Source: Bacillota bacterium (GTDB lineage Bacteria > Bacillota > SHA-98 > Ch115 > JABLXJ01). From it: DNA of 64,000 bases. Below the pieces are notes generated by a model. That model worked only from the letters and a program-made list of their open reading frames with translations. It did no database searches and was not told where the DNA came from. The position numbers and the translations under genes were made by a program. The stretch lies in NCBI GenBank assembly GCA_013178125.1, contig JABLXJ010000006.1:156631-220630 (forward strand), read 5' to 3'. Each line of letters starts with the position of its first letter. The stretch's first letter is position 1. This document shows positions 1-64,000 of this stretch, piece after piece.

Positions 1-3000
1 GAAGCCGGGCCCTGAGTTCCCCTGGGTCTCCCCCGCCTTTCATACCCGTCTTCCTACCTGAGGCGAGGGCTGCAAGACAGCGTGAGAGGTGGAATTCGTC
101 CCCGGGGTTCACAATGCATTTCAGAAAGGCCAGGGCTGCGCGAACGCCTCTATCCTCGAGGAAGCTCTCGCGCCCCACGATGCGATATGGGATGCCCTCC
201 TTCAGGAAGCATTCCTCCAGGACCTCGCCCTGGCGCCCCGTGCGGAAGAGGACGGCGATATCCGAGAAACTCCTGCTCACATCGCCCGCGCCCGCACCTG
301 GTCCCGCATTGCCCGAATCTGGAAGCCCGGCAGCCAGCCTCTCTGGCCCGGCTTCGTCCCGGAATTCGCCCCGGGCTTCGCCCTGCCGGCCACCGCCCTG
401 GCCGTGGGCCTGGAGCATGGTCGCGCCCCCGACCATACGCCCTATCTCCCTTACAATTGCAATCCCCTCGGCGATCTCCCCCGGGACTTCGATGTGGCGT
501 ATCCTGGGACCGTCGCCTCTGGCGGATTCGAGCTCGAACCCTGCGCAATCCCGGTTATGGGCTATGACCGCCGAGGCGGCCCGGAGGATCTGGGATGTCG
601 AACGGTAGTTCACTCTGAGCCTGTAAACGCTGGAACCGGGGAAATCCTCCTTGAGCCTGTCGAAAAACCTGTGATCTGACCCTCGGAACCCGTAGATCGC
701 CTGGTCCGGGTCTCCGATTACGAAGAGCCGGGTGCCGTCGCCCGCCCAGAGCTTCACGAGTTCATATTGAATGGGGTTTACATCCTGGAATTCGTCGACC
801 AGGAGGTGTGTGAAGCGGTCGAGCCACCCCTCCGGCAGGCTGGCTCCCGCCAGGCCGGTCTCCCGCCCGCCTTGCCGCAGCAGGCGCACGGCCTCGAGGA
901 GTATGTCGTCATAATCGAGGGCCATGTATCGGGCCAGCCTTTCCTGGTAAGCCTGATAGACTTGGGATATCTCCCCGCCCGGGGCGAGGGCCGCAGCATC
1001 GGATGGCCCGATGCCCCGGCCCTTCAGGAGCGAGATATATCTCTGAGCCTCCCTCGCGTTGATGCGCCTCCCGGTCCCGTACTCCCTCAGGGTCTCCTCG
1101 ATGACTGCCCGGGAATCGAATTCATCGAGGATAACCAGGGGTCCGGTGCGGCCCGTTGAAGCCTTGAGCATGTCCAGGCAGATACTGTGAAATGTCCCTA
1201 TGGTAATAGCTTCCAGACCGTCCATGCTATTGCCCGGGCCGACGCCATCAATTCTGTGGCCGTTATTAATATTAATACTGTTGACGATGTCCCTGACACG
1301 CGTCCGCATCTCGCCGGCGGCCTTATTGGTGAATGTGACGGCCGTGATCTGCCCGGGGTCCACGCCGCGTTCCTTGATCAGATAGACAATGCGGTGGGCA
1401 AGGGTGCGGGTCTTGCCGGTGCCTGGGCCGGCGATCACAATGATGGGGCCGGATCCTGCCGTGACTACCTCGCGCTGGTCACGGTTGAGCCCGGCAGCCG
1501 CACCCACCAAGGCTTCGTGGGAAGGGGCGGGTGCCGTGGTCGGGGCTGGTGCATGAGCCGCAATCCTGGCTGAAGCATCCAGGGTTGCGGCTGCATCGAC
1601 TGCATCGGTTGCACCGGCCGTGGCGGGCGCATCGGCTATAGCACTTGCCCTGGTTGCAGCGATTGCAGGGGCCGCTGAAGCGGTAGTGGCGGCAGGCTCG
1701 GCAAGGAAGCCCGATTCAGCTAAAAACGAACCAGAAGGCGAGCTCGATGGCAGGAAACCGAACAGGCTGCCCTGCCCCTGCAGGCGCCGCCTATCCTCCT
1801 CGCGCATTATCACGATGCTGCCGTACTCGCCGTCGAACCCGGGCTTGATCTCGACCTCGCCCGCCCTGACCCTCCGGATCGCCTCGGCTACGGCCGGGCC
1901 GGCTATGGACCTTACATCCTCGATAGAGGACTCCCTCAGGACCGTAAGCTCGGGGCCGAGGGCTCGTATGAGCGCCAGGTATTGCTCGCGCACCTGCTTC
2001 GAGGACTCGCCGACGCCGATGGCCGAGGCGATAACCTGCCCGAGGGGCACCAGGCTCTCGAAGTGCCGCGCAGCCGGGGGGGGCGCCCCCTCGGGCCTGT
2101 CGGCGAGCTCCTCGACCCTGTGAAGGACCCCAACCGTGACCCCCCGGCCGCACGCGGGGCAGATCCCACCCGCCGCCCGGGTCTGGGATGGCTTCCACCG
2201 GACCCCGCACCCCCTGTGCCCATCATAGTGGTATTTCCCCTCCTCGGGGAAGAATTCCAGGGTCCCGATGAACCGCGCGGGATCGCGATCTCGGAGGGCC
2301 TCGCGTATGGCGTCGAAGGATAACCCGGTATCGAAGATATTCGCCTCGCGGGCGAGGTTGGCCGGGGAATGGGCATCAGAATTGGAAACCAGCGCGAAGC
2401 GGTCGAGCGCCGAGAAACGCCAGTTCATCGGCGGGTCCGATGAAAGGCCGGTCTCCACGGCATAGATGTGTCCGGTGAGGTCGTCGAAGCACTCCTCGAT
2501 CGCGTCGAATCCCGAGTTCGCGCCGAAGAGCGAGAAATGGGGGGTCCAGATGTGAGCCGGTATGAATAGAGCCTCTGGGCACGCCTCCAGGGTCATCTCC
2601 AGGAGGATGCGGCTATCGAGCCCCAGGATCGGCCGCCCGTCTGAGTGTATATTGCCCACCTGTTCTAGGCGGCTGCTCAGCGCGTCTGCCGCCTCGAAAC
2701 TTGGGAGGAGGATGAGGTGGTGAATCTTGCGGGTTCTCCCGGCCTTCTTATAGATGGTGCTGATCTCGCCGGCGAGGACGAATCTGACCTGGGCCCCGCC
2801 CAGCCAGGGGATGCCATCGGCGGCCCGGCGGCCGGCAGCATCCAAGAATTCATCCTTCAGCTTGTAAGTCCCGTAGCCATCCGGAGCGGGCTCCAATTTT
2901 TGACGCAGCTCCTCCCGCCACCCGGGGTGGGTGAAATCCCCCGTGCCTACTAGCGTGAGCCCTTTGTATGCCGCCCAGCGGTGGAGTTCCTCAGGGGTGC

Positions 3001-3061
3001 AGTCCCCGCTCGTAGCCCTTGAATAACGCGAGTGGATGTGTAAATCAGCAATAAACCTCAT
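1..3061 (-). CDS. Endonuclease-Q-like PHP/zinc-ribbon nuclease fused in frame to a UvrD/PcrA-family SF1 DNA helicase. Partial: the C-terminus lies beyond the window start.
   Basis: Hand translation of the minus strand from an ATG at ~3059-3061 gives MRFIADLHIHSRYSRATSGDC...CPVCGRGVTVGVLHRVEEL...GFDGEYGSIVIM. Over its first ~420 aa this is ~80% identical to the standalone EndoQ-like ORF at 8129..9391. The frame then stays open through an Ala/Thr-rich linker into helicase motif I (GPIIVIAGPGTGKTRTLAHRI), Ia (TFTNKAAGEMRTRV), II (LLVDEFQDVNPIQYELV), III (VIGDPDQAIYGFRG), IV (VNYRSTSQIL) and an IAVLFRTGRQGEVLEE...GIPYRIVG motif. Both the nuclease start and the Walker-A codons are in the same frame (high coordinate = 1 mod 3). 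The ORF is absent from the track only because it has no stop inside the window; the other two minus frames hold the short track ORFs. Its start overlaps the DUF763 stop (ATGA). Confidence 0.72.
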   Translation of the reverse strand, partial: MRFIADLHIHSRYSRATSGDCTPEELHRWAAYKGLTLVGTGDFTHPGWREELRQKLEPAPDGYGTYKLKDEFLDAAGRRAADGIPWLGGAQVRFVLAGEISTIYKKAGRTRKIHHLILLPSFEAADALSSRLEQVGNIHSDGRPILGLDSRILLEMTLEACPEALFIPAHIWTPHFSLFGANSGFDAIEECFDDLTGHIYAVETGLSSDPPMNWRFSALDRFALVSNSDAHSPANLAREANIFDTGLSFDAIREALRDRDPARFIGTLEFFPEEGKYHYDGHRGCGVRWKPSQTRAAGGICPACGRGVTVGVLHRVEELADRPEGAPPPAARHFESLVPLGQVIASAIGVGESSKQVREQYLALIRALGPELTVLRESSIEDVRSIAGPAVAEAIRRVRAGEVEIKPGFDGEYGSIVIMREEDRRRLQGQGSLFGFLPSSSPSGSFLAESGFLAEPAATTASAAPAIAATRASAIADAPATAGATDAVDAAATLDASARIAAHAPAPTTAPAPSHEALVGAAAGLNRDQREVVTAGSGPIIVIAGPGTGKTRTLAHRIVYLIKERGVDPGQITAVTFTNKAAGEMRTRVRDIVNSININNGHRIDGVGPGNSMDGLEAITIGTFHSICLDMLKASTGRTGPLVILDEFDSRAVIEETLREYGTGRRINAREAQRYISLLKGRGIGPSDAAALAPGGEISQVYQAYQERLARYMALDYDDILLEAVRLLRQGGRETGLAGASLPEGWLDRFTHLLVDEFQDVNPIQYELVKLWAGDGTRLFVIGDPDQAIYGFRGSDHRFFDRLKEDFPGSSVYRLRVNYRSTSQILRAASAVIAHNRDCAGFELESARGDGPRIRHIEVPGEIAEGIAIVREIGRMVGGATMLQAHGQGGGRQGEARGEFRDEAGPERLAAGLPDSGNAGPGAGAGDVSRSFSDIAVLFRTGRQGEVLEECFLKEGIPYRIVGRESFLEDRGVRAALAFLKCIVNPGDEFHLSRCLAALASGRKTGMKGGGDPGELRARL
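2135..2274. repeat. Near-identical nucleotide segment shared between the two EndoQ-like paralogs (copy 1)
   Basis: About 140 nt are almost identical to 8462..8601 (e.g. gtctgggatggcttccaccggaccccgcaccccctgtgcccatcatagtggtatt...gaagaattccagggtcccgatgaacc). Flanking parts of the genes are only ~75% identical. Confidence 0.6.
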
Positions 3062-4155
3062 GAATTGCTTGATCCCTCCCTGGCCTCGCCCCTCCAGGCC
3101 GCAAGCCGCCTGAGCGCTTTCAACTTATCTGTCTGGCCCAGCCTGGCCCTGCGCAGGGCGTCCTCGAGGACCTGGATGGACCTGTCGTAGCTGGCCCGGT
3201 TAACGGGGAATGGGTGGCCGTCCTTGCCGCCATGTGCGAAGGAATACCTGACAGGGTCCCTGCGGCTCGCCCTGGCGCCATAGGTCACCTCGGCGACCAT
3301 GGCCAGCGCCCTGATAGTGGCCGGGCCGACGCCGGGGGTGGAGAGGAGCGTCTCGAAGTCCTCGGGCTGGCGTTCATACGCCGCCCGTAAGGCCTTCGCG
3401 AGCCTGGCTGTCCCGGGGATGGCGTGTGCGGAGGGGAGGCTCAACACCTTTCCCGCCTCTTCGAGGATCACGCCCGTTTCCACCCTGGCCAAAAGGGTTG
3501 AAGCTTCGCGGGCCTTATCGCTCTCGGCGGCCACCATATTGAGGACCTCGCCGGCGTGGATGCGATCGGACGAGATGCCCGCGTGCGGCTCGCAGACGAA
3601 GCTGAAATCCCCCAAGGTCTGACCGATCCAGTGATAGCGCCTGGCCCAGCCCGTCCTATCGTTCATGCCCTGCTGGACCACGGCCCAGCTGCCGTCCGCC
3701 GTAAAAACAAACAGGTGATGGTATATATCATACCCATCCTGGAGCGCTGCGGAGTCCACCTTGGCGGCCATCCTGCTCGCATACTGCAGATTGACGAGCG
3801 CTGAGGGGAGGCCATGCCTCTCGCACGCATCTGCGATCTCCAGGGGCGTCTTCCGGGAGGTTGCGCCCTTGCCGCCTGCGAAAAAGATGCCGAGATCGCC
3901 CTCGCGGGCGCGCAATCCCTCCTTGAGCGCCCCGCAGACAGTGGTCGTGATGCCGGATGAGTGCCAGTCGAAGCCAAGGACGCACCCGAGCGCCTGGAAC
4001 CACACAGGGTCGGAGAGGCGCTGCAAGACCTCCCGGGGACCGAATTCCTCCACGATAATCTCGATTATCGCGGCCCCCAGCAGCTTCATCCGGGAAAAGA
4101 GCCATGCAGGGCACTTGCCGGAGTGGAGGGGCAGGTTTGCCGTACCGCTTCTCAT
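3058..4155 (-). CDS. DUF763-family protein carrying a helix-hairpin-helix DNA-binding motif
   Basis: 365-aa track ORF. I recognise the sequence as DUF763 (PF05559), and a recognisable HhH motif LLSTPGVGPATIRALAMV is present. A GGGGGAG RBS lies ~9 nt upstream, and the stop overlaps the start of the EndoQ::UvrD fusion. Confidence 0.55.
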   Translation of the reverse strand: MRSGTANLPLHSGKCPAWLFSRMKLLGAAIIEIIVEEFGPREVLQRLSDPVWFQALGCVLGFDWHSSGITTTVCGALKEGLRAREGDLGIFFAGGKGATSRKTPLEIADACERHGLPSALVNLQYASRMAAKVDSAALQDGYDIYHHLFVFTADGSWAVVQQGMNDRTGWARRYHWIGQTLGDFSFVCEPHAGISSDRIHAGEVLNMVAAESDKAREASTLLARVETGVILEEAGKVLSLPSAHAIPGTARLAKALRAAYERQPEDFETLLSTPGVGPATIRALAMVAEVTYGARASRRDPVRYSFAHGGKDGHPFPVNRASYDRSIQVLEDALRRARLGQTDKLKALRRLAAWRGEAREGSSNS

Positions 4156-4219
4156 GTCGGGTCGCTCCCCCTTTCATCAACGAGCATACCACAAGATGGC
4201 ATGATGGACAATGATCAGC

Positions 4220-5422
4220 CTACTCATACCGCAGGGCCTGGATAGGGTCCAGATTCGCGGCCTTGTAAGCGGGATAAACCCCGAATATGAGGCCAACAAG
4301 CGAGCTCGAGGCAAAGGCTATAGCCACTGCCAGGGGTGACACGCTGGCGGGGATCGGAGAGACGGCAGCAATCAGATGAGCCCCGAGGGCTCCAAGTATT
4401 ATTCCGATAACGCCCCCTGTGAGGCACAACATTATCGCCTCAATGACAAACTGGCGCAGGACGTCCCCCTTCCTGGCCCCGACCGCCTTCCTTATCCCGA
4501 TCTCCCGGGTGCGCTCGGTCACGGTGACCAACATGATATTCATCACGCCTATCCCGCCCACAAGCAGGGAGATGCCCCCTATCCCGCCGAGGATGGCCGT
4601 GAAGATCGCCAGGATCACCCCGGCGGATTCGAGAAAGGACTCGGAGCTCTGGGTGAGAAACTTGTTGTTCTCGCCATAGCGCCGTCGCAAAAAGGCGTTG
4701 ACCTCGTCCACCGCCAGCCTCACCGACTCAACGCCGGTCGCCTGCGCCAGGACGAAAGATATCCTGTCCGACCCCGTGAGCCTCCGCGCGATGCTCGCCG
4801 GGAGGTAAACGTAGGAATCTTCCGTGTCCATGCCACCAAATAGGCCGCTCTGTCCCCTCCGCTTCATAACGCCGATTACGGTGCAGCTGAAGTCATTGAT
4901 CCTGATAGTTTCGCCAATAGGGTCCCTGGACCCGAAGAGCTTATCAGCTATATCCCAGCCGAGGACCGCAACCGTGCGCCTCCCACGGACGTCGGACTCG
5001 GAGAAGAATCTCCCTGCATCCATGCTGAAGCCCTGCATCCAGGCGAATTCATCGTTTACGCAGACCATGGTCGTCGCTTCATCCTCACTCCCATATTTCA
5101 CGGTCCCTCTTGCGTTGATATGAGGGCTCACGTAGCGAAGGTGGGGGCATGAGGTCTTCAAGAGATCGACGTCTTCAAATGATAGATACGGGATATCTCC
5201 CATCCTCACGTCTTCATTGTAGTAGTTCGGCTGGACGAACACCATATTGGAGCCCATCCCCTCGAGCTCCCCGGTTACCTCGAGGCGCGCGCCCTCGCCG
5301 ATCGAGACCATGGTTATGACAGACGCGACGCCGATGACGATGCCGAGCAGGGTGAGCGCCGAACGGAGCTTATTTGCCATGATGCTGGCGAGAGCCAGGC
5401 TGACGTATTCCCTAAATCCCAT
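4220..5422 (-). CDS. ABC transporter permease, MacB/FtsX family (periplasmic core domain plus FtsX)
   Basis: 400-aa ORF with an N-terminal TM helix, a large extracytoplasmic domain and a C-terminal 3-TM FtsX-like region with conserved motifs. Confidence 0.8.
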   Translation of the reverse strand: MGFREYVSLALASIMANKLRSALTLLGIVIGVASVITMVSIGEGARLEVTGELEGMGSNMVFVQPNYYNEDVRMGDIPYLSFEDVDLLKTSCPHLRYVSPHINARGTVKYGSEDEATTMVCVNDEFAWMQGFSMDAGRFFSESDVRGRRTVAVLGWDIADKLFGSRDPIGETIRINDFSCTVIGVMKRRGQSGLFGGMDTEDSYVYLPASIARRLTGSDRISFVLAQATGVESVRLAVDEVNAFLRRRYGENNKFLTQSSESFLESAGVILAIFTAILGGIGGISLLVGGIGVMNIMLVTVTERTREIGIRKAVGARKGDVLRQFVIEAIMLCLTGGVIGIILGALGAHLIAAVSPIPASVSPLAVAIAFASSSLVGLIFGVYPAYKAANLDPIQALRYE

Positions 5423-5461
5423 ATCAATCCGTTATCCTCCAAGCGTTCGTCGAAGATGGTC

Positions 5462-7075
5462 TCAGGAGCGTTTCTCCCCTCCACGCGTTCCAGCCACCGC
5501 GCCTGCTGTCTCTACCTTTACGGCATCCCCATCCTTCAGGGTCTTCAGGGCCTGATAGCTCCCGGTGACCACCTCATCACCGGGCTTGATGCCGCTCAGT
5601 ATCTCCGTGTCCGTAGCGGTCTCCATCCCCGTCCCGACCTCGACCTCCCGGGCCTTCCCGTCTCTCACCACAAACACGACCTTGCGGGCCTTTTGAGCGC
5701 CTGCCGCCTGGCTCCGGCTCTCTGGTGACCCTGGCCCTGGTGACCGCCCACCCGACTCCCGGCCTGTCACCTCACGCTCGACAACGGCCTGGCTCGGGAC
5801 GGATACCACCTTCTCCCTATCATACACGACTATCTGGGCATCAGCGGTCATACCCGGGCGCAGGGTCTCATCCCCATTATCCACGGATACCTCCACGGTA
5901 AACTTCGGGACGGACCCATCCAGCGTAGCCTGCGGGGCGATCCTCTCGACCCTCCCCGCGAACTCGCGCGACGGGGCTGCATCGCAGGTGACCCTGACGG
6001 TCTGACCCACCTTCACCTTGCCGATGTCCACCTCATCCACCTTCGCCTTCAAGATGATGCGGTCAAGGTCGAGGATGGTCATGAGTAGGGTGCCTTCCTG
6101 CATAGCCCCTCCCTCTTTCGCGGCGATTCCAGCCACGACCCCTGAAATGCCGGCCTTCACGTCCTTTGCTGCAAGCTGCCTCTCCGCCCTTGCACAGGCG
6201 GCCTCAGCCTGCTGTATCCTCAGCTCGAGAGCCCTCCTGCGCTGCGACTGCGACCTGGCAGCATTAATCGCGAGCTCCAGGCCGATCTCGGCATCCTTGA
6301 CCTCCGAGCGGGCCACGACGAGTTGGGATTCGGTTGGGCCTTCGATAATATCATCATATTGCCTCCTGGCAGACTCATAGCGCGCCCGCGCGATCTTCTC
6401 CTGGGTGGCTGCCTCATTGAATGCGTTCCTGGAGACGGCGCCCGCCTCAAACAGGGATCGCATCTTTGAAAGATTCGCCTCGGCATCGCGCAGCGTTACG
6501 CCGGCCTCATCAAGGGCCGCCTTAGCCTGGGCGACCTTCGCATCCTCGGGCCCGGCCTCGAGCTCCGCCAGGCGCGCCCTCGCCGCCTCGAGCCTCGCCC
6601 GGGCCTGGGCAACCTTTGGGTCGCCGGCAGGATCGCCGTGACCGCCGCGCCCCGCGGCACCGCTCCCGGCGCCCCCAGCGCTTCCAGCTGAGGCATCGAG
6701 CTCGGCAAGGTCAGCCCTTGCCGCCGCCAGAGCCGCCCTGGCTTCATCAAACTGCAGTTTGAGGTCGGATGACTTAAACGCCAAAAGGACCTGGCCCTGT
6801 TCCACCCTGTCCCCGTCCTTGACGTAGAGCCGCTCGACCAGCCCTGAAATCGGGCTCCTGACCTCATATGAGCGGGAGGACTCTATAACGCCCGAGCCAG
6901 GCACCGTGGCCGTAAACCTTCCCTCCCGCGCAACGGCCGTCTCCACGGATTTCCCGGGCGGGCTGAATAACCCCTTTTTCTTCGCAACGACGCCGATCCC
7001 CAGGCTCACCGCGACAATAACCAGGATCGCAACAAGCCCGAACAGCGCTTTCCTCCAGGATACTCTGCGGGACAA
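5462..7075 (-). CDS. HlyD/MacA-family periplasmic adaptor (efflux) subunit
   Basis: 537 aa with an N-terminal TM anchor, a long Ala-rich coiled-coil plus a Gly/Ala low-complexity insert, and beta-barrel/lipoyl-like motifs. It lies directly upstream of the FtsX permease. Confidence 0.8.
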   Translation of the reverse strand: MSRRVSWRKALFGLVAILVIVAVSLGIGVVAKKKGLFSPPGKSVETAVAREGRFTATVPGSGVIESSRSYEVRSPISGLVERLYVKDGDRVEQGQVLLAFKSSDLKLQFDEARAALAAARADLAELDASAGSAGGAGSGAAGRGGHGDPAGDPKVAQARARLEAARARLAELEAGPEDAKVAQAKAALDEAGVTLRDAEANLSKMRSLFEAGAVSRNAFNEAATQEKIARARYESARRQYDDIIEGPTESQLVVARSEVKDAEIGLELAINAARSQSQRRRALELRIQQAEAACARAERQLAAKDVKAGISGVVAGIAAKEGGAMQEGTLLMTILDLDRIILKAKVDEVDIGKVKVGQTVRVTCDAAPSREFAGRVERIAPQATLDGSVPKFTVEVSVDNGDETLRPGMTADAQIVVYDREKVVSVPSQAVVEREVTGRESGGRSPGPGSPESRSQAAGAQKARKVVFVVRDGKAREVEVGTGMETATDTEILSGIKPGDEVVTGSYQALKTLKDGDAVKVETAGAVAGTRGGEKRS

Positions 7076-7376
7076 TCTACGTCACCTCGCCTTAGCTGGT
7101 GCCTTATATGGCCAAACCCGTAATAGGAATATGATTAGTTGCCTGCAGCGGAATTGTTGCTCCAAAAGCCTAAAATTCTTCTTCCTATCCTGTATATCCT
7201 TCCGGGGCCTATCATAATTTTACGATAGGAGCCAGGCAATTCATGAAGGAAAATAGCTGGTACGCCCGAAGTATTAAGGAAAGAGGCCTAAAAACTGGCT
7301 GCTCCCTGAATAGAGATTGACCTGAATCCGAGATTGGCAAAAGATCGACTTGTATATGGAAGGAGCATGATTTCTT

Positions 7377-8090
7377 ATGGTTTCTGAAATAAATCCGGGG
7401 ACGGGGGGAAATGGCGAGGGGGATAAGCGCCGACCCGGTCCTGTCGAGCGGTTTCTCACCATCATGATCGACCCTGCAGGGACATTCAAGGATATAGTCG
7501 AGCGCCCGGACTTCGCGATCCCTGTTGTCCTGGCGGTCCTCACGGCGCTTCTGGGAATTCCCGTCGCGATGCATTCGGTCAAGAACCTGCCCCCGCAGCC
7601 CGGCGTGCCGCCAGCTCTGATGAGCCCCGCCGTTGCCGGGGGCATCGCGGCCGTATCAGCCCTCGTGATGCTCCTCATCTGGTGGCCGGTGCGGGCGCTC
7701 ATATTCATGGGCCTCGGCGCCGCGCTCGGTTCGCGCGTTGATTTCAAGAAGAGCCTCGCGGTGGCGGGCTATCTCAATTACTCCGCGTTTATCTCGTCGC
7801 TGATCTCGGCCATAACCATGCTCGCCCTGGGATCCCCCGTGATGCCCGGCCTCGGAATGGGGCTATCGCCGGAGCAGCTTGCGACGCCCAGGGGGGTATT
7901 GCTCTCCAATCTGAATATAGGCTCTCTTATCTACATCTATCTGAGCATATTCGGCCTCTCCGAGCTGTGGAGGACGTCCCGTGCACGGGCCCTGGCGGCC
8001 ACCGTGATAATGTGGGCGCTTGTCCTCGCGGCGAGCGCCGGCCTGGCAAAGCTGGGGGAGAGCTTCCGCGGGTTGGTCCCGAGGCAATGA
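7377..8090 (+). CDS. Yip1-family integral membrane protein
   Basis: 237 aa with five hydrophobic segments after a soluble N-terminus; the pattern resembles the Yip1/DUF1282 family. Confidence 0.5.
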   Translation: MVSEINPGTGGNGEGDKRRPGPVERFLTIMIDPAGTFKDIVERPDFAIPVVLAVLTALLGIPVAMHSVKNLPPQPGVPPALMSPAVAGGIAAVSALVMLLIWWPVRALIFMGLGAALGSRVDFKKSLAVAGYLNYSAFISSLISAITMLALGSPVMPGLGMGLSPEQLATPRGVLLSNLNIGSLIYIYLSIFGLSELWRTSRARALAATVIMWALVLAASAGLAKLGESFRGLVPRQ

Positions 8091-8128
8091 AAATGAAGGT
8101 GGAAAGGTAAAGGTGAAGCGTAAAGCGG

Positions 8129-9391
8129 TTATATAATCTCGATCTTACCATACTCACCATCGAAGCCGGGGGTGATATTGACCTCGCCCGCCCTCACCCG
8201 CCGGACGGCCTCGGCTATCTCCGGGCCGGCGACGCGCGCCAGGTCATCGATGGCGATGTCGCGCAGGATCGAAAGCTCTGGACCGAGCTCCCTGAGCATG
8301 GCGTAGTAGCGTGCCTGGACCTTTTTAGTCGATTCGCCGACCCCCAAGGCGGAGGCGATGACCTCAGATAGGGGTATGAGGCTCTCGAAGTGCCGCGCAG
8401 CCGGGGGCGTCGCCCCCTCGGGCCTGTCGGCGAGCTCCTCGACCCGGTGGAGGACCCCGACCGTGACCCTCCGGCCGCACACGGGGCATATCCCGCCCGC
8501 CGCCCGGGTCTGGGATGGCTTCCACCGGACCCCGCACCCCCTGTGCCCATCATAGTGGTATTTTCCCTCCTCGGGGAAGAATTCCAGGGTCCCGATGAAC
8601 CCATCCGGATCGCGTCTCCGGAGCGCCTCCCTTATAGCGGTATAGGATAGCTCCGTATCAAAGATGTTGGCCTCGCGGGCCAACTTGCGCGGTGAGTGAG
8701 CATCGGAATTCGATGTGAGGGTAAACCGGTCGAGCGCTGAAAGCCGCCAGTTCATCGGCGGGTCCGATGAAAGGCCGGTCTCAACCGTGCAGATGTATTC
8801 GACCAGGTCCCCGTAACACTCGTCGATCCTGTCAAATCCAGAGTGGGCGCCAAACACCGAGAAATGGGGCGTCCAGATGTGAGCCGGTATGAATAAAGCC
8901 TCCGGGCATATATCAAGGGTCATTTGAAGGAGTTCGCGGCTATCGAGCCCCAGGATCGGCCGGCCGTCGGAGCGGAGGTTCCCGATCCCGTCCAGGCGCC
9001 GGCTCAATTCATCTGCGGCATCGAAGCTAGGCAGGAGTATGAGGTTGTGAATCTTGCGGGTCCTCCCGGCCTTCTTGTATATGGTGCTGATCTCGCCCGA
9101 GAGCATGAATCTGACCTGTACCCCACCCAGCCAGGGGATCCCCTCGGCAGAGGCTTCATCCACGACTGCCCTGCGAAATTCATCCTTGAGCAGGTAGGTT
9201 CCATCGCCGTCCTCGGCGGATTCCAGCTTCTGCCTGAGCTCTTCCCGCCACGCAGGATGGGTGAAATCCCCCGTACCAACGAGGGCGACCCCCTTGTAAG
9301 CCGCCCAGCGGTAGAGCCCCTCAGGCACGCAATCCTTGCTTGTAGCCCGTGAGTAGTGTGAATGAATGTGTAGATCGGCGATGAACCTCAT
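8129..9391 (-). CDS. Endonuclease Q-like protein (PHP-like N-terminal nuclease fold plus C-terminal zinc ribbon), standalone paralog
   Basis: 420 aa beginning MRFIADLHIHSHYSRATS with a ...CPVCGRRVTVGVLHRVEEL zinc ribbon. It is a paralog of the N-terminal part of the ORF at 1..3061. Confidence 0.7.
   Translation of the reverse strand: MRFIADLHIHSHYSRATSKDCVPEGLYRWAAYKGVALVGTGDFTHPAWREELRQKLESAEDGDGTYLLKDEFRRAVVDEASAEGIPWLGGVQVRFMLSGEISTIYKKAGRTRKIHNLILLPSFDAADELSRRLDGIGNLRSDGRPILGLDSRELLQMTLDICPEALFIPAHIWTPHFSVFGAHSGFDRIDECYGDLVEYICTVETGLSSDPPMNWRLSALDRFTLTSNSDAHSPRKLAREANIFDTELSYTAIREALRRRDPDGFIGTLEFFPEEGKYHYDGHRGCGVRWKPSQTRAAGGICPVCGRRVTVGVLHRVEELADRPEGATPPAARHFESLIPLSEVIASALGVGESTKKVQARYYAMLRELGPELSILRDIAIDDLARVAGPEIAEAVRRVRAGEVNITPGFDGEYGKIEII
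8462..8601. repeat. Near-identical nucleotide segment shared between the two EndoQ-like paralogs (copy 2)
   Basis: See 2135..2274. The mosaic identity suggests gene conversion. Confidence 0.6.
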
Positions 9392-9600
9392 GCGAACAGC
9401 GCGACCTCCATGACGGCGATTATAGTTACAGGTAGTAGTCTGCCCATATGCATCTATTTCATTACGCGACGCGTGACTCCTATGTGGCGTGGCGTGCAGG
9501 GATGGTAGGGTATCATGCAGGGGCGGCGCGCCCTATGGCCGCGTCCGCCGGGCGGAACAGAGGCGCGACGCCCGAGGCAAACCCCACAAGCGGCAAGTGT

Positions 9601-10869
9601 CTATAAGCACTTATCCAGCGCCGCCACAATCTCGTCCCTCACCCGCGCATCACCCTCTCTCCGATAACGCTCCTCGAGAGACCTCCTGCCCCTGGCCCCG
9701 CCAATGACCCCCAGCGACCAGGCAGCATGCCCCCGGATTACAGGCCTCGGATCATCCAGGCAGGCCTCCAAAACCGGGATCGCCAGGTCCACGGCGTGAT
9801 CGTCCATCAAGTTCCCCAGGGCGATTACGGCGTTGCGCTGCAGGATCGTCCTCCCTCTCCAGCCTGCTGCCGTAAGGCCATATGCCTCCTTGAATCTGGA
9901 GTTAGACACGGCTAAAACATCCAGGAGATCAGGGGCCACATCATCCCAACTCCGGGGCCGGAAGGCTGCAAGCCCGGCGGGGGCAACCCTCTTATTCCTC
10001 GGACAGACCTCCTGGCACGTATCGCACCCGTAAAGGCGGAACCCCATCTTCGGACGCATATCACGCGGTACAAAACCCCGCATCTGCGTGATATATGAAA
10101 GACATATGTTTGCATTGGTAACATAGGGACTGCGCGGGTCCAGGGCGCCCGTGGGACATGCCCTGAGACATATGTCGCACTCGCCACACCCATAACCGCC
10201 GTGCTCGTCGCGCCCACCTGTCGCTGGCACGGGAGAGCCGGGCCCGGTCGAGGGGGTATCAGGCTCGAGCTCCAGGTCCGTCAGGATCTCGCCAAGGAAA
10301 ACCCAGGAACCGTACCTTTGCGTGAATATGCTGCAGTTCTTTCCATACCAGCCCGTTCCCGCCCGCTGGGCTATAGCCCTATCTACCAGGGGGCCTGTAT
10401 CAACAAAACTTGCGAGCCGCACGGCCCGTGGAGCATTCTGGGCGAGGAAATCGCCGAGCCGCCGGAGGATATCCCTCACAACAACGTGATAATCTTTGCC
10501 CCACGCAGACATAGATATCCGCCCCTTCAGCTTCCCGCGCAGCTCCTCCCCGCCGCGACCAGGCTCCTTCTTACCCGGATCAGGCTCCTGCTCCTGCTTA
10601 GATGGGATCGCACCCAGAGGCGTGGCATATGGCACGGCAACGGCGATAATCGATCGCGTCCCGGGCATGACCCTACCTGGATCGCACCTCAGCTCTATAT
10701 CCTGTTCCTCGAATGGGGATCGATGGCCATCCCTCTCCCGTTCTCTCAATACCCTCTCCAGGTGCATGAAGGGCGAAGCGTCGGCAACCCCCACGATCTC
10801 AACGCCTATCGATCTCGCGAATTCCTTCAGCTTGTCCTTTAAAGGTATATAATTGAGGGCCAACTTCAC
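9601..10869 (-). CDS. queG: Epoxyqueuosine reductase QueG (4Fe-4S, cobalamin-dependent) with C-terminal HEAT-like repeats
   Basis: Contains DYH...VDTGP...GTGWYGKN motifs, two CxxCxxC...CP ferredoxin-type motifs and C-terminal HEAT-like repeats. Confidence 0.8.
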   Translation of the reverse strand: MKLALNYIPLKDKLKEFARSIGVEIVGVADASPFMHLERVLRERERDGHRSPFEEQDIELRCDPGRVMPGTRSIIAVAVPYATPLGAIPSKQEQEPDPGKKEPGRGGEELRGKLKGRISMSAWGKDYHVVVRDILRRLGDFLAQNAPRAVRLASFVDTGPLVDRAIAQRAGTGWYGKNCSIFTQRYGSWVFLGEILTDLELEPDTPSTGPGSPVPATGGRDEHGGYGCGECDICLRACPTGALDPRSPYVTNANICLSYITQMRGFVPRDMRPKMGFRLYGCDTCQEVCPRNKRVAPAGLAAFRPRSWDDVAPDLLDVLAVSNSRFKEAYGLTAAGWRGRTILQRNAVIALGNLMDDHAVDLAIPVLEACLDDPRPVIRGHAAWSLGVIGGARGRRSLEERYRREGDARVRDEIVAALDKCL

Positions 10870-11235
10870 GATTACCCTTCCCTCTCTTTCCCGTTCCCAG
10901 TTCCAATGCCGGCATCAAACCGCCGGACCGGGTCGAGCTTATTACTTCGCGATCATGCCATTTCAACGAGCGAGAGCGCCATCTCAAATGGTAACCCTCT
11001 TATCCAGGGGCGTCAACCCAGAAGGCGTCAACATGTAATAATTAGCCTTAGAAGGAATCGGGGGCCTGGATGTAGAAGAAATTTATGGCCGCATATTTAA
11101 CAGGCTCTGCGAATTTCTATTATGTGCAGCTCTACATTGATAACCTTAAATTGTTTGAAGGTCCTCTGCGGAATTGGTCGTTCTAGTTGGCGCCCGGGTT
11201 ACATATTTTTAGGACATGGCCAAGTTTTAGAAAGG

Positions 11236-11307
11236 GGGAGGAACCGTGCTGGAGTTGATTGGTCTCGTGGTCGTTGTATGGTTTATCATCCACCTGCTCG
11301 AGAAGAA
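11236..11307 (+). CDS. Possible 23-aa hydrophobic micro-protein (VLELIGLVVVVWFIIHLLEKNIK)
   Basis: GTG start 5 nt after a strong SD (AAAGGGGGAGG); a single TM-like peptide followed ~60 nt later by an intrinsic terminator. Speculative. Confidence 0.25.
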
Positions 11308-11368
11308 TATAAAATAAGGCGCAAACCGCAACCAGTCCGGACCGGAGAGGGACCGGACATTTGCTCAC

Positions 11369-11395
11369 GAGGGAGGCATTAAGCCTCCCTTTTTC
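11369..11395 (+). terminator. Rho-independent terminator (GGGAGGC-ATTAA-GCCTCCC followed by TTTTT)
   Basis: Perfect 7-bp GC stem, 5-nt loop and T5 tract within the AT-rich island. Confidence 0.45.
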
Positions 11396-11737
11396 GCCTT
11401 GCCGTTGCTCCCTCGCAGCGTGACCGGGGACGGCGCCGCCCTGGCGCGGCGCAAAGTAAACTGCAGCTGGAGGGATTTTCGGGGACAATCAAGAGGATTT
11501 CCATAGATGGATAGCGAATGATTTAGCGTAACATAGCCTGCATAGGAAACACTCGGGAGTAGTCCGCAGAGTATCCATAGGGAGTAACCCGGGGAAGCGA
11601 TAGAAGAGATAAAGGGAATCGTAGATAAAAAAAGAAACCATAGATTAGGTATAGAATAGGATAGATAGATCATGAATGGCCTGGGCGACCTGTCCTTGAA
11701 TACACCTCAAAGGTCAGAGGATGAGGGGGAGCGATGA

Positions 11738-12589
11738 GTGAAACCGATTCGCATAGTGACCGATAGCACCGCCTATCTACCCAAGGGCTGGCTGGAAGAC
11801 CATGGAGTGGCGGTTGTTCCCTTGCTGGTAAATATGAATTCCTCAACATACAGGGAGGGCTTCGATATCTCGAATAGCGAGTTTTACGCCAGGCTCAGGC
11901 AAGCCAAGGAGCCTCCCACGACATCCCAGCCGTCCGCCGGCGAATTCCTGGAGACATATAAGCATCTCATCGACGCCGGCGCGCAGACGATCATCTCGAT
12001 CCACATATCCGGCGGTATCAGCGGCACCGTCAATTCAGCCCAGGGTGCCGCTGGGATGCTCAGGGATGCCGATATCACCGTGATCGACTCGAGATCCACC
12101 GGCCCCGCCCTCGGCTTCATTGTCCAGGAAGCCGTGGCGCTCGTCGAGGCTGGCGCAGGCAAGGATGCCATCATGAAGCGGCTGGATTACCTCATCGACC
12201 ATATGCGCACGCTTTTCGTCGTAACGGACCTGATGTATCTCCACAAGGGCGGGCGCCTATCCGGCGCGCAGGCCATAATAGGGTCGATCCTGCAGATCAA
12301 ACCCGTCCTCCACTTCACCGGCGGGCGCATCGAGGTCCTGGAAAAGGTCAGGACCGAACGCCGCGCGCTCGAAAGGATAACAGATTTGATGCAGGCCGAG
12401 GGCGCCGGGGGCAGGCTCCCGACGCGACTTACTATCGCATACGCAGATAACCGGGATAAGGCAGATGGGGTCAGAAGAAGCCTTTTGGAACGGTTCCCCG
12501 GCCTCCAGGTCGAGAACGTTGAAATCGGCCCGGTCATTGCAACCCATGTGGGCCCGGGGCTCATTGGATTCCAGTTTTACTACGGCTAA
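11738..12589 (+). CDS. DegV-family fatty-acid-binding protein
   Basis: 283 aa beginning IRIVTDSTAYLP...; shows the DegV/EDD fold signature. Confidence 0.85.
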   Translation: MKPIRIVTDSTAYLPKGWLEDHGVAVVPLLVNMNSSTYREGFDISNSEFYARLRQAKEPPTTSQPSAGEFLETYKHLIDAGAQTIISIHISGGISGTVNSAQGAAGMLRDADITVIDSRSTGPALGFIVQEAVALVEAGAGKDAIMKRLDYLIDHMRTLFVVTDLMYLHKGGRLSGAQAIIGSILQIKPVLHFTGGRIEVLEKVRTERRALERITDLMQAEGAGGRLPTRLTIAYADNRDKADGVRRSLLERFPGLQVENVEIGPVIATHVGPGLIGFQFYYG

Positions 12590-12783
12590 GCTAAGTGTAA
12601 ACTCGAAGATTACCGCCACTTTTCCAGGAGTTACGGTGCTTGCGCGACGGGGCCTTTGAAATTTGGCAAGGCCCTCGCGCCAAATTTCAACGGAGGCGCG
12701 CCGCAAGCGCGCCGTCCCCGGAGCGCAACACCGTAAGTCCTGGGACGTGCTGGTAAAACTGGCATAAATTAAGGAACCTGCAC

Positions 12784-13899
12784 TTAGAATAGGATCTTCT
12801 GCCTCCTCATATAGACATTCAAAACGATGCCGATTGCAATGAGATCGGCGAGCATGGCGCTACCCCCATAGCTCAAAAAGGGAAGCGGTATCCCCGTCAC
12901 CGGCATGACGCTCATCGTCATGCCGATGTTTATCAACACGTGGAACAGCAACATCGAAGCCACCCCGGCGGCGAGCAGGGAGCCATACTTGTCCTTTGCT
13001 TGCCAGGAGGCCTGTAAGCAGCGCCAGATGATGAAGAGGTAAACCAGGAGAACGATGACTGCCCCGATGAATCCCAGTTCCTCGCCGACGACCGAAAAAA
13101 TAAAGTCCGTATGGTGGGCGGGAAGAAAATTGAGCTTGGCCTGCGTGCCCCCGAAGAGCCCCTTGCCGAAGAGCCGGCCTGAGCCAATCGCGATGGTCGA
13201 CTGGATGACATTATATCCATCCCCCATCGGGTCCCGGTATGGGTTGAGGAAGATCAATAGCCTGGCCCGCTGGTAGGGTTTTAAGAGGAAGAAGTATATA
13301 AAAGGTGAGAGAGCGCCTGTCCCTGCGGCTATCACAGCCAGGTCCCGCGTCCTGGCGCCGGCTATGTAGACCATGCCCAGGACGATGGCCGCAAACACCA
13401 GGACGGTCCCGAGATCGTTCTGCAATAGGATCAATGCCATGGGGATGCCCGCGTGGATGAAGGGGGGAATCAACCCTAGAAACGTATCGATATCATCCCT
13501 TTTCGCCAGGTGATCCGCCAGGGTTATTATCACGGCCACCTTGGCAAGCTCCGATGGTTGCAGAGCCAACGGCCCCAGCCTGAACCAGCTCTGGGCGCCC
13601 GAGACCCTTTGCCCTGCAATGAGGACGGCAGCCAGCAGCGCAATATTCCCGAGGTAGATTGGATTCCTTATGCGCTCGAGAAGCCGGTAATCGGTGCTGA
13701 GCATAAAGAGGACAGCCAGCACCCCCAGCACTGCCGCGAGCGCCTGCCTCTTCACAAAATAGAAGGGGTCTCCGAGGTTTTCGCCCCTGTTAGCACAGGT
13801 CGCGCTGTATATTATGATGATGCCGAAAACCACCAACGCGAGCGTGGCACATAATAGCCCATAATCGATGTTCTTTGCAAGACGCCTGTCAATTAGCAT
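12784..13899 (-). CDS. rodA: Rod shape-determining SEDS glycosyltransferase RodA (FtsW/RodA family)
   Basis: 371-aa polytopic membrane protein with FtsW/RodA motifs, located immediately after minCDE as in Clostridia. Confidence 0.85.
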   Translation of the reverse strand: MLIDRRLAKNIDYGLLCATLALVVFGIIIIYSATCANRGENLGDPFYFVKRQALAAVLGVLAVLFMLSTDYRLLERIRNPIYLGNIALLAAVLIAGQRVSGAQSWFRLGPLALQPSELAKVAVIITLADHLAKRDDIDTFLGLIPPFIHAGIPMALILLQNDLGTVLVFAAIVLGMVYIAGARTRDLAVIAAGTGALSPFIYFFLLKPYQRARLLIFLNPYRDPMGDGYNVIQSTIAIGSGRLFGKGLFGGTQAKLNFLPAHHTDFIFSVVGEELGFIGAVIVLLVYLFIIWRCLQASWQAKDKYGSLLAAGVASMLLFHVLINIGMTMSVMPVTGIPLPFLSYGGSAMLADLIAIGIVLNVYMRRQKILF

Positions 13900-13976
13900 A
13901 CCTTCGCGCCCCTGCAGCCTTTCGCCCGGGGGCGGCCTCCCGGATTAATAATTACCAGCCAGTCGCCTGGTAGCGT

Positions 13977-14264
13977 TCACCGCTCCCCGGCCGTCCTTTT
14001 CACGCAGATGACCGGGATGCTTGCAACCAAAGCCACCGAATCCCTGGACGAGTCCAGCTGGACGCTCGTTCCGGCCTCATCGATATCCATATATTTCGAG
14101 ATCACCTCTATGAGGTCCGACTTTAGGCTCTCGAAAACCTGGGGCGAGACGTCAGCCCTATCGTGGATCAACACAAGCCGGAGCCTTTCCCTTGCAAGAT
14201 CCTTACTGTGTATTTCCTCCTCTTTGGTGAAAAGACGACGCAGCAACTCAAACACCGAGAACAC
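13977..14264 (-). CDS. minE: Cell division topological specificity factor MinE
   Basis: LLRRLFTKEEEIHSKDLARERLRLVLIHDR... The more likely start is a GTG ~57 nt inside the track ORF, preceded by GGAGGA with 6-nt spacing. Confidence 0.8.
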   Translation of the reverse strand: MFSVFELLRRLFTKEEEIHSKDLARERLRLVLIHDRADVSPQVFESLKSDLIEVISKYMDIDEAGTSVQLDSSRDSVALVASIPVICVKRTAGER

Positions 14265-14336
14265 CGAGACTCCTCCTTCCGGGACTTGTAGCGCCCCCGT
14301 AACCACCTGTAGCCATCTCATCCCGGGGTTGCCTGA

Positions 14337-15137
14337 TTACCTGGCCAGGCCTATAAGGCGTTTTATACGAGAAATGAAGCCGTTGCTGGGCTCGAGCGGC
14401 ATGAAGGGAACCTCCTCGCCTTCCAGCCGCCTTGTTATATTGCGGAAAGCCTGGCCCGCCCTCGACGCGTCATCCAGGACGGCTGGCTCACCCCTATTGG
14501 TTGACACAACAATGCTTTCATCCTCCGGCACGATCCCCAAGAGCTCTATAGACAGGATATCCAGTACATCCCTGATGTCCAGCATATCACCCCGCCTGAC
14601 CATATCTATCTTTACCTTATTCACAATGAGCCTGGGGTCAGGCAGGCCTGACGCTTCGAGCAGGCCCACTATCCTATCCGCATCGCGAACCGCTGATACA
14701 TCCGGAGTCGTGACTATAATAGCCTTGTCAGCACCGGCGATCGCATTCTTGAAACCCCGTTCAATCCCTGCCGGGCAGTCGATCAATATATAATCAAAGT
14801 CCTTCTTCAACTCACTTAAGAGGGCCTTCATCTGGTCAGGGGTGACTGCATCCTTATCGCGGGATTGCGCCGCTGGCAGAAGAAAAAGATTATCAAATCG
14901 TTTATCGCGTATGAGCGCCTGCCTGGCCTTACATTTACCCTCCGTCACGTTGACTATATCATAGACAATCCTGTTTTCCAGCCCCATCACTATATCGAGG
15001 TTTCGCAGGCCTATATCCGCGTCGACCATGACCACCTGTTTGTCCAGCCTCGCCAGCCCCATCCCGAGATTCGCGACGGTCGTGGTCTTACCCACACCAC
15101 CTTTACCTGAAGTGATGACAAGTGCTTGCCCTTCCAT
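14337..15137 (-). CDS. minD: Septum site-determining ATPase MinD
   Basis: ALVITSGKGGVGKTT deviant Walker A. The start is taken at the internal ATG (M7), which has a GGGGAGG RBS. Confidence 0.9.
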   Translation of the reverse strand: MEGQALVITSGKGGVGKTTTVANLGMGLARLDKQVVMVDADIGLRNLDIVMGLENRIVYDIVNVTEGKCKARQALIRDKRFDNLFLLPAAQSRDKDAVTPDQMKALLSELKKDFDYILIDCPAGIERGFKNAIAGADKAIIVTTPDVSAVRDADRIVGLLEASGLPDPRLIVNKVKIDMVRRGDMLDIRDVLDILSIELLGIVPEDESIVVSTNRGEPAVLDDASRAGQAFRNITRRLEGEEVPFMPLEPSNGFISRIKRLIGLAR

Positions 15138-15182
15138 CCCATTACCTCCTCGCAACCTGCAGCTCCCGACCTGCAGCCCGGA

Positions 15183-15881
15183 CTAGAATTCCACCCTGCC
15201 GCCCGGCGTGAGATATGACTCTATGACGATCATACCATCGCGAATTCGCGCAACCTCGGGTACATTGGGGCCCTTGGCCCTTTCATCGGGGGCCCGGGCA
15301 ATTACATTCGCAACCCGGAGCTGGGTGGGGAGAAGCCTCAAAGCTACAACTATGGCGTCCTCGTTGCCCATCACCCCTGCATGAGCCACACCCCTCAGAG
15401 TCCCCATCACGATAATGTCACCGCCGGCGATAACCTCGGCGCCGGGGTTTACGTCCCCGAGCACTACAACATTACCGGAGTGGTTTATCCCCTGGCCCGA
15501 ACGCAGGGTCCTCTTGACGAGCAAGGTGTTCCCCGTAGCGATGTCAGAAGGGTCCTCAGCCCCATATGGCTGAGACTGCGACGGGGGCTGCGGCGGCATA
15601 GTGACATCTGCACCGCCAACGAGCCTGACCCCAAATGGCCCCACGATCTTGAGCACAGTGAGCCCGCGCCCCTCAATAATATCTATGAGCTCGGAGATCA
15701 TCTTCTCGCTTGCCCAGCGATCGCCCAGGTCAATAATGACGCGACCCCCAGCAAAAAAACGGCCTCTCCCGGCAAGCTTCTCGTTCAGGCGCCGCTTTAT
15801 TTCTTCAAACTCGCGCTCTTTGGGAATGACGATAAGCATTCCATCCCTGGTTCCCCTGAAAACTACATCGCCAACCCTCAT
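15183..15881 (-). CDS. minC: Septum site-determining protein MinC
   Basis: Contains a VVFRGTRDGMLIVIP N-domain and a C-terminal beta-helix (LRSGQGINHSGNVVVLGDVNPGAEVIAGGDIIVMG). The start is taken at M33, which has a GAGGT RBS. Confidence 0.8.
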   Translation of the reverse strand: MRVGDVVFRGTRDGMLIVIPKEREFEEIKRRLNEKLAGRGRFFAGGRVIIDLGDRWASEKMISELIDIIEGRGLTVLKIVGPFGVRLVGGADVTMPPQPPSQSQPYGAEDPSDIATGNTLLVKRTLRSGQGINHSGNVVVLGDVNPGAEVIAGGDIIVMGTLRGVAHAGVMGNEDAIVVALRLLPTQLRVANVIARAPDERAKGPNVPEVARIRDGMIVIESYLTPGGRVEF

Positions 15882-16005
15882 AGTATATACCTCAGCTTCA
15901 CGTACCCCAGCTCTACATATGGTCAAATATGTATATTGAACTTCATGTTGAACTTCGTGAACTTCAAAAGTGGCCAAAAGCCATAGGAAGGCACTACGAT
16001 AGAGA

Positions 16006-17925
16006 TTAATTCACCACGCCCTGTCCGAATCCTTCATTCGTCCCAATTTTTTCGTCAATATTCGCCTTCTGGTTGCTTTTTTCTTCATCCCCGGCCCTGG
16101 ACTTGAAATAGGCATCAAGCACCTTTCGTGCCACAGGGGCGGCTGCCAGAGACCCTGAAGTCCCGTGTTCGACAAAGACGAGAACCACGATCTCCGGCTT
16201 GTCAACCGGTGCGAAGGCGGCAAACCAACCATGGCTGTCATGGGGCGGGTTTTCAGCAGTGCCCGTCTTGCCTGCCACCGGGATCGGAAAACCTCGAAAG
16301 GAGCCGGCGGCGGTTCCCTTCTCCACCACCGCTGTCAGCCCTTCCTTCATCACCGCAAGGGTCGAGTCCGATATATTTACATGGCCGGTAACCTCCGGCC
16401 CGAATGACTTTAATACCCTCCCCTCGGGCGATAGAATTTCCCGTACAACAAAGGGCTTGTAGAAGGTCCCCCCATTCGCAATGGCCACGTACACCTCCCC
16501 AAGCTGCAAGGGTGTCACGCTCAGCGCCCCCTGCCCGATGGCGACGTCAAGCGTTTCAATTGGGTACCATTTCCGATTAGACCCCTTGAAGTTTCGCCTC
16601 TTCCATTCCCGGTCCGGCACAAGGCCCACCCTCTCCCCCGGGGGCAATTGGATGCCTGTAGGGGCCCCGAGGCCAAAGCGCCTGGCCCAGGTCGACAGCG
16701 AATCAATCCCCACACGCCTCCCGAGTTCATAGAATACTATGTTGCATGAGTTCTGAATCCCCCCGACAAGGTTCAACCGCCCGTGCCCGCGATGCCTGCT
16801 CGACCAGATCCAGCATGCCTTCTTTGATATGGGGTCGCGCCCTGTGCATAAAAATTCGTCGTCGGGGGTGACCTTCTTATCCTCAAGGGCGGCAATGGCC
16901 GTGATGACTTTGAAGGTCGAGCCAGGGGGGTAGGTGGCGCTGATCACCCTGTTAGTCAGGGGGTTAAGCGGGTTATTTAGTTCCTTCCAGCGTTCGGGGG
17001 TAATACCGCCAACAAAGTAGTTGGGGTCATAGCCTGGCTTGCTCACCATGGCCAGGATTTCGCCGTTTCGCGGGTCAATCGCGATTACAGCCCCTGCACG
17101 CGCGTTCTTCGTCTTCTGGGATTTCGAGAGCAGCTCCAATTCCTCGCTCAGGGCGCGCTCCGCGGCCGCCTGAACCGTCCCGTCGATTGTCAGGACTATA
17201 TCATCGCCTGGCACCGGGTCCTTTGATCCCAGTACCCTTATGGGCCTTCCAAGGCTGTTGACCTCAACCTGTTCGCCACCATCCTCGCCATGCAGGAATT
17301 CTTCATACATCTTTTCAAGCCCGGTCTTGCCCACAATATCGCCAGGGCGGTACCCCCTGTCCTGGCGCCTCTTCAGCTCATCGAGGTCGATTTCGCCTAT
17401 ATACCCAAACAGGTGAGCGGCAAATTCCCCATTGATGTAGTTGCGGACGGGGATCTCCTCTATCATGACCCCGGGCAGGTCCAGGCGGTGCTCCTCGATC
17501 TCGATGACGGTGCGGGGGTCCACGTTGGTCTGTATCCTGACGGGCTCGAAAGGGCGGCGGCCTGGGGCCTTGATCTTATCGAGAATCACCTTCTCGTCGA
17601 TGCCAAGTATTTTGGCCAGCTTCCCTGCAACACTCCCGATCTCCGGCGTTACCTGGGGGATGATTGACACACTAAAGGCCATCCGGCTCCCAACGAGCAG
17701 GACCCCATTCCGGTCCAGGAACCTGCCGCGTGGCGCCATGACCCGTATCAGGCGCACCCTGTTCCCCTCGGCCAGTGTAGCATATGAGTCCCCCTTGATG
17801 ATCTGGAGCTGCCACAGCCTCACCGCAAGCAAGATAAATATAACTGCGATAACCACGCTAAAGGCCCTATATCTACTTTCAAGCTCCTTGGGGGCCAACG
17901 TTGAAGCCACCTCCGGGAAAGGCAA
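16006..17925 (-). CDS. mrdA: Penicillin-binding protein 2 (elongasome transpeptidase)
   Basis: 639 aa with an N-terminal TM anchor, a dimerisation domain, and SxxK, SxN and KTG(T) transpeptidase motifs. It sits between mreD and minC. Confidence 0.85.
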   Translation of the reverse strand: MPFPEVASTLAPKELESRYRAFSVVIAVIFILLAVRLWQLQIIKGDSYATLAEGNRVRLIRVMAPRGRFLDRNGVLLVGSRMAFSVSIIPQVTPEIGSVAGKLAKILGIDEKVILDKIKAPGRRPFEPVRIQTNVDPRTVIEIEEHRLDLPGVMIEEIPVRNYINGEFAAHLFGYIGEIDLDELKRRQDRGYRPGDIVGKTGLEKMYEEFLHGEDGGEQVEVNSLGRPIRVLGSKDPVPGDDIVLTIDGTVQAAAERALSEELELLSKSQKTKNARAGAVIAIDPRNGEILAMVSKPGYDPNYFVGGITPERWKELNNPLNPLTNRVISATYPPGSTFKVITAIAALEDKKVTPDDEFLCTGRDPISKKACWIWSSRHRGHGRLNLVGGIQNSCNIVFYELGRRVGIDSLSTWARRFGLGAPTGIQLPPGERVGLVPDREWKRRNFKGSNRKWYPIETLDVAIGQGALSVTPLQLGEVYVAIANGGTFYKPFVVREILSPEGRVLKSFGPEVTGHVNISDSTLAVMKEGLTAVVEKGTAAGSFRGFPIPVAGKTGTAENPPHDSHGWFAAFAPVDKPEIVVLVFVEHGTSGSLAAAPVARKVLDAYFKSRAGDEEKSNQKANIDEKIGTNEGFGQGVVN

Positions 17926-17958
17926 TGGGAACGCCCTGGAAGCTACCCAAATGCTACG

Positions 17959-18471
17959 TCAAATGCTACGGTATTTGGGAAGCCTCTCCTGCCCCAAATA
18001 CTGGTTCAGCCTGCACGCCAGTCTATACAGGACACCGGCAATTATCACGTCGACGACCGCCCGGGGAATGATTATATGTCTCAGGCTTGCCATGAAGTCA
18101 CCCAACAGGCCGAATGAACTGCCAACTCCAAAATATATGACCCCATCCACCAGGGCTCCGACAAAGACGAAAACCAGGGGCACAATAGGATTCCCCTTAA
18201 ACACCTTCTCCTCTATGGATCCAATTATATAGCCTACAATCATTTTTGAGAGGCCGGAAAGCCCCAGAGCGCGCCCCGTCACCGCATCCTCTAGGAGGCC
18301 ACCCGCCAGACCAACGAGAGCCCCCCATGTACGGCCGCGAAAAAACCCAGCCAGGGCGGCGGCTATCAGGGTAAGGCTGGGAGCCGCGCCAGAAAAGGGC
18401 AGGTACGGAAAAAATGCGGCCTCTAGCACCACGCACGCCGCAAGGATCAGGAAGATAAGCAAGGCCTTCAT
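17959..18471 (-). CDS. mreD: Rod shape-determining protein MreD
   Basis: 170-aa polytopic membrane protein directly downstream of mreC. Confidence 0.7.
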   Translation of the reverse strand: MKALLIFLILAACVVLEAAFFPYLPFSGAAPSLTLIAAALAGFFRGRTWGALVGLAGGLLEDAVTGRALGLSGLSKMIVGYIIGSIEEKVFKGNPIVPLVFVFVGALVDGVIYFGVGSSFGLLGDFMASLRHIIIPRAVVDVIIAGVLYRLACRLNQYLGQERLPKYRSI

Positions 18472-19289
18472 TTGCCTGTAATCACCAGAACCTCCTCGAG
18501 CTTGGCGAAATCAACAACAGGCTCAGCTATAGCCCTCTTGGATACCCGGTACTTCCCCTCGGAGATCGACCTAATTCTGCCGATCATTATCCCCTTGGGG
18601 AAGATGCCTCCATACCCGGAGGAAATGATGCTGTCCCCTGCCTTCATATCAACTTCGGACGTGAGCGCCTTCACGGACAGAAATCCCGGATCTATCGCCT
18701 GGCCTTCGACGAGCACCAGATCCCTCGATCTCGCAAGCACTCCCCCCACAGCGCTCTTGGGGTCCGTTATCAAGAGAACCGTCGCCGTGCTGTTGGTCGC
18801 CGAGATTATCCGGCCCACAAGGCCCTCAAAGGTGACCACGGGCATATTCCGCCTTATGCCATGCTTCCTCCCCTTGTTGATTATGAGGACCGAGAGCCAG
18901 TTCGCCGGATCACGGCCTATCACCCGGGCGGCCATCATCTTGTAAGGAGTCTGGGCCTCAAAATCGAGAAGCTTCCGCAGCCTTTCGTTCTCCCTCTGGT
19001 ACTCCTCGAGTTGGAGGATCTGAGCCTGCAGCTGAGCTACCTCCAGGCGGAGATGCTCGTTCTCGGCCCGGAGAGATCCAGAATGGAGCAACGCCCCTAT
19101 AGCATCCCTGCACCCCCGGGTGGACTCCGCGACAAACGAGATCATGGGTGCCAGCGCATCCCTCAGGACATACTCCACACCCGTCAGCCTGGCGCGATCA
19201 CGCGATGTTACAAAGATCAAGGAAATGAGAGCAAGGATAACAAAGATGCCCCCCAGGACCTTCCTATTCGTAAAGACCTCGCGCCTCAC
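18468..19289 (-). CDS. mreC: Rod shape-determining protein MreC
   Basis: 273 aa with an N-terminal TM segment, a coiled-coil and a beta-rich C-terminal domain; its stop overlaps the mreD start. Confidence 0.85.
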   Translation of the reverse strand: MRREVFTNRKVLGGIFVILALISLIFVTSRDRARLTGVEYVLRDALAPMISFVAESTRGCRDAIGALLHSGSLRAENEHLRLEVAQLQAQILQLEEYQRENERLRKLLDFEAQTPYKMMAARVIGRDPANWLSVLIINKGRKHGIRRNMPVVTFEGLVGRIISATNSTATVLLITDPKSAVGGVLARSRDLVLVEGQAIDPGFLSVKALTSEVDMKAGDSIISSGYGGIFPKGIMIGRIRSISEGKYRVSKRAIAEPVVDFAKLEEVLVITGK

Positions 19290-19294
19290 CGAAC

Positions 19295-20335
19295 TCAGCT
19301 CTCTTTGGGTGTCATTAAGACTCTCCTGTAGGTATCCAGGCTTTCAAGCGCTACACCTGTTCCCAGCGCCACGCAGGTCAATGGATCCTCCGTCCGCTGC
19401 ACCGGCATGCTCGTCTCCTCCGCGAGGAGCCGGTCAAGCCCCCTCAAGAGCGAGCCCCCGCCGGCCATAACGATGCCCTTATCCATTATATCCGCAGCGA
19501 GCTCGGGCGGGGTCTTCTCCAGGGTCAACCTCACAGCCTCGACGATCGCCGCCACGGGCTCGGCCAGGGCCTGCTGTATCTCATTGGCCGAGACCTTCAC
19601 CGTCTTCGGGAGGCCCGTCACCATATCGCGCCCCTTGATCTCCATGCTCTCGTCGGCATTGTCCAGGGGGTAGGCCGACCCGATCCGCTTCTTGACCTCT
19701 TCAGCCGTCCTCTCGCCTATCATGAGGTTATAGCTTCGCTTCACATGCTGCGCCACAGCCTCATCCATTTCATCCCCGGCGATGCGGATCGACTTGCTGG
19801 CAACAATCCCGCCCAGGGAGATTACGGCGATCTCAGTGGTCCCCCCGCCGACATCAACAACCATATTGCCCGTCGGTTCATGCACCGGGAGCCCCGCGCC
19901 TATGGCTGCAGCCATGGGCTCCTCGATCAAATAGGCCTCCCTCGCACCTGCCTGGAGCGCCGCGTCGATCACAGCTCGTTTCTCGACCTCCGTTACACCA
20001 GACGGCACCCCAATAACAACGCGCGGCCTGAAGAAGCCCCTTCCCCTGTGGGCCCTTGAAATGAAATGGCGTATCATGGTCTCTGTAACATCAAAATCTG
20101 CGATAACTCCATCCTTCATCGGCCTGACGACCACAATATTACCGGGGGTCCTGCCCACCATCCGGTTGGCCTCGTTGCCCACAGCCAGGACCTCGTCCGT
20201 GTCGCGCCGGATCGCGACAACCGAGGGTTCCTGCAATACTATGCCTTTACCCCTGACGTAAACCAGGGTATTGGCTGTCCCCAAGTCAATTCCCATATCC
20301 TTCGAAAAAAGGCCCAATATAGGGTCGAGTATCAT
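19295..20335 (-). CDS. mreB: Actin-like rod shape-determining protein MreB
   Basis: Contains [27 protein letters not shown] and further actin-fold motifs. Confidence 0.9.
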
Positions 20336-20952
20336 GAAGTTGCGCTCCCTTCCAGCAAACCCTTCTCTCTCATACTGAGGAACTTGTTATCGCCAAGTAT
20401 GATATGATCCAGCACATCTATACCAAGGATCTTCCCGGCCTCCATCAGGCGCCCGGTTATTTTTACATCGTCCACGCTCGGCGTCGGGTCGCCGCTCGGG
20501 TGATTGTGAACCAGTATAATCCCGGCACTGCTTCGCCTGATAGCCTCCTTGAAAACCTCCCGGGGATGGCCGAGGGCCGTATCAAGGCTGCCGACTGAAA
20601 CCGTAATTATATTAAGGATTTGATTCCGTGTGTTGAGAAGCACCACCTTGAAGTGCTCGCGGTCCAAGTGGCGAACCTCTGGCATCAGAAACCTGGCCAC
20701 ATCCGCCGCGCCTGATACGGTGAAGCGCTCCAGCGGGTTCATCACTGCGACCCGCCGCCCCAACTCGAGAGCGGCCTTCAGCTGGACAGCCTTTGCGAGC
20801 CCTATTCCCTTGACCCGGGCAAGCTCCTCCGGCGCGGACTCCGCTAGCCCCCTCAACCCGCCGCAGGTCTTCATAAGCTCGTGCGCCACATCCACGACAT
20901 TCCCATCCCGCGAGCCTGTCCGCAGCACTATGGCAACAAGCTCGGCGGTCAA
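20332..20952 (-). CDS. radC: RadC-like JAB/MPN domain protein (UPF0758)
   Basis: Has an HhH-like N-terminus and an [15 protein letters not shown] motif. Confidence 0.85.
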
Positions 20953-21084
20953 GAGAGCGACTGCGCCATGCTTGAGGAGTCTCTCCCTCGGGCGATCCTC
21001 CTGAGGGATCTCCTTGATGCGGATATGTGTCCTGCGTTTAGACCTTGCGATATCACATCCCCCCGCGCTCTTCCCGTACTGCCG

Positions 21085-21711
21085 TCACATGGGTTGGAAG
21101 AGCTCGACGCCAAAATTCATCAACATGTCGCTCAGCTTCCTTATGGGGAGGCCGACGACATTGAAATAACACCCATCTATCCCATCGATGATCAGCGCGC
21201 CCCGGCCCTGTATGGCATATGCACCCGCCTTGCCGAGGGGCTCCCCCGTCCGTATATACCTTTCGATGATGTCATGTGATATGTCGCGCACCCTAACCGT
21301 GGTGATATCATGGTCAACCTGGCATCGCCCGCTCCCAGCTTCCACAAGAGCGACCCCCGATACAACCTCGTGAGCCCTCCCTGCGAGCCTCATGAGCATC
21401 CTCCTGGCATCCTCCAGGTCCCTGGGCTTGCCGATGATCTCCCCGTCCTGCACGACAACAGTATCAGAACCTATCACAAGGGCGCCATCCTCCGGGCCAT
21501 CCCCTGACCCGGTCCCAACCCTTGCGGCCACGTCTCGCGCCTTCTCGAGGGATAACCTCGAAACGAGCTCAACCGGGTCGGTGATATTGAATCCCTCCTC
21601 GTCCACGCAGCTCAGCATCACATCGAAGTCCAAGCCAAGTTGCTCCAGGACCCACTTCCTGCCTCGCGAGGCGGAAGCCAGTATCAACCTCCTCTTTTTT
21701 GCGCCCCGCAT
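21085..21711 (-). CDS. maf: Maf-family nucleoside triphosphate pyrophosphatase (septum formation protein Maf)
   Basis: Contains the LILASASRGRKWVLEQLGL...DTVV motifs; the start is taken at an internal ATG (M20). Confidence 0.85.
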   Translation of the reverse strand: MRGAKKRRLILASASRGRKWVLEQLGLDFDVMLSCVDEEGFNITDPVELVSRLSLEKARDVAARVGTGSGDGPEDGALVIGSDTVVVQDGEIIGKPRDLEDARRMLMRLAGRAHEVVSGVALVEAGSGRCQVDHDITTVRVRDISHDIIERYIRTGEPLGKAGAYAIQGRGALIIDGIDGCYFNVVGLPIRKLSDMLMNFGVELFQPM

Positions 21712-21862
21712 CCCTGGATCATCCTGCATAGGTTGTCCTCCATCCGCCCCATTCCACCCCGAAACCATTCCCTTCTATCCCGAAAACCACCCCGAAGGCT
21801 GCTACCCCCGGGTGCTTCCCTCGGGCCGTCTCCACCCCGGAGTGGGCATACTATCGCATCTG

Positions 21863-22645
21863 CTAATCAGAGTCCAACCCAAGCTCGTCCGGGCTGGGGA
21901 TTGCAGGCAGCGACCTCTTATGCTCGCTGCGGCGCGCCAGCTCCTGGACGCGCGCCGCCACCTCGTCTGAGGCCTGGCCGTTGAGGATATAGCTGTCAAG
22001 GTCCTCATAGGACATCCCCATCTCGCCCTCATCCGTCTGACCCTCCCAGAGACCGGCTGTCGGGGGCTTGGTCCGTATACGTTCCGGTATCCCAAGGAAC
22101 GTTGCCAGCTCCCTGACCTGGGTTTTTACGAGGCTCCCGATCGGCAGGAGGTCAACGCCGCCGTCACCGTGCTTGGTGAAATAGCCTATCGTAAGCTCGC
22201 TCCTGTTCCCAGTGCCCAGCACGAGGTAATTCAACTTCGAGGCAAAATAATATAGGGTGATCATGCGGAGCCGCGGCTTGATGTTGGCAGCCGCAAGGTC
22301 GGTGGGACCGCACTCTACGCTCCCCCCTGCCCCCCATGGCTCGCCCCGGCCCCCCGCCAGAATAGACAAGAGGGCTTCATATGCCGGGCTCAGGTCCACC
22401 GTCCGCGTTGGAATGCCTAAGACACCGGCAATCTCGGCAGCGTCTCTCATATCCTCAGGGTTGCTGTGGCATGGCATTATAAGACCCAGGACTCCGCCGG
22501 GAAACGCTCGCGCTGCGAGGGCTGCCACAACAGCCGAATCTATGCCGCCGCTCAAACCCACGACCGCGCCCCTTGCCCCCGCCCCCCTGACCTTCGCCTC
22601 GAGCCACTTGACGATCTTTGCTGAAACCTTCTCAGGATTCACCAA
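21863..22645 (-). CDS. nadE: NH3-dependent NAD+ synthetase NadE
   Basis: GLSGGIDSAVVAAL PP-loop, 260 aa. Confidence 0.85.
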   Translation of the reverse strand: MVNPEKVSAKIVKWLEAKVRGAGARGAVVGLSGGIDSAVVAALAARAFPGGVLGLIMPCHSNPEDMRDAAEIAGVLGIPTRTVDLSPAYEALLSILAGGRGEPWGAGGSVECGPTDLAAANIKPRLRMITLYYFASKLNYLVLGTGNRSELTIGYFTKHGDGGVDLLPIGSLVKTQVRELATFLGIPERIRTKPPTAGLWEGQTDEGEMGMSYEDLDSYILNGQASDEVAARVQELARRSEHKRSLPAIPSPDELGLDSD

Positions 22646-22682
22646 CCTTCACCCCGGATAGACTCATTCTCACTTTACAACC

Positions 22683-23585
22683 TCACTTTGCAACACAGCA
22701 CCCTCCCGGGCCCTCAGTCCCCGTCGAGAGGCCTTTCCCTGCGCCCACCCCACCCGTCACGACGGTATGCAAATCCCTTTGACTTGTCATGACTATGCAC
22801 CTGGTCGGGCACTTCTCAACGCACTTCCCGCAGTTATCGCACTTATCAGGGATAATCCTGGCGAGATTATCCTCGAGCACGATAGCAGAATTCGGACAGG
22901 TCTTGACGCAAATCCCGCAGCCTATACACCCGACCTTGCACACCTTCCTGACCTCGGCCCCCCGCGCGTGCGACCTGCAGAGGACCTGGGTCCTCGCGGA
23001 CACCGGCACAAGGGCTATGATGCCCCGCGGGCAGGCTTCGATGCACTTACCGCAACCCGTGCACTTCGCCTCGTCAATGACCGGGAGGCCGTCCGCCCCC
23101 ATCTCCATGGCCCCAAATGGGCATGCCTTCACGCACGTCCCAAACCCGAGGCAGCCGAACGTGCACGCTTTCGGCCCCCCGCTCACAAGCCCGGCAGCCC
23201 CGCAATCCCTTATGCCTATATATGCAAATCTGCTCGTCGCCTTATCTTCGCCGCCCCCACACATGACCTTCGCCACCTGGCGTTCCCTGGCAGGGGCAGG
23301 CTGGACGCCCATGATCTCGGATACCCTATCAGCCACAACCTGGCCCCCGACCGGGCATGCATCAACAGGGGCCGAACCCGTTACAATGGCCGACGCCAGG
23401 CCGCTACACCCCGGATAACCACACCCGCCGCAATTCGCACCCGGCAGGACCCCGGTGATCTTCTCGACCCGGGGATCAGACTCCACCGCGAACTTCCTCG
23501 CCGCAAGGCCAAGCATGATCCCAAATACCGCCCCCAGGCCCGCAAGACTCAGAATAGCCTTGAGATACACCATTTCAGTTGCCAC
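22683..23585 (-). CDS. rnfB: Rnf complex subunit B (polyferredoxin)
   Basis: N-terminal TM segment, a CGGCGYPGC motif and multiple CxxCxxCxxxCP clusters. Confidence 0.85.
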   Translation of the reverse strand: MATEMVYLKAILSLAGLGAVFGIMLGLAARKFAVESDPRVEKITGVLPGANCGGCGYPGCSGLASAIVTGSAPVDACPVGGQVVADRVSEIMGVQPAPARERQVAKVMCGGGEDKATSRFAYIGIRDCGAAGLVSGGPKACTFGCLGFGTCVKACPFGAMEMGADGLPVIDEAKCTGCGKCIEACPRGIIALVPVSARTQVLCRSHARGAEVRKVCKVGCIGCGICVKTCPNSAIVLEDNLARIIPDKCDNCGKCVEKCPTRCIVMTSQRDLHTVVTGGVGAGKGLSTGTEGPGGCCVAK

Positions 23586-23692
23586 GCTCCTCTCCCCACG
23601 TCTCTGAGCCTACCCATCCTTCTGCGATTACCTATGCCCTGGAACTACCCATGATCTAATCTGGGAACTACCCATGACACCGCGCCCCGCCA

Positions 23693-24298
23693 TCACAGGC
23701 CGAACAGCGCCGCCAGTTTGAAGCCTGTGAATCCCAGGAAGGCAATAGACATGAGGCCCGCCGTTATCAAAGCCAGCGGGAATCCCTTCAGGGCTTCAGG
23801 GATCGGCGCGAAATCAAGCCTTTCGCGTATTCCGGCGAACAACACTATGGCGAGCGTGAAGCCGGCCGCGCCTGCTATGCCGTTGACGGCAGTCTGGATG
23901 ATATCATAGTTCTCGCGTATGTTTATGATAGCCACGCCGAGCACTGCGCAATTCGTGGTGATGAGCGGAAGGTAAATGCCGAGCGCCTGGTACAACGTCG
24001 GGCTTACCTTCAGGATCACCATCTCGACGAGCTGGACGAGGGCGGCTATCACCAGGATGAAGGCGATGGTCTGCAGGTAACCCAGGTGGAGCGGGACCAG
24101 GATATAATACTGGACCGCCCAGGTGATCACCGAGGCCACGGCCATCACGAAGATGACCGCCATCCCCATGCCCGTCGCAGTCTCTATCCGCTTCGATACC
24201 CCTATGAACGGGCAGATGCCCAGAAATCTCGACAGGATAAAATTATTAAGAAGAACCCCCGCAAAGAATATCACGAGGAGGTCCCGCATTGTCCTCAC
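23693..24298 (-). CDS. rnfA: Rnf complex subunit A
   Basis: 201-aa membrane protein of the RnfA/NqrE family. Confidence 0.9.
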   Translation of the reverse strand: MRTMRDLLVIFFAGVLLNNFILSRFLGICPFIGVSKRIETATGMGMAVIFVMAVASVITWAVQYYILVPLHLGYLQTIAFILVIAALVQLVEMVILKVSPTLYQALGIYLPLITTNCAVLGVAIINIRENYDIIQTAVNGIAGAAGFTLAIVLFAGIRERLDFAPIPEALKGFPLALITAGLMSIAFLGFTGFKLAALFGL

Positions 24299-24576
24299 TC
24301 TCCTCTGATCATAGCTGAAACAGGCCCGAAATGCAACTACACCCAGGTATTACTTCTATCCAACCAAGCCACTATTTAACTAGATCTTTACTACTATGCC
24401 ATCCGCCTATGTGGGCCATACTCCCCACTCGCCCGCCCGCCCGTTACACCATGCCAAGGACCATTGCGCCTTACCGAGTCACTATACTCCCGCTATACCA
24501 TACCCTGCCCCCACCCCGGCCCCGGCCATTGCATCGTCCCCGGCTCCCCCGGATATTGCCATGGCTCTCTCGGCTC

Positions 24577-25191
24577 TTACGCCTTGCGCCTCGTCAGGGT
24601 GTTTATCAACCCGATGAGCAGGCCAAGGGTTATGAACGCGCCCGGCGGGAGCAGCATCATGACTGGAGCGAGGTCTTTATTAAAGATATGGATCCCTGCG
24701 AAGCCGAAATCGGGCGCCGCGAGGATCGTCCCCGTCCCTACCAGCTCCCTGATCGCGCTCAGGAGCGTGAGCGCCAGCGTGAACCCGAGCCCCATGCCGA
24801 GCCCGTCAGCCAGCGAGTTCACGACAGGGTTCTTGGAGGCAAAGGCCTCCGCCCTCGCCAGGATGATGCAGTTGACGACGATCAACGGGATGAATATTCC
24901 AAGCACCTTGTGGAGCCCCGGGGTGAACGCCGCCATCACGAGATCGACGATGGTTACGAACGAGGCTATGACAACCACGAAGCAAGGTATCCTGATCTTT
25001 GGGGGGATGAACGACCTGAGCAGCGAGACGATGACATTCGATCCCACCAGGACGAAGGTTGCCGCTATCCCCATACCTATCCCGTTCGTAATGGCCAGGC
25101 TCGTTGCGAGAACAGGACACATGCCAATCAAGAGGCGAAAGGTCGGGTTCTCATTGCCTATCCCATTCTTGAAATCAGAGAAAACGCTCAT
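24577..25191 (-). CDS. rnfE: Rnf complex subunit E
   Basis: 204 aa, RnfE/NqrD family. Confidence 0.9.
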   Translation of the reverse strand: MSVFSDFKNGIGNENPTFRLLIGMCPVLATSLAITNGIGMGIAATFVLVGSNVIVSLLRSFIPPKIRIPCFVVVIASFVTIVDLVMAAFTPGLHKVLGIFIPLIVVNCIILARAEAFASKNPVVNSLADGLGMGLGFTLALTLLSAIRELVGTGTILAAPDFGFAGIHIFNKDLAPVMMLLPPGAFITLGLLIGLINTLTRRKA

Positions 25192-25790
25192 TTCCCCACA
25201 ACCCCCTTGGAAAGCATCAACTGAAACGCACGAAGCGCCGCTTCAACTCCCTTTGTAACGGCCCGGGATGAAATCGTCGCCCCTGTAAGGGCCTGTATGT
25301 CTCCGCCATCCTTTGTCAGCTTAACGGGGGAGCCCGCGACCTTGCCCTTGAACCTCCCCTCGAAATCCTGGCTCGCGACGTTGGCCCCGAGCCCCGGGGT
25401 CTCCTGCTGGTTGATGACCGTCACACCCTGGACGACACCATCCAGCGATATCCCGACGATGCTCTCAATCGGCCCACCATACCCGGCGGGGGCAACGCGG
25501 ACCGCCACCCCGACGGGCCTTCCATCGGCATAACCCACATAGAGGCCCTGGACGATCGACAGGTCGGCCCCCGTTAGGTCCGTCTTCACCTTTTCCGTCT
25601 CATCCCTGAATTCCCTCGCCGATGCGAGGACGCTCTCCAGCGCATGCTCCTCCTCGAGGGCCTTCTGGGCGGCTATGCGGTCCTCGGTCACATTATTTAC
25701 ATAAGCAAGAACAGCGGCGGCAACGCCGCATATTAACATCAATATGACACCAAGCCTTATAACATCACGCACCCCGCCGCACCTCCCCAA
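25188..25790 (-). CDS. rnfG: Rnf complex subunit G (FMN-binding)
   Basis: TM anchor plus FMN_bind domain (GATISSRAV flavinylation-site motif). Confidence 0.85.
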   Translation of the reverse strand: MGRCGGVRDVIRLGVILMLICGVAAAVLAYVNNVTEDRIAAQKALEEEHALESVLASAREFRDETEKVKTDLTGADLSIVQGLYVGYADGRPVGVAVRVAPAGYGGPIESIVGISLDGVVQGVTVINQQETPGLGANVASQDFEGRFKGKVAGSPVKLTKDGGDIQALTGATISSRAVTKGVEAALRAFQLMLSKGVVGK

Positions 25791-26739
25791 ATTTTCTCGG
25801 CCTCGTGAATTTGTCGAGCACGGCCGTAGTTGCGTCCATTATGAGAATCGCGTAACATACCCCTTCCGGGTACCCGCCGAAGAGCCTGATCATCACGGTT
25901 AGGACGCCGCATCCAATGCCAAAGAGGGCCTGACCCCTTGGCGTCACAGGCGTGCTCACGTAGTCGGTGGCCATGAAGAAGGCGCCGATCATAAGCCCGC
26001 CGGCCAGGATATGAAACAGCGGGTCCTGCCCGAAGAGGGCCGACAGCACCGCAACCGTTCCGATGAAATAGCCTGGTATCCTGAAGGTTATGTGGCCGCG
26101 CCATATGAGGTAGAGCGCGCCCAGGAGTATGGCGGGGACCGATGTCTCACCGATGCTCCCTGCCACGTTCCCGAAGAAGAGGGCCGCGTACGGGGTCTTG
26201 ATCCCCGATAGCTTCAGGAGCGCGAGCGGCGTTGCCGTCGTGAGGGCATCGAACCCCTGCATCCAAGGCGCCTGGCTCACGGGCCACACCCACCGGGTCA
26301 TCAGCACCGGCCACGATGCAAGGAGCACGGCCCGCCCTATGAGAGCCGGGTTAAAGGGATTCTGCCCGAGCCCGCCGAAGACATGCTTTGCAACCCCGAT
26401 CGCCACGATCGAACCGATGGCCGGGATCCAGAGCGGGACCGTCGGCGGCAAGACTAGGGCGAGCAAGAGGCCTGCAACGGCCGCACTGTAGTCATTTATA
26501 GTGACCGGTTTGTGCAGGGCCTTCTGTATCACAGCCTCTGTAATGATAGCAAAGGCGACGCCCACAAGGATTACAAGGAGGGCCTGCAATTTGAAGAATA
26601 GGATTCCCATTGCGCTCGCCGGGATCAGGGCGATGATGACGTCTCGCATGATCTGTGGCGTCGCGATGGGCGACCTCAGGTGCGGGGACGACGAGACAAT
26701 CAACCTCTTCTCAGCCATGGTATCAATGTTATCAGCCAT
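25765..26739 (-). CDS. rnfD: Rnf complex subunit D
   Basis: 324 aa, NqrB/RnfD family. Confidence 0.9.
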   Translation of the reverse strand: MADNIDTMAEKRLIVSSSPHLRSPIATPQIMRDVIIALIPASAMGILFFKLQALLVILVGVAFAIITEAVIQKALHKPVTINDYSAAVAGLLLALVLPPTVPLWIPAIGSIVAIGVAKHVFGGLGQNPFNPALIGRAVLLASWPVLMTRWVWPVSQAPWMQGFDALTTATPLALLKLSGIKTPYAALFFGNVAGSIGETSVPAILLGALYLIWRGHITFRIPGYFIGTVAVLSALFGQDPLFHILAGGLMIGAFFMATDYVSTPVTPRGQALFGIGCGVLTVMIRLFGGYPEGVCYAILIMDATTAVLDKFTRPRKFGEVRRGA

Positions 26740-26754
26740 ACGCTACCCCTCCCT

Positions 26755-28104
26755 CTACTGTTTCTTCCGCCGCCTGGCCATTATCTCGGATTTCGCGAGC
26801 CTTATAGCCTGCACAAGGGGCCGGCGCGAGGGACAGATATAGCCGCATGAGCCGCACTCTATGCAGTCCAGGGCATTATACTCCTCAGCCTCGTCGAAAC
26901 GCCCGGCCTCGGCCCGCTGGCTTATGAAGAGGGGCAGGAGCCGCATGGGACAAGCCCCAACGCACTTGCCGCAACGGACGCAGGGCATGGATGTATCCTC
27001 GACCTCGACCTCGTCTTTCGAGAGGGCCAGCACCCCGGAGGTCCCCTTGGTGACCGGGACGTCGGTGGAGAACTGCGCAACCCCCATCATCGGCCCGCCG
27101 ATGATCACCTTGGCAGGCTCCTTCACAAACCCGCCACACTCCTCTATCAGATCGCCTATTGCAGTTCCGATCTTGACTTTTAGATTCTGAGGCTCCCGTA
27201 TGCATGAGCCTGCGACGGTTACAACGCGCTCAACCAGCGGCATGCCCTTCTCCAGCGCCTCAGCGACAGCGACCGCGGTGCCGACGTTATTGACGACAAC
27301 GCCCACGTCCACAGGCAGGCCGCCAGAAGGGATCTCCCTGCCGAGAATCGCCTTCACCAGCTGCTTTTCTGCGCCCTGGGGATACTTCGTGGCAAGCACC
27401 ACCACCTCGATCCCGGGCACGCCCGATGCAGCCCGCCTCATAGCTTCAATTGCGTCGGGCTTGTTATCCTCGATCCCGAGAAAGGCCCGATCCACCCCGG
27501 CCGCCTTCATAAGGGCCCTTATGCCGTATGTGACATCATTGGGCCGCTCGAGCATGATGCGGTGGTCTGCAGTCAAATATGGCTCGCACTCGCTCCCGTT
27601 CACTACCAGGGTATCAAACCTCTTCCCCGGAGGTGGCACGAGCTTGAAGTAGGTTGGAAAGGCAGCGCCCCCGAGCCCCACGATGCCCGCATCCCGGATG
27701 ATGCCCACTATATCCCCGGGAGAAAGGTTCTCAATCGTCCCACGGGGCTTGACATCGGGCGAGAGCTGCTGTTCACCATCGGATTCGATGACGACGGAGT
27801 TCACAAGGCGCCCCCCGCTCTGCAGGTAATAGCCTATCGCAGCGACCTTGCCGGACACGCTGGCATGGACGGGCGCCGTCAACTTAGCCGGGCTATCCCC
27901 GATCTTCTGACCCACCAGGACGTGATCCCCGGCCTTGACAAGGGGTTCGCACGGAGCCCCCGTATGCTGGTGGAGAGGGATGGTAACCCTGGCGGGCAGC
28001 CTCGCCTGCCTGACTGGTTTCGATGCAGTGGATTCCTTAGAGTAAGGAACATGGGTGCCCCCCAGAAAACTACGCAAATTCATAAATGCATATCGCCACC
28101 CCAC
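26755..28104 (-). CDS. rnfC: Rnf complex subunit C (NADH-binding, 2x[4Fe-4S])
   Basis: 449 aa with CVRCGKCVGACP and CIECGSCGYICP motifs. The true start may be the ATG 7 codons into the ORF. Confidence 0.9.
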   Translation of the reverse strand: MGWRYAFMNLRSFLGGTHVPYSKESTASKPVRQARLPARVTIPLHQHTGAPCEPLVKAGDHVLVGQKIGDSPAKLTAPVHASVSGKVAAIGYYLQSGGRLVNSVVIESDGEQQLSPDVKPRGTIENLSPGDIVGIIRDAGIVGLGGAAFPTYFKLVPPPGKRFDTLVVNGSECEPYLTADHRIMLERPNDVTYGIRALMKAAGVDRAFLGIEDNKPDAIEAMRRAASGVPGIEVVVLATKYPQGAEKQLVKAILGREIPSGGLPVDVGVVVNNVGTAVAVAEALEKGMPLVERVVTVAGSCIREPQNLKVKIGTAIGDLIEECGGFVKEPAKVIIGGPMMGVAQFSTDVPVTKGTSGVLALSKDEVEVEDTSMPCVRCGKCVGACPMRLLPLFISQRAEAGRFDEAEEYNALDCIECGSCGYICPSRRPLVQAIRLAKSEIMARRRKKQ

Positions 28105-28310
28105 GAAAAGATTATTTAGGAAAATAAATCCGGCCCGGCCGCATCGTGGCCGGCAGGGGATTAACTGGAATTACGGCCAACAAGGAAATGAGGGGTGTTA
28201 CCCCTCTCAGTAGCACTCCGACTCCGGTATCCCCTTAGCCTTATTATCGCGCCGGATTCCCAAAAAATTATTATTCTACAGCCGCACAAGAATTCCTCTT
28301 ACAGTTATAT

Positions 28311-28400
28311 GGCTTAGATATAGCCCAAATATAGTAACTCAGATATAGCCCGAACACCGCCAACTTAGATGGCGCGAACTTAGATAGTTAGATAGCGCGC
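28311..28400. repeat. Cluster of TAGATA-containing direct repeats (cttagatatagccc / tcagatatagcccg / cttagatggcgcg / cttagatag-ttagatag)
   Basis: An AT-rich patch ~200-300 nt upstream of rnfC. AGATATAGCCC occurs twice, CTTAGAT three times and TTAGATAG twice in tandem. Confidence 0.5.
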
Positions 28401-28407
28401 CCCCCCT

Positions 28408-29295
28408 TTAGCTTTCTATAGTCCCCTTTTGACCTTCTACAGGCCTTGTCATCCTCCCGCTCAATCCCGGCCTCAGGTAGGCAAACCAATAGGCGACCCC
28501 GACGAACAGGGCCCCTCCGATCACATTCCCGATCGTTACGGGGAGGAGGTTCTTGAATATGAAAGCGGTCCATGTGAGCCCCATGGCACCCGTCCCGGCC
28601 CCGGCGATGCCAGGGGCAGCCTTTAAAAACAATCCCATAGGAATATAATACATATTTGCGATGCTATGTTCAAACCCGCTGGCCACGAAACTGGTAATAA
28701 TGAAAAAAATGGCAGCAATCTTGCCTATCACATCGTCCGCGGCGTAGGCCGCCCACACCGCGAGGCAGACCAGCCAGTTACATAGAATCCCCCTGGTGAA
28801 GGCCTCCCCGAAAGTCAGATTGACCTTCGCCGTAGCGATATTCACAGCCGACGAGCCCAGCCCGAGGTTATTCAGCTTCCAGAGGCCCGACGCATAGACC
28901 AGGCCCGCGAGGATCAGTGATCCCGCAAAATTCGCTAGATATACCCAGAGCCAGTTCCTGAGAAGCCCCCCCGGCCTTATCTTACCGTCCAGGAGGCTCA
29001 CGAGCATGAGGCTGTTCCCGGTGAAAAGCTCTGCCCCGCAAATGATGACCATCATCAGCCCAACAGAAAAGATGGCTCCGCTCAGAAACTTCGACACCCC
29101 AACGCCGGCAAAAGTGCTCAAATCTTGCGTCACCGTCATCGACACCTGAGCGCCGAACCCGATGAACACCCCGGCCATCAGGCCAAGCACTACGAGAACG
29201 CTGGTCGCCATCGAGGCCTTCTTCTCCCCGGCGTTCGAGACGACCTGGGCGATCTCGGCAGGAGAACGTACCGCCATGCTACCCACCTCACTCAT
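28408..29295 (-). CDS. Formate/nitrite transporter (FNT) family channel, FocA-like
   Basis: Six-TM FNT signature. The likely start is MSEVGS or MAVRSP, internal to the track ORF. It is adjacent to fhs. Confidence 0.8.
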   Translation of the reverse strand: MSEVGSMAVRSPAEIAQVVSNAGEKKASMATSVLVVLGLMAGVFIGFGAQVSMTVTQDLSTFAGVGVSKFLSGAIFSVGLMMVIICGAELFTGNSLMLVSLLDGKIRPGGLLRNWLWVYLANFAGSLILAGLVYASGLWKLNNLGLGSSAVNIATAKVNLTFGEAFTRGILCNWLVCLAVWAAYAADDVIGKIAAIFFIITSFVASGFEHSIANMYYIPMGLFLKAAPGIAGAGTGAMGLTWTAFIFKNLLPVTIGNVIGGALFVGVAYWFAYLRPGLSGRMTRPVEGQKGTIES

Positions 29296-29421
29296 ATCAT
29301 ATAAGGTTGACCCCTGTCGCCTGAATTCCCACCCTCGTCTCCAGCTCTCCGAGCCCCCGTGGCCCCGTAACCCATAACCGGTGAATTGGTCTAGACCTAT
29401 AAGAAGAAACACTAAACTGGT

Positions 29422-29841
29422 CTAGACCTGTAAGAGATCTCTGTCGCCGGGGAAGAAGAGTCCTGCTTCGCGAATATAGCTCTCGACCGAATCGGAACCG
29501 TGGATGACATTGCGAGGCAACTCCCCGCCGAAATCCCCGCGTATTGTCCCAGCGGCGGCATCAACCGGGTTTGTTGCGCCGATGAGGTTTCGCGCGATCT
29601 TGATGGCATTTTCCCTTTCCAGCACCGCCACGACCGCCGGCCCCTCTGTTATCGCCTCGAGGAGCCCATCAAAGAAGGGCTTCCCCGCCAGGTGCGCATA
29701 GTGTCGCTCTGCGAGGGCCCGCTCTATCTGCCTCATCTCGAGCCTCAGGATCTTAAAGCTCCTCCGCTCAAATCTCTCAAGGACCGTCCCTACGAGCCCC
29801 CGTGCAACCCCGTCGGGTTTGACTATGATAAGTGTACGTTC
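29422..29841 (-). CDS. ndk: Nucleoside diphosphate kinase
   Basis: Contains ERTLIIVKPDGV...NVIHGSDS active-site His motif. The start is taken at an internal ATG. Confidence 0.85.
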   Translation of the reverse strand, partial: ERTLIIVKPDGVARGLVGTVLERFERRSFKILRLEMRQIERALAERHYAHLAGKPFFDGLLEAITEGPAVVAVLERENAIKIARNLIGATNPVDAAAGTIRGDFGGELPRNVIHGSDSVESYIREAGLFFPGDRDLLQV

Positions 29842-29947
29842 CATAATATCGACTCCTGTCTTGCGAGGTGATATCAATTCCCGGTGCCCAATTCCTGGCG
29901 CCGGGGTCTCCACAAAAACCAGGGGCCCCGGCGCCAGGCATCCATTT

Positions 29948-31624
29948 CTAAAAAAGCCCCTCTATCCTGCCGGATTCATCTATATCCACTACCTCGGCCG
30001 CCGGGTGCTTGGGCAGGCCAGGCATGGTCATCATCGTGCCGCACAGCGGGACGAGGAAGCCCGCACCAGCAGAGGCGCGCACCTCGCGCACAGTCAGCTT
30101 CCATCCCCTTGGCGCGCCCCTCAGGCCAGGGTCGTCCGAGAGTGAGAGCTGGGTCTTGGCCATGCAGACCGGCAGCGTCCCGAGCCCCTGCTCGGTGAGG
30201 ACCTTGATCTGGCGCTCCGCATCCCCGGCATAGACAACCCCGTCAGCGCCGTATATCTGCGTCGCCAGGGCCTCGATCTTTTCCTTGATGGGTGCGTCGA
30301 GGTCGTAGAGGAAGCGGAAGGCCGGCCTCTCCTTCTCCAGCGCATCGAGGACAGCCTCAGCGAGCTCCCTCCCGCCATCTCCACCCTTCGCAACCACTTC
30401 GGAAATCGCCGCGCGCACGCCGAGCTCCTCGCAGTGGTGTTTCAGGAAATCAAGCTCTACGTCCTCATCCGTCGGGAACCTGTTTATGGCCACAACCACC
30501 GGGAGCCCGAATCTCCTGGTCAGGTTCTCGATATGCTTATCGAGGTTCGCGCACCCCTTCGCGAGGATGTCGAGGTTGGTCTCGGTCAGCTTATCCTTCG
30601 CGGCGCCACCGTGGTGATTGAGCGCCCTCACGGATGCCACCAGCACGACGACATCGGGGCGCACATCAGTTATCCGGCACACGATGTCAAAGAATTTCTC
30701 CGCGCCCAGGTCCGCGGCGAAGCCACCCTCCGTGACCACGTAATCCGCGAGCTTCAGCGCCAGCTCGGTTGCGATTATGGTGTTGTTGCCATAGGCGATA
30801 TTGGCAAACGGGCCGCCGTGTACAAAAGCCGGCTGCCCCTCAAGCGTCTGGACGAGATTTGGCTTGAGGGCATCCTTGAGGATGACCGCCATCGCGCCCA
30901 CGGCCTTGAGATCACGGGCGTATACCGGTTTCCCATCGCGCGTGTAGGCCACCAGGATGCGCCCAAGGCGTTCCTTGAGATCATCCATGCTCCTGGACAG
31001 GCCGAGGATCGCCATGACCTCCGAGGCCACCGTTATATCAAAACCTGTCTCGCGCGGGAAGCCATTCCCCTTGCCGCCGAGCCCGACGATGACGTTTCGT
31101 AGCTGCCTGTCGCTTATGTCCATCACGCGCCGCCACACGACCCTCAAGGGGTCTATCCCGAGCTCGTTGCCGTGAACTATATGATTGTCGACCATGGCCG
31201 CGAGGAGATTGTGCGCGGCGCCGACGGCGTGAATATCCCCAGTGAAGTGGAGATTTATATCCTCCATCGGCACAACCTGCGAGTAGCCACCACCGGCCGC
31301 CCCACCCTTGATGCCGAAGGTCGGGCCGAGCGATGGCTCGCGCAGCGCCACCATGACTTTCTTCCCCAACTTCCCCAGGGCCTGCGTGAGGCCTACAGCC
31401 GTGCAGGTCTTCCCCTCACCGGCGGGGGTAGCTGTGATCGCGGTAGTGTAGATCAGTTTGCCGTTTGGCCTGCCTTTGAGGCGCCTGTAGACATCCAGGC
31501 TGATCTTGGCCTTGTACTTGCCATACGGCTCGATATCATCATCCAAAAGGCCTATTGACCTCGCTATCTCCGAAATCGGTCGCAACTTAGCAGACTGGGC
31601 TATCTCAATATCAGGCAGCACCAA
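29948..31624 (-). CDS. fhs: Formate--tetrahydrofolate ligase
   Basis: 558 aa beginning [17 protein letters not shown]..., with [10 protein letters not shown]-loop. Confidence 0.9.
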
Positions 31625-31812
31625 TATTTCGCCCCTTTCGGTCTTTTAAGCTTTTTGGTTATTGTCGCGAGATCTCTACATTCTACATTCTACAGTCAAC
31701 ATGTTACAGTCACGCGAGATTCTACAATGATTATCCGGGCCTGCTCCGGCCGCCCCGGCCTTGCTCTGGCCTGTCCAATCTCCTCTTGCATACCCCTATT
31801 TACCCCTGCCTA

Positions 31813-33258
31813 TCACCTCCCGGACTGGATATAGTCATGGATGCCCTTCGCAGCGAGCTTCCCTGCTCCCATTGCAGCGATAACGGTTGCAGACCCCGTC
31901 ACAATATCGCCGCCTGCAAATACCCCTGGAATGCTCGTCTCGCCCGTCTTCTCATTTATGATGATATTCCCATGCCTCCCAAGCGCGAGGCCGGGGGTCC
32001 TCTTTGTGAGGAGGGGATTCGGCTCCGTCCCGATGGCTGAGATCATGGTATCGGCCTCGAGCGTAAACTCAGAGCCCTTAATGGGCACTGGCCGTCGCCT
32101 CCCGCTCTCGTCCGGCTCGCCGAGCTCCATCCTTACGCACTCCATGCCCGTGACCCACCCTTTCTCGTTTCCGATAACGCGCACGGGATTGGTCAGGAGC
32201 ATGAGCTCCACGCCCTCCTCCTCTGCGTTTTCGATCTCTTCAGCCCGCGCAGGCATTTCCGCACGAGACCTGCGGTAGACTATCATAACCTTCTCCGCGC
32301 CCAGCCTCAGCGCGGTCCGGGCCGCATCCATCGCCACATTGCCGGCCCCGACCACAGCAACCCGCTTCCCCGTCTTGATGGGGGTATCATACTCGGGGAA
32401 GAGGTAGGCCTTCATCAGGTTCGACCGGGTCAGGTACTCGTTCGCCGAATACACGCCATTGAGGTTTTCCCCTGGGATCCCCAGGAAGTGCGGCAGGCCC
32501 GCGCCCGTCCCCACGAAAACGGCCTTGAACCCGTCATTGAAGAGGTCTTCGATGGTGAAGGTCTGGCCTATGAGCATATTGGTGCGGATCTCTACTCCAA
32601 GGCTCTTCACATACTGGATCTCTTCCTCGAGAATGGCCTTGGGCAACCTAAATTCGGGGATGCCATACCGCAATACCCCGCCCACCTCGTGAAGTGCTTC
32701 AAATAGCACGACCCTGTAGCCAAATCTGGCCAGCTCCGCTGCGCAGGTGAGGCCCGCCGGCCCTGACCCGACGACGGCAACCTTTACAATCCCGGTCCCA
32801 TCGCCAGCCGTAGAAGCGTTGCCAGCCGCACTTGCGCTACCGGCCCCGGCTGCAAGCTCCTCTGCAAGCTCACGGCGCTCCCAGTCCGCCACGAACCGCT
32901 CCAGAGCGCCTATCGCCACCGGCTTCTGATTCTTGGCCTTGCCCAACGTGCACAGGACCTCGCACTGGGTCTCCTGCGGGCAAACCCTGCCGCAAATTGC
33001 AGGCAGGCTGTTCTTCTCCTTTATCTTTTTCGCCGCCTCCCCAAATCTTCCCTCCTTGACGAGCGCGATGAAGTCAGGTATGTCAACACCAACAGGACAT
33101 CCGCTCACGCAGGGTCGTTTAGGGCACTGGATACACCTTTGCGCCTCGCTTACCGCGGCCTCAGGAGAGTATCCCAGCGCAACCTCATTGAAATTTCTTA
33201 TCCTCTCCCGCGGATCCTGCTTTGGCATCTGGTGGCGCTGAGCTATCTCTCTTGGCAT
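31813..33258 (-). CDS. nfnB: NfnB-like subunit (GltD-type glutamate-synthase small-chain homolog: 2x[4Fe-4S], FAD and NAD(P) binding) of NADH-dependent reduced-ferredoxin:NADP+ oxidoreductase
   Basis: Contains CIQCPKRPCVSGCPVGVDIP, two Rossmann GxGxxG/A motifs, and a stop overlapping the nfnA start. Confidence 0.8.
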   Translation of the reverse strand: MPREIAQRHQMPKQDPRERIRNFNEVALGYSPEAAVSEAQRCIQCPKRPCVSGCPVGVDIPDFIALVKEGRFGEAAKKIKEKNSLPAICGRVCPQETQCEVLCTLGKAKNQKPVAIGALERFVADWERRELAEELAAGAGSASAAGNASTAGDGTGIVKVAVVGSGPAGLTCAAELARFGYRVVLFEALHEVGGVLRYGIPEFRLPKAILEEEIQYVKSLGVEIRTNMLIGQTFTIEDLFNDGFKAVFVGTGAGLPHFLGIPGENLNGVYSANEYLTRSNLMKAYLFPEYDTPIKTGKRVAVVGAGNVAMDAARTALRLGAEKVMIVYRRSRAEMPARAEEIENAEEEGVELMLLTNPVRVIGNEKGWVTGMECVRMELGEPDESGRRRPVPIKGSEFTLEADTMISAIGTEPNPLLTKRTPGLALGRHGNIIINEKTGETSIPGVFAGGDIVTGSATVIAAMGAGKLAAKGIHDYIQSGR

Positions 33259-34094
33259 TTACATCCCTCTCCTTGTGCACGAAACCTCTCCATGGCAATC
33301 CTCTCCTCCTCGAGGAATCGATTTTGGCGGGCCATCAATTCCTCGAAATCGACCTTATGACCATCAAAAGCAGGGCCATCAACGCACGCAAACTTGACCT
33401 CTCCGCCCACCGTGACCCGGCATCCCCCGCACATGCCTGTGCCATCCACCATGATCGGATTCAGGCTCACGATCGTTTTAACGCCGAAATCCCGGGTTAC
33501 TCTCACTGCCGCGCGCATCATAGGGAGGGGACCTATAGCAACCACCTCATCGACCTTCTCCCCGCTCTCGAGGAACTCCCTCAAGAGATCGGTTACAAAG
33601 CCGTGGTGCCCGAAGCTCCCATCATCAGTGCTGTACCCCACATGATGGCTCACCTTCTCCATTCTCTCTTTAAAAATTATCATCTCTTTCGTCTGGGCCC
33701 CGATAAAGGATATCACCCGGCTTCCAAGCTCGTAAAACCGCCGCGCCTTGGGGTACATCGGCGCAACTCCGAGCCCTCCCGAGACGCAAACCACGCAACC
33801 AACCTTCTCAATGTGCATCGGGGTACCAAGGGGCCCGACAACGTCCGCCAGAAAATCGCCAACGTCAAGGGTTGCAAGATGACAGGTCGTTTTCCCGACT
33901 TCCTGGGAAACCATAGTTATAGTGCCCTTTACAGCGTCGTAATCGGCTATCGTGAGCGGGATCCTCTCGCCCTTTTCGTGGACGCGGAGAACCACGAAGT
34001 GCCCGGGCTGCGCCTTGGCCGCTATCTCGGGGGCGTAAACCTCGAACTCCGTGATCCTGGGCGCCAAGACCTCTTTTCTGAGAATCTTGTTCAT
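33243..34094 (-). CDS. nfnA: NfnA-like subunit (ferredoxin-NADP reductase-like FAD/[2Fe-2S] protein; PyrK/SudB family)
   Basis: MNKILRKEVLAPRITEFEV... with a CGGCRV...C 2Fe-2S motif. The start is taken at the internal ATG. Confidence 0.8.
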   Translation of the reverse strand: MNKILRKEVLAPRITEFEVYAPEIAAKAQPGHFVVLRVHEKGERIPLTIADYDAVKGTITMVSQEVGKTTCHLATLDVGDFLADVVGPLGTPMHIEKVGCVVCVSGGLGVAPMYPKARRFYELGSRVISFIGAQTKEMIIFKERMEKVSHHVGYSTDDGSFGHHGFVTDLLREFLESGEKVDEVVAIGPLPMMRAAVRVTRDFGVKTIVSLNPIMVDGTGMCGGCRVTVGGEVKFACVDGPAFDGHKVDFEELMARQNRFLEEERIAMERFRAQGEGCKCQER

Positions 34095-34425
34095 GAACCA
34101 ACCATTCCCTCCTATTCTTTCCTGCAAGGGAACATATAAGATCATTTTCAGGGCCCATCTCAGGGACTGGATCACTGGATAAAGCATGGCAAGGTGGAAC
34201 ACGGCGAAGCTGGAGAGGTCCTTGAGAATAATCACCCTCTATAGTGGTACATTCGAGCTCCAATGTCAAGAGCCCGGAGAGCTATCCTCGCCTCCCTCGC
34301 CTCTCGCTAGGCCTCACCCAATGCCCGTCCCATGCCCGCCTCATCATGGCCCCACTACATGGCCACGCTCCTCCCCGGCCCCGATCCTATCCCGGCGCCA
34401 CCTGCCCGGTGCCCGGCTCCACCCG

Positions 34426-35103
34426 CTATGGCTCGCGCGCGCCTTCCCAGGGGGCCCCGGGGGCTTTGCACAGGTAATAAGCCAGATGCATGAGCTCCAG
34501 GCTGAGATCCGAATTGTGAAGGCGGACGTGGGGCGGGACTGTGAGCTTCGCCGGAGCGAAATTAAGGATCCCATCTATCCCGGCACCCACGCATGCATCG
34601 ACGACCTCCTGGGCGCTCGAGGCCGGCACGGCCACCACGGCCATTCGCACCCCGAGCTCCGAGACCTTCTCTTTCAATTGCCGCATGGGCGAGACCTCTA
34701 TTCCGTCTATTCCCAGTCCAATCTTCGCCGGGTTCTTGTCAAATACCGCCACGATGTCGAGGTGGTAATCCGCCTCGGCCTGGCGACGCCCTATGAGATA
34801 CCTGGCCAGGGCAATCCCGAGGCTGCCGGCCCCGATAATCGCCACCTTGATCACACAATCCAGGTTGAGCACCCTGCGCAGCTCCTGCCTCAAGACATCG
34901 ATCTCGTATCCAACCCCCTGTTTGCCGAACTCCCCAAACAGGCTGAGGTCCTTCCGGACCTGGTCAGATGTGACACCAGCGGCGTCGCCGAGCTCATATG
35001 AGGAAATCGACGGCCCATGCTTATCTACATCAATAGTCTCCAGGACCCGCAAATAAAGGGGCAATCTCCTGATAACCACGTCAGGAGCTTTCCGGGCTCT
35101 CAT
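34426..35103 (-). CDS. rex: Redox-sensing transcriptional repressor Rex
   Basis: Contains PDVVIRRLPLYLRVL wHTH and a VAIIGAGSLGIALA Rossmann fold. Confidence 0.85.
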   Translation of the reverse strand: MRARKAPDVVIRRLPLYLRVLETIDVDKHGPSISSYELGDAAGVTSDQVRKDLSLFGEFGKQGVGYEIDVLRQELRRVLNLDCVIKVAIIGAGSLGIALARYLIGRRQAEADYHLDIVAVFDKNPAKIGLGIDGIEVSPMRQLKEKVSELGVRMAVVAVPASSAQEVVDACVGAGIDGILNFAPAKLTVPPHVRLHNSDLSLELMHLAYYLCKAPGAPWEGAREP

Positions 35104-37058
35104 TTAGATTCACCTCCGGAGTCCAGGGTAATAGCTAACGTCAGGTGGCTCCCCGCAGGCCCCACGGTTTTGAAAGTCACTTCGTTGACGCCGGATTGCA
35201 AATAAGCTGAAACGTCAAAGGACATACCCGCCACCGGCGGATTCTCAAAGGCATAGAACACCTTGCTGCCCCTATTGAAGGTCACGGCCACCCCCTGCGC
35301 GTCCGCATCCCATATGACAAGCCTGCCAACCCCGCGGGGCGCGATGAATCTCTGGCGCACCTCGCCCTGGCATTCCTGGCGAGCTCCACTGCTGCCTGTA
35401 TCCCTATCCCCGTGATCGTCCCCATGACCATCTCCTGTTACAGAGAGCCTCACCGGGATCGTGCTGAGCGACGCGCCTGTGTAATAGTGCCGGATAATGT
35501 CGTAGAAGGAATACCCCTGGCGCGCCATGCCCTCAGCCCCCCACTGGGACATGCCTGCGCCATGCCCATACCCCGCTCCTGTGGCCTTCACGCTCACGAT
35601 CCCCCCGGAGGCATCCCTCTCAAAGTCGAAGACCACGAGGGAGCTCTTCAACATGCCCCCCGAAACCGGCCTGAGCAGCGTCCTGATATTCAACTCTCCA
35701 TTCACAACCCAGGTGCCGTTTGTCCCAACGACCCCTAACGCTACTATCCTGCCGGACGCCCCCCGGCGGATGGGTATCAGGTTCACCAGCCTCCCGATGC
35801 CCTTCGAAGGGCCCGGTCCTGACCCTTCCGACCCTGATCCCGACCCGAACCCCGATCCTGACCCAGGTCCGAACCCAGAGTCAAACCCGGGCCCCGACCC
35901 GGAGCTGGATGCCGGCCCTGGACCGGATTCGCCCCTGGAGGCAAGGGTCACGTAACTCCTCCGGGAAAACCTGGCTATGCCATCATTTATGGTCTTCTCG
36001 AGCTCCTGCCCTGGCCAGGTCACTTGCCACCGGAAGTTCGGCGATATAGCATCAAACCTCCCTATGCGGCCTGATAGAAACCTCCGCACCCCCTCCTCGG
36101 TGCGCAGGTCCGGCACTCCCGGTTCATCCGGAACGGCCTGCAGGTATGGTATGGCGGGATTGTCCAGCCAGACATTCTCGCTCGCCTCCGTATGGCCTCC
36201 GGCCGTCGAGCAGTAGACCGCATCTATAACCTCTTGCCCGAAGGTCGCTACAACACCGCGCGTATCCGCTATGGCAGCATCCGAGCGAGGATCCTCGCTC
36301 CCTATGCCGTAGTAAACCTGGCAATGGGGAGAGTCGCACAAATATACGTCCTGGCCGTCCTGGCCCGGGCCGTGCGAATGCGAGGCAGAAACATCCCCCC
36401 CCATCCCTGGGACAGCCCTTTGCAGGTTAAAGATGGCGTAGGAGCGGGCTGCTATAGCCTGGGCCCTTAGAGCCTCATCGCTGAACGATCTCGGCATCTC
36501 GTTGGGCACGACCCCGCGCAGGTAATCCCCAAGGCGCAGCTCGTTTATGATGCGCAGCTTCGCAGGCGCCGGAGACGGCGATATCTCGAGGCTTCCGCGA
36601 TATAGCGGGTATGGGGAAACCTTTGGGCGCTGGAGATTTGTAACCCCCAGCGGCCGCGCCGGATCCCTGGGGCTCACACGGACGGGCCCCGTAAACACGC
36701 CCAGGGCCATCCTCGTCCCGATTGCGGCCGCGACCAGCTCAGCGCTGATCCCACCGGGGGCCCGCCGGAAAGTTAACGCGTCCCCGGGCGCGACAAGAAA
36801 CTCGGGCCCCCCCGGCCCGGCCTTCACCGCCATCCCGCCCTTGGAAACCACGGTTACGGCGTCATGATCCAGGTCAGAGGAGGGCCCGAGCGTCCGATTC
36901 AGCGCGACGCGGATAATCGAGTCGTCATCCAACATGGGGGAGGGCGCCTGTGCCCCGGCATCGCGTCCGGGACCACCCACCGCCATCAACCCTATCCACG
37001 CTGCGGTGAAACATACAACAACATAGACTATGAACCGTTGACACCGGAGCAAAACCAT
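35100..37058 (-). CDS. SpoIID/LytB-domain protein with signal/TM anchor and a Gly/Ser-rich low-complexity insert
   Basis: Contains YLRGVVPNEMP...ALRAQAIAARSYA...CQVYYG...AVYCSTAGGHTE and ...YGHGAGMSQWGA SpoIID motifs. Its stop overlaps the rex start. Confidence 0.75.
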   Translation of the reverse strand: MVLLRCQRFIVYVVVCFTAAWIGLMAVGGPGRDAGAQAPSPMLDDDSIIRVALNRTLGPSSDLDHDAVTVVSKGGMAVKAGPGGPEFLVAPGDALTFRRAPGGISAELVAAAIGTRMALGVFTGPVRVSPRDPARPLGVTNLQRPKVSPYPLYRGSLEISPSPAPAKLRIINELRLGDYLRGVVPNEMPRSFSDEALRAQAIAARSYAIFNLQRAVPGMGGDVSASHSHGPGQDGQDVYLCDSPHCQVYYGIGSEDPRSDAAIADTRGVVATFGQEVIDAVYCSTAGGHTEASENVWLDNPAIPYLQAVPDEPGVPDLRTEEGVRRFLSGRIGRFDAISPNFRWQVTWPGQELEKTINDGIARFSRRSYVTLASRGESGPGPASSSGSGPGFDSGFGPGSGSGFGSGSGSEGSGPGPSKGIGRLVNLIPIRRGASGRIVALGVVGTNGTWVVNGELNIRTLLRPVSGGMLKSSLVVFDFERDASGGIVSVKATGAGYGHGAGMSQWGAEGMARQGYSFYDIIRHYYTGASLSTIPVRLSVTGDGHGDDHGDRDTGSSGARQECQGEVRQRFIAPRGVGRLVIWDADAQGVAVTFNRGSKVFYAFENPPVAGMSFDVSAYLQSGVNEVTFKTVGPAGSHLTLAITLDSGGESK

Positions 37059-37077
37059 AGACTATACAGCATCCTCA

Positions 37078-38796
37078 TCAATACTTGCCCCGACCGATAT
37101 AATGAGTGTGCAATAGATGATGCGACCGCTCGCCGAGAGGCTTCTCGAGAAACTCGGCGTAGATCTGCTTGATCGCCGGGTTCTCATGGGACTTCCGGTA
37201 AGGCATGTCCTTATCTGCTAGATAGAGAGCCTGGCCACGCTTCCCCTTTATCTCCATAGTGCTCGGTATGGGCTGCCCGCCGCCGCCAACACACCCTCCC
37301 GGGCAGCACATTATCTCGATGAAGTGGTAATTCGCCTCCCCGGCGCGGAGCATCTCGAGTATCTTCTTTGCATTGCCCAGACCGTGGGCCACGGCCACCC
37401 TCACCGTCAGGCCATTGAGGTTGACCTCGGCTTCCTTTATCCCATCGAGGCCGCGAACTCCTTCGAAGTCCAGGTTGCCGAGCTCTGTCCCGGTCGCGAC
37501 CTCATATACCGTCCGGAGCGCTGCCTCCATTACCCCGCCGGTGGCCCCGAAGATCGCCGCGGCACCGGTGGAGATGCCCATCGGGTCATCGTGCTCCTCC
37601 TCGGGAAGGTCCTCGAACCTGATACCAGCCTCCCTCAACATCCTGCCGAGCTCACGGCTGGTGAGCACGGCATCGACATCCTGGTACCCGCTCGACCTCA
37701 TCTCCGGCCTCTCCGCCTCAAATTTCTTAGCCGTGCACGGCATGAGCGAGACGCTGAAAATATTGGCCGGATCGATGCCAGCCTTCTGGGCGTAATAGGT
37801 CTTCACCAGCGCACCGAACATCTGCTGGGGAGACTTACATGTCGATATATGAGGCAAGAGGTCGGGATAGTAGTGCTCCCCGAATTTGATCCACCCCGGG
37901 CTGCAGGATGTGATCATCGGGAGAACCCCACCTTCTTTTATTCGCTTTAAAAGCTCATTTCCCTCCTCTATTATGGTGAGGTCGGCAGTGAAATCCGTAT
38001 CCATTACCTTATCAAACCCGAGCCTCCTGAGAGCCGCCACGAGCTTCCCCGTGACGAGCGTCCCGGGCTCCATGCCCATCTCCTCACCGATAGTCGCCCT
38101 GATAGCGGGCGCGGTTTGCACAACAACGTGCTTCGCCGGGTCGGCGAGCGCCTCCCACACCCGCTCGGTATCGTCGCGTTCACTTATAGCCCCGACGGGG
38201 CACGCCAGGATGCATTGCCCGCACAGGGCGCACGCAACATCCCCCAGGTCATCCCCGAAGACGGGCGTTACCACTGTATCAGCACCCCTATTAGCAGGGA
38301 ACAGCACACCGACGCCCTGAACATTCTGGCACGTTTCCACGCACCTCCGGCAGAGAATGCATTTATCAGGCTCCCTGACTATAGAGGGCGTCGAATGATC
38401 CTCAGGCAGGCCGCGCAGCCTCCTTTCAAAGCGGACCTCCCGTATACCGAGCCTCTCCGCGAGCGTCTGCAGCTCGCAGTTCTGATTTCTTATACACTGC
38501 AAGCAATCCTGGGGGTGCCTGGCGAGGAGAAGCTCCACCGCCATTCTCCGGGCCTGGCGGACTGCCTGCGTATTCGTCCGGACGACCATACCATCGCTCG
38601 CAGGATATGCGCATGCGGGCTGCAGCAGCTTTTGCCCCTCTATCTCAACCACGCAAACGCGGCATACAGCCCTCGCCTCAAGGTCAGGGTGGTAACAGAG
38701 CGTGGGAATATCTATGCCTATCCTCTTTGCAGCGTCGAGGATGGTGATTCCCTTCTCAACCTGCACTCTGCGGCCATCTATTGTCAACGTGACCAT
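37078..38796 (-). CDS. hydA: [FeFe]-hydrogenase catalytic subunit (HydA/HndD-type, N-terminal 2Fe-2S and 4Fe-4S domains)
   Basis: H-cluster motifs TSCSPGW, MPCTAKKFE and EIMCCPGGCVGGGGQP. Confidence 0.9.
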   Translation of the reverse strand: MVTLTIDGRRVQVEKGITILDAAKRIGIDIPTLCYHPDLEARAVCRVCVVEIEGQKLLQPACAYPASDGMVVRTNTQAVRQARRMAVELLLARHPQDCLQCIRNQNCELQTLAERLGIREVRFERRLRGLPEDHSTPSIVREPDKCILCRRCVETCQNVQGVGVLFPANRGADTVVTPVFGDDLGDVACALCGQCILACPVGAISERDDTERVWEALADPAKHVVVQTAPAIRATIGEEMGMEPGTLVTGKLVAALRRLGFDKVMDTDFTADLTIIEEGNELLKRIKEGGVLPMITSCSPGWIKFGEHYYPDLLPHISTCKSPQQMFGALVKTYYAQKAGIDPANIFSVSLMPCTAKKFEAERPEMRSSGYQDVDAVLTSRELGRMLREAGIRFEDLPEEEHDDPMGISTGAAAIFGATGGVMEAALRTVYEVATGTELGNLDFEGVRGLDGIKEAEVNLNGLTVRVAVAHGLGNAKKILEMLRAGEANYHFIEIMCCPGGCVGGGGQPIPSTMEIKGKRGQALYLADKDMPYRKSHENPAIKQIYAEFLEKPLGERSHHLLHTHYIGRGKY

Positions 38797-38930
38797 CGCG
38801 ATATATTCCCTCCTCGTAAATCCACACTCGTGAATCCGCAGATACTAAGGCCTGCAGATACTAAAGCCTGCCAGCAAGACCTCCTGAAAGGCCTGCTAAG
38901 GTCCGCCGGGACCCGCTGAGGCCTGCATGC

Positions 38931-40547
38931 CTAGAGCCCGCATGTCCCCGTGGGGCAGGTCCTGTCAGCGATGTGGGCATCAAACTCATCACGGAAGTAC
39001 TTCAGCATCGTGAGGACCGGCACAGGAGCCGCCTGGCCGAGGCCGCAAAGGCTCGCCCTCTGCATCACCTGGGCGAGCTCCGCCATGAGCTCTATATCCT
39101 GCGCACGCCCCTTGCCGGAGCTCGCCATGTCCATAATCTCATAAAGGCGATCGGTCCCCTCGCGACACGGGGTGCACTTCCCGCATGATTCATGCCGGAA
39201 AAACCTCATGAAGCACCTGGCAATATCCACGATGCAATGCGAGTCGTCCATAATGAGGAGAGCCCCTGAACCCAGGGCCGAGCCTGCCTCGGCCAGCGAG
39301 AAGTAGTCCATCGGGACATCGAGGAGCTCCCTTGGGAGGCAGCCTCCCGACGTGCCGCCCGTCTGGGCCATCTTGAACTCCCTGCCGCCGGGGATGCCGC
39401 CGCCGATTTCATATATTACCTGCCTCAGCGTGATCCCCATCGGGACCTCTATCAGTCCCTTGTTGTTGATATCGCCTGTAAGGGTGAATACCTTGGTCCC
39501 CGGGCATCTCTCGGTTCCGAACCCCCTGAACCACTCGGGCCCGTTCAGGATGATCGGCGAGATGTTGGCAAGGGTCTCGACGTTATTGACAACTGTGGGT
39601 TTGCCCCAGAGGCCATGGGTTCCGGGATATGGGGGCTTTATCCTTGGCTCGCCCCTGTTCCCCTCGATCGATTCGATCAGGGCGGTCTCCTCGCCGCACA
39701 CATATGCGCCCGCTCCCTTGCGGATTTCAATATCGAAGCTGAAGCCCGATCCGAAGATATTCTCCCCGAGAAGGCCCAGACGCCTGGCCTGGTCTATGGC
39801 CTTCTGCATCCTCTCAATCGAGATAGCATACTCACCGCGTATATAAATAAAACCTTTATCCGCACCCACTGCGTAACCGGCAATAGCCATTCCCTCAATG
39901 ATGCTGTGGGGGTCCCCCTCGAGGATCAGCCTGTCCTTGAACGTGCCGGGCTCCCCCTCATCGGCGTTACATAAAATGTATTTTTGGTCGGCGTCTGCCT
40001 TGGCCGTGAACTCCCACTTGAGGCCCGTGGGGAACGCAGCCCCTCCCCGCCCGACAAGCCCGGATCTCTTGATCTCGTCTATCACCTCGCCGGGCTTCAT
40101 CTGGCTCACACACCTGCCCAGGGCGGCATAGCCATCCCGACCGATATACTCCTCCACAGACTCAGGGTCCATAACTCCGCAATTCCGGAGGACGATTCTC
40201 TTCTGGGGGCCGAGGTAAGTCGGAGCCTCGTACTTCACAACCTCCTTCTCTACCGGACGCTCCCTTGCGACAAGCCGGTCAACGATCCTGCCCTTCAAGA
40301 GGTGCTCCTCGACGATCAGGGGCACATCCTCGACCTTCACAGGACCGTAGAATGTCCCCTCCGGGTATACGACGATAACTGGTCCGAGGTCGCAGGGGCC
40401 CAGGCAACCAGTCTCGACAACCTTGATCTCCCGCGAGAGGCCCTGGCGATGGATTTCATTAATGAGCGCATCCCTGACAGCCTTGCAGCCGCCGAGGACG
40501 CAGGGGGTGCCCCCGCAAACCAGCACGTGCGAACGATAAAACTCCAC
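38931..40547 (-). CDS. NADH-binding flavoprotein subunit of bifurcating hydrogenase (NuoF-like, HndC/HydB)
   Basis: N-terminal thioredoxin-like 2Fe-2S domain, GRGGAAFPTG FMN site, ESCGKCTPCREG motif and a C-terminal ferredoxin domain. Confidence 0.85.
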   Translation of the reverse strand: MEFYRSHVLVCGGTPCVLGGCKAVRDALINEIHRQGLSREIKVVETGCLGPCDLGPVIVVYPEGTFYGPVKVEDVPLIVEEHLLKGRIVDRLVARERPVEKEVVKYEAPTYLGPQKRIVLRNCGVMDPESVEEYIGRDGYAALGRCVSQMKPGEVIDEIKRSGLVGRGGAAFPTGLKWEFTAKADADQKYILCNADEGEPGTFKDRLILEGDPHSIIEGMAIAGYAVGADKGFIYIRGEYAISIERMQKAIDQARRLGLLGENIFGSGFSFDIEIRKGAGAYVCGEETALIESIEGNRGEPRIKPPYPGTHGLWGKPTVVNNVETLANISPIILNGPEWFRGFGTERCPGTKVFTLTGDINNKGLIEVPMGITLRQVIYEIGGGIPGGREFKMAQTGGTSGGCLPRELLDVPMDYFSLAEAGSALGSGALLIMDDSHCIVDIARCFMRFFRHESCGKCTPCREGTDRLYEIMDMASSGKGRAQDIELMAELAQVMQRASLCGLGQAAPVPVLTMLKYFRDEFDAHIADRTCPTGTCGL

Positions 40548-40653
40548 ACTTCAACCCTCCCTTGTTAGCATAGCGTTCAACAGTTCAGCGTCCGTCCAGC
40601 GATACTCGCACAGCGATGCTCGTGTTCTATGAGATTCATACCACGTACCCGGT

Positions 40654-41124
40654 TCAGCGATACTCGCTCAAGATGTGGGGTATCTTATCTGGCGTCAGGT
40701 TCCCATAGACGACGTCGTTGATCATGATCGCAGGTGCGACGCCGCAGACCCCTATGCAGCTCGTATACTCGAGGGTGAATTTCTCATCCCCGGTCGTCTC
40801 CCCCATTTTTATGCCGAGCTCCTTCTCGAGAGCGCTGATGATGGCAGGCGCCCCCAGGACATGGCATGGAGCACTCTCGCATATGCGAATGATATTCCGC
40901 CCCCTGGGCTTTACCGAAAACATGGAATAAAAAGTGGCCACGCCATAGACCTTGCTCGCAGGCAGATCCAGGGCATCAGCCACCTTGATTATTGAATCAT
41001 TTGTTAGGAACCCTTGGGCATCCTGTACCTCATGCAGTATGTCGATGAGCGCGTCGGATCTGCGTCCGTATTTGGCCAGGATGTCATCAATGGTTATAAT
41101 ACCAGCCACCTCTGTCACCTCCAA
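40654..41124 (-). CDS. NuoE-like [2Fe-2S] subunit (HndA/HydC)
   Basis: VYGVATFYSMF...CESAPCHVLGA and ...CIGVCGVAPA motifs. Confidence 0.85.
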   Translation of the reverse strand: MEVTEVAGIITIDDILAKYGRRSDALIDILHEVQDAQGFLTNDSIIKVADALDLPASKVYGVATFYSMFSVKPRGRNIIRICESAPCHVLGAPAIISALEKELGIKMGETTGDEKFTLEYTSCIGVCGVAPAIMINDVVYGNLTPDKIPHILSEYR

Positions 41125-41257
41125 CCATTTTCTCCAGCCATTTTATCGCTCCTGGCTTGTCATCCCACAGCTTTGACACTCAGTTACCTTTGATCGAACC
41201 AGCGGGAATTATTTGAAAAAGCCGGCGCCACCTGGGCGGAGGCGGGACACGCCGCCC

Positions 41258-41620
41258 TTAACCTGTCGCTATAACCCACTCCCCGACCACCCGGTCGTTT
41301 ACCACATGGCTTGCTATGATCTGCCTGGCCCTTTCGCCGGTTACGCGGCCATAGGTCACCTTCGGCTTGCCAGGCTTCATGATGTCCACGATCGGCTCCT
41401 GCTCACAGAGGCCAACGCAGCCCGTCTGGGTAATGATGACATCCTGAAGATTGCGCTTTGCCAGCTCGTCCATGATCGCGGCCAGCGTCTCACGCGCACC
41501 CGCAGCTATGCCGCATGTGCCCATGCCGACTACTATCTTAGTGCTCTCCCTGTCCTCCCTCAATTTCGTCATTGCCTGAGCCTCTTTTTTGATCCGCTCC
41601 AGCTCCTCCAGCGATTTCAT
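41258..41620 (-). CDS. Thioredoxin-like [2Fe-2S] ferredoxin subunit (HndB-like)
   Basis: Contains VGMGTCGIAAGA...TGCVGLCEQEP motifs. Confidence 0.7.
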   Translation of the reverse strand: MKSLEELERIKKEAQAMTKLREDRESTKIVVGMGTCGIAAGARETLAAIMDELAKRNLQDVIITQTGCVGLCEQEPIVDIMKPGKPKVTYGRVTGERARQIIASHVVNDRVVGEWVIATG

Positions 41621-41864
41621 CTACAACACCTCCTGGAATTTAAACCTTCTCCCGCCCCTCACTTCTACGATCGCTCACTCTTCAATCTGCCTAACCTGCC
41701 CTTTGCCACTCGGGTAAAGTTTGCTACTCGAGTAAGGCTCGTAGGGTTTGCTGCCACCACCCTCCCCTGACCTGAAATAGGGATAGTGCTCACTTTCACA
41801 AACAAAAACACCCCATACATGCGCCGGACATTTAGTTAATTATATCATTGATTCTCAAGCTGGA

Positions 41865-42299
41865 TCAACCGTGATATTTGGGGTGTTCGAGCAATCTTGT
41901 AATCTTTGCCCTGAATTTACCTGGATTGGCCTTCTTGTCATAAAAATACACAACCGCATAAGAAAGAACCAGAAAGACTATACCCGTCGCTGCCGTAACG
42001 GCCTGGGAAGCCCACGCCAGACCCAGCCACCGTGAGACTACCGGGCCGAGCAGAAAGCCAACGAGCATGAACGCCAGGGGCACCATATACACTACAAAGG
42101 CGGCCGCCATTACGTTTCTCGTGTCTATCTCAACTGAGACCAGGTCCCCCACCTCCGCATCGACAAGGTTATCTGCGTCGATACGGGCCGTCCCAGAACC
42201 GAGATTACACATCTTACACTTGCTGCACATGGCGCTCCTTGCTATCTCGACAGTAGCCGCGTCACCCTTGACAACGACGACCTTCCCAACTTCCTCCAT
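41865..42299 (-). CDS. RseC/MucC-family protein (SoxR-reducing-system-like; N-terminal Cys-containing beta domain plus 2 TM)
   Basis: The GKVVVVKGDAATVEIARSAMCSKCKMC motif followed by two TM helices resembles the RseC_MucC family. Confidence 0.6.
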   Translation of the reverse strand: MEEVGKVVVVKGDAATVEIARSAMCSKCKMCNLGSGTARIDADNLVDAEVGDLVSVEIDTRNVMAAAFVVYMVPLAFMLVGFLLGPVVSRWLGLAWASQAVTAATGIVFLVLSYAVVYFYDKKANPGKFRAKITRLLEHPKYHG

Positions 42300-42417
42300 G
42301 CTCCAAGCCCTCCTGGTTGCCCTCGGCTACCACGAGCGTGCGGAGTACGCGGTGCCGCGGGCGATGAGACGCTACGTATACTCTATGTAGCCTAAGCTGC
42401 ATAGCCTTTAGCCTTAT

Positions 42418-42453
42418 TATAGCGCATAATCAACGTAGCGCATAATAACGCGC
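42418..42453. repeat. Tandem direct repeat TAGCGCATAAT(C/A)AACG x2 in the promoter region of the rseC-hnd-hydA operon
   Basis: Seen directly in the sequence; lies between the Hfs-type sensory genes and the hydrogenase structural operon. Confidence 0.4.
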
Positions 42454-42592
42454 AAAATAGAATTCCCACTGTACGTCTAACCTCGCTAGGACTATGCCCG
42501 GGGAGTCATCCTCGAAGGCCCCATCTCATAGGGCGCCTCTACAGGCATATAGGCATGCACAAGCATACAGGCATCTTCATCGCACCTGAGAT

Positions 42593-43138
42593 CTACCTGC
42601 CTCTGAGACCATCTTCACCTTTCGCCACATATTTTTTTACGAAGTCGGCGACCAGGGGGTTCGAGAGGGGTATATCTTCGAGCCTCCGCCTCGTATCGCG
42701 CGTATCAAAGCAAAACGAAGCCCCGTCGATGCAGTGCTCATATCTGATTTCAACCGAGGGATTACAGGCGACAAGCGCCGCTATTGTAGAGGCTATATCG
42801 CCGAGTGGTGCCCTGTCCCAGTGGCTACGGCGGAACCGGGCGGCCACCCTCGTGCCCTTCCCCTCCTCTGAATCAACCGTCACATCGCCGTCGCAGGCCC
42901 TGGCAGCCTGGCACAGGAGCGGCAGGCCGAGCCCGACCTTTCGCGTGGTCCTGGTCGTGAAAAAAGGATCGAGAACAGCACCAAGAAAGTCCTCCGGCAT
43001 CCCTCTACCATTATCTTCAATTTCTATAGTGAAACTATCCTCTTCAGTATTCTCCCTTACAACGATGCGGATCTCCGTTGCACCCGCGGCAAGGGAGTTC
43101 TGAGCTATGTCGAGAATGTGCAAAGATAACTCCCGCAT
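42593..43138 (-). CDS. Histidine-kinase-like ATPase (HATPase_c) domain protein, HfsD-like
   Basis: LHILDIAQNSLAAGA...IEIEDNGRGM...GLGLPL shows the N, G1 and G2 boxes with no sensor domain. Confidence 0.65.
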   Translation of the reverse strand: MRELSLHILDIAQNSLAAGATEIRIVVRENTEEDSFTIEIEDNGRGMPEDFLGAVLDPFFTTRTTRKVGLGLPLLCQAARACDGDVTVDSEEGKGTRVAARFRRSHWDRAPLGDIASTIAALVACNPSVEIRYEHCIDGASFCFDTRDTRRRLEDIPLSNPLVADFVKKYVAKGEDGLRGR

Positions 43139-43294
43139 TTCCCTTCAGCACCTGCAAATAGCCCTTCTACTTCTATAAGATTAGTGGATTAATAAACAGA
43201 TCAATCGCCAGATAACTGACTCGTGTAACAGACTTATGACATGTCCACCAGACCAAATACATCCACACCAGTAGGTCTACCCGGGCTGGGTATA

Positions 43295-44149
43295 TCAACT
43301 CACTATGTCAACAAAACGCCCCCCGCGCCCCGCGAGGCAGAGGGCAACCTCATCAAAGAGGGCCGCCGGTGCTTCGCCTCTAGCCCCGGGATCACCTCCG
43401 CCACTGGCCGGCCCGGGAATTTCACCACCCAGGTCAGCCCGGATGTAGGCGACCGTTCGTCCCTGCATCTCGTGAAGCCTGTGGGCATCGGAGGATGCTA
43501 TCAATGGGAAATCCCGGACCCATGGAAACCTCCTGCAGGCTTCCTCCCTGGAGATATGGGGCGAAAGCTCGAGCGCGGCTACAGGGAGACCCGGCGGGAC
43601 GAATCCGAGGTTTCTGATGAGGCTGTATGAGGGCCTGTCGATGTGCGCAGGAATCGGCAAGCCACCCAGCTCCCGCACCTTCCTCACGACCTCGGCCAGG
43701 GATAAGTCCGTCGAGGTCAGGAGGAGCCTGGAACACTTCCCGGTGACCTCGCCCTCCTCGCCGAGAATCAGCTGCTCACCGAGAAACTCCTCCCTATTCA
43801 GCTCAGCTGGGAGGTGCGCGTAAACCTCCTCCTGCCAGGTAATGAGCCCTTCGATGCTGCCAAAAAAGGTCAATACATGAATCTCCTCCAGCGTCTGGAC
43901 CTCCATCCCCGGCAGGACGCAAACACCATGCCTGGCCCCGGCCCGGAGGCAGGCGATGGCGTTTTCAGCTGAATTGTGATCTGCTATCCCAACCAGCTTG
44001 ATGCCTTTCCTGCAGGCCTCCTCCATAATGGCTGCCGGCGTCATCTCAGATTCAGCACAGGGCGAGAGCGCGGTGTGGATATGCAGGTCCGCCCGCAGGC
44101 ACTCCAGGCCCGAGTCCAAACCCCCTAGACCCCTTAGGTCCCCTGGCAT
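43295..44149 (-). CDS. PHP-domain (polymerase/histidinol-phosphatase) metallophosphoesterase, HfsC-like
   Basis: Contains ADLHIHTALSPCAE...IADHNSAEN histidine motifs. Confidence 0.75.
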   Translation of the reverse strand: MPGDLRGLGGLDSGLECLRADLHIHTALSPCAESEMTPAAIMEEACRKGIKLVGIADHNSAENAIACLRAGARHGVCVLPGMEVQTLEEIHVLTFFGSIEGLITWQEEVYAHLPAELNREEFLGEQLILGEEGEVTGKCSRLLLTSTDLSLAEVVRKVRELGGLPIPAHIDRPSYSLIRNLGFVPPGLPVAALELSPHISREEACRRFPWVRDFPLIASSDAHRLHEMQGRTVAYIRADLGGEIPGPASGGGDPGARGEAPAALFDEVALCLAGRGGRFVDIVS

Positions 44150-44529
44150 GATCTGACCCCGCCGCGAAGCCCCATTGTATAAAGGCTCCCGACCACTTCA
44201 AACGCCGGGAGGTCGGACACAAAAATAGGAACGCCCTCGTCCTGTGCCTTTTTCAAGGTATCATCTCCGGGCTTGATCCCACCGGCAACGATGACGCCCG
44301 CCAGCCCTGTTAGCACTGATACGGCGACGATATTCTGATGGGCCTGCGTGGTGACCCAGATGGCGCCGTCACATGCATGAGCCATAACGTCGCTCAAGAG
44401 ATCCGAGACATATCCCCCCGAAACCTCGCGATCGAGGCCGCCCTCTCCAGCATCAACCCCCGCAACGGCCCTGAGGCCCAGCTTCCCAGCAACATCTCGA
44501 AGCGTCATAAACCCTTCACTACCCTCCAT
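44134..44529 (-). CDS. DRTGG-domain protein
   Basis: 131 aa with a DRTGG-type pattern; located inside the hydrogenase sensory cluster. Confidence 0.6.
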   Translation of the reverse strand: MEGSEGFMTLRDVAGKLGLRAVAGVDAGEGGLDREVSGGYVSDLLSDVMAHACDGAIWVTTQAHQNIVAVSVLTGLAGVIVAGGIKPGDDTLKKAQDEGVPIFVSDLPAFEVVGSLYTMGLRGGVRSCQGT

Positions 44530-45959
44530 TATTGCCCCTGTCCGGTTTTGTCCGGTTTGCTCATAGCCGATGGGTCCTTCTGGGCAAGATAGAACAGCTC
44601 CTCAGCTAGCTTTTTCACCTGTTCGCGCAGCTTGAATACACAGTCCGTCTCCACTGCCAGCCCTTGCACGATATCCTCGGCCAGCGCCCGGCAATGCGGC
44701 GACCCGCATGACCCGCAATCCAGGCCGGGGAGGTCCTCCAGCACCTTTTCGAGCTGTCCCATCTTGGCAATAGCCTTCGACATATCCTCATCTAATTTGA
44801 AAGCTGCAACAGGCTGGAGATCTTCTCTTGTCTCGAAGAATCCCGCCCGGTAGAGCCCCATGATATGGCTCTCCTCCTGCTCGTTAAAGGGGCTCGCCTC
44901 GCGCATCCCAACGGCGAGCCTCCGGATATTGACGCGCCCCACAAAGGGATTCTTGACCATAAGAGGCCCACCGACGCAGCCGCCCGTACAAGCCTGGGCC
45001 TCAATGAAATTAACCGATGCGAGCCGGCCCATCTCAATCTCCTCGAATACGGCAATTACATTGTGGATACCATCGACAACGAGGTAGTTCTCCAGGCCCA
45101 CGGCACGGTTCTCCCCGCCTGATGCTCCCCATCCGACCCCTAGGCCCGAGGCCGTATCAGATAGAGAGGAGGGCCCGGACTCGCCCGCGCCCATGTTTTT
45201 CAGCAGGTCTCCATATATCCCCGCCACTGAGATAGCCCCGTCCACATACGTCTCGCCGCCGGGGTTTATGTGCTCCCTGACCCACCTCATCTTTGCTGCG
45301 CAGGGCGTTATAAAAAAAGCCCCTATATCGCGAGTGTCGATGCCGGATCTCGACGCGTAAATCCTCTTCGCAAGCTTCCCGGCGATCTGGATAGGCGGGT
45401 CGACAGGAAGGAGGTGACTGATGAGGGATGGGAATCTAACCTGCACAAGCCGCACCACCGCCGGGCATGCCGAAGAAATGCATGGTTTTTCGGTGGCCCC
45501 GCTCTCTATATGGGTACGGGTGATGAAGCTTGCGATGTCAGCGGCGTATGCCACATCATATACCGCGTCGAAGCCCAGGGCCAGCAGGGCACCCATGACA
45601 TCCCTGTAAATGCGCCTCACATCGCCCGCGACCCGCTGGTCAAACTGGCCATAGAGCGAGGGGGCAGGCAAAGCTATAGTGGCCCTGAAATCCCTGAGCC
45701 GCTCAATGGAATCCGTCACTGCAACCTTGGCGTGGTTGTCGCACGTCCTGATGCACTCGCCGCAGTCTATGCAGCGTTCAGCATTTATTCGGGCCTTACC
45801 CTCCCTGACCCTGATAGCCTCGGTCGGACAGCGCTTTATGCAATTCGTGCAGCCGCGGCATTTATCCTCTAGGAGGGAGACGGAGTGAAAACGCTCCGGC
45901 GCCATATCTTGCCAGACCTCGCTTCCATAATACTGACATCCTCCCACGGCTAAAGCCAT
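44529..45959 (-). CDS. Putative sensory [FeFe]-hydrogenase-like protein (HydS/HfsB-type) with 2x[4Fe-4S] ferredoxin domain and degenerate H-cluster motifs
   Basis: CRGCTNCIKRCP and CIDCGECIRTC ferredoxin motifs. The H-cluster L1, L2 and L3 motifs are replaced by SSACPAV, TPCAAKMRW and EAQACTGGCVGGP. The C-terminus carries an extra CGSCGSPHC motif. Confidence 0.75.
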   Translation of the reverse strand: MALAVGGCQYYGSEVWQDMAPERFHSVSLLEDKCRGCTNCIKRCPTEAIRVREGKARINAERCIDCGECIRTCDNHAKVAVTDSIERLRDFRATIALPAPSLYGQFDQRVAGDVRRIYRDVMGALLALGFDAVYDVAYAADIASFITRTHIESGATEKPCISSACPAVVRLVQVRFPSLISHLLPVDPPIQIAGKLAKRIYASRSGIDTRDIGAFFITPCAAKMRWVREHINPGGETYVDGAISVAGIYGDLLKNMGAGESGPSSLSDTASGLGVGWGASGGENRAVGLENYLVVDGIHNVIAVFEEIEMGRLASVNFIEAQACTGGCVGGPLMVKNPFVGRVNIRRLAVGMREASPFNEQEESHIMGLYRAGFFETREDLQPVAAFKLDEDMSKAIAKMGQLEKVLEDLPGLDCGSCGSPHCRALAEDIVQGLAVETDCVFKLREQVKKLAEELFYLAQKDPSAMSKPDKTGQGQ

Positions 45960-46036
45960 GGGCTTTCCCGCACGGGGTTTGTAAAGCTATTATTAGATTA
46001 GAGATATAGTGAATCGCTATCAGCCCTCTCTTCTCA

Positions 46037-46501
46037 TCAGTCCACACTCCAACCTGCAGGCGGAATCGTGGGGGGAATAGCACTGGGCGATGATACGACC
46101 GCCCTTACCTTCGTACCCCTGCCGACCTCAGAGGTTATATGAAACTCATCGGAGAACCTCTTCATATTAGGGAGTCCCATACCAGCCCCGAAACCCATCT
46201 CGCGAATCCTCTCCGGTGCAGTCGAATATCCCTCCTGCATTGCCAGCTCAATATCGGGGATCCCGGGCCCCTCATCCTCGGCCAGGATCTCTATGCCCTC
46301 AGGCGACACCCGGGCCTGGAGGGTTCCCCGGTAGGCGTGAATGATGATATTCATCTCGGCCTCGTAGGCTATGATGGCCGCTCTCCGGGTGGTCTGCGTA
46401 TCGACGCCGATCTGCTTCAAGGCCCTCTTGATTTTCGTGGCCGCCTCGCCCGCGGCTGCAAAGTCCCCGCCATTGATATCATAAGACATTTCCAGAGTCA
46501 T
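46037..46501 (-). CDS. Anti-sigma-factor-like Ser/Thr kinase (SpoIIAB/RsbW-type HATPase_c_2)
   Basis: 154 aa with a GHKL ATPase fold (EGPGIPDIELAMQEGYST...GAGMGLPNM). Confidence 0.65.
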   Translation of the reverse strand: MTLEMSYDINGGDFAAAGEAATKIKRALKQIGVDTQTTRRAAIIAYEAEMNIIIHAYRGTLQARVSPEGIEILAEDEGPGIPDIELAMQEGYSTAPERIREMGFGAGMGLPNMKRFSDEFHITSEVGRGTKVRAVVSSPSAIPPTIPPAGWSVD

Positions 46502-46896
46502 CAGGAAACATGCCCTTTCAAGCCCGCCTGGTAGAGGCGCCCACAGGCCTCATAAAGCGGGTACCTTGTCCAAAAAAGGGGTATGCCGCGTTCCCGGGCC
46601 ATCTCGATTATCTCCCCGCAGGGTCTCTTGCCCCTTACAAAGACAACGGCGCTGAGATCATTCATCTCCGCTGTGCGGATAACCTGGGCATTAGTCAACC
46701 CCGTAAGAAGAAGCGACCGTTCCATCGTGAAGGCGAGAACATCGCTCATAAGGTCGCAGCCGCAAGCACGCGGGATCTCCTCATCAAGCTTGTCCTCGCC
46801 CACGAGCACTTCTGCTTCTAGTATCTCTCTTACCTCACGCAATTTCACAGGATACACTCCTCCACCCTGGATGCACCAACCAATGCTACTCAGCAA
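46501..46896 (-). CDS. DRTGG-domain protein (second copy)
   Basis: 131 aa, paralogous in architecture to 44134..44529. Confidence 0.6.
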   Translation of the reverse strand: MLSSIGWCIQGGGVYPVKLREVREILEAEVLVGEDKLDEEIPRACGCDLMSDVLAFTMERSLLLTGLTNAQVIRTAEMNDLSAVVFVRGKRPCGEIIEMARERGIPLFWTRYPLYEACGRLYQAGLKGHVS

Positions 46897-47455
46897 TGCT
46901 CGGCGAATAACCCTTGCTTCTCAATTCCTCGACGAGCCTGTCGGCGTTCTCTTTCTGCTGGAACGCTCCAACCTGCACCGTATACGGCGGGCTCGCGTTA
47001 ACGTAAGTAGGGTAACCCTCTGCCCCGAGCCTTGCGGCCAGCTCCTCGGCATCAGCCTTATTATCAAAGGAACCCACCCTCACCCGGTAGAACACCGGTG
47101 TCTCCCCCGAGCTCCCGGTCGTGGCCGGAAGCGAGGTTTCACCAGAGGCGCCGGCTCCCCCGGCGGCACCGGTTCCCACGGTGGATGATAGGTCATGGGA
47201 ACTGGTCCGGCTGGAATTGGAATTCACAGAAGAAACCGAATCGCCGCTCGATTGAGCTTGTGAAGGCTGTGAAGGCGATGATGCGACGTTCCCCGACGAG
47301 ATCTGGGTCACACCCGGCTCCTTTTTATTGCCCGAGAGCATCTTGATCGCGTAGTTCCCCATCAGGTACCCCAGTGCGATCGCGATCAGCCCGATGACAA
47401 CCAGGCTCGCAATCAATGATATACCTTCACCTGCTCGTCCCCTGTGTTCCGCCAT
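46886..47455 (-). CDS. SPOR-domain (peptidoglycan-binding) membrane-anchored protein
   Basis: N-terminal TM segment, a Ser-rich linker and a C-terminal SPOR motif (FYRVRVGSF...AEELAARL...GY...YTVQVGAFQQKENADRL). Confidence 0.7.
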   Translation of the reverse strand: MAEHRGRAGEGISLIASLVVIGLIAIALGYLMGNYAIKMLSGNKKEPGVTQISSGNVASSPSQPSQAQSSGDSVSSVNSNSSRTSSHDLSSTVGTGAAGGAGASGETSLPATTGSSGETPVFYRVRVGSFDNKADAEELAARLGAEGYPTYVNASPPYTVQVGAFQQKENADRLVEELRSKGYSPSIAE

Positions 47456-47561
47456 TGAAACTCCCTCCCGGTCCCTGGTTTTTGGTTTCGATGCGGATGT
47501 GCGGCATGTAATACTCTAATACTCAATAATAAAATACGCCTCGCAGCACCATAATCCTCTT

Positions 47562-48965
47562 TTAAAAACCCGACGCGGGATAGGTTTTCTCTAGGGGGAC
47601 ATCCCCGGGCCACAGGGGTCTCACATCCCCGACCAGGTAGAGGGATCCACAGACTACTATGAGGTCGCCGGGGCCGGACACGGCGAGCGCACGGCGCACG
47701 GCTTTGATGGAATCTACCTCCACCCCGGCGGGCCTACCCAGGAGGCGTGCCGCCTGAGCGATCACCTCGGGCTCGGCGCCTCCAAGTCGGCTTGACATGG
47801 CCCTAGTTGGTATGAATTCGTCCGCCACAGTAGCGAGCTTCCCCACCATCTCGGACACGGGCTTGTCCCGAGATATGCCGATAACGACCCTAATCCGTCC
47901 CGGCGCAAGTCCCTTTGCCCTAAACTCTCGCAGGCTCTCGACGAGTCCTGTGATTCCATCGAGATTATGGGCGCCGTCGAGGATTACAATGGGGCTGCGC
48001 TGGACGACCTCCATGCGTCCCGGCCACCGCGTGGCTGCAACCCCCAATCTTATGGCCTTCTCCGATACAGAGATGCCGCGATCGACCAGGGCTTCAATTA
48101 CACCGAGGGCCGTAGCGCAATTCACAACCTGGTGCCTGCCGAGTAGGGGGATAAACAGGTCTGGCAGGGTATATATTCCACCCTTTATATTGCAAAACTG
48201 CCCGTCAAGGGCTGATAATTCCGAAACAGGAAAGCGACCGGCGTGCGATTCCCCGCGGGGATCCCCGGGGGTGCCAGAGGAGAAGACCACATCCCGGCCC
48301 ACAAACCTGGTGACAGAACCCTTCATCTTGCATGCTGCCTCTATAACCTCATAGGCCTCGGGGTGTTGAGGTGCAACAACCACGGGCACCCCCTCTTTGA
48401 TGATCCCTGCCTTCTCTGAGGCAATGTCTCTCAAGGTGGTCCCGAGCCTATCAGTATGATCGTAGTCTATATGGGTTATGACCGAAACAAGAGGAGCTAT
48501 GACATTTGTGGCATCAAAACGCCCCCCCAGGCCCACCTCGATAACCGCCATGTCAACCTTTCTTTCCTCAAAAAAGACGAAGGCGAGGGCCGTCCCAACC
48601 TCAAATTCCGTTGGATGGCCGAACTCCGGGTCGCTTGCGATGTCCTCTATAAGGGGCCTCATGCGCGTGACGATCCGTGCCACATCGGACTCTGGTATGG
48701 CTTCACCATCTACCCTTATGCGCTCAGTATACGATACCAGGTGGGGAGAGGTATAGAGGCCGACCCTATAGCCCGTGGCTCTCAGGATCGAGTCTATCAT
48801 CGCCGCGGTAGAGCCCTTCCCATTGGTGCCAGCTATGTGGACCGCCCTCAACCCCTCGTGAGGGTTCCCGAGCATCTCAAGGAGCCGCTCGATGCGGCCG
48901 AGCCCGAGATTTACCCCGAATTTACCCAGCGCATGTATAAATCTCAATGATTCATCATAGTTCAT
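47562..48965 (-). CDS. folC: Bifunctional folylpolyglutamate synthase / dihydrofolate synthase
   Basis: HIAGTNGKGST P-loop and Mur ligase family motifs. Confidence 0.85.
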   Translation of the reverse strand: MNYDESLRFIHALGKFGVNLGLGRIERLLEMLGNPHEGLRAVHIAGTNGKGSTAAMIDSILRATGYRVGLYTSPHLVSYTERIRVDGEAIPESDVARIVTRMRPLIEDIASDPEFGHPTEFEVGTALAFVFFEERKVDMAVIEVGLGGRFDATNVIAPLVSVITHIDYDHTDRLGTTLRDIASEKAGIIKEGVPVVVAPQHPEAYEVIEAACKMKGSVTRFVGRDVVFSSGTPGDPRGESHAGRFPVSELSALDGQFCNIKGGIYTLPDLFIPLLGRHQVVNCATALGVIEALVDRGISVSEKAIRLGVAATRWPGRMEVVQRSPIVILDGAHNLDGITGLVESLREFRAKGLAPGRIRVVIGISRDKPVSEMVGKLATVADEFIPTRAMSSRLGGAEPEVIAQAARLLGRPAGVEVDSIKAVRRALAVSGPGDLIVVCGSLYLVGDVRPLWPGDVPLEKTYPASGF

Positions 48966-48974
48966 AAGCCGACC

Positions 48975-49697
48975 TCATTTAACCGCCAACCGCTCCGTCC
49001 AACCATTATCCCTATCCCCCGCGGCTCCCCTGTAGTACCAGCATTCCCCGGCAAGCAGGCAGTCATCGCAGCGCGGGTTATGCGGCCTGCAACGGGTGCG
49101 CCCATGTGCTATCATGTTCACGTGCAATTCATAGACAATATCATCCGGGACCAGTTCGCCCAATACCTCGTGAGCCTCATCAGCCCCCACATCCTTCCCG
49201 ATGAGCCCCAGGCGTCTCGCTATCCGGTGGATATGGGTATCCACCGGGAAGATGGGCCGCCCACACCCGAACAGCAGGACGCAGGCGGCGGTCTTGGGTC
49301 CGACGCCCTCAAATGAACGGAGATATCGAAGGGCATCCCCAGCATCCATGTCTTTCAAAAACTCCAGCCCCAGGCGCCCGTGCTCGCCCTGTATTCGTTC
49401 GAGGGCCTGCTTGATGCGCCCTGTCTTGACCTGGGCAAGGCCGCCGACCTTGATGGCGTCCCTTATCTCACCCACGTCTGCCCTGCGCGCATCGTCCCAG
49501 CTCGGGAAGCGTTCCTTCAAATTTGCAAACGCCCTGTGGGAGTTTATATCCGATGTATTCTGGGATAGGATCGTCATGATGAGTGCATCAAGGGGATCCT
49601 CATCCTCCCGACGCTTAGGACCATACATCGCTCTCAACAGCTCATTGATCCTGCGAAGGCGCTGGGCTATCCGAGCTATCTGACCGTATTGAGCCAT
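48975..49697 (-). CDS. nth: Endonuclease III family HhH-GPD glycosylase with [4Fe-4S] (Nth-like)
   Basis: HhH-GPD (LRSFEGVGPKTAACVLLF...D) and a C-X6-C-X2-C-X5-C cluster (CRPHNPRCDDCLLAGEC). Confidence 0.85.
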   Translation of the reverse strand: MAQYGQIARIAQRLRRINELLRAMYGPKRREDEDPLDALIMTILSQNTSDINSHRAFANLKERFPSWDDARRADVGEIRDAIKVGGLAQVKTGRIKQALERIQGEHGRLGLEFLKDMDAGDALRYLRSFEGVGPKTAACVLLFGCGRPIFPVDTHIHRIARRLGLIGKDVGADEAHEVLGELVPDDIVYELHVNMIAHGRTRCRPHNPRCDDCLLAGECWYYRGAAGDRDNGWTERLAVK

Positions 49698-49702
49698 TCT
49701 AT

Positions 49703-52444
49703 CTAACTGAGCTCCTTCAATCGCTTCTCGAGCTTCTCTATACGCTCGCTATATTCGACCAGGCGCATCCTCTCGCGCTCAACCACTTCCGGGTGGGCCC
49801 TGGTCACAAAGTTATGATTTTGGAGCTTTCTCTCGGATGCGGTGCGCGCCTCACGCACCGCAGACAAGTCGCTCCTGAGCCTCTCGATTTCCCTGTCCAC
49901 ATCTATGAGGCCCTCGACAGGCACGAATACCTCCACGCCCTTTGCTATAGCCGAGACAGCCTTACCGTGCCAGCCGGACCGTTCCCCCGTGAGCCCAAGC
50001 TCGGAGAGCCCGGCCATATGCGCTACGTAACCGCTATTATCCCTCAAGACCTCGAGGGATTCTCCGTGGACGACCATTACAGCCTTGATCTTACGCTGGG
50101 GCACTATGTTCAGCTCGGCCCGCAGGTTCCGCGTAGCCCGTATAACCTCCATGACGAGCCCCATTCTCGCCTCGGCATCCTCGTCCCTCAGCCTTTCATC
50201 ATAGCGTGGCCACGGCTTCACCATTATGCTGCCCTCCGTCCCGGGCAACGCCTGCCATATACCCTCCGTTATAAATGGCATGAAGGGATGTAGGAGCTTC
50301 AGGAGCTGCTGCAGCGTATACCACAGGACATACTGGGCAACCCTCCGCTGGCCCCGGCCCCAGCTTTCGCCAGTCCCGATCTCGTTGTCATACAGCCGTG
50401 GCTTCACCAGCTCGACGTACCAGTCGCAGAATTCGCTCCAGATGAAGTCGTAGAGGAGCCTGGCGGCCTCGCCGACCTCGTATTTCTCGAGGAACCTCGT
50501 AACCTCCCCGCTAACCTCGTTAACCCGGCTCAATATCCATCTATCCGGCAACGAAAGGTCGAGGCTCATCATGGCAGGACTCTCGACCTCACCAGAGTCA
50601 GCATCCCCCGCCCCCGCGGCCCCGGCATCCCCCCGGGCGCCCATCGCAGGGCTAAAATCGTGGAGGTTCATCATGACAAACCTCGAGGCATTCCATATCT
50701 TATTGGCGAAGTTGCGGCTTGCCTCAACCCTCTCATCCCGGAAACGCATATCGTTCCCCGGGGTGTTCCCTGTGACCAGGGTGAACCTCAGGGTATCCGC
50801 ACCATACTGGTCTATGAAATCAAGGGGATCGACGCCGGTTCCCAGGGACTTGCTCATCTTCCGGCCCTCAGGGTTTCGCACGAGCCCATGAATGAACACC
50901 TCGCGGAACGGGACCTCCTTCATGAACTCGAGGCCCATGAATATCATTCGCGCGACCCAGAAGAAGATTATGTCGTAGGCCGTGACGAGCACGGATGTCG
51001 GGTAGAAGTGGCGGAGCTCAGGCGTATCGTCCGGCCACCCCAGGGTCGAGAACGGCCAGAGCGCGGAGCTGAACCATGTATCCAGCACATCGGGATCCTG
51101 CTCGGTGCTGCGGCTCCCGCACCTGTTGCAGCTATCGGGGTCATCCCTCGATACAATCACCTCGCCGCAATCCCGGCAATACCAAACAGGAATGCGGTGG
51201 CCCCACCACAGCTGGCGCGAAATGCACCAGTCGTGGACATTCTCCATCCAGTTGAGGTATATCTTCGTAAACCGCTCAGGGATGAACCTGATCCTTCCCT
51301 CCTCAACGGCGCGGATCGCGGGCTCAGCCAACGGCTTCATCCTCACGAACCACTGCCTGGACAGGAGGGGCTCCACGGCGGTGTGGCATCGCTGACAGTG
51401 CCCCACAGCGTGATCGTAGTCCTCGACCTTGACCAGCAACCCCTTCTCTTCGAGCTCGGCTACCACGGCCTCGCGGCACTTATACCGGTCGAGGCCTGCA
51501 TACTTCCCCGCTGCAGCGGTCATGGCCCCATCCTCGCCTATAACCGTTATGCTCGGGAGCTTGTGCCGCATGCCCATCTCGAAGTCATTCGGGTCATGGG
51601 CAGGAGTAACCTTGACTGCGCCCGTGCCGAATTGCGGGTCTGCATATTCGTCGGCGATCACCGGGATCTCCCTCTCCATGATAGGGAGGATGACGGTCGT
51701 GCCGATATAGCCGGCGTAACGTTGGTCATGAGGGTTGACGGCGACCGCGACGTCGCCCAGCATGGTCTCCGGCCTGGTCGTGGCAACGGTGATAGCGCCC
51801 TCCCCGTCCTTGAACGGGTATTGAATGTAATACAGGGCGCCCCGCTCATCCTTGTGCTCCACCTCGAGATCGGAAAGCGACGTCTTGCAACGCGGGCACC
51901 AGTTTATGATATACTGACCCCGGTAAATCAAGCCCTTCTCGTAAAGGCGAACGAAGACCTCCCGGACGGCCCGGGAACACCCCTCGTCCATGGTAAACCT
52001 CTCGCGCTGCCAGTCGCATGAAGCTCCAAGCCTCTGGAGCTGGCCTATAATCCGGCCACCATACTTCCTCTTCCAGGCCCACACGCGCTCCAGGAATTTC
52101 TCCCTGCCCAGGTCATAACGGGTAAGGCCCTCCTTCACCAGGTCGGCCTCGACCTTCACCTGGGTTGCTATGCCGGCATGGTCGGTGCCCGGGACCCACA
52201 GGGTATTGTACCCCTGCATTCTCCGCCACCTTATGAGGATATCCTGGAGGGAGTTGTCCAGGGCATGTCCTATATGCAGCGAGCCCGTCACGTTCGGCGG
52301 CGGGATGACTATGCAGAAGGGGGTCTTATCCTTTTCGACCTCCGCGTGAAAGTAGTTACCCTGCAGCCAGAATTGATAAATATCCGCTTCCAGCTTGTGG
52401 GGATTGTATACACTCGGAATATCGGATTTGCCTATCGCTTCCAA
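49703..52444 (-). CDS. valS: Valine--tRNA ligase
   Basis: 913 aa with [19 protein letters not shown] and a C-terminal coiled-coil. It appears to use a TTG start. Confidence 0.95.
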
Positions 52445-52469
52445 AATAACTCACCAACCCTGTATTTAC

Positions 52470-52512
52470 ATGGAACAGAAACTCCCTTCGCCGCCGAAAA
52501 GGGCGAAGGGAG
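52470..52512 (-). terminator. Rho-independent terminator downstream of the EF-G paralog (11-bp perfect stem CTCCCTTCGCC/GGCGAAGGGAG followed by TTTCTGTT)
   Basis: Perfect inverted repeat 36 nt after the EF-G stop, with a T-rich tail on the minus strand. Confidence 0.55.
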
Positions 52513-52547
52513 CAGGCCTCCCCGGCCTCCCTGCCTTGGGCCCGAGG

Positions 52548-54635
52548 CTACTTTTCCTTCTCTCTCTCTTTGGCCGCGGCCTCGATGATCTGCTGACTTA
52601 TTTGGGCCGGGACCTCTTCATAATGGTCGAAATTCATGCTGTAATGTCCCCTGCCTCCTGTAATGGATCGCAGGTCAATGGCATACTTGAACATCTCGGC
52701 CATCGGGACTAGGGCCTTAATGACCTGGTTCTTGCCGCTCGGCTCCATCCCGAGGATCTTGCCGCGCCTCTTGTTCAGGTCGCCCATGATATCGCCCATA
52801 TAGGCCTCAGGGATAACCACCTCGACATTCATTATGGGCTCGAGCAGCACAGGCTTGGCATCCATGGCCCCCTTCTTGAGAGCCATGGAGGCGGCTATCT
52901 TGAATGCCATCTCGGACGAGTCCACGGGGTGGTATGAACCATCATAGAGCGTGACCTTTATATCAACCAGCGGGTAGCCAGCCAGCACGCCCTCCACCAG
53001 GGCTTCCCGTACGCCCTTCTCGACGGCGGGGATATACTGGCGCGGAACAGCGCCGCCGAAGATCTTGTCAACGAACTCAAAACTGCCGCCCGGGGGCAGG
53101 GGCTCGAGCTCGAGCCACACATGACCGTACTGGCCGCGGCCCCCTGTCTGCTTCTTGTGCTTGCCCTCGACCTTGACAGTGCCCCGGATGGTCTCCCTGT
53201 AAGGCACCCTGGGGGTATCAAGAGTCACATCGACTCCGAACTTCCGCTTCAGCCTGTCGGCTATAACCTCCAGGTGCTGCTCGCCCATGCCTGATATGAT
53301 CGTCTGCCCGGTCTCGACGTCCTTCTTGACTTTAAAGGTCGGGTCTTCCTCTGCTAACCTGGCAAGCCCCGCACCAATCTTGTCCTCATCCCCCTTGGAT
53401 TTAGGCTCGACTGCCATCGAGAGCGCAGGTTCGGGGAAGGCGATGCCATTGAAGATAATTGGATGCTCTTTATCACAGAGCGTCTCCCCGGTTGATGTCT
53501 CCTGGAGCTTCGCCACGGCCGCTACATCGCCGGCTATGACCTCCTGCGTCGCCTCCTGCTGCTTCCCTCGCATGAAGAAAACCTGACCGACCCGTTCCTG
53601 TTTATCCTTATTGGCGTTATAAACCTGGGAATCTGAATGTAGCATACCCGAGTAAACCTTGAAGAATGTCAGCTTGCCCACGTATGGGTCGGCCATGGTC
53701 TTGAAAACAAAGGCCGAGAACGGTTGATCTGCCTTCAACTCCCGCGTCTCATTCTGCTTGGAAGCAGGGTTTACCCCTTCGGCGCCGCCCATTTCACCGG
53801 GGAACGGCAGATAGTTGACGAGCGCATCCATTAGAGGCTGAATCCCGATGTTCTTGAGGCTGGAGCCGCAGAAAATGGGAATGGCCTTGCCGGCCTTGAC
53901 CCCTTCTGCTAGTCCGCGCCTGATCTCATCCTCAGTTAGCTCCTGGCCATCAAGGTATTTCTCGATTAGTTCATCATCATTTTCGGCCGCGACCTCCAGC
54001 ATCATGTCCCGGTAGGTCTTCGCCCTCTCTTGTAGGTCCGCAGGGATGTCAGCCGTCCTGGTCTTCCGCCCTCCGGCATCCGGGAGGATGGCTTTCATGC
54101 TGACCAAGTCGACAACCCCTGCAAATGAATCCTGGGACCCGATGGGGACTTGAACAGGCACGACATGCTGGCCGAACTGGCCCCGGAGAGCGTCGACGAC
54201 CTTGTAGAAATCCGCATTCTCCCGGTCCATCTTATTTATAAAGGCGATGCGCGGCAGGCCTCTCTCGTCCGCAAAGCCCCATACATTCTCCGAACCAACC
54301 TCGACGCCGGATACCGCGCAAAAAACCATGACAGCTGCGTCCGCCACCCTGAGTCCGCTCTTCACTTCCCCGACAAAATCCGCAAAACCGGGTGTATCAA
54401 TTATATTGATCTTACTCCCGGCCCACTCGCACGGCGCAATTGCCGTATTAATCGATATCTTCCGTTTAATCTCTTCGGGGTCATAGTCCGTCGTAGCCGT
54501 GCCCTCATCAACCTTGCCCAGTCGATCGATGGCCCCTGCGTCATACAAAATCGCCTCAGCGAGGCTCGTCTTGCCCGCCCCGCCATGGGCAACCAAGGCT
54601 ACGTTCCTCAGTTGCTCTGTCTTGTATTTCCCCAA
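52548..54635 (-). CDS. Elongation factor G paralog (EF-G2-like translational GTPase)
   Basis: AHGGAGKTS G1, DTPGFADF G3, and all five EF-G domains present. It is not in an rpsL-rpsG-fusA-tuf context, so it is likely a second copy. Confidence 0.85.
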   Translation of the reverse strand: MGKYKTEQLRNVALVAHGGAGKTSLAEAILYDAGAIDRLGKVDEGTATTDYDPEEIKRKISINTAIAPCEWAGSKINIIDTPGFADFVGEVKSGLRVADAAVMVFCAVSGVEVGSENVWGFADERGLPRIAFINKMDRENADFYKVVDALRGQFGQHVVPVQVPIGSQDSFAGVVDLVSMKAILPDAGGRKTRTADIPADLQERAKTYRDMMLEVAAENDDELIEKYLDGQELTEDEIRRGLAEGVKAGKAIPIFCGSSLKNIGIQPLMDALVNYLPFPGEMGGAEGVNPASKQNETRELKADQPFSAFVFKTMADPYVGKLTFFKVYSGMLHSDSQVYNANKDKQERVGQVFFMRGKQQEATQEVIAGDVAAVAKLQETSTGETLCDKEHPIIFNGIAFPEPALSMAVEPKSKGDEDKIGAGLARLAEEDPTFKVKKDVETGQTIISGMGEQHLEVIADRLKRKFGVDVTLDTPRVPYRETIRGTVKVEGKHKKQTGGRGQYGHVWLELEPLPPGGSFEFVDKIFGGAVPRQYIPAVEKGVREALVEGVLAGYPLVDIKVTLYDGSYHPVDSSEMAFKIAASMALKKGAMDAKPVLLEPIMNVEVVIPEAYMGDIMGDLNKRRGKILGMEPSGKNQVIKALVPMAEMFKYAIDLRSITGGRGHYSMNFDHYEEVPAQISQQIIEAAAKEREKEK

Positions 54636-54797
54636 GCAAATCTCCTCCTTGAACCGTTCTACAGGGATAATTCTCGCTTATATTATTTTACACTTGCCAA
54701 TGCCTGAGTTCAAGGGCATTAGGGCATTTTGTCTGCCCTTGTTTGCCTTATACAATGCTAATGCCCGGGGAACGCGTTCAAGGATATCCCGGCCGGC

Positions 54798-56165
54798 TCA
54801 GTCGAACTCCTGCGTAAAAATTATTCCGAAGGTCGTAACCGTTTCGTCTTCGTCACCCGACGGGTCGTAAAGGTAGACCTTCCTCGAATGCCCGATCTCG
54901 ACGGCGATCCTCCTGATATCGTCCAGGTCCTCCGAGAGCTTGATCTCAAGCATTCGCTTATCATAGTTCCCGTCCATTAAATCCTCATCCATATACCCCT
55001 TATACTGCGATCCAGCCTTAATGCTCAGGATGGGGACCCCGGTGCCCTGCCCCAATGGGAACTCCACCCTAGCAGAAAGAAGCCTGGTGCCCTTCCCGGA
55101 CCCGGGCGAGGAAGGGAACACTACATGACCTATCTCGCCGATAACCTCAAATGCGACGTTATCCAGCCGTTTCCCGCTCACCTCAACCCTGGCGCTCCCA
55201 GAAAGGGAATCCTTATCTGCAGACAATACAAAGGCTTTATATGCCCTCTCGAGAACCCCTCTGATCGCGAGCCTGGCCGCGGGCCTGTATTCCCCTTCTA
55301 TCGAAATCAGATTGCGAATATAGGTCTTATCAGGGGCATTGACATAGTTCTTGAATAGCCGTTCTATGGCTATCCCGCCACCAATGCGTCTCCTGTAGGG
55401 ACTCCTAACGCTGAATGTGAGGAGCTCGGTGGCTGAATCATTCACCGGGTTTTCATGGAACCCCTTCTCCACCCGGGAGAAATCCCCCGCCAGCCTGAAT
55501 ATATTGGGGGGTCGGACATTCAAGCCGAAGGCTATCTCTCTCGTAGTATAATCCCTGTACGACTTGCTATCATACAGGCTGTCACCAGACTTGAGGGTCG
55601 TTTCGATGGAAAAACTCCTCGGGACCGGCTCCCATTTTATCTTAAGCCTCCGGGCGTTCTGGAGGTTTAGATAGCCGACCTCACCCTCATCTGCTTCAAT
55701 GATGCTTTTCACCACATACCCGGCCTCCAGGGAGAATCGCTTTGCAGGCTTATACTTGAAATCAAGCTCCGCAGCCGTATCAGCCGAGAAACCATGCAGC
55801 TCCGGGGCTTTAACGCTCAAGGCGGCACCCGCATCCACTATCCTGTTCCCGCGGAGGTCCACCCCGACAGTGAACCCGGATTCGTCCTTTAGTTCCCCCG
55901 TATAGCCGCCGCACCCGCCCGTGAGTTTTCCGGACAGCCCCATGCTGAATCTCCCGTGCACGTCCAGCTGCAAGGCGTCCCCGCGGGGAGCCACAATCCT
56001 GCTGATATCGGCAGGTTCGCCGGCACCTTCCAGCGACATTGCGATTGCTGCCTGATGCCCGACGATCACGCTCGCTATTGTTAGAATCCACATCCATATA
56101 GGGATGAAGAAGCGAATCCGAAAAGTCCTTCGGTACCCCAGGATGAACCCCCCTCCCGGGCGCAT
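54798..56165 (-). CDS. Hypothetical secreted beta-rich protein; possible outer-membrane beta-barrel
   Basis: Signal-peptide-like MWILTIASVIVGHQAAIA, then ~410 aa of alternating hydrophobic/hydrophilic short strands ending ...TFGIIFTQEFD. No recognisable family. Confidence 0.4.
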   Translation of the reverse strand: MRPGGGFILGYRRTFRIRFFIPIWMWILTIASVIVGHQAAIAMSLEGAGEPADISRIVAPRGDALQLDVHGRFSMGLSGKLTGGCGGYTGELKDESGFTVGVDLRGNRIVDAGAALSVKAPELHGFSADTAAELDFKYKPAKRFSLEAGYVVKSIIEADEGEVGYLNLQNARRLKIKWEPVPRSFSIETTLKSGDSLYDSKSYRDYTTREIAFGLNVRPPNIFRLAGDFSRVEKGFHENPVNDSATELLTFSVRSPYRRRIGGGIAIERLFKNYVNAPDKTYIRNLISIEGEYRPAARLAIRGVLERAYKAFVLSADKDSLSGSARVEVSGKRLDNVAFEVIGEIGHVVFPSSPGSGKGTRLLSARVEFPLGQGTGVPILSIKAGSQYKGYMDEDLMDGNYDKRMLEIKLSEDLDDIRRIAVEIGHSRKVYLYDPSGDEDETVTTFGIIFTQEFD

Positions 56166-56340
56166 TCATGGCCCGATAGTCCGCTGGCTCGATACGCCAG
56201 TGCTGCAATCCCAGGATACCATCATATTCCATAAATGTCAATAAAACTTTCGGGTGATTTCGATGAATCCCGATTTTGATCGCGATTGATTTCGACACGA
56301 CTGTATGACGCTGCAAGTTAGCCTAAATCAGACAATGTTG

Positions 56341-56598
56341 TCACTTGACGAGCCCGAGCTCTCTGGCCTTTCTAAAGACCTCGCACTCCTCGCAGCGCCC
56401 GTCGCAATCCATGCAGTCCTCCTCCACCTCCCAGCAATTAAGCCCACGCGCGTGAATTTCGCAATTTAAATACAAGCTTGCGGGGCAGCCACGGATCGCG
56501 CGACAATCCTTGAAGCCCCCACCCGGGAGTTCCCGGCCCGACAAAGCCTCCTGCAACACAACCGCCTCCGCATCCTCGGGATTCTTATGACTTCGCAT
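56341..56598 (-). CDS. Small Cys-rich protein (85 aa, 10 Cys) of unknown function
   Basis: CRAIRGCPASLYLNCEIHARGLNCWEVEEDCMDCDGRCEECEV, which looks like a metal- or Fe-S-binding mini-protein. Confidence 0.4.
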   Translation of the reverse strand: MRSHKNPEDAEAVVLQEALSGRELPGGGFKDCRAIRGCPASLYLNCEIHARGLNCWEVEEDCMDCDGRCEECEVFRKARELGLVK

Positions 56599-56631
56599 GA
56601 CTTCTTGTGATTCTTCTTATGGCTCTATGCA

Positions 56632-57495
56632 TCATTCTGTAGTTTTCTCGTTGCCGCGCTGCGCCTTCTTCGTCGACGTGGAGCCCAGGCTCCCGGCCCG
56701 CTCGGCCGCGGCGACCACAGCGTCCATCAAAGCCCCCCTCACCCCGCCCCTTTCCATGGCGTGGAGGCCTGCTATGGTGGTCCCTCCGGGCGAAGTCACC
56801 ATGTCCCTCAGCTTCGCCGGATGCTCGCCTGTCTCGAGGACCATCTTCGCCGCGCCTAGGACCGTCTGGGCGGCAAGGATGAGGGCCTGGTCCTTGCGAA
56901 AGCCGATTCGCACCCCCCCATCGGCCAGGGCCTCGATAACCGTGTAGACGAATCCGGGCCCGCTGCCGCTCAAGGCCGTTACGCTGTTCATCAATGACTC
57001 ATCAATCTCTACGACCACAGCCATCTTCCTGAGAAGCTCGAGGAGCCAGCCGGCATCCGCGGCATCTATGTGCTTCCCGAGGCAAAAGGCGATCGCCCCG
57101 GCGCCGAGCGAGCACGGCGTATTGGGCATGATGCGCATCACCTTTACCTCTTCGCCGAGCATGGTCTCCACATAATTCAACTCGATGCCCGCGGCCAACG
57201 TCACGATTATGCTCCCGGGCCTAATCATCCCGCGCAGCTCAAGGAGCACACCGGATATAACCTGCGGCTTGACCGCTAGGAATAAGGCATCAGCCTGCCG
57301 GGCAACCTCTATGTTGCTGGGGACGGCGGTTACGCCCAGGTCGTTACTGATGGATGCCAGCCTCTCGCAGCTCGCATCGCTCGCGACTATGTTGGACGGA
57401 TCTACGTACGCGAAACCAATCAAGCCCTTCATCAAGGCCTCGGCTATCGTGCCTGCCCCAATAAAACCTATCGTATGTGACAATACTAGACTCAC
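56632..57495 (-). CDS. proC: Pyrroline-5-carboxylate reductase
   Basis: IGFIGAGTIAEAL Rossmann fold and a P5CR C-terminal dimerisation domain. Confidence 0.85.
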   Translation of the reverse strand: MSLVLSHTIGFIGAGTIAEALMKGLIGFAYVDPSNIVASDASCERLASISNDLGVTAVPSNIEVARQADALFLAVKPQVISGVLLELRGMIRPGSIIVTLAAGIELNYVETMLGEEVKVMRIMPNTPCSLGAGAIAFCLGKHIDAADAGWLLELLRKMAVVVEIDESLMNSVTALSGSGPGFVYTVIEALADGGVRIGFRKDQALILAAQTVLGAAKMVLETGEHPAKLRDMVTSPGGTTIAGLHAMERGGVRGALMDAVVAAAERAGSLGSTSTKKAQRGNEKTTE

Positions 57496-57919
57496 CTCTT
57501 CCCGGGTTTGCCTGAATCCTGCAGGCGAAATATGCTTTGCAATCTATATCTTCTATAGTTGGCAAGTATAGTTGGCAAGAATTAGTACGGCAGGGATTCC
57601 TGAATTTTATATTTCCTTCGCCACCCTGGTCAATAATCCTTCAGTTTCCTCTTAGCTCAGTATGAAAAATTCACCAATTTCCCCAGGTAGCAGTTAGGTA
57701 GCTGCCATACCCCATAGGCTTCATTTAGAGGCAATTCCGGCGGAGCCAACTCCAGTCCACGGGTATAACAAACGGGTATAACAAACAGATGGCAGGAAAT
57801 CCACCCAGTGTCATTGAAATAAGCAATGGGGCCTCTCCTGTATAAATCACCGTCAAACCCCTAATATGTTAACCCTTGAACGATAGAGATGAACAGAAGC
57901 GCTAGAAAGGTGAGATGGC

Positions 57920-58504
57920 TTGAGAATCATTGTAGGCTTGAGCGGCGCGACCGGCGCAATTTACGGCATAACCCTCCTGAAGACCTTGAGGGATCTCGAG
58001 ATCGAAACACACCTGGTGCTCACCCCGTGGGCCGAGGCCACCATAAAGGCGGAGACCGACTACTCCCCTGAGGAGGTAATGAGCCTTGGCACCCACACCC
58101 ATGCCCATGACGACCTCGCCGCCCCGATTGCGAGCGGGACCTGCCCCACAGATGCCATGGTGATCGCCCCCTGCAGCATGAAGACCCTGGCGGCGATCGC
58201 AAGTGGCTATTCCGATAATCTCCTCACGCGGGCGGCCGACGTGATGATCAAGGAGCGCCGTCCCCTGGTGCTCGTAGCCCGGGAGACCCCCCTTTCCCCG
58301 ATCCATCTCGAGAACATGCTCAAGCTCGCTCAGGCAGGCGCCGTCATCCTGCCCCCGGTCCCATCCTTCTACCAGCGGCCATCAACAGTAGAGGATATCG
58401 TCAAGGGGACGGTCGCGAAGATTCTCGACCAGCTCCGGATCAAGCATAACCTAGTGCCCCCATGGGGGCAGGAAACAAAAAAAGGAATTATGAGGAGATC
58501 GTAG
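57920..58504 (+). CDS. ubiX: Flavin prenyltransferase UbiX
   Basis: RIIVGLSGATGAIYG... flavoprotein fold; TTG start with an AAGGTGAG RBS. Confidence 0.85.
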   Translation: MRIIVGLSGATGAIYGITLLKTLRDLEIETHLVLTPWAEATIKAETDYSPEEVMSLGTHTHAHDDLAAPIASGTCPTDAMVIAPCSMKTLAAIASGYSDNLLTRAADVMIKERRPLVLVARETPLSPIHLENMLKLAQAGAVILPPVPSFYQRPSTVEDIVKGTVAKILDQLRIKHNLVPPWGQETKKGIMRRS

Positions 58505-58572
58505 GAGGAATATTCCTAAGGAGGGTATACTATATGGAATTTATGAAGAATTATTAAGTAAGGAATTATAAT

Positions 58573-58590
58573 GGGCTCCCGGAGGAGCCC
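58573..58590 (-). terminator. Possible terminator hairpin GGGCTCC-CGGA-GGAGCCC between convergent ubiX and ndh2
   Basis: 7-bp perfect stem, followed on the minus strand by ATTATAATT. Confidence 0.3.
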
Positions 58591-58705
58591 CAAAACTCGT
58601 CCCGCCCCACAAACGGAACATTATTCAAATCCAACGAGAGTATGGTGCATGGCACCTATGAAGGTATAGCGCCGATGAAAGGCCAGACACAAAGGCTGGA
58701 CACCG

Positions 58706-60463
58706 CTAGACATCGGCGGCCTTCTTCGCCTCAGGCGCTGACCCTCTCCGGCACACCAGAGCCTGGAGGTAAGCCATTACGTAAGGCATTACATAGTAAT
58801 CGAGCCCAAAAGCCCTGCCCGCCCCTCCCAGCATCGGTATCGAAGCTACAAGGAACCATATGTTTCCCGTGCCTGAAAGCATGAAATTGATATTCATGAA
58901 TATGGAGCCGAGCCCCGCCAGAACCGTAAACAGGCCGAATATGAATGCGAGCCCGAGCACCAGCTCCCCAAGGGTGATCATCCTCTGGAAAAGCAATGCA
59001 TGCGGAAATACCACATTCTCCATAAATGCCGCATACCAGGCTGGCGTGTTAGGTCCCATCGGCACCAGCGACGATCCTGAAACCAGCTTATCGCCGGATA
59101 CCAGGAACCCGGCCTGCACCTTTTCAATCCCGGACGCCAGCCACTGGTAGCCAAGAAAGAGCCTGAGTATCACCAGCCAAAACATGCTAGCCTTCACGTT
59201 CAAATGCTTGTACAAACCCGATAAACCTCCCCTCTCATTGAGAAATTCCTCTTTCAGGTACCTTGATGTGAGCCACAGCTTCCCAACGCCAAAGAGATAA
59301 TGCAGATTGACAAGATGCTTCATGGCCATGGCAGGAAAGCCCCAGAGCGGGACCCCGGCGATATCAGCCACAGCGTAATGGCTTCCGATCGATACCATGA
59401 CCCCATGAAGCTTCGGTTTGAATTTCCCCTGCGGCTTGCCATGTATTGCAGATGCAATAGCCTCCGCTACGAAATCGGCACCCTGCAGCCCCGCCTCAAC
59501 CAACGCAGGCAACTCGCCATCATCGTTGGCAAACAGGGCATTATCCCCTATCGCGTAGACATCCGGGCACCTCTCCGTCTGCATGCGCTCGTTTACCATG
59601 ATGCGACCCCGGCGACCACATGGGAATCCCAAATCCCTCACATCCCCCCTGGTCTGGACACCGCCGGTCCATATCAGGGTGCGGGTTTTCAGGATTGTGC
59701 CGGATTTCAAGGCTATATGATCCTCACCAACTTCGGTTATAGGCGAATTCGTAAACACCATGATCCCCTTACGCTTCATGAACGCCATGGCTCTCTCCCT
59801 GAGGCTCGGCCTCAGGTTAGGAAGGATGGTTGGCAGCGCCTCGATCAAAATCACATGGACTTCGTGCGGGGATATCTCATGCTCGCGGCACAGATCGGGG
59901 ACCCATTCAACCAGCTCACCGACCATCTCGACACCGGTAAACCCCCCGCCGCCCACCACGAAGGTGAGGATTTCCTGGCGCTTCACTGGATCAGACTCAG
60001 ACCGGGCCTGCCTGAACATCTCACTCACCCGGCGCTTGATCCTGAGCGCGTCGTCAAGCGACCACAGCGTAAATGCATTTTCCTGCATACCGGGTATGCC
60101 GTAATACGCCGGCTCGCTCCCGCAGGCGAGGATCGCATAATCGTAGTGATATTCGGCGCTGGCGGACGAAAGAACGCGCTTCTCCGGGTCGATCTTGGTG
60201 ATTTTGTCGTTCACTACCTTGACGCTCGTTCCTGAGAAAACGCGTTCAAGGGGTATCTCGACGGCTTCAGGCCTGATTCTATTGCCGGCTACCTCATGGA
60301 GGTCGGTCAAGAGTACGTGGTTCGGACCGTCATTTATAAGTATTATACTGGCATCCTTTCCTCCAACAAGCCTGTCAAGCTTCTGAGCAACGTGAACTCC
60401 CGCATAGCCACCTCCCACTATTACTATTTCCTTCTTAGGCTGCACATCCGGTTCCCTCCCCAA
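58706..60463 (-). CDS. Type II NADH dehydrogenase (NDH-2) fused to a C-terminal DoxX-like multi-TM domain
   Basis: Two Rossmann motifs (IVIVGGGYAGV, FVVGGGGFTGVE), then ~170 aa with four TM helices (DoxX/DoxD-like). The architecture resembles the EET-specific Ndh2 of Listeria. Confidence 0.75.
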   Translation of the reverse strand: MGREPDVQPKKEIVIVGGGYAGVHVAQKLDRLVGGKDASIILINDGPNHVLLTDLHEVAGNRIRPEAVEIPLERVFSGTSVKVVNDKITKIDPEKRVLSSASAEYHYDYAILACGSEPAYYGIPGMQENAFTLWSLDDALRIKRRVSEMFRQARSESDPVKRQEILTFVVGGGGFTGVEMVGELVEWVPDLCREHEISPHEVHVILIEALPTILPNLRPSLRERAMAFMKRKGIMVFTNSPITEVGEDHIALKSGTILKTRTLIWTGGVQTRGDVRDLGFPCGRRGRIMVNERMQTERCPDVYAIGDNALFANDDGELPALVEAGLQGADFVAEAIASAIHGKPQGKFKPKLHGVMVSIGSHYAVADIAGVPLWGFPAMAMKHLVNLHYLFGVGKLWLTSRYLKEEFLNERGGLSGLYKHLNVKASMFWLVILRLFLGYQWLASGIEKVQAGFLVSGDKLVSGSSLVPMGPNTPAWYAAFMENVVFPHALLFQRMITLGELVLGLAFIFGLFTVLAGLGSIFMNINFMLSGTGNIWFLVASIPMLGGAGRAFGLDYYVMPYVMAYLQALVCRRGSAPEAKKAADV

Positions 60464-60811
60464 TCAAAGAAACTGGTTCACAAAGAAATTGATCCACAAA
60501 AGACACTATACCACTTTGAATACATAATTGACAACACTATATTGCTCACCATTGCGTATTATGCAGGCCGTTAACCATCCCGGCGAGCTACAGGCGCGAA
60601 GCAAATAGGCAAATGAGCAGTACTAGATTCTGGCATAATCCCGGGATGCAATTTTGCCGGGACAAACCCCGGTCAAACCCTATTGCATTTATCGGGTTTA
60701 TACTATAATATCTTTTTGGGTGGCCACCTAATTTCTACATAAACAACCCAAACTAAATCGCCAGGCTGCTAAATCAAGCAGGCAAGATTAAAAAAGGAGT
60801 TGACGTAGCAA

Positions 60812-61501
60812 GTGAAAACCAAAAGCCTTGCGCTGATTGCCTTGCTTTGCCTGACGGCGCTCATCGCCAGCGCCATACCTGCCCTGCCGGCGAGCCCTCG
60901 TTACCGCGATGGGTCGTTTGTTGGCGTCGTCAAGGATGCAAAACGCGGGGACACCGTCGTCGAAGTGGTCATTAAGGGCGGCAAGATAGCCGAGGTCGAT
61001 GTCGTCATGCCCACTGAGGACGAGGTCAAGAAGGAAAACTATCCTCCAGCGCTTGAAGCGCTCAAGAGCATCCCAAAACAGATCGTTGCAAAGCAATCAA
61101 CCGACGTCGATGTGGTAACAAAGGCGACAGGGAGCTCCAAAAAGTATATCGATGCGGTCAAGATGGCGCTCGCGAATGCAGAGCCCAGGACGGGCAAGCT
61201 CCCCGCGGGTGTAAAATGGCATGATGGCACCTACGCCGGCCTCGTCAGGGATCCCAAACATGGCGACTGCGTGGTCGAGGTTGTGATCAAGGGCGGGAAG
61301 ATGACGGAAGTCAACGTGATCGCGCCAACGGCCGAATACATGAAGAATTATAACTATGAACCTGGCAAGGAGGCCTACAGGGAAATCCCGAAGAGGATCC
61401 TGACTGCCCAATCCCCCGATGTCGACGTCTATACCAAGGCGACGGGGAGCAGCAAGAAGTATATGGATGCCGTCCGGCATGCGCTCGAGCAGGCCGAATA
61501 G
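60812..61501 (+). CDS. Secreted (lipo)protein with two tandem FMN_bind domains, PplA-like
   Basis: Signal peptide, then two repeats of ...VVEVVIKGGK..EV.V......E.........P...E....I.........VDV.TKATGSSKKY.DAV..AL... The TGSS sites are plausible ApbE flavinylation targets. Confidence 0.75.
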   Translation: MKTKSLALIALLCLTALIASAIPALPASPRYRDGSFVGVVKDAKRGDTVVEVVIKGGKIAEVDVVMPTEDEVKKENYPPALEALKSIPKQIVAKQSTDVDVVTKATGSSKKYIDAVKMALANAEPRTGKLPAGVKWHDGTYAGLVRDPKHGDCVVEVVIKGGKMTEVNVIAPTAEYMKNYNYEPGKEAYREIPKRILTAQSPDVDVYTKATGSSKKYMDAVRHALEQAE

Positions 61502-61710
61502 GATAGGGAGGAGTGACAGGGCCAAGTCCACACCACAGCAGTCCACAGCGTGGGACATATAGCGTGGGAAGGAGAGGAGATTTGCGGGAAGTCCCAGCCT
61601 CACACGAGGCGCCTGGGACTTCTCCGTGCTTATTCTAGTCCGCGTGGGTAATTCACGCGGCTGAATCCTGGACTGAATCCCGTTCTAATCCAAGTCGGAT
61701 TTGATCGGAT

Positions 61711-62898
61711 TTGGTCGTATTCTATTCTGGATTCGGAGGTCAGGCCGATTTGAAGGAAGGATTTGCCCGATTGAAGACGAAGGATAACGGGAGGAAGAGG
61801 CTTCATCTCAATACATCCGGCTTCTATGTAGTGGCCGCCTTATTCATCATCCTAGCTCTTGCAGTCTCCATCCGCCTGGGCCTTTGCCCGGGACTTGCCA
61901 CGGGCTTTAGCCCGGCCCCGGCCGAGAACGGCGATGGAGATGGACCGGTAAGTGGGACCAGATTCATGATGGGAACTGTCGTTACGATGAAGGCCTACGG
62001 TCCCGGGGCAGCAGGGGCGGTGGAGCAGGGTTTCGCACGCGTCAGAGAAATCGAGAATAAGATAAGCGTCAATATACAGGCCAGCGAGGTATCAAAGGTG
62101 AACAGCGAGGCCGGCCTGCGCCCGGTGCGCGTTGGCAGGGACGCTTTCGATATAGCGCGGAGCGCTCTGGAATATGCTGCCCTGACATCAGGTAAATTCG
62201 ACCCCGCTATCGGTCCCATTGTCAAACTCTGGGGGATCGGTACAGATCATGCCAGGGTCCCGGACCCAGATGTGCTTGCGGCGAAGCTCTCCCTTGTAGA
62301 TTACAGAGATGTGATCCTGGATGGTAATCGACACTCAATCATGCTTAAACGAAAAGGGATGGCCCTCGATTTTGGGGGCATCGCCAAGGGGTATGCCGCC
62401 GACGAGGTCGTCCGCATCTTCAAGGAAAGGGGCGTAAAAAGCGCCTATGTGGACCTGGGCGGCAATGTATTCGTCGTCGGGTCGCGTCCCGATGGCAGGC
62501 CGTGGCGGATTGCCATCCAGGACCCCAGGAAGGAGCGGGGCTTCTATGTCGGAATCATCGAGGCCAAGGACAAGAGCATAGTCACATCCGGCGATTACGA
62601 GCGTTACTTCGAGGCGAATGGCAAGCGGTATCATCATATCTTCGACCCGGCCACGGGCCGGCCGGCGGATTCGGGCATCATGAGCGCCACCATCATATCA
62701 GACCGCTCAATCGACGGCGATGCGCTGTCTACGAGCGTATTCATCCTGGGGCCCGAAAAGGGCCTCGAGCTCGTCAACAGATTGCCGGGGATCGAGGCCG
62801 TTATAATCACGACGGACCGGAAGGTTCTTATCTCCAGGGGCCTCGCCGAAAGCGGTGCTTTCACTATAACGAGCAAGGAGTACAGGCTTACACGATGA
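61711..62898 (+). CDS. apbE: ApbE-family FAD:protein FMN transferase
   Basis: RFMMGTVVTMKAY...FDPAIGPIVKLWGIG...DFGGIAKGYAADEV...SGDYER; an N-terminal membrane/signal segment. The true start may be downstream of the track start. Confidence 0.85.
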   Translation: MVVFYSGFGGQADLKEGFARLKTKDNGRKRLHLNTSGFYVVAALFIILALAVSIRLGLCPGLATGFSPAPAENGDGDGPVSGTRFMMGTVVTMKAYGPGAAGAVEQGFARVREIENKISVNIQASEVSKVNSEAGLRPVRVGRDAFDIARSALEYAALTSGKFDPAIGPIVKLWGIGTDHARVPDPDVLAAKLSLVDYRDVILDGNRHSIMLKRKGMALDFGGIAKGYAADEVVRIFKERGVKSAYVDLGGNVFVVGSRPDGRPWRIAIQDPRKERGFYVGIIEAKDKSIVTSGDYERYFEANGKRYHHIFDPATGRPADSGIMSATIISDRSIDGDALSTSVFILGPEKGLELVNRLPGIEAVIITTDRKVLISRGLAESGAFTITSKEYRLTR

Positions 62899-63323
62899 AA
62901 AAGGGAGACGCGCTCCTCCTAATTGCCATATCGGTCACTGTGGCCCTGACCCTTGCCCTGGGTCACATCCTCACCCCCAGGATGGGGGGAAGTGCCGCGT
63001 CCAGGCTGGCCGTTACGATCAAGGTCGATGGCAGGATGTACCGGACCATGCCCCTGGAGCCCGTGGGACATAAGACCTTCAAAATCAGGACGAAGCGCGG
63101 TGGATACGCGCTCCTGGAGATGCGGGATGGAAAGATTCGCATAGCTGAGTCCAACTGCCCCGAACAGGTTTGCGTAAGGACAGGATGGATATCGAGGCCG
63201 GGGCAATCAATAATTTGCGTTCCCAACCGTGTTATGGTATATATAAATGATATGGATGAATCCGACCACGGCCAGGCGGGCCAGGGCAGCAGCGAGGATG
63301 GCGTGGACGTCATAGTCTACTAA
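62895..63323 (+). CDS. NusG domain II (DUF1312)-containing membrane-anchored protein
   Basis: MKKGDALLLIAISVTVALTL...AVTIKVDGRMYRTMPL...EMRDGKIRIAESNCPEQVCVRTGWISRPGQSIICVPNRVMVYI. The ATG overlaps the apbE stop (ATGA). I prefer this start over the longer in-frame track ORF 62502..63323. Confidence 0.75.
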   Translation: MKKGDALLLIAISVTVALTLALGHILTPRMGGSAASRLAVTIKVDGRMYRTMPLEPVGHKTFKIRTKRGGYALLEMRDGKIRIAESNCPEQVCVRTGWISRPGQSIICVPNRVMVYINDMDESDHGQAGQGSSEDGVDVIVY

Positions 63324-63361
63324 ATTGTAGATGATATTCATATAGGTCTGGAGGCTCTAAA

Positions 63362-63967
63362 ATGTCCGGGACATCGAGGCTTGTGCGATGCGGCCTCCTG
63401 GTCGCATTCAGCCTGGTTCTATATGTTATCGAGGGACTCATACCCGTCCCCTTCATCGTCCCCGGCGCCAAGCTGGGGCTGGCCAATATCATCACCGTAG
63501 TGGCGATCGCTCTGCTGGGGCCAAGGGACGCCTTTATCATTGTTACGGTGCGTACCTTTCTCGCATCCCTTCTAACCGGCAACCTGACCAGCTTCTGGTT
63601 CAGCCTTTCAGGGGCTATCCTGAGCACCTCTGTCATGTCTCTGGCCTATACCCGTTTCGGGGAGGCATTCAGCATTGCCGGGATAAGCATCCTCGGAGGA
63701 ATCTTCCATAATATCGGCCAGCTCTTCGTCGCAAGCCTTGTCGTTGGCACATATGGAATCTATTCCTATTTGCCGCTCCTGCTGGTTGCCGGCACCTGCA
63801 CAGGCTACTTTGTCGGCCTCGCGGCCAGCTTCATCATCCGAACGATGCAGGTCAACCCGTTGTTCCGCCTTCATATGCAGGAGAGCTACCAGGCCGGCGG
63901 CCGGGGAGAAAACAGCGCCGCCCGCAACGCCGCCCACCAGGCCACGGCAGGGCAGGTCGCGAAGTGA
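63362..63967 (+). CDS. Gx-transporter / heptaprenyl-diphosphate-synthase-component-I-like (PF07456) membrane protein
   Basis: 201 aa with 5-6 TM helices and the pattern typical of the ECF-S-like Gx transporter family. Confidence 0.7.
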   Translation: MSGTSRLVRCGLLVAFSLVLYVIEGLIPVPFIVPGAKLGLANIITVVAIALLGPRDAFIIVTVRTFLASLLTGNLTSFWFSLSGAILSTSVMSLAYTRFGEAFSIAGISILGGIFHNIGQLFVASLVVGTYGIYSYLPLLLVAGTCTGYFVGLAASFIIRTMQVNPLFRLHMQESYQAGGRGENSAARNAAHQATAGQVAK

Positions 63968-64000
63968 CTCAAACCAGGAAACCAGGGATGAAAAGGGATG

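Follow-up and report, generated by a model that had tools for sequence, protein, structure and literature searches.

A translationally coupled DUF763 gene and endonuclease Q-UvrD helicase fusion in a Bacillota bacterium: a candidate clamp-tethered DNA-repair gene pair

The window analysed here, a 64,000-nt stretch of contig JABLXJ010000006.1 from a Bacillota bacterium, carries at its start two overlapping genes on the minus strand. The upstream gene (3058..4155), taken from the ORF list, encodes 365 aa plus a stop codon and matches DUF763 (Pfam PF05559, E=4.6e-127) over profile positions 1-319 of 319, with 424 bits against a cut-off of 35.5; its product is 100% identical to an NCBI record from a metagenome-assembled genome (MAG; P0121). 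The TGA of this gene (3060-3058) shares bases with the ATG (3061-3059) of the next, forming an ATGA stop/start overlap at 3058..3061 on the minus strand, and a Shine-Dalgarno-like GGGAGGG lies ahead of that ATG at 3080-3074: on this layout, DUF763 is the upstream gene of the pair and is translationally coupled to its neighbor. The downstream gene (1..3061) encodes a fusion of endonuclease Q (EndoQ) with a UvrD-family helicase. Its frame has no stop from 3061 to base 2 and exits the window at its start after the first 1020 of 1265 codons; the full-length protein (record P0452, 1265 aa, database name "UvrD-helicase domain-containing protein") is 100% identical over the part in the window. The original prediction had described just this arrangement, a 365-aa DUF763 protein whose stop overlaps the start of a long ORF that continues uninterrupted from nuclease to helicase and runs off the window, and all of it holds. 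Candidate expression signals for DUF763 (4164..4211, minus strand) were read by eye: a putative promoter composed of TTGTCC (4211-4206), 17 nt and TGgTATGCT (4191-4183), which falls below the threshold of the promoter scanner and is absent from its output, and a putative ribosome-binding site, AAAGGGGGAG, at 4173-4164.

[quoted passage not shown] By phmmer they match the PfuEndoQ structures 5zb8 and 7k30 over the whole core (E about 4e-47), and they match TIGR00375 with E=4.5e-50; the score of 171 bits, like the 160-196 bits of other bacterial members, does not reach the model's cut-off of 326.6, and by sequence the domain belongs to a divergent bacterial branch of the EndoQ family. PfuEndoQ binds its metals through H8, H10, E76, H84, H139 and D193, with H195 nearby (PMC5961232), and the corresponding ligands found here, H8, H10, E99, H114, H170 and D229 (plus H231), are invariant across 14 fusion sequences. 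Five of them align directly to PfuEndoQ; that alignment does not span E99, which was assigned as the Glu76 counterpart via an invariant GEISTIY motif. The lesion pocket of PfuEndoQ consists of H139, T142, E167, L168, G169, L170, N191 and D193, with W144 as a wedge (PMC5961232). The window protein keeps H170, T173, E203, G205, L206, N227 and D229, and has Thr204 in place of L168 (a main-chain contact in Pfu) and His175, invariant in bacterial fusions, in place of the wedge Trp144. Alignment to Pfu C249/C252/C268/C271 locates the zinc-binding site at H282, C285, C301 and C304 (2147..2218, minus strand): His282 stands where archaeal enzymes have the first Cys of their C4 site, the other three Cys are kept, none of the four positions varies across 14 fusion sequences, and an H-C3 zinc site is plausible. 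Set against the mutagenesis data for PfuEndoQ, the catalytic residues are all in place, and by alignment the nuclease is intact.

Beyond the nuclease, an Ala/Ser/Pro/Thr-rich low-complexity linker (aa 435-520; 1502..1759, minus strand), whose 86 residues include 30 Ala, 10 Ser, 9 Pro and 8 Thr and which varies from 30 to 110 aa among relatives, with poor sequence conservation, leads into a UvrD/PcrA-family SF1 helicase, the N-terminal part of which (about 500 aa; 2..1501, minus strand) lies in the window. Residues 525-808 match the UvrD-helicase domain PF00580 (7e-70, 236 bits, cut-off 23) and residues 931-1000 match UvrD_C, PF13361 (1e-17, 64.7 bits, cut-off 25.6; 141.6 bits in a full-length relative). 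The linker and a complete set of SF1 motifs had been predicted; motifs Q, I (Walker A, AGPGTGKT, 1409-1432), Ia, II (VDEFQD, 782-799), III (GDPDQAIYGFRG, 680-715) and IV (599-613), all on the minus strand, are indeed inside the window, whereas motifs V (TLHAAKGLEFPVVFIAG) and VI (RRLFYVGMTRA) lie beyond it and are present in P0452. The best NCBIfam model for the helicase is PcrA, yet full-length fusions score far under the equivalog cut-offs, with 348-562 bits against PcrA (cut-off 911), 267-407 against UvrD (1144) and 321-441 against Rep (951). Judged by these cut-offs, the helicase is a distinct branch and no orthologue of PcrA, UvrD or Rep, and the names 'PcrA' and 'Rep' are therefore over-annotations.

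Directly after the EndoQ core lies an internal beta-clamp-binding-like motif, QGSLF (aa 430-434; 1760..1774, minus strand), where archaeal EndoQ has its PIP box (PMC5961232, PMC4858679). A motif of the form Qxx[LMFI][FL] occurs exactly 15 aa past a DGEYG anchor in 54 of 76 fusions (chance expectation 4%), and 64 of the 69 complete fusions have a QLSLF-type clamp motif within their last 14 aa (chance expectation 1.6%); the fusion of the window organism ends in ...GTQLSLFAD (P0452). The standalone bacterial EndoQs that adjoin DUF763 end in QMSLF or QLKLF. PCNA stimulates archaeal EndoQ, and bacterial homologues with clamp motifs are on record (PMC4858679). The fusion is probably a repair enzyme tethered to the clamp, an as yet uncharacterised variation on known enzymes.

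At all 80 related metagenome loci examined, EndoQ and UvrD parts occupy one continuous ORF (968-1214 aa where complete), which indicates that the fusion is under selection. Many Bacillota have full-length proteins of 1100-1300 aa, the cultured genera Moorella, Calderihabitans, Pelotomaculum, Lucifera and Methylomusa among them, as do MAGs labelled Chloroflexota; within Moorellales and related Clostridia the family has spread vertically. Databases call these proteins 'UvrD-helicase domain-containing protein' or 'ATP-dependent DNA helicase PcrA/Rep', and a single source uses 'Endonuclease Q ... / ATP-dependent DNA helicase UvrD/PcrA-like'; in the searchable literature we found no study describing the fusion. 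The claim that it is uncharacterised stands as far as the searchable literature goes, but the architecture, frequent among bacteria, is also, in part, what the original prediction had named as counting against it, a common and already annotated PcrA variant, mostly under generic names and once under an explicit one.

The highly conserved DUF763 family (PF05559, COG1415) has members in some 600 species genomes or more and extends to archaea, and the window protein shares >50% identity with members from many phyla. We found no assigned function or solved structure for the family, and a confidently predicted AlphaFold model has no counterpart among solved structures, its fold yielding no functional clue. 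A single putative helix-hairpin-helix (HhH), part of the original prediction, spans aa 270-284 (LLSTPGVGPATIRAL; 3304..3348, minus strand). In the window protein it stays under the threshold of HHH_5 (E=0.087, 13.8 bits, cut-off 27), but the homologue P0136 passes Pfam HHH at the equivalent position (26.2 bits, cut-off 24), helices 267-271 and 278-292 of the AlphaFold model form a helix-hairpin-helix, and G275, G277 and R282 are nearly invariant among 64 sequences.

DUF763 adjoins the fusion in this narrow lineage only. The predicted pairing is seen here and in the nearest relatives: the 4-bp overlap is kept in a related MAG and a biogas metagenome (L006, L007), and in the nearest species pair and overlap are intact despite rearranged flanking genes. 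It does not extend to the 80 other fusion loci, none of which has DUF763 within 6 kb. Because no fusion lies beside DUF763 relatives that are 83% and 58-61% identical, the pairing is evolutionarily recent. Both genes are present in Moorella thermoacetica, where they are unlinked (DUF763 has no EndoQ within 8 kb), and in Calderihabitans maritimus, where they are apparently on different contigs. Around DUF763 itself, no EndoQ is nearby at 74 of 80 loci, and neighborhoods are mostly heterogeneous, with largely unrelated genes (e.g., PRTase, PCMT, methyltransferases, ribosomal/Spt4 synteny in archaea, and thiamine genes). A standalone EndoQ lies directly downstream of DUF763 in 5-6 Thermodesulfobacteriota/Syntrophobacterales genomes, with gaps of 8-220 bp; DUF763 also adjoins PolX in Actinomycetota MAGs and one Omnitrophota SAG (four of these PolX loci also have endonuclease III) and the Lhr helicase in Cuniculiplasma. 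Since DUF763 recurs beside these other repair genes, a role in repair stays plausible, and we regard DUF763 as a plausible but unproven repair partner of the fusion.

The wider setting of the fusion is chromosomal and housekeeping in character, and is no defence island. Genes identified in window positions 1-10.9 kb include those for MacB, an HlyD-type fusion protein, Yip1, a standalone EndoQ and QueG; at 10 of the 80 other loci the fusion is divergent from dnaN/gyrB, and further fusions adjoin thymidylate synthase or RdgC-like genes. The standalone EndoQ paralogue (420 aa; 8129..9391, minus strand), which lies outside the operon and is mentioned for context, is 78% identical to the fused domain and ends in ...GEYGKIEII, without a clamp motif.

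From gene structure, domain identity, residue and motif conservation, distribution and genomic contexts, we infer a substrate, a direction of unwinding, clamp binding and a role for DUF763. The reading that we favor, with a probability of roughly 55%, is a chromosomal DNA-repair gene pair: a clamp-tethered nick-and-unwind EndoQ-UvrD enzyme and the upstream DUF763. This repair logic, proposed in the original prediction, is the best fit. The EndoQ domain would recognize a deaminated or abasic nucleotide (dU, dI, dX or AP) and cut the phosphodiester immediately 5' of the lesion, so that a 3'-OH remains and the damaged nucleotide carries a 5'-phosphate. The UvrD/PcrA-type motor, held on its flexible linker, would load at this nick and translocate 3'-to-5' along the undamaged strand, peeling off the strand that bears the lesion, after which a polymerase would resynthesize from the 3'-OH and a ligase would seal. 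QGSLF and the C-terminal QLSLF may keep the enzyme on the DnaN sliding clamp, by analogy to the PIP box and PCNA of archaeal EndoQ, and DUF763, as a putative HhH nucleic-acid-binding protein, may assist at or process the nicked lesion site. YqxK, the EndoQ homologue of B. subtilis, shows enrichment on abasic DNA (PMC10220248), and activity of B. subtilis EndoQ on damaged bases has been reported as preliminary data (PMC4357722). Because scores lie below the TIGR00375 and PcrA/UvrD equivalog cut-offs, substrate range and helicase behavior could differ from those of the archetypes.

That two genes were joined by a lost stop or a frameshift, through an error of sequencing or assembly, is extremely improbable. 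Many database entries of 490-760 aa do resemble truncated or frameshifted products, and in one organism the gene is in two pieces (695 + 281 aa), but an identical sequence is present in an independent Logan assembly, and the 80 independent metagenome loci in one continuous frame and 120 full-length proteins from many sources, complete genomes among them, refute an artefact for the family. An anti-phage module directed against uracil-containing or otherwise modified phage DNA has in its favor that nuclease-helicase fusions are frequent in defence systems and that the PADLOC models for GajB and a DRT-associated helicase match the UvrD part. These matches, however, are generic to the UvrD domain; PADLOC returned none for DUF763 and, among the best 25 of 52 matches, none covering the EndoQ domain, and the genes identified beside the fusion (window 1-10.9 kb) include no GajA-type or other defence partner. 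Neither the fusion nor DUF763 was found in viral contigs (IMG/VR) or PHROGs, the neighbors are housekeeping genes (efflux pump genes, queG, dnaN and gyrB among them), the conserved clamp motifs point to the host replisome, and the spread within Moorellales and related Clostridia is vertical, all of which leaves the phage-defence alternative of the original prediction very unlikely.

Closer to the favored reading, the fusion might be clamp-associated without serving deaminated-base repair primarily, acting instead as a PcrA-like accessory motor that processes other structures at the fork, such as stalled forks, R-loops, or nascent DNA that contains AP sites or ribonucleotides. Consistent with this are a helicase closest to PcrA, the location of the gene near the origin region in some lineages, the sub-cut-off TIGR00375 scores and altered wedge residue of the bacterial clade, and the capture of YqxK on abasic DNA, which is not a test of dU; we nonetheless consider it unlikely given that the lesion-pocket residues defined in PfuEndoQ are almost all retained and that preliminary activity on damaged bases is reported for the B. 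subtilis enzyme (PMC4357722). A more serious contender, which we consider less likely than not, is that the fusion repairs DNA while DUF763 is functionally unrelated, a recent lineage-specific juxtaposition of a protein that serves another nucleic-acid or cellular process. The absence of DUF763 from the other fusion loci, its mostly unrelated neighbors and the separate positions of the two genes in M. thermoacetica and C. maritimus argue for it, but the pair and its overlap survive local rearrangement, an operon-like DUF763-EndoQ adjacency has arisen independently in another phylum, further independent adjacencies involve PolX/Nth and Lhr, and DUF763 has a putative HhH motif. More speculatively, DUF763 could be an unrecognised repair enzyme of new fold that, with the fusion, constitutes a compact and self-contained alternative excision-repair pathway, a proposal that we advance only tentatively. 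It would act with or downstream of lesion nickases or nick processors (EndoQ, EndoQ-UvrD, PolX/Nth and Lhr), and one possible role is to remove or process the 5' lesion-bearing end left by EndoQ.

EndoQ repair is understood only up to the nick. For the removal of the damaged nucleotide that must follow, especially in bacteria, the combination of EndoQ, a UvrD motor and two clamp motifs in one widespread protein suggests an answer, clamp-coupled and nick-directed strand removal. The recurrence of DUF763 beside repair genes, though most of its neighborhoods are unrelated, is a first functional lead for that family, and the database names 'PcrA' or 'Rep' are misleading for fusion proteins of 1100-1300 aa.

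Compared with known systems, the fusion shares with Endonuclease Q (PfuEndoQ/TkoEndoQ and YqxK of Bacillus) the three-domain core, the metal ligands, almost all of the lesion-pocket residues and a sliding-clamp motif immediately past the core. It differs in about 840 added residues (linker, complete UvrD-type helicase and second clamp motif), in a putative H-C-C-C rather than C4 zinc site, in a His at the Trp144 wedge, in its 171 bits against the TIGR00375 cut-off of 326.6 and, relative to the archaeal enzymes, in having a beta-clamp motif in place of the PIP box. In E. coli mismatch and nucleotide excision repair, an endonuclease nicks one strand and a helicase removes the damaged strand. With UvrD/PcrA/Rep (SF1A, 3'-5'; MutHLS, UvrABC) the fusion has in common the helicase family, its motifs and, as proposed, this logic of nicking followed by strand removal, but its nickase is covalently attached and is proposed to recognize the lesion by itself, and its helicase carries a C-terminal clamp motif and is no orthologue by NCBIfam cut-offs (424-562 bits against 911-1144). 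AddA/RecB likewise combine a UvrD-family motor and a nuclease on one polypeptide, with weak HMM matches through the helicase part; the nuclease of the fusion, however, is an N-terminal PHP/EndoQ domain instead of a C-terminal PD-(D/E)XK, is predicted to be a lesion nickase and not a double-strand-end processor, and has no AddB, RecC or RecD partner. Gabija GajB and defence-associated UvrD-like helicases share the UvrD-like helicase domain; membership in Gabija was rejected on the lack of GajA or another defence partner, the lack of a defence island and the presence of clamp motifs. Within Pfam DUF763, finally, the window protein is a typical full-length member, and what sets it apart is its coupling to an EndoQ-UvrD gene.

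The gene order predicted at the start of the window held throughout: a DUF763 gene (3058-4155, minus strand; 365 aa, full-length PF05559 match, E=4.6e-127) runs directly into an open frame that joins an EndoQ-type nuclease to a UvrD-type helicase, the stop codon of the one overlapping the start codon of the other in an ATGA (3061-3058, minus strand), and a GGGAGGG run lies 12 nt upstream of the fusion start. The fusion frame remains open for 1020 codons, reaching the first base of the window, and comprises an EndoQ core (aa 1-428) that aligned over its whole length to Pyrococcus furiosus EndoQ (5zb8/7k30, E~4e-47) and matched TIGR00375, an Ala/Ser/Pro/Thr-rich linker (aa 435-520), and a UvrD/PcrA-family helicase (aa 521-1020; PF00580, 7e-70, and UvrD_C) with motifs Q, I, Ia, II, III and IV. 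Motifs V and VI and the C-terminus were recovered from a complete NCBI MAG record (P0452; 1265 aa, on a 240-kb contig) that is 100% identical to the window fusion and labelled 'UvrD-helicase domain-containing protein [Firmicutes bacterium]'. A look-up of the full-length protein matched no record, and an exact look-up of the window DUF763 found only a 6-kb Logan contig. Between macB, DUF763 and the fusion, a consensus scan detected neither a promoter nor a terminator; visual inspection alone picked out a weak promoter-like site upstream of DUF763.

Within the helicase, a Gly/Ala-rich low-complexity insertion (aa 868-934, window about 270-460, minus strand) separates motif IV from the 'VLFRT' segment; the nearest relative has a shorter version of it, and the majority of the other aligned sequences end before this region. 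Positions 1-4000 have the highest G+C of the window (0.64 vs. 0.53-0.62 elsewhere), part of which is accounted for by the Ala-rich linker, and which might reflect a recent arrival of the DUF763-fusion pair.

The fused architecture, taken in the original prediction to be uncharacterised, is not restricted to the window. EndoQ and helicase lie in one frame at 80 of 80 loci from a metagenome scan (complete ORFs of 968-1214 aa), and the matches listed for a protein search with the 1020-aa query include 120 full-length relatives of about 1100-1300 aa (47-72% identity), all of which contain an EndoQ-type domain (Pfam PF27218, 'MJ0043_C'), UvrD-helicase and UvrD_C. Cultured carriers include Moorella/Neomoorella thermoacetica, glycerini, mulderi and humiferrea, as well as Calderihabitans maritimus, Pelotomaculum terephthalicicum, Lucifera butyrica and Methylomusa anaerophila; the fusion also occurs in many Clostridia MAGs, in MAGs labelled Chloroflexota and, as a partial sequence retrieved with the EndoQ-part query, in a Gemmatimonadota MAG. 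Source names are mostly generic ('UvrD-helicase domain-containing protein', 'ATP-dependent DNA helicase PcrA', '...Rep', 'Polymerase/histidinol phosphatase-like'), and one entry reads 'Endonuclease Q, cleaves 5' to damaged DNA bases / ATP-dependent DNA helicase UvrD/PcrA-like'. From this distribution among the listed relatives and these existing names it follows that the architecture is common and recognised by at least one annotation pipeline. By NCBIfam cut-offs, the fusion helicase is not an orthologue of PcrA, UvrD or Rep (348-562 bits for PcrA vs. 911), and a full-text literature search, including the terms PHP-UvrD and YqxK/TIGR00375, returned no paper describing or testing the fusion.

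A search with the 440-aa EndoQ part listed nothing longer than 757 aa, missing even the 1210-aa orthologue of the neighbouring species, whereas the 1020-aa query found full-length proteins; short fusions were therefore rejected as a distinct architecture, the apparent cases being fragments or frameshifts. Several other entries of 490-760 aa look frameshifted past the helicase N-domain. In GCA_048305895.1, the fusion is broken at helicase motif III, giving a 695-aa product and a separate 281-aa UvrD_C gene (L003, 10001-12945); two further loci (L004 and L005) have the same layout, and 23 contigs encode an identical 695-aa product. The helicase may be genuinely split here, or degenerate.

Structure and mutagenesis of P. 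furiosus EndoQ define the metal-ligand, pocket, zinc and wedge residues that we compared (PMC5961232). The metal ligands (H8, H10, E99, H114, H170 and D229, plus H231) are all kept in the fusion, E99 having been assigned by the invariant GEISTIY motif in a stretch that the pairwise alignment to the archaeal enzyme does not span, and so are the pocket residues T173, E203, G205, L206 and N227; the domain therefore looks catalytically competent. It departs from the archaeal enzyme in its zinc site (H282/C285/C301/C304), where a His takes the place of the first Cys in the archaeal C4 site, and at the wedge, where Trp144 is replaced by His175, both substitutions being invariant among the fusions compared. 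It scores 171 bits against the TIGR00375 cut-off of 326.6, and by sequence it is a member of a divergent bacterial branch.

A standalone EndoQ paralogue of 420 aa lies 5 kb from the fusion (8129-9391, minus strand) and is 78% identical to the fused domain. Because the same paralogue is present in a related MAG (P0001), the duplication is older than the split of the two species. The window copy has all core motifs and ends directly after the core, without a clamp-binding motif. At 43973-44092 (minus strand), a weak match to the PHP motif in the N-terminal part of the EndoQ domain (40% over 40 aa, E=5e-4) probably represents a different PHP-domain protein.

In archaeal EndoQ, a PIP box sits right behind the core and PCNA stimulates activity; the work describing this also pointed out C-terminal beta-clamp motifs in bacterial EndoQ homologues (PMC4858679, PMC5961232). 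Among the fusions, 54 of 76 carry an internal Qxx[LMFI][FL] motif exactly 15 residues past the conserved DGEYG (4% expected by chance), represented in the window by a putative clamp motif QGSLF (aa 430-434), and 64 of 69 complete fusions have a second motif in their last 14 residues (1.6% by chance), such as QLSLF, QMSLF or QLKLF; the protein of the window organism ends in ...GTQLSLFAD. With motifs thus placed internally and terminally, the fusion resembles an EndoQ to which a helicase with a terminal motif of its own was appended, so that the original C-terminal clamp motif came to lie internally, and the two putative motifs would fit the two pockets of the DnaN dimer. The parts are of known kinds; joined covalently and equipped with two clamp motifs, they make up a variant that is widespread and annotated in generic terms.

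We place the probability that the fusion is a DNA-repair enzyme at roughly 0.8. The original prediction had offered a phage-defence module as the alternative. PADLOC does match the window module, but the best 25 of 52 hits are to generic helicase models; neither DUF763 nor the fusion was found in IMG/VR contigs (two scans) or in PHROGs, and the neighbours of the fusion are variable across loci and of housekeeping type. We therefore rejected an anti-phage system, and a defence role for the fusion is unlikely. In the window, an HlyD-type membrane-fusion gene, macB, DUF763 and the fusion follow one another on the same strand, with queG near, and in a related MAG min/mre genes lie beyond queG. Elsewhere (L119, L127, L129, L132 and other metagenome loci) the fusion is divergent from dnaN and gyrB in the origin region (10 of 80 loci), or has a thymidylate-synthase-like gene (8/80) or two RdgC-like genes (5/80) upstream. 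Such neighbours might point to a tie with replication and dUTP/uracil metabolism.

The proposed partnership of DUF763 with the fusion stood only in part. The pair and its 4-bp overlap are kept in the nearest species (GCA_012839815; DUF763 87% identical, fusion of 1210 aa) and in a biogas metagenome, and the pair is intact despite an inverted flanking macB block and three inserted genes. However, 80 of 80 other fusion loci lack DUF763 within 6 kb, DUF763 homologues with 83% and with 58-61% identity do not adjoin a fusion, and both genes are present but unlinked in M. thermoacetica and, apparently on different contigs, in Calderihabitans. This makes the window pairing a recent one, limited to a narrow lineage. 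From 407 bp upstream of DUF763 to the contig end, the contigs of the neighbour species and the biogas metagenome (L006 and L007, 9594-14827) share 99.96% identity, whereas their sequences further upstream are wholly different; because this break may stem either from a strain rearrangement or from a chimeric contig, we make no claim that the module is mobile.

Although most DUF763 neighbourhoods contain unrelated genes, PolX and EndoQ are the commonest families among 79 immediate same-strand neighbours. Among 80 species-genome DUF763 loci, five from Thermodesulfobacteriota/Syntrophobacterales genomes have a standalone EndoQ with a C-terminal QMSLF or QLKLF directly downstream (gaps of 8-220 bp), and a sixth standalone EndoQ lies 1.8 kb away. 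PolX adjoins DUF763 in five Actinomycetota MAGs and one Omnitrophota SAG (L042, L045, L049, L051, L079 and L080), directly downstream in four of the six, and two PolX copies sometimes flank it; four Actinomycetota loci share the order PCMT (protein-isoaspartate methyltransferase), DUF763, PolX and Nth (endonuclease III). In the archaeon Cuniculiplasma (L173, 5001-11098; L174), DUF763 is directly upstream of a gene of >1700 aa for an Lhr-type repair helicase. This repeated, independent adjacency to enzymes that either introduce nicks at damaged bases or process such nicks renders a repair role for DUF763 plausible but unproven, and provides a first functional lead for the family. A Thermoplasmatota locus (L175) has the upstream synteny of Cuniculiplasma (Rpb7, Spt4, S24e, S27e, DUF2175) without Lhr, and in Neomoorella thermoacetica (L009/L010, 7414-9089) dnaB is followed by a macro-domain (O-acetyl-ADP-ribose deacetylase-like) gene and, 27 bp downstream, DUF763, the fusion being encoded elsewhere in these genomes.

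DUF763 matches occur in at least 596 GTDB species genomes and form 2958 clusters at 50% identity (E below 1e-3). The window protein is >50% identical to members of many bacterial phyla and 37-40% identical to archaeal ones (Thermoplasmatota, Mancarchaeum); all sources name the family DUF763 or hypothetical, and a literature search on DUF763/COG1415/PF05559 returned only a 2005 domain survey. An AlphaFold model from a 64-sequence alignment was confident (pLDDT 82, pTM 0.82), with an alpha/beta N-terminal part and a helical part, and PDB searches with it gave no fold match and no functional clue. The HhH motif originally read at aa 270-284 is sub-threshold in the window protein, but at the matching position in a homologue it passes the Pfam HHH cut-off, and it forms a helix-hairpin-helix in the model. 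The most conserved motif, DPxxYSFAHGGKDGxPFPV, sits in a low-confidence loop; a ligase was rejected by reasoning only, as the invariant 'GGKDG' departs from the KxDG nucleotidyl-transferase motif. Extremely conserved, without a solved structural relative, and linked to repair genes repeatedly but by no means universally, DUF763 is the more unusual element of the two; to a specialist, the fusion would make sense without being a surprise.

As for how such an enzyme might act, we lean slightly towards a nick-and-unwind mechanism. The EndoQ domain would nick 5' of dU, dI or an AP site, leaving a 3'-OH; the tethered 3'-5' SF1A motor would engage the intact strand at the nick and displace the strand with the lesion at its 5' end; and a polymerase would then extend the 3'-OH before a ligase seals the product. 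DUF763 may bind or process the nicked intermediate, and its participation in this repair is a tentative suggestion. The fusion makes the steps that follow an EndoQ nick in bacteria directly testable. DnaN would recruit or stimulate the enzyme through the two motifs, as PCNA does for archaeal EndoQ, and the proposed strand displacement would be analogous to that by UvrD at MutH/MutL or UvrC nicks.

Follow-up and report, generated by a model that had tools for sequence, protein, structure and literature searches.

The far end of the 64,000-nucleotide stretch of DNA analysed here (the window) holds a group of flavin- and quinone-related genes, which raises the question of whether its host, an uncultured, anaerobic and probably thermophilic member of Bacillota, possesses an extracellular electron transfer (EET) system based on flavins. 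Such a locus was reportedly described in Listeria monocytogenes by Light et al. 2018 (Nature 562:140; as cited in PMC8238504 and PMC9973259). We used a recovered Listeria EET locus (L006) as the reference for a gene-by-gene comparison, and we followed the genes beyond the window on a contig (L001) that is identical to it over 10,639 bases and runs on past position 64000. Five of Listeria's eight EET genes have clear homologues here and a sixth has a weak one. These comparisons established the homology and synteny of each part and upheld the original prediction of a Listeria-EET-like locus; all five gene products that it had named are present as open reading frames, with their Pfam domains above the gathering score (Table 1). 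Judged by its genes, the locus is a clostridial version of the Gram-positive flavin-based EET gene cluster. Its activities are deduced from homology and synteny, and we consider it likely to be orthologous to FLEET, the flavin-based system of extracellular electron transfer in Listeria/Enterococcus. Under a published operational definition, an EET system is a flavinylation gene cluster that includes a K03885-type NADH dehydrogenase possessing a transmembrane helix (PMC8238504), and this locus falls under it.

Table 1. Features of the locus and of the rnf operon, in window coordinates.
Feature	Position	Strand	Basis
rnfCDGEAB operon without its own apbE	22683-28104		gene content
UbiX-family flavin prenyltransferase	57920..58504	+	PF02441 164 bits; TIGR00421 253.5 vs cut-off 108.9
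G+C-rich, terminator-like hairpin GGGCTCC-TCCG-GGAGCCC between convergent ubiX and ndh2	58573..58590	.	consensus scan
Ndh2, type-II NADH dehydrogenase with C-terminal DoxX/DoxD-like membrane domain	58706..60463	-	longest ORF 585 aa; Pfam, Pyr_redox_2 146 bits
DoxX/DoxD-like membrane domain, residues 425-559	58787..59191	-	DoxD 33.5 (cut-off 22.7), DoxX 28.6 (cut-off 23.6)
NDH-2 catalytic core, residues 10-399	59267..60436	-	alignment to C. thermarum NDH-2 (4nwz), E 4e-68
ndh2 promoter-like site TTGTCA-18-TG-TATAGT and 16-bp direct repeat	60465..60534	-	consensus scan
Conserved non-coding block upstream of pplA-like gene	60660..60745	+	comparison with L086
PplA-like extracytosolic protein, 229 aa, two FMN_bind domains	60812..61501	+	Pfam, 2 stretches
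FmnB-type ApbE (FAD:protein FMN transferase), N-terminal membrane helix	61711..62898	+	PF02424 316 bits
EetA homologue, 142 aa, one N-terminal TM helix and NusG_II domain	62895..63323	+	PF07009 97.9 bits
EetB homologue, ECF S-component-like membrane protein	63362..63967	+	PF07456 163.8 bits
DmkB-like polyprenyl diphosphate synthase (337 aa), first 13 bases	63988..64000	+	ATG at 63988, gene call on L001

The fused Ndh2 and conservation of the locus

The fusion of an NDH-2 core to a DoxX-like domain, as originally predicted, is real and not a case of a separate C-terminal reading frame. A homologue search returned 3,688 proteins at E<=1e-10, and all of the best 120 are 538-656 aa long; since the 119 uncut ones among them measure at least 572 aa, they carry the C-terminal extension, and these full-length fused homologues exclude a sequencing artefact. 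The more likely start is a GTG at 60445: it has GGAGGG as its ribosome-binding site and gives a protein of 579 aa (gene call). Listeria Ndh2, which likewise matches DoxX (score 23.8), is 36% identical to it over 613 aligned columns (E 2e-129), and the BLASTP alignment spans the DoxX-like domain. This domain appears to consist of four hydrophobic helices, of which residues 490-519 alone stood out in a simple hydropathy scan with a strict threshold. The quinone-site motif reads VEAGLQ instead of the canonical AQxAxQ. All of the best 120 DoxX-fused homologues (120/120) have this V and E, and so does Listeria Ndh2; VE for AQ is a derived quinone-site signature common to these proteins.

The whole layout is kept in a relative of 90% identity (L086), including the ndh2 promoter-like site and one copy of a 16-bp direct repeat, TTTGTGAACCAGTTTC. 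In the window this repeat, a candidate operator, is present in 2.2 copies 3' of the promoter-like site and directly ahead of the ribosome-binding site; this region upstream of ndh2 (60465..60534) yielded no Rex-type operator. Ahead of the pplA-like gene, about 75 bp of the conserved block are nearly identical in the window and L086, whereas the adjoining intergenic DNA is not. The block, which has no Rfam match, includes TTGCAT ... TATAAT and a perfect palindrome, GGTGGCCACC (60719-60728).

In more distant relatives (L087 and L094, about 65-70% identity) the FMN_bind-ApbE-polyprenyl-MqnL(-MqnP) core is kept. The FMN_bind-ApbE pair stays linked to ndh2 in five lineages; eetA/eetB are absent from two related loci, L087 and L093. 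The locus had been regarded as unusual in a strict-anaerobe background. Many anaerobic Clostridia have the apbE-eetA-eetB-polyprenyl block and an Ndh2::DoxX fusion, so that this kind of locus is not unusual for anaerobes. eetB has been reported from 4,214 genomes, adjacent to apbE in 2,169 and to eetA in 3,328 (PMC9973259).

A predicted futalosine-type quinone arm

According to the original prediction neither dmkA nor dmkB was present within the window, and it had proposed to look for them past position 64000. The dmkB-like gene already starts inside the window, and its product is 33% identical to Listeria DmkB (E 1e-61). Next come genes for MqnL (485 aa), for a UbiA-family prenyltransferase resembling MqnP (305 aa) and for an ABC transporter of the NitT/TauT type. 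The claim holds for the MenA-type DmkA, which was not found in the locus on either side of 64000; the MqnP-like protein compared with DmkA gives E = 1.0. MqnL scores 675.6 with the NCBIfam curated equivalog model TIGR03701 (cut-off 495.9), and its counterpart in L087 likewise lies above the cut-off. The MqnP-like protein, whose gene overlaps mqnL, reaches 309.5 with TIGR01475 (cut-off 180.8) and stays under all three MqnP-specific cut-offs (328 versus 430).

The nearby ubiX, originally taken as an oddity, is accounted for by the MqnL encoded next to the locus, as UbiX is the partner of this UbiD-family protein. It is convergent with ndh2, occupies the equal position in L086 and would act as the MqnM-like partner of the MqnL decarboxylase (role after PMC4746308). 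The MqnP/L/M steps are predicted to give DMK, the Mqn activities in that study being comparative-genomics predictions (PMC4746308). The futalosine-type quinone arm is a modest new variation on the EET cluster, present in four related lineages.

Predicted flavin transfer and alternative roles

According to the gene caller ApbE starts at 61750 (382 aa), and residues 40-58 form its TM segment. Its best PDB match, 7esa (E 1.7e-84, 317 residues aligned), is 98-99% identical to Listeria FmnB. Where apbE stops and eetA starts, the two genes overlap by 4 bases; a longer reading frame holding the NusG_II domain spans 62502-63323, while the actual gene is 62895-63323. Its product shares 34% identity with Listeria EetA (E 5e-19), also a PF07009 protein, and the PF07456 protein shares 42% with Listeria EetB (E 7e-42). 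PF07456 corresponds to eetB, the FAD-binding subunit of the Listeria flavin exporter, which is required for PplA flavinylation (PMC9973259). An FmnA-like ECF-T gene was not found in the window or its extension. The two-FMN_bind protein shows weak homology to PplA and occupies PplA's place in the locus: both proteins have two domains and equivalent gene positions, with 29% identity (E 5e-7), and the score with the NCBIfam PplA model is 28 (cut-off 325). It has an N-terminal signal/anchor helix (hydrophobic residues 6-24), and no lipobox was found in its N-terminus.

From these assignments we infer the following route. Ndh2, held at the membrane by its DoxX-like domain, would oxidise cytosolic NADH with its NDH-2 core and reduce (demethyl)menaquinone. 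Enzymes of the cluster would finish this quinone: the DmkB-like synthase would supply the tail, the MqnP-like prenyltransferase would join it to 1,4-dihydroxy-6-naphthoate, and MqnL, using prenyl-FMN made by UbiX, would remove the carboxyl group. These steps are predicted to yield demethylmenaquinone, the class of quinone that Listeria EET employs, here via the futalosine route and not by a MenA-type DmkA. EetB, possibly with EetA, would carry FAD to the membrane's outer face, where the membrane-anchored ApbE may attach FMN from it to Thr106 and Thr211 of the PplA-like protein, which would be secreted or anchored. The flavinylated protein could then pass electrons from the quinol to an extracytosolic acceptor, presumably ferric iron, free flavins or a flavinylated reductase. 

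ApbE and EetAB are not necessarily reserved for this system, because the rnf operon, 35 kb away, needs an ApbE too and has none of its own. On a less likely but serious reading, the genes have housekeeping roles: they would be the sole menaquinone-finishing pathway of the organism, its usual respiratory NDH-2 and, in ApbE with the EetA/EetB flavin exporter, a flavinylation service of general use with RnfG/RnfD as main clients. In that case the two-FMN_bind protein would supply a reductase in the membrane or periplasm and not external acceptors. This would fit with the single ApbE detected within the window, with the lack of second MqnP/L/UbiX copies in the sequence examined, and with 572 Clostridia genomes in which eetB adjoins Rnf genes (PMC9973259). 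On the other hand, the nearest solved structure to ApbE is Listeria FmnB, and its gene is translationally coupled to eetA and lies directly 3' of the pplA-like gene, divergent from ndh2 as in Listeria. Moreover, Ndh2 differs from ordinary NDH-2 in its EET-type VE signature and membrane domain, and the ndh2 linkage of the FMN_bind-ApbE pair persists. Both roles are compatible and not mutually exclusive.

Against the predicted EET route stand the form of the flavinylation motif, the weak PplA match and missing lipobox, the lack of an FmnA-like gene in the window or its extension, the MqnP scores under the cut-offs and the two related loci without eetA/eetB. TGSS had been named as the motif, in the wrong register, although the T opening it is indeed the predicted target. 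Alignment with 8p2b, the best solved-structure match, places the flavinylated threonines at T106 (61127-61129) in DVVTKAT and T211 (61442-61444) in DVYTKAT. Both motifs thus have Lys at the Gly position of the consensus D-x-x-[S/T]-G-A-[S/T]. It is improbable, though conceivable, that this change disables the ApbE motif, leaving the protein with non-covalently bound flavin or a different role. Even a Gly-to-Ala exchange reduced flavinylation of one tested protein (PMC12052999). However, both motifs retain Asp, Ala and the target Thr, and the A-T is invariant in 8 homologues, Listeria PplA included. Lys is uncommon but not unique at this position (9/629 motif-like sites in relatives), and R, S, D, N or E occupy it in 12% of these sites. 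Furthermore, the Lys is retained in both domains across orthologues of 65-89% identity, every one apbE-adjacent, which points to selection and not decay.

We likewise give little credence to an assimilatory iron reductase, in which the flavoprotein would reduce Fe(III) or ferric chelates solely for uptake and not for energy or redox balance. Many flavinylation clusters have iron-uptake links (PMC8238504), and feoAB lies about 6 kb from the ndh2-FMN_bind cluster in one relative (L005). Yet the window lineage, L086 and L087 have no VIT1, FTR1/P19 or Feo iron transporter less than 10 kb from the locus, the neighbouring transporter is of the NitT/TauT type, and an own NADH dehydrogenase with quinone synthesis would be heavy machinery merely for assimilation. 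A coincidental neighbourhood of unrelated genes has a negligible probability: close relatives can generally inherit synteny, but it is contradicted by the linkage of this gene set in Listeria, Enterococcus, Granulicatella, Aerococcus and several clostridial lineages, despite differing flanks and reshuffled order.

Relation to known systems

The EET assignment is best appreciated against the Listeria monocytogenes locus, with divergent arms dmkB-eetB-eetA-ndh2 and pplA-fmnB-dmkA-fmnA. Common to both loci are an Ndh2 with an extra C-terminal DoxX-like membrane domain and the VE signature, a two-FMN_bind gene that diverges from ndh2 and immediately precedes the gene of an FmnB-type ApbE, and EetA (NusG_II), EetB (PF07456) and a DmkB-like synthase in the order eetA-eetB-dmkB. 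The main difference is that the window locus has an MqnP-like prenyltransferase, MqnL and UbiX and lacks a MenA-type DmkA; it also lacks FmnA (ECF-T). Its PplA-like protein is shorter (229 versus 299 aa), has no lipobox and carries T-K-A-T for S-G-A-T. Its eetA/eetB/dmkB are on the pplA strand and not behind ndh2, and its host is an anaerobe with RNF and hydrogenase.

Related as well are the clostridial ndh2::DoxX clusters of uncultured Bacillota (L002, L003 and L088), with Ndh2s 60-63% identical to that of the window, the same divergent arrangement and the order apbE-eetA-eetB-polyprenyl synthase. Unlike in the window, their FMN_bind protein is several genes off and has the canonical S-G-A-T, and neither MqnL/MqnP/UbiX nor a NitT/TauT-type ABC transporter adjoins the cluster.

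The nearest FMN_bind domain subtype is found in multi-flavinylated proteins (e.g. PDB 8p2b; Meheust et al. 2021, PMC8238504), and a profile of the PplA-like clade matches proteins with 4-12 such domains best. The window protein, however, has two domains only and is coupled to Ndh2 and quinone synthesis. Finally, the late futalosine genes mqnP-mqnL-mqnM (SCO4490-4492 type; Ravcheev & Thiele 2016, PMC4746308) likewise feature a UbiD-family decarboxylase overlapped by a UbiA-family prenyltransferase, with UbiX near. Whereas those genes are beside mqnA-E, the window set, with a prenyltransferase below the MqnP-specific cut-offs, is embedded in an EET cluster.

Gene content of the locus and the fused Ndh2

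We judged each claimed domain against its Pfam gathering score and used NCBIfam cut-offs for family models. All ORFs and domains of the original prediction are present, each domain scoring above its gathering score, and the reading as a Listeria-EET-like locus proved right in substance when compared gene by gene with the EET locus of Listeria cossartiae. A domain scan of the latter recovered Ndh2 as a Pyr_redox_2 protein of 632 aa in which DoxX matches weakly, a two-FMN_bind protein (PplA), ApbE (FmnB), PF07009 NusG_II (EetA), PF07456 (EetB), UbiA (DmkA), polyprenyl_synt (DmkB) and CbiQ (FmnA). By the operational definition of Meheust et al. 2021 (PMC8238504), a flavinylation-associated gene cluster counts as an EET system if it includes an NADH dehydrogenase (K03885) that has a transmembrane helix. 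The window shows the elements of this definition, i.e. NDH-2 homology, a DoxX-like domain and adjacent ApbE and FMN_bind genes.

Features of the window discussed in the text
Feature	Position	Strand	Source
RnfB	22683-23585	-	domain scan
RnfA	23693-24298	-	
RnfE	24577-25191	-	
RnfG, canonical T-G-A-T site	25188-25790	-	
RnfD	25765-26739	-	
RnfC	26755-28104	-	
Formate/nitrite-family channel	28408-29412	-	
Formate-tetrahydrofolate ligase	29948-31624	-	
Nfn-like pair	31813-34235	-	
Rex homologue	34426-35103	-	
SpoIID	35100-37058	-	
[FeFe]-hydrogenase HydA-like	37078-38796	-	
[FeFe]-hydrogenase HydB-like	38931-40547	-	
ORF without Pfam/NCBIfam match, 455 aa (413 aa as called), N-terminal hydrophobic segment	54798-56165	-	
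ORF without Pfam/NCBIfam match, Cys-rich, 85 aa (71 aa as called)	56341-56598	-	
UbiX	57920-58504	+	NCBIfam
Ndh2: Pyr_redox_2 + DoxD/DoxX (residues 425-559)	58706-60463	-	Pfam
PplA-like: two FMN_bind stretches	60812-61501	+	Pfam
ApbE, PF02424, 316 bits	61711-62898	+	Pfam
EetA: NusG_II protein, 142 aa, nested in a longer ORF	62895-63323	+	Pfam
EetB: PF07456	63362-63967	+	Pfam

The N-terminal 400 residues of Ndh2 form an NDH-2 core (match to the C. thermarum structure 4nwz, E 4e-68). Pairwise BLASTP aligned it with Listeria Ndh2 over 613 columns, the membrane domain included, at 36% identity (E 2e-129). In the tail, DoxX/DoxD families exceed their cut-offs (PF04173, 33.5 versus 22.7; PF07681, 28.6 versus 23.6), a simple hydropathy scan shows a strongly hydrophobic stretch, and four hydrophobic helices can be counted by eye. 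The likely start, also chosen by the gene caller, is the GTG at 60445, which is preceded by a GGAGGG ribosome-binding site. The predicted fusion of NDH-2 with DoxX is genuine and not an assembly artefact, since the best 120 of 3,688 proteins matching at E<=1e-10 are of similar full length (538-656 aa, and no less than 572 aa in 119 cases).

In these 120 homologues, without exception, and in Listeria Ndh2, the NDH-2 quinone-site signature AQxAxQ reads VExAxQ (Ndh2 residues ~318-327; window 59267-60436). Judging from the alignment, the members of the DoxX-fused Ndh2 family share this derived character, and EET-type Ndh2 might be recognised by it in sequence data. The DoxX/DoxD family is named after a thiosulfate:quinone oxidoreductase subunit, and this domain would be the obvious one to hold or channel the quinone. 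With the catalytic core in the cytosol and a positively charged C-terminus, the first loop of the domain would lie on the outer side.

The non-coding DNA between ndh2 and pplA probably contains operator sites of some regulator. On the ndh2 side (60465-60534), a promoter-like site is followed by a 16-bp direct repeat, TTTGTGAACCAGTTTC, before the ribosome-binding site; the repeat occurs in 2.2 copies in the window and in one copy in the closest related locus (L086). On the pplA side (60660-60745), a block of ~75 bp is conserved with L086 and includes the palindrome GGTGGCCACC at 60719-60728. Control of ndh2 by Rex was ruled out, as TTGTGAAN4TTCACAA is absent from the intergenic region even with three mismatches allowed, although the window encodes a Rex homologue. 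A riboswitch (e.g. for FMN) in the 348-bp leader was likewise rejected: no Rfam match was obtained for the whole window at gathering score or for 60300-61000 at E<=1. The two ORFs without family match lie between an EF-G-like gene and proC, a position conserved in L086; in several relatives, ndh2 is adjoined by a small Zn_ribbon_8 protein instead.

The predicted flavinylated protein and its maturation

The PplA-like protein occupies the same genomic position as Listeria PplA and shares 29% identity with it (BLASTP, E 5e-7), but scores only 28 against the NCBIfam PplA model (cut-off 325). It has an N-terminal signal or anchor helix in the hydropathy scan and no lipobox; the same scan shows a hydrophobic N-terminal helix in ApbE and the NusG_II protein as well. 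A PDB search found no solved structure of Listeria PplA. When the sequence was aligned to the FMN_bind structure 8p2b and seven homologues including Listeria PplA, Ala-Thr proved invariant at A105-T106 and A210-T211, and the motifs therefore read D-V-V-T-K-A-T and D-V-Y-T-K-A-T. Compared with the ApbE flavinylation consensus D-x-x-[S/T]-G-A-[S/T] (PMC12052999), the D, T, A and T fit whereas Gly is replaced by Lys, so that not all fixed positions are present. RnfG of the same window carries the ordinary T-G-A-T.

The window protein has the Lys in each of its two domains, and so do its orthologues of 65-89% identity, apart from one member with Gly in the second domain. For 149 representative relatives from an exhaustive profile search, 629 motif-like sites were counted, and the residues at the Gly position include Gly (556), Arg (17), Ser (14), Asp (9) and Lys (9). 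The Lys motif is thus uncommon but not unique, and a claim of uniqueness had to be dropped. Its conservation argues that it is functional, with flavinylation as the predicted outcome. According to the same search, the PplA-like domains have their nearest kin in giant multi-FMN_bind proteins, in which as many as 12 domains were matched. Of these proteins, P0249 (1853 aa) is fused to an RnfD/NqrB-like membrane part and P0250 (1184 aa) to a NapH-like part. Some repeats of the giant proteins have E, N, D, S, R or K at the Gly position.

The best PDB match of the window ApbE, which has an N-terminal TM segment according to the hydropathy scan, is 7esa (E 1.7e-84). This structure is 98-99% identical to Listeria FmnB, and its aligned sequence was used to fetch the genomic locus. 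Three residues before the catalytic Arg (equivalent to FmnB R262), within the stretch IVTSGDYERYFE (TSG-D-YER; window 61711-62898), ApbE has an Asp that is present in 5 of 5 ApbEs of the Lys-motif clade versus at most 1 of 23 comparison ApbEs, where Ile, Pro, Thr or Ser is found; Listeria FmnB has Ile and T. pallidum Ftp has Ala. From this comparison with 23 ApbEs and the Listeria and T. pallidum enzymes, the Asp could be a charge partner of the substrate Lys, which is only an idea. On a rather improbable reading taken up below, the shift to [S/T]-K-A-T and the clade-specific Asp would together suggest that enzyme and substrate are a co-evolved pair with altered ApbE specificity.

EetA, a small membrane protein, and the ECF-S-like EetB of the window are 34% (E 5e-19) and 42% (E 7e-42) identical to their Listeria counterparts by BLASTP. 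EetB, defined as PF07456 by Rivera-Lugo et al. 2023 (PMC9973259), binds FAD and, with FmnA and EcfA/A′, is needed for PplA flavinylation. FmnA (ECF-T, CbiQ) gave no tblastn match in the window or in L001, the contig that continues beyond the window end. This absence may not matter, since an ECF-T gene adjoins eetB in only 291 of the 4,214 genomes with eetB, compared with 3,328 for eetA and 2,169 for apbE (PMC9973259). Two loci whose Ndh2 or PplA-like proteins are ~68-71% identical (L087 and L093) are without eetA and eetB, but they have kept ndh2, ApbE, the polyprenyl synthase and the FMN_bind protein with the Lys motif, and L087 also MqnL and MqnP. In part of the clade, the cluster can thus do without the flavin-export pair, or the pair has moved elsewhere.

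The quinone arm and its distribution

L001 matches window positions 53362-64000 without mismatch over 10,639 bases and then provides 8 kb more. After the PF07456 gene it encodes a polyprenyl diphosphate synthase, a UbiD-family decarboxylase, a UbiA-family prenyltransferase and a NitT/TauT-type ABC transporter. The original prediction that dmkA and dmkB are missing from the window therefore holds for MenA-type DmkA only. A DmkB-like polyprenyl diphosphate synthase (PF00348) starts with the ATG at 63988 and continues in L001, being 33% identical to Listeria DmkB (BLASTP, E 1e-61), and the proposed search beyond 64000 thus recovered DmkB, whereas the head-group prenyltransferase is of another type. 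No match to DmkA was found in the window or L001.

The decarboxylase (SCO4490 type) passes the TIGR03701 equivalog model as MqnL (675.6 versus cut-off 495.9), as does its orthologue in L087 (650.7). The prenyltransferase gene, which overlaps mqnL, passes the TIGR01475 subfamily model (309.5 versus 180.8) but stays below the MqnP models (MqnP_DT, 328 versus 430; MqnP_SCO4491, 289 versus 420; MqnP_Cj_Hp, 243 versus 375). It groups with UbiA/MqnP-type models and shows no similarity to Listeria DmkA (E 1.0), which is itself MenA-type (NF009926, 515 versus 316). UbiX lies above cut-off for NCBIfam subfamily models only. Its position next to the locus, taken before as an oddity, is explained by its probable role as flavin-prenyltransferase partner of the UbiD-family enzyme encoded beyond the window. 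MqnP, MqnL and MqnM are predicted to convert 1,4-dihydroxy-6-naphthoate into demethylmenaquinone, for which Ravcheev & Thiele still call for verification (PMC4746308). Among the 48 window ORFs scanned, none belongs to the MqnA/MqnD-type (VitK2_biosynth) or radical-SAM families.

Related loci compared with the window
Locus	Identity	Gene content
L086	Ndh2 90%	UbiX; Ndh2; FMN_bind-ApbE-EetA-EetB-polyprenyl synthase-MqnL-MqnP-ABC; same flanks
L087	Ndh2 68%	FMN_bind-ApbE-polyprenyl-MqnL-MqnP-ABC; no eetA/eetB; other flanks
L094	PplA-like 65%	same order as far as MqnL (77% identical), where the contig stops
L093	PplA-like 71%	ends at polyprenyl synthase
L002, L003, L088 (clostridial)	Ndh2 60-63%	ndh2 with apbE-eetA-eetB-polyprenyl; no Mqn genes
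L005 (Thermosediminibacter)	Ndh2 51%	ndh2-polyprenyl-FMN_bind and a weakly MenA-like UbiA-family gene

In the three clostridial clusters, the FMN_bind protein is encoded a few genes away and has the canonical motif. As MqnL, MqnP and UbiX occur in none of the ~80 loci of Bacilli, Clostridia and Spirochaetes fetched through FmnB, the futalosine-type arm is a feature of one small, rare clade. The PplA-like clade comprises five 90%-identity clusters among 5.8 billion proteins, and a metagenome scan for the Lys-motif clade added three weak, short relatives and no extra context. Among the papers searched, none mentions the futalosine pathway together with flavin-based EET, Ndh2 or PplA.

The ABC transporter (NMT1_2/SsuA-like binding protein, ATPase and permease) lies at 14066-16828 of L001, 1-2713 of L086 and 1400-4086 of L087. 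It has thus been kept after mqnP in three lineages, including one with a 68% identical Ndh2 and differing flanks; its substrate is, speculatively, a naphthoate head-group precursor or a flavin. One may picture a self-contained EET cassette with a private DMK pool that the late futalosine steps (MqnP/MqnL/UbiX) build from a scavenged head group, plus a co-evolved pair of ApbE and substrate, but as a joint reading we consider this rather improbable. The naphthoate could then be scavenged, not made, by a host that is otherwise quinone-poor and RNF-based, and the importer would bring in the head group. DHNA scavenging by Lactiplantibacillus is a parallel.

Host, proposed electron path and comparison with Listeria

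The window ValS reaches no more than 59-63% identity with proteins of named genera, e.g. Carboxydocella, Calderihabitans, Thermanaeromonas, Thermacetogenium and Phosphitispora. In addition to rnfCDGEAB, formate-tetrahydrofolate ligase, a formate channel, an Nfn-like pair and HydABC-type [FeFe] hydrogenase subunits, the window encodes Rex and SpoIID. The host is therefore an anaerobe of the Clostridia sensu lato that probably forms spores, and the energy-metabolism cluster at 28408-40547 suggests an acetogen- or syntroph-like lifestyle. The strict-anaerobe background of the original prediction is thus reasonable; the locus is, however, not unusual there, since such backgrounds commonly hold it.

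Ndh2 would oxidise NADH and pass the electrons to a (demethyl)menaquinone finished by the DmkB-like, MqnP-like, MqnL and UbiX proteins of the locus. From the quinol they may proceed to the FMN groups of the extracytosolic two-domain protein and on to an outside acceptor. ApbE is predicted to attach the FMN, taking it from FAD that EetB, perhaps together with EetA, would supply. In Listeria, EetB is now assigned to flavin export (PMC9973259) and so no longer accounts for the step from quinol to PplA.

The strongest alternative, which we consider less likely, holds that ApbE and EetAB also or mainly serve RNF; on this view the cell simply has no menaquinone tail-end other than the Mqn genes. The rnfCDGEAB operon (22683-28104, minus strand) is complete and without its own apbE, so RNF subunits may be among the substrates of the FmnB-like ApbE; this alternative is compatible with electron transfer through Ndh2 and the PplA-like protein. 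The presence of the operon 35 kb from the locus also contradicts a statement of 2019 by which cad(pplA)-apbE clusters are confined to genomes without rnf (PMC7074142). A dead flavinylation motif is unlikely in view of the conserved Lys motif. Assimilatory iron reduction, a very improbable alternative, would have to manage without a linked iron transporter in the window lineage, and chance clustering of the genes is excluded by synteny across phyla-level distances.

The proposed extracellular route by way of Ndh2 and the PplA-like protein places a FLEET-type system in a deep, uncultured clostridial lineage with hydrogenase and RNF, and its quinone arm appears modular, i.e. the futalosine-type MqnP/MqnL/UbiX trio can replace MenA-type DmkA. 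Listeria EET uses demethylmenaquinone, and the linkage is therefore independent genomic support for MqnP, MqnL and MqnM ending at DMK; the locus offers a compact gene set for testing that prediction. ApbE is now in use as a protein-labelling tool, and the Lys-containing motif is a natural test case for its sequence tolerance.

The new elements are modest, namely a futalosine-type quinone arm replacing DmkA, the Lys motif, the lack of a lipobox and of FmnA, and a conserved ABC transporter. The general picture of flavin-based EET is unchanged and the finding is incremental. As a kind, the locus is not unusual; it belongs to a well-described system widespread in Firmicutes, and it has in common with Listeria the divergent layout of ndh2 and pplA-apbE.
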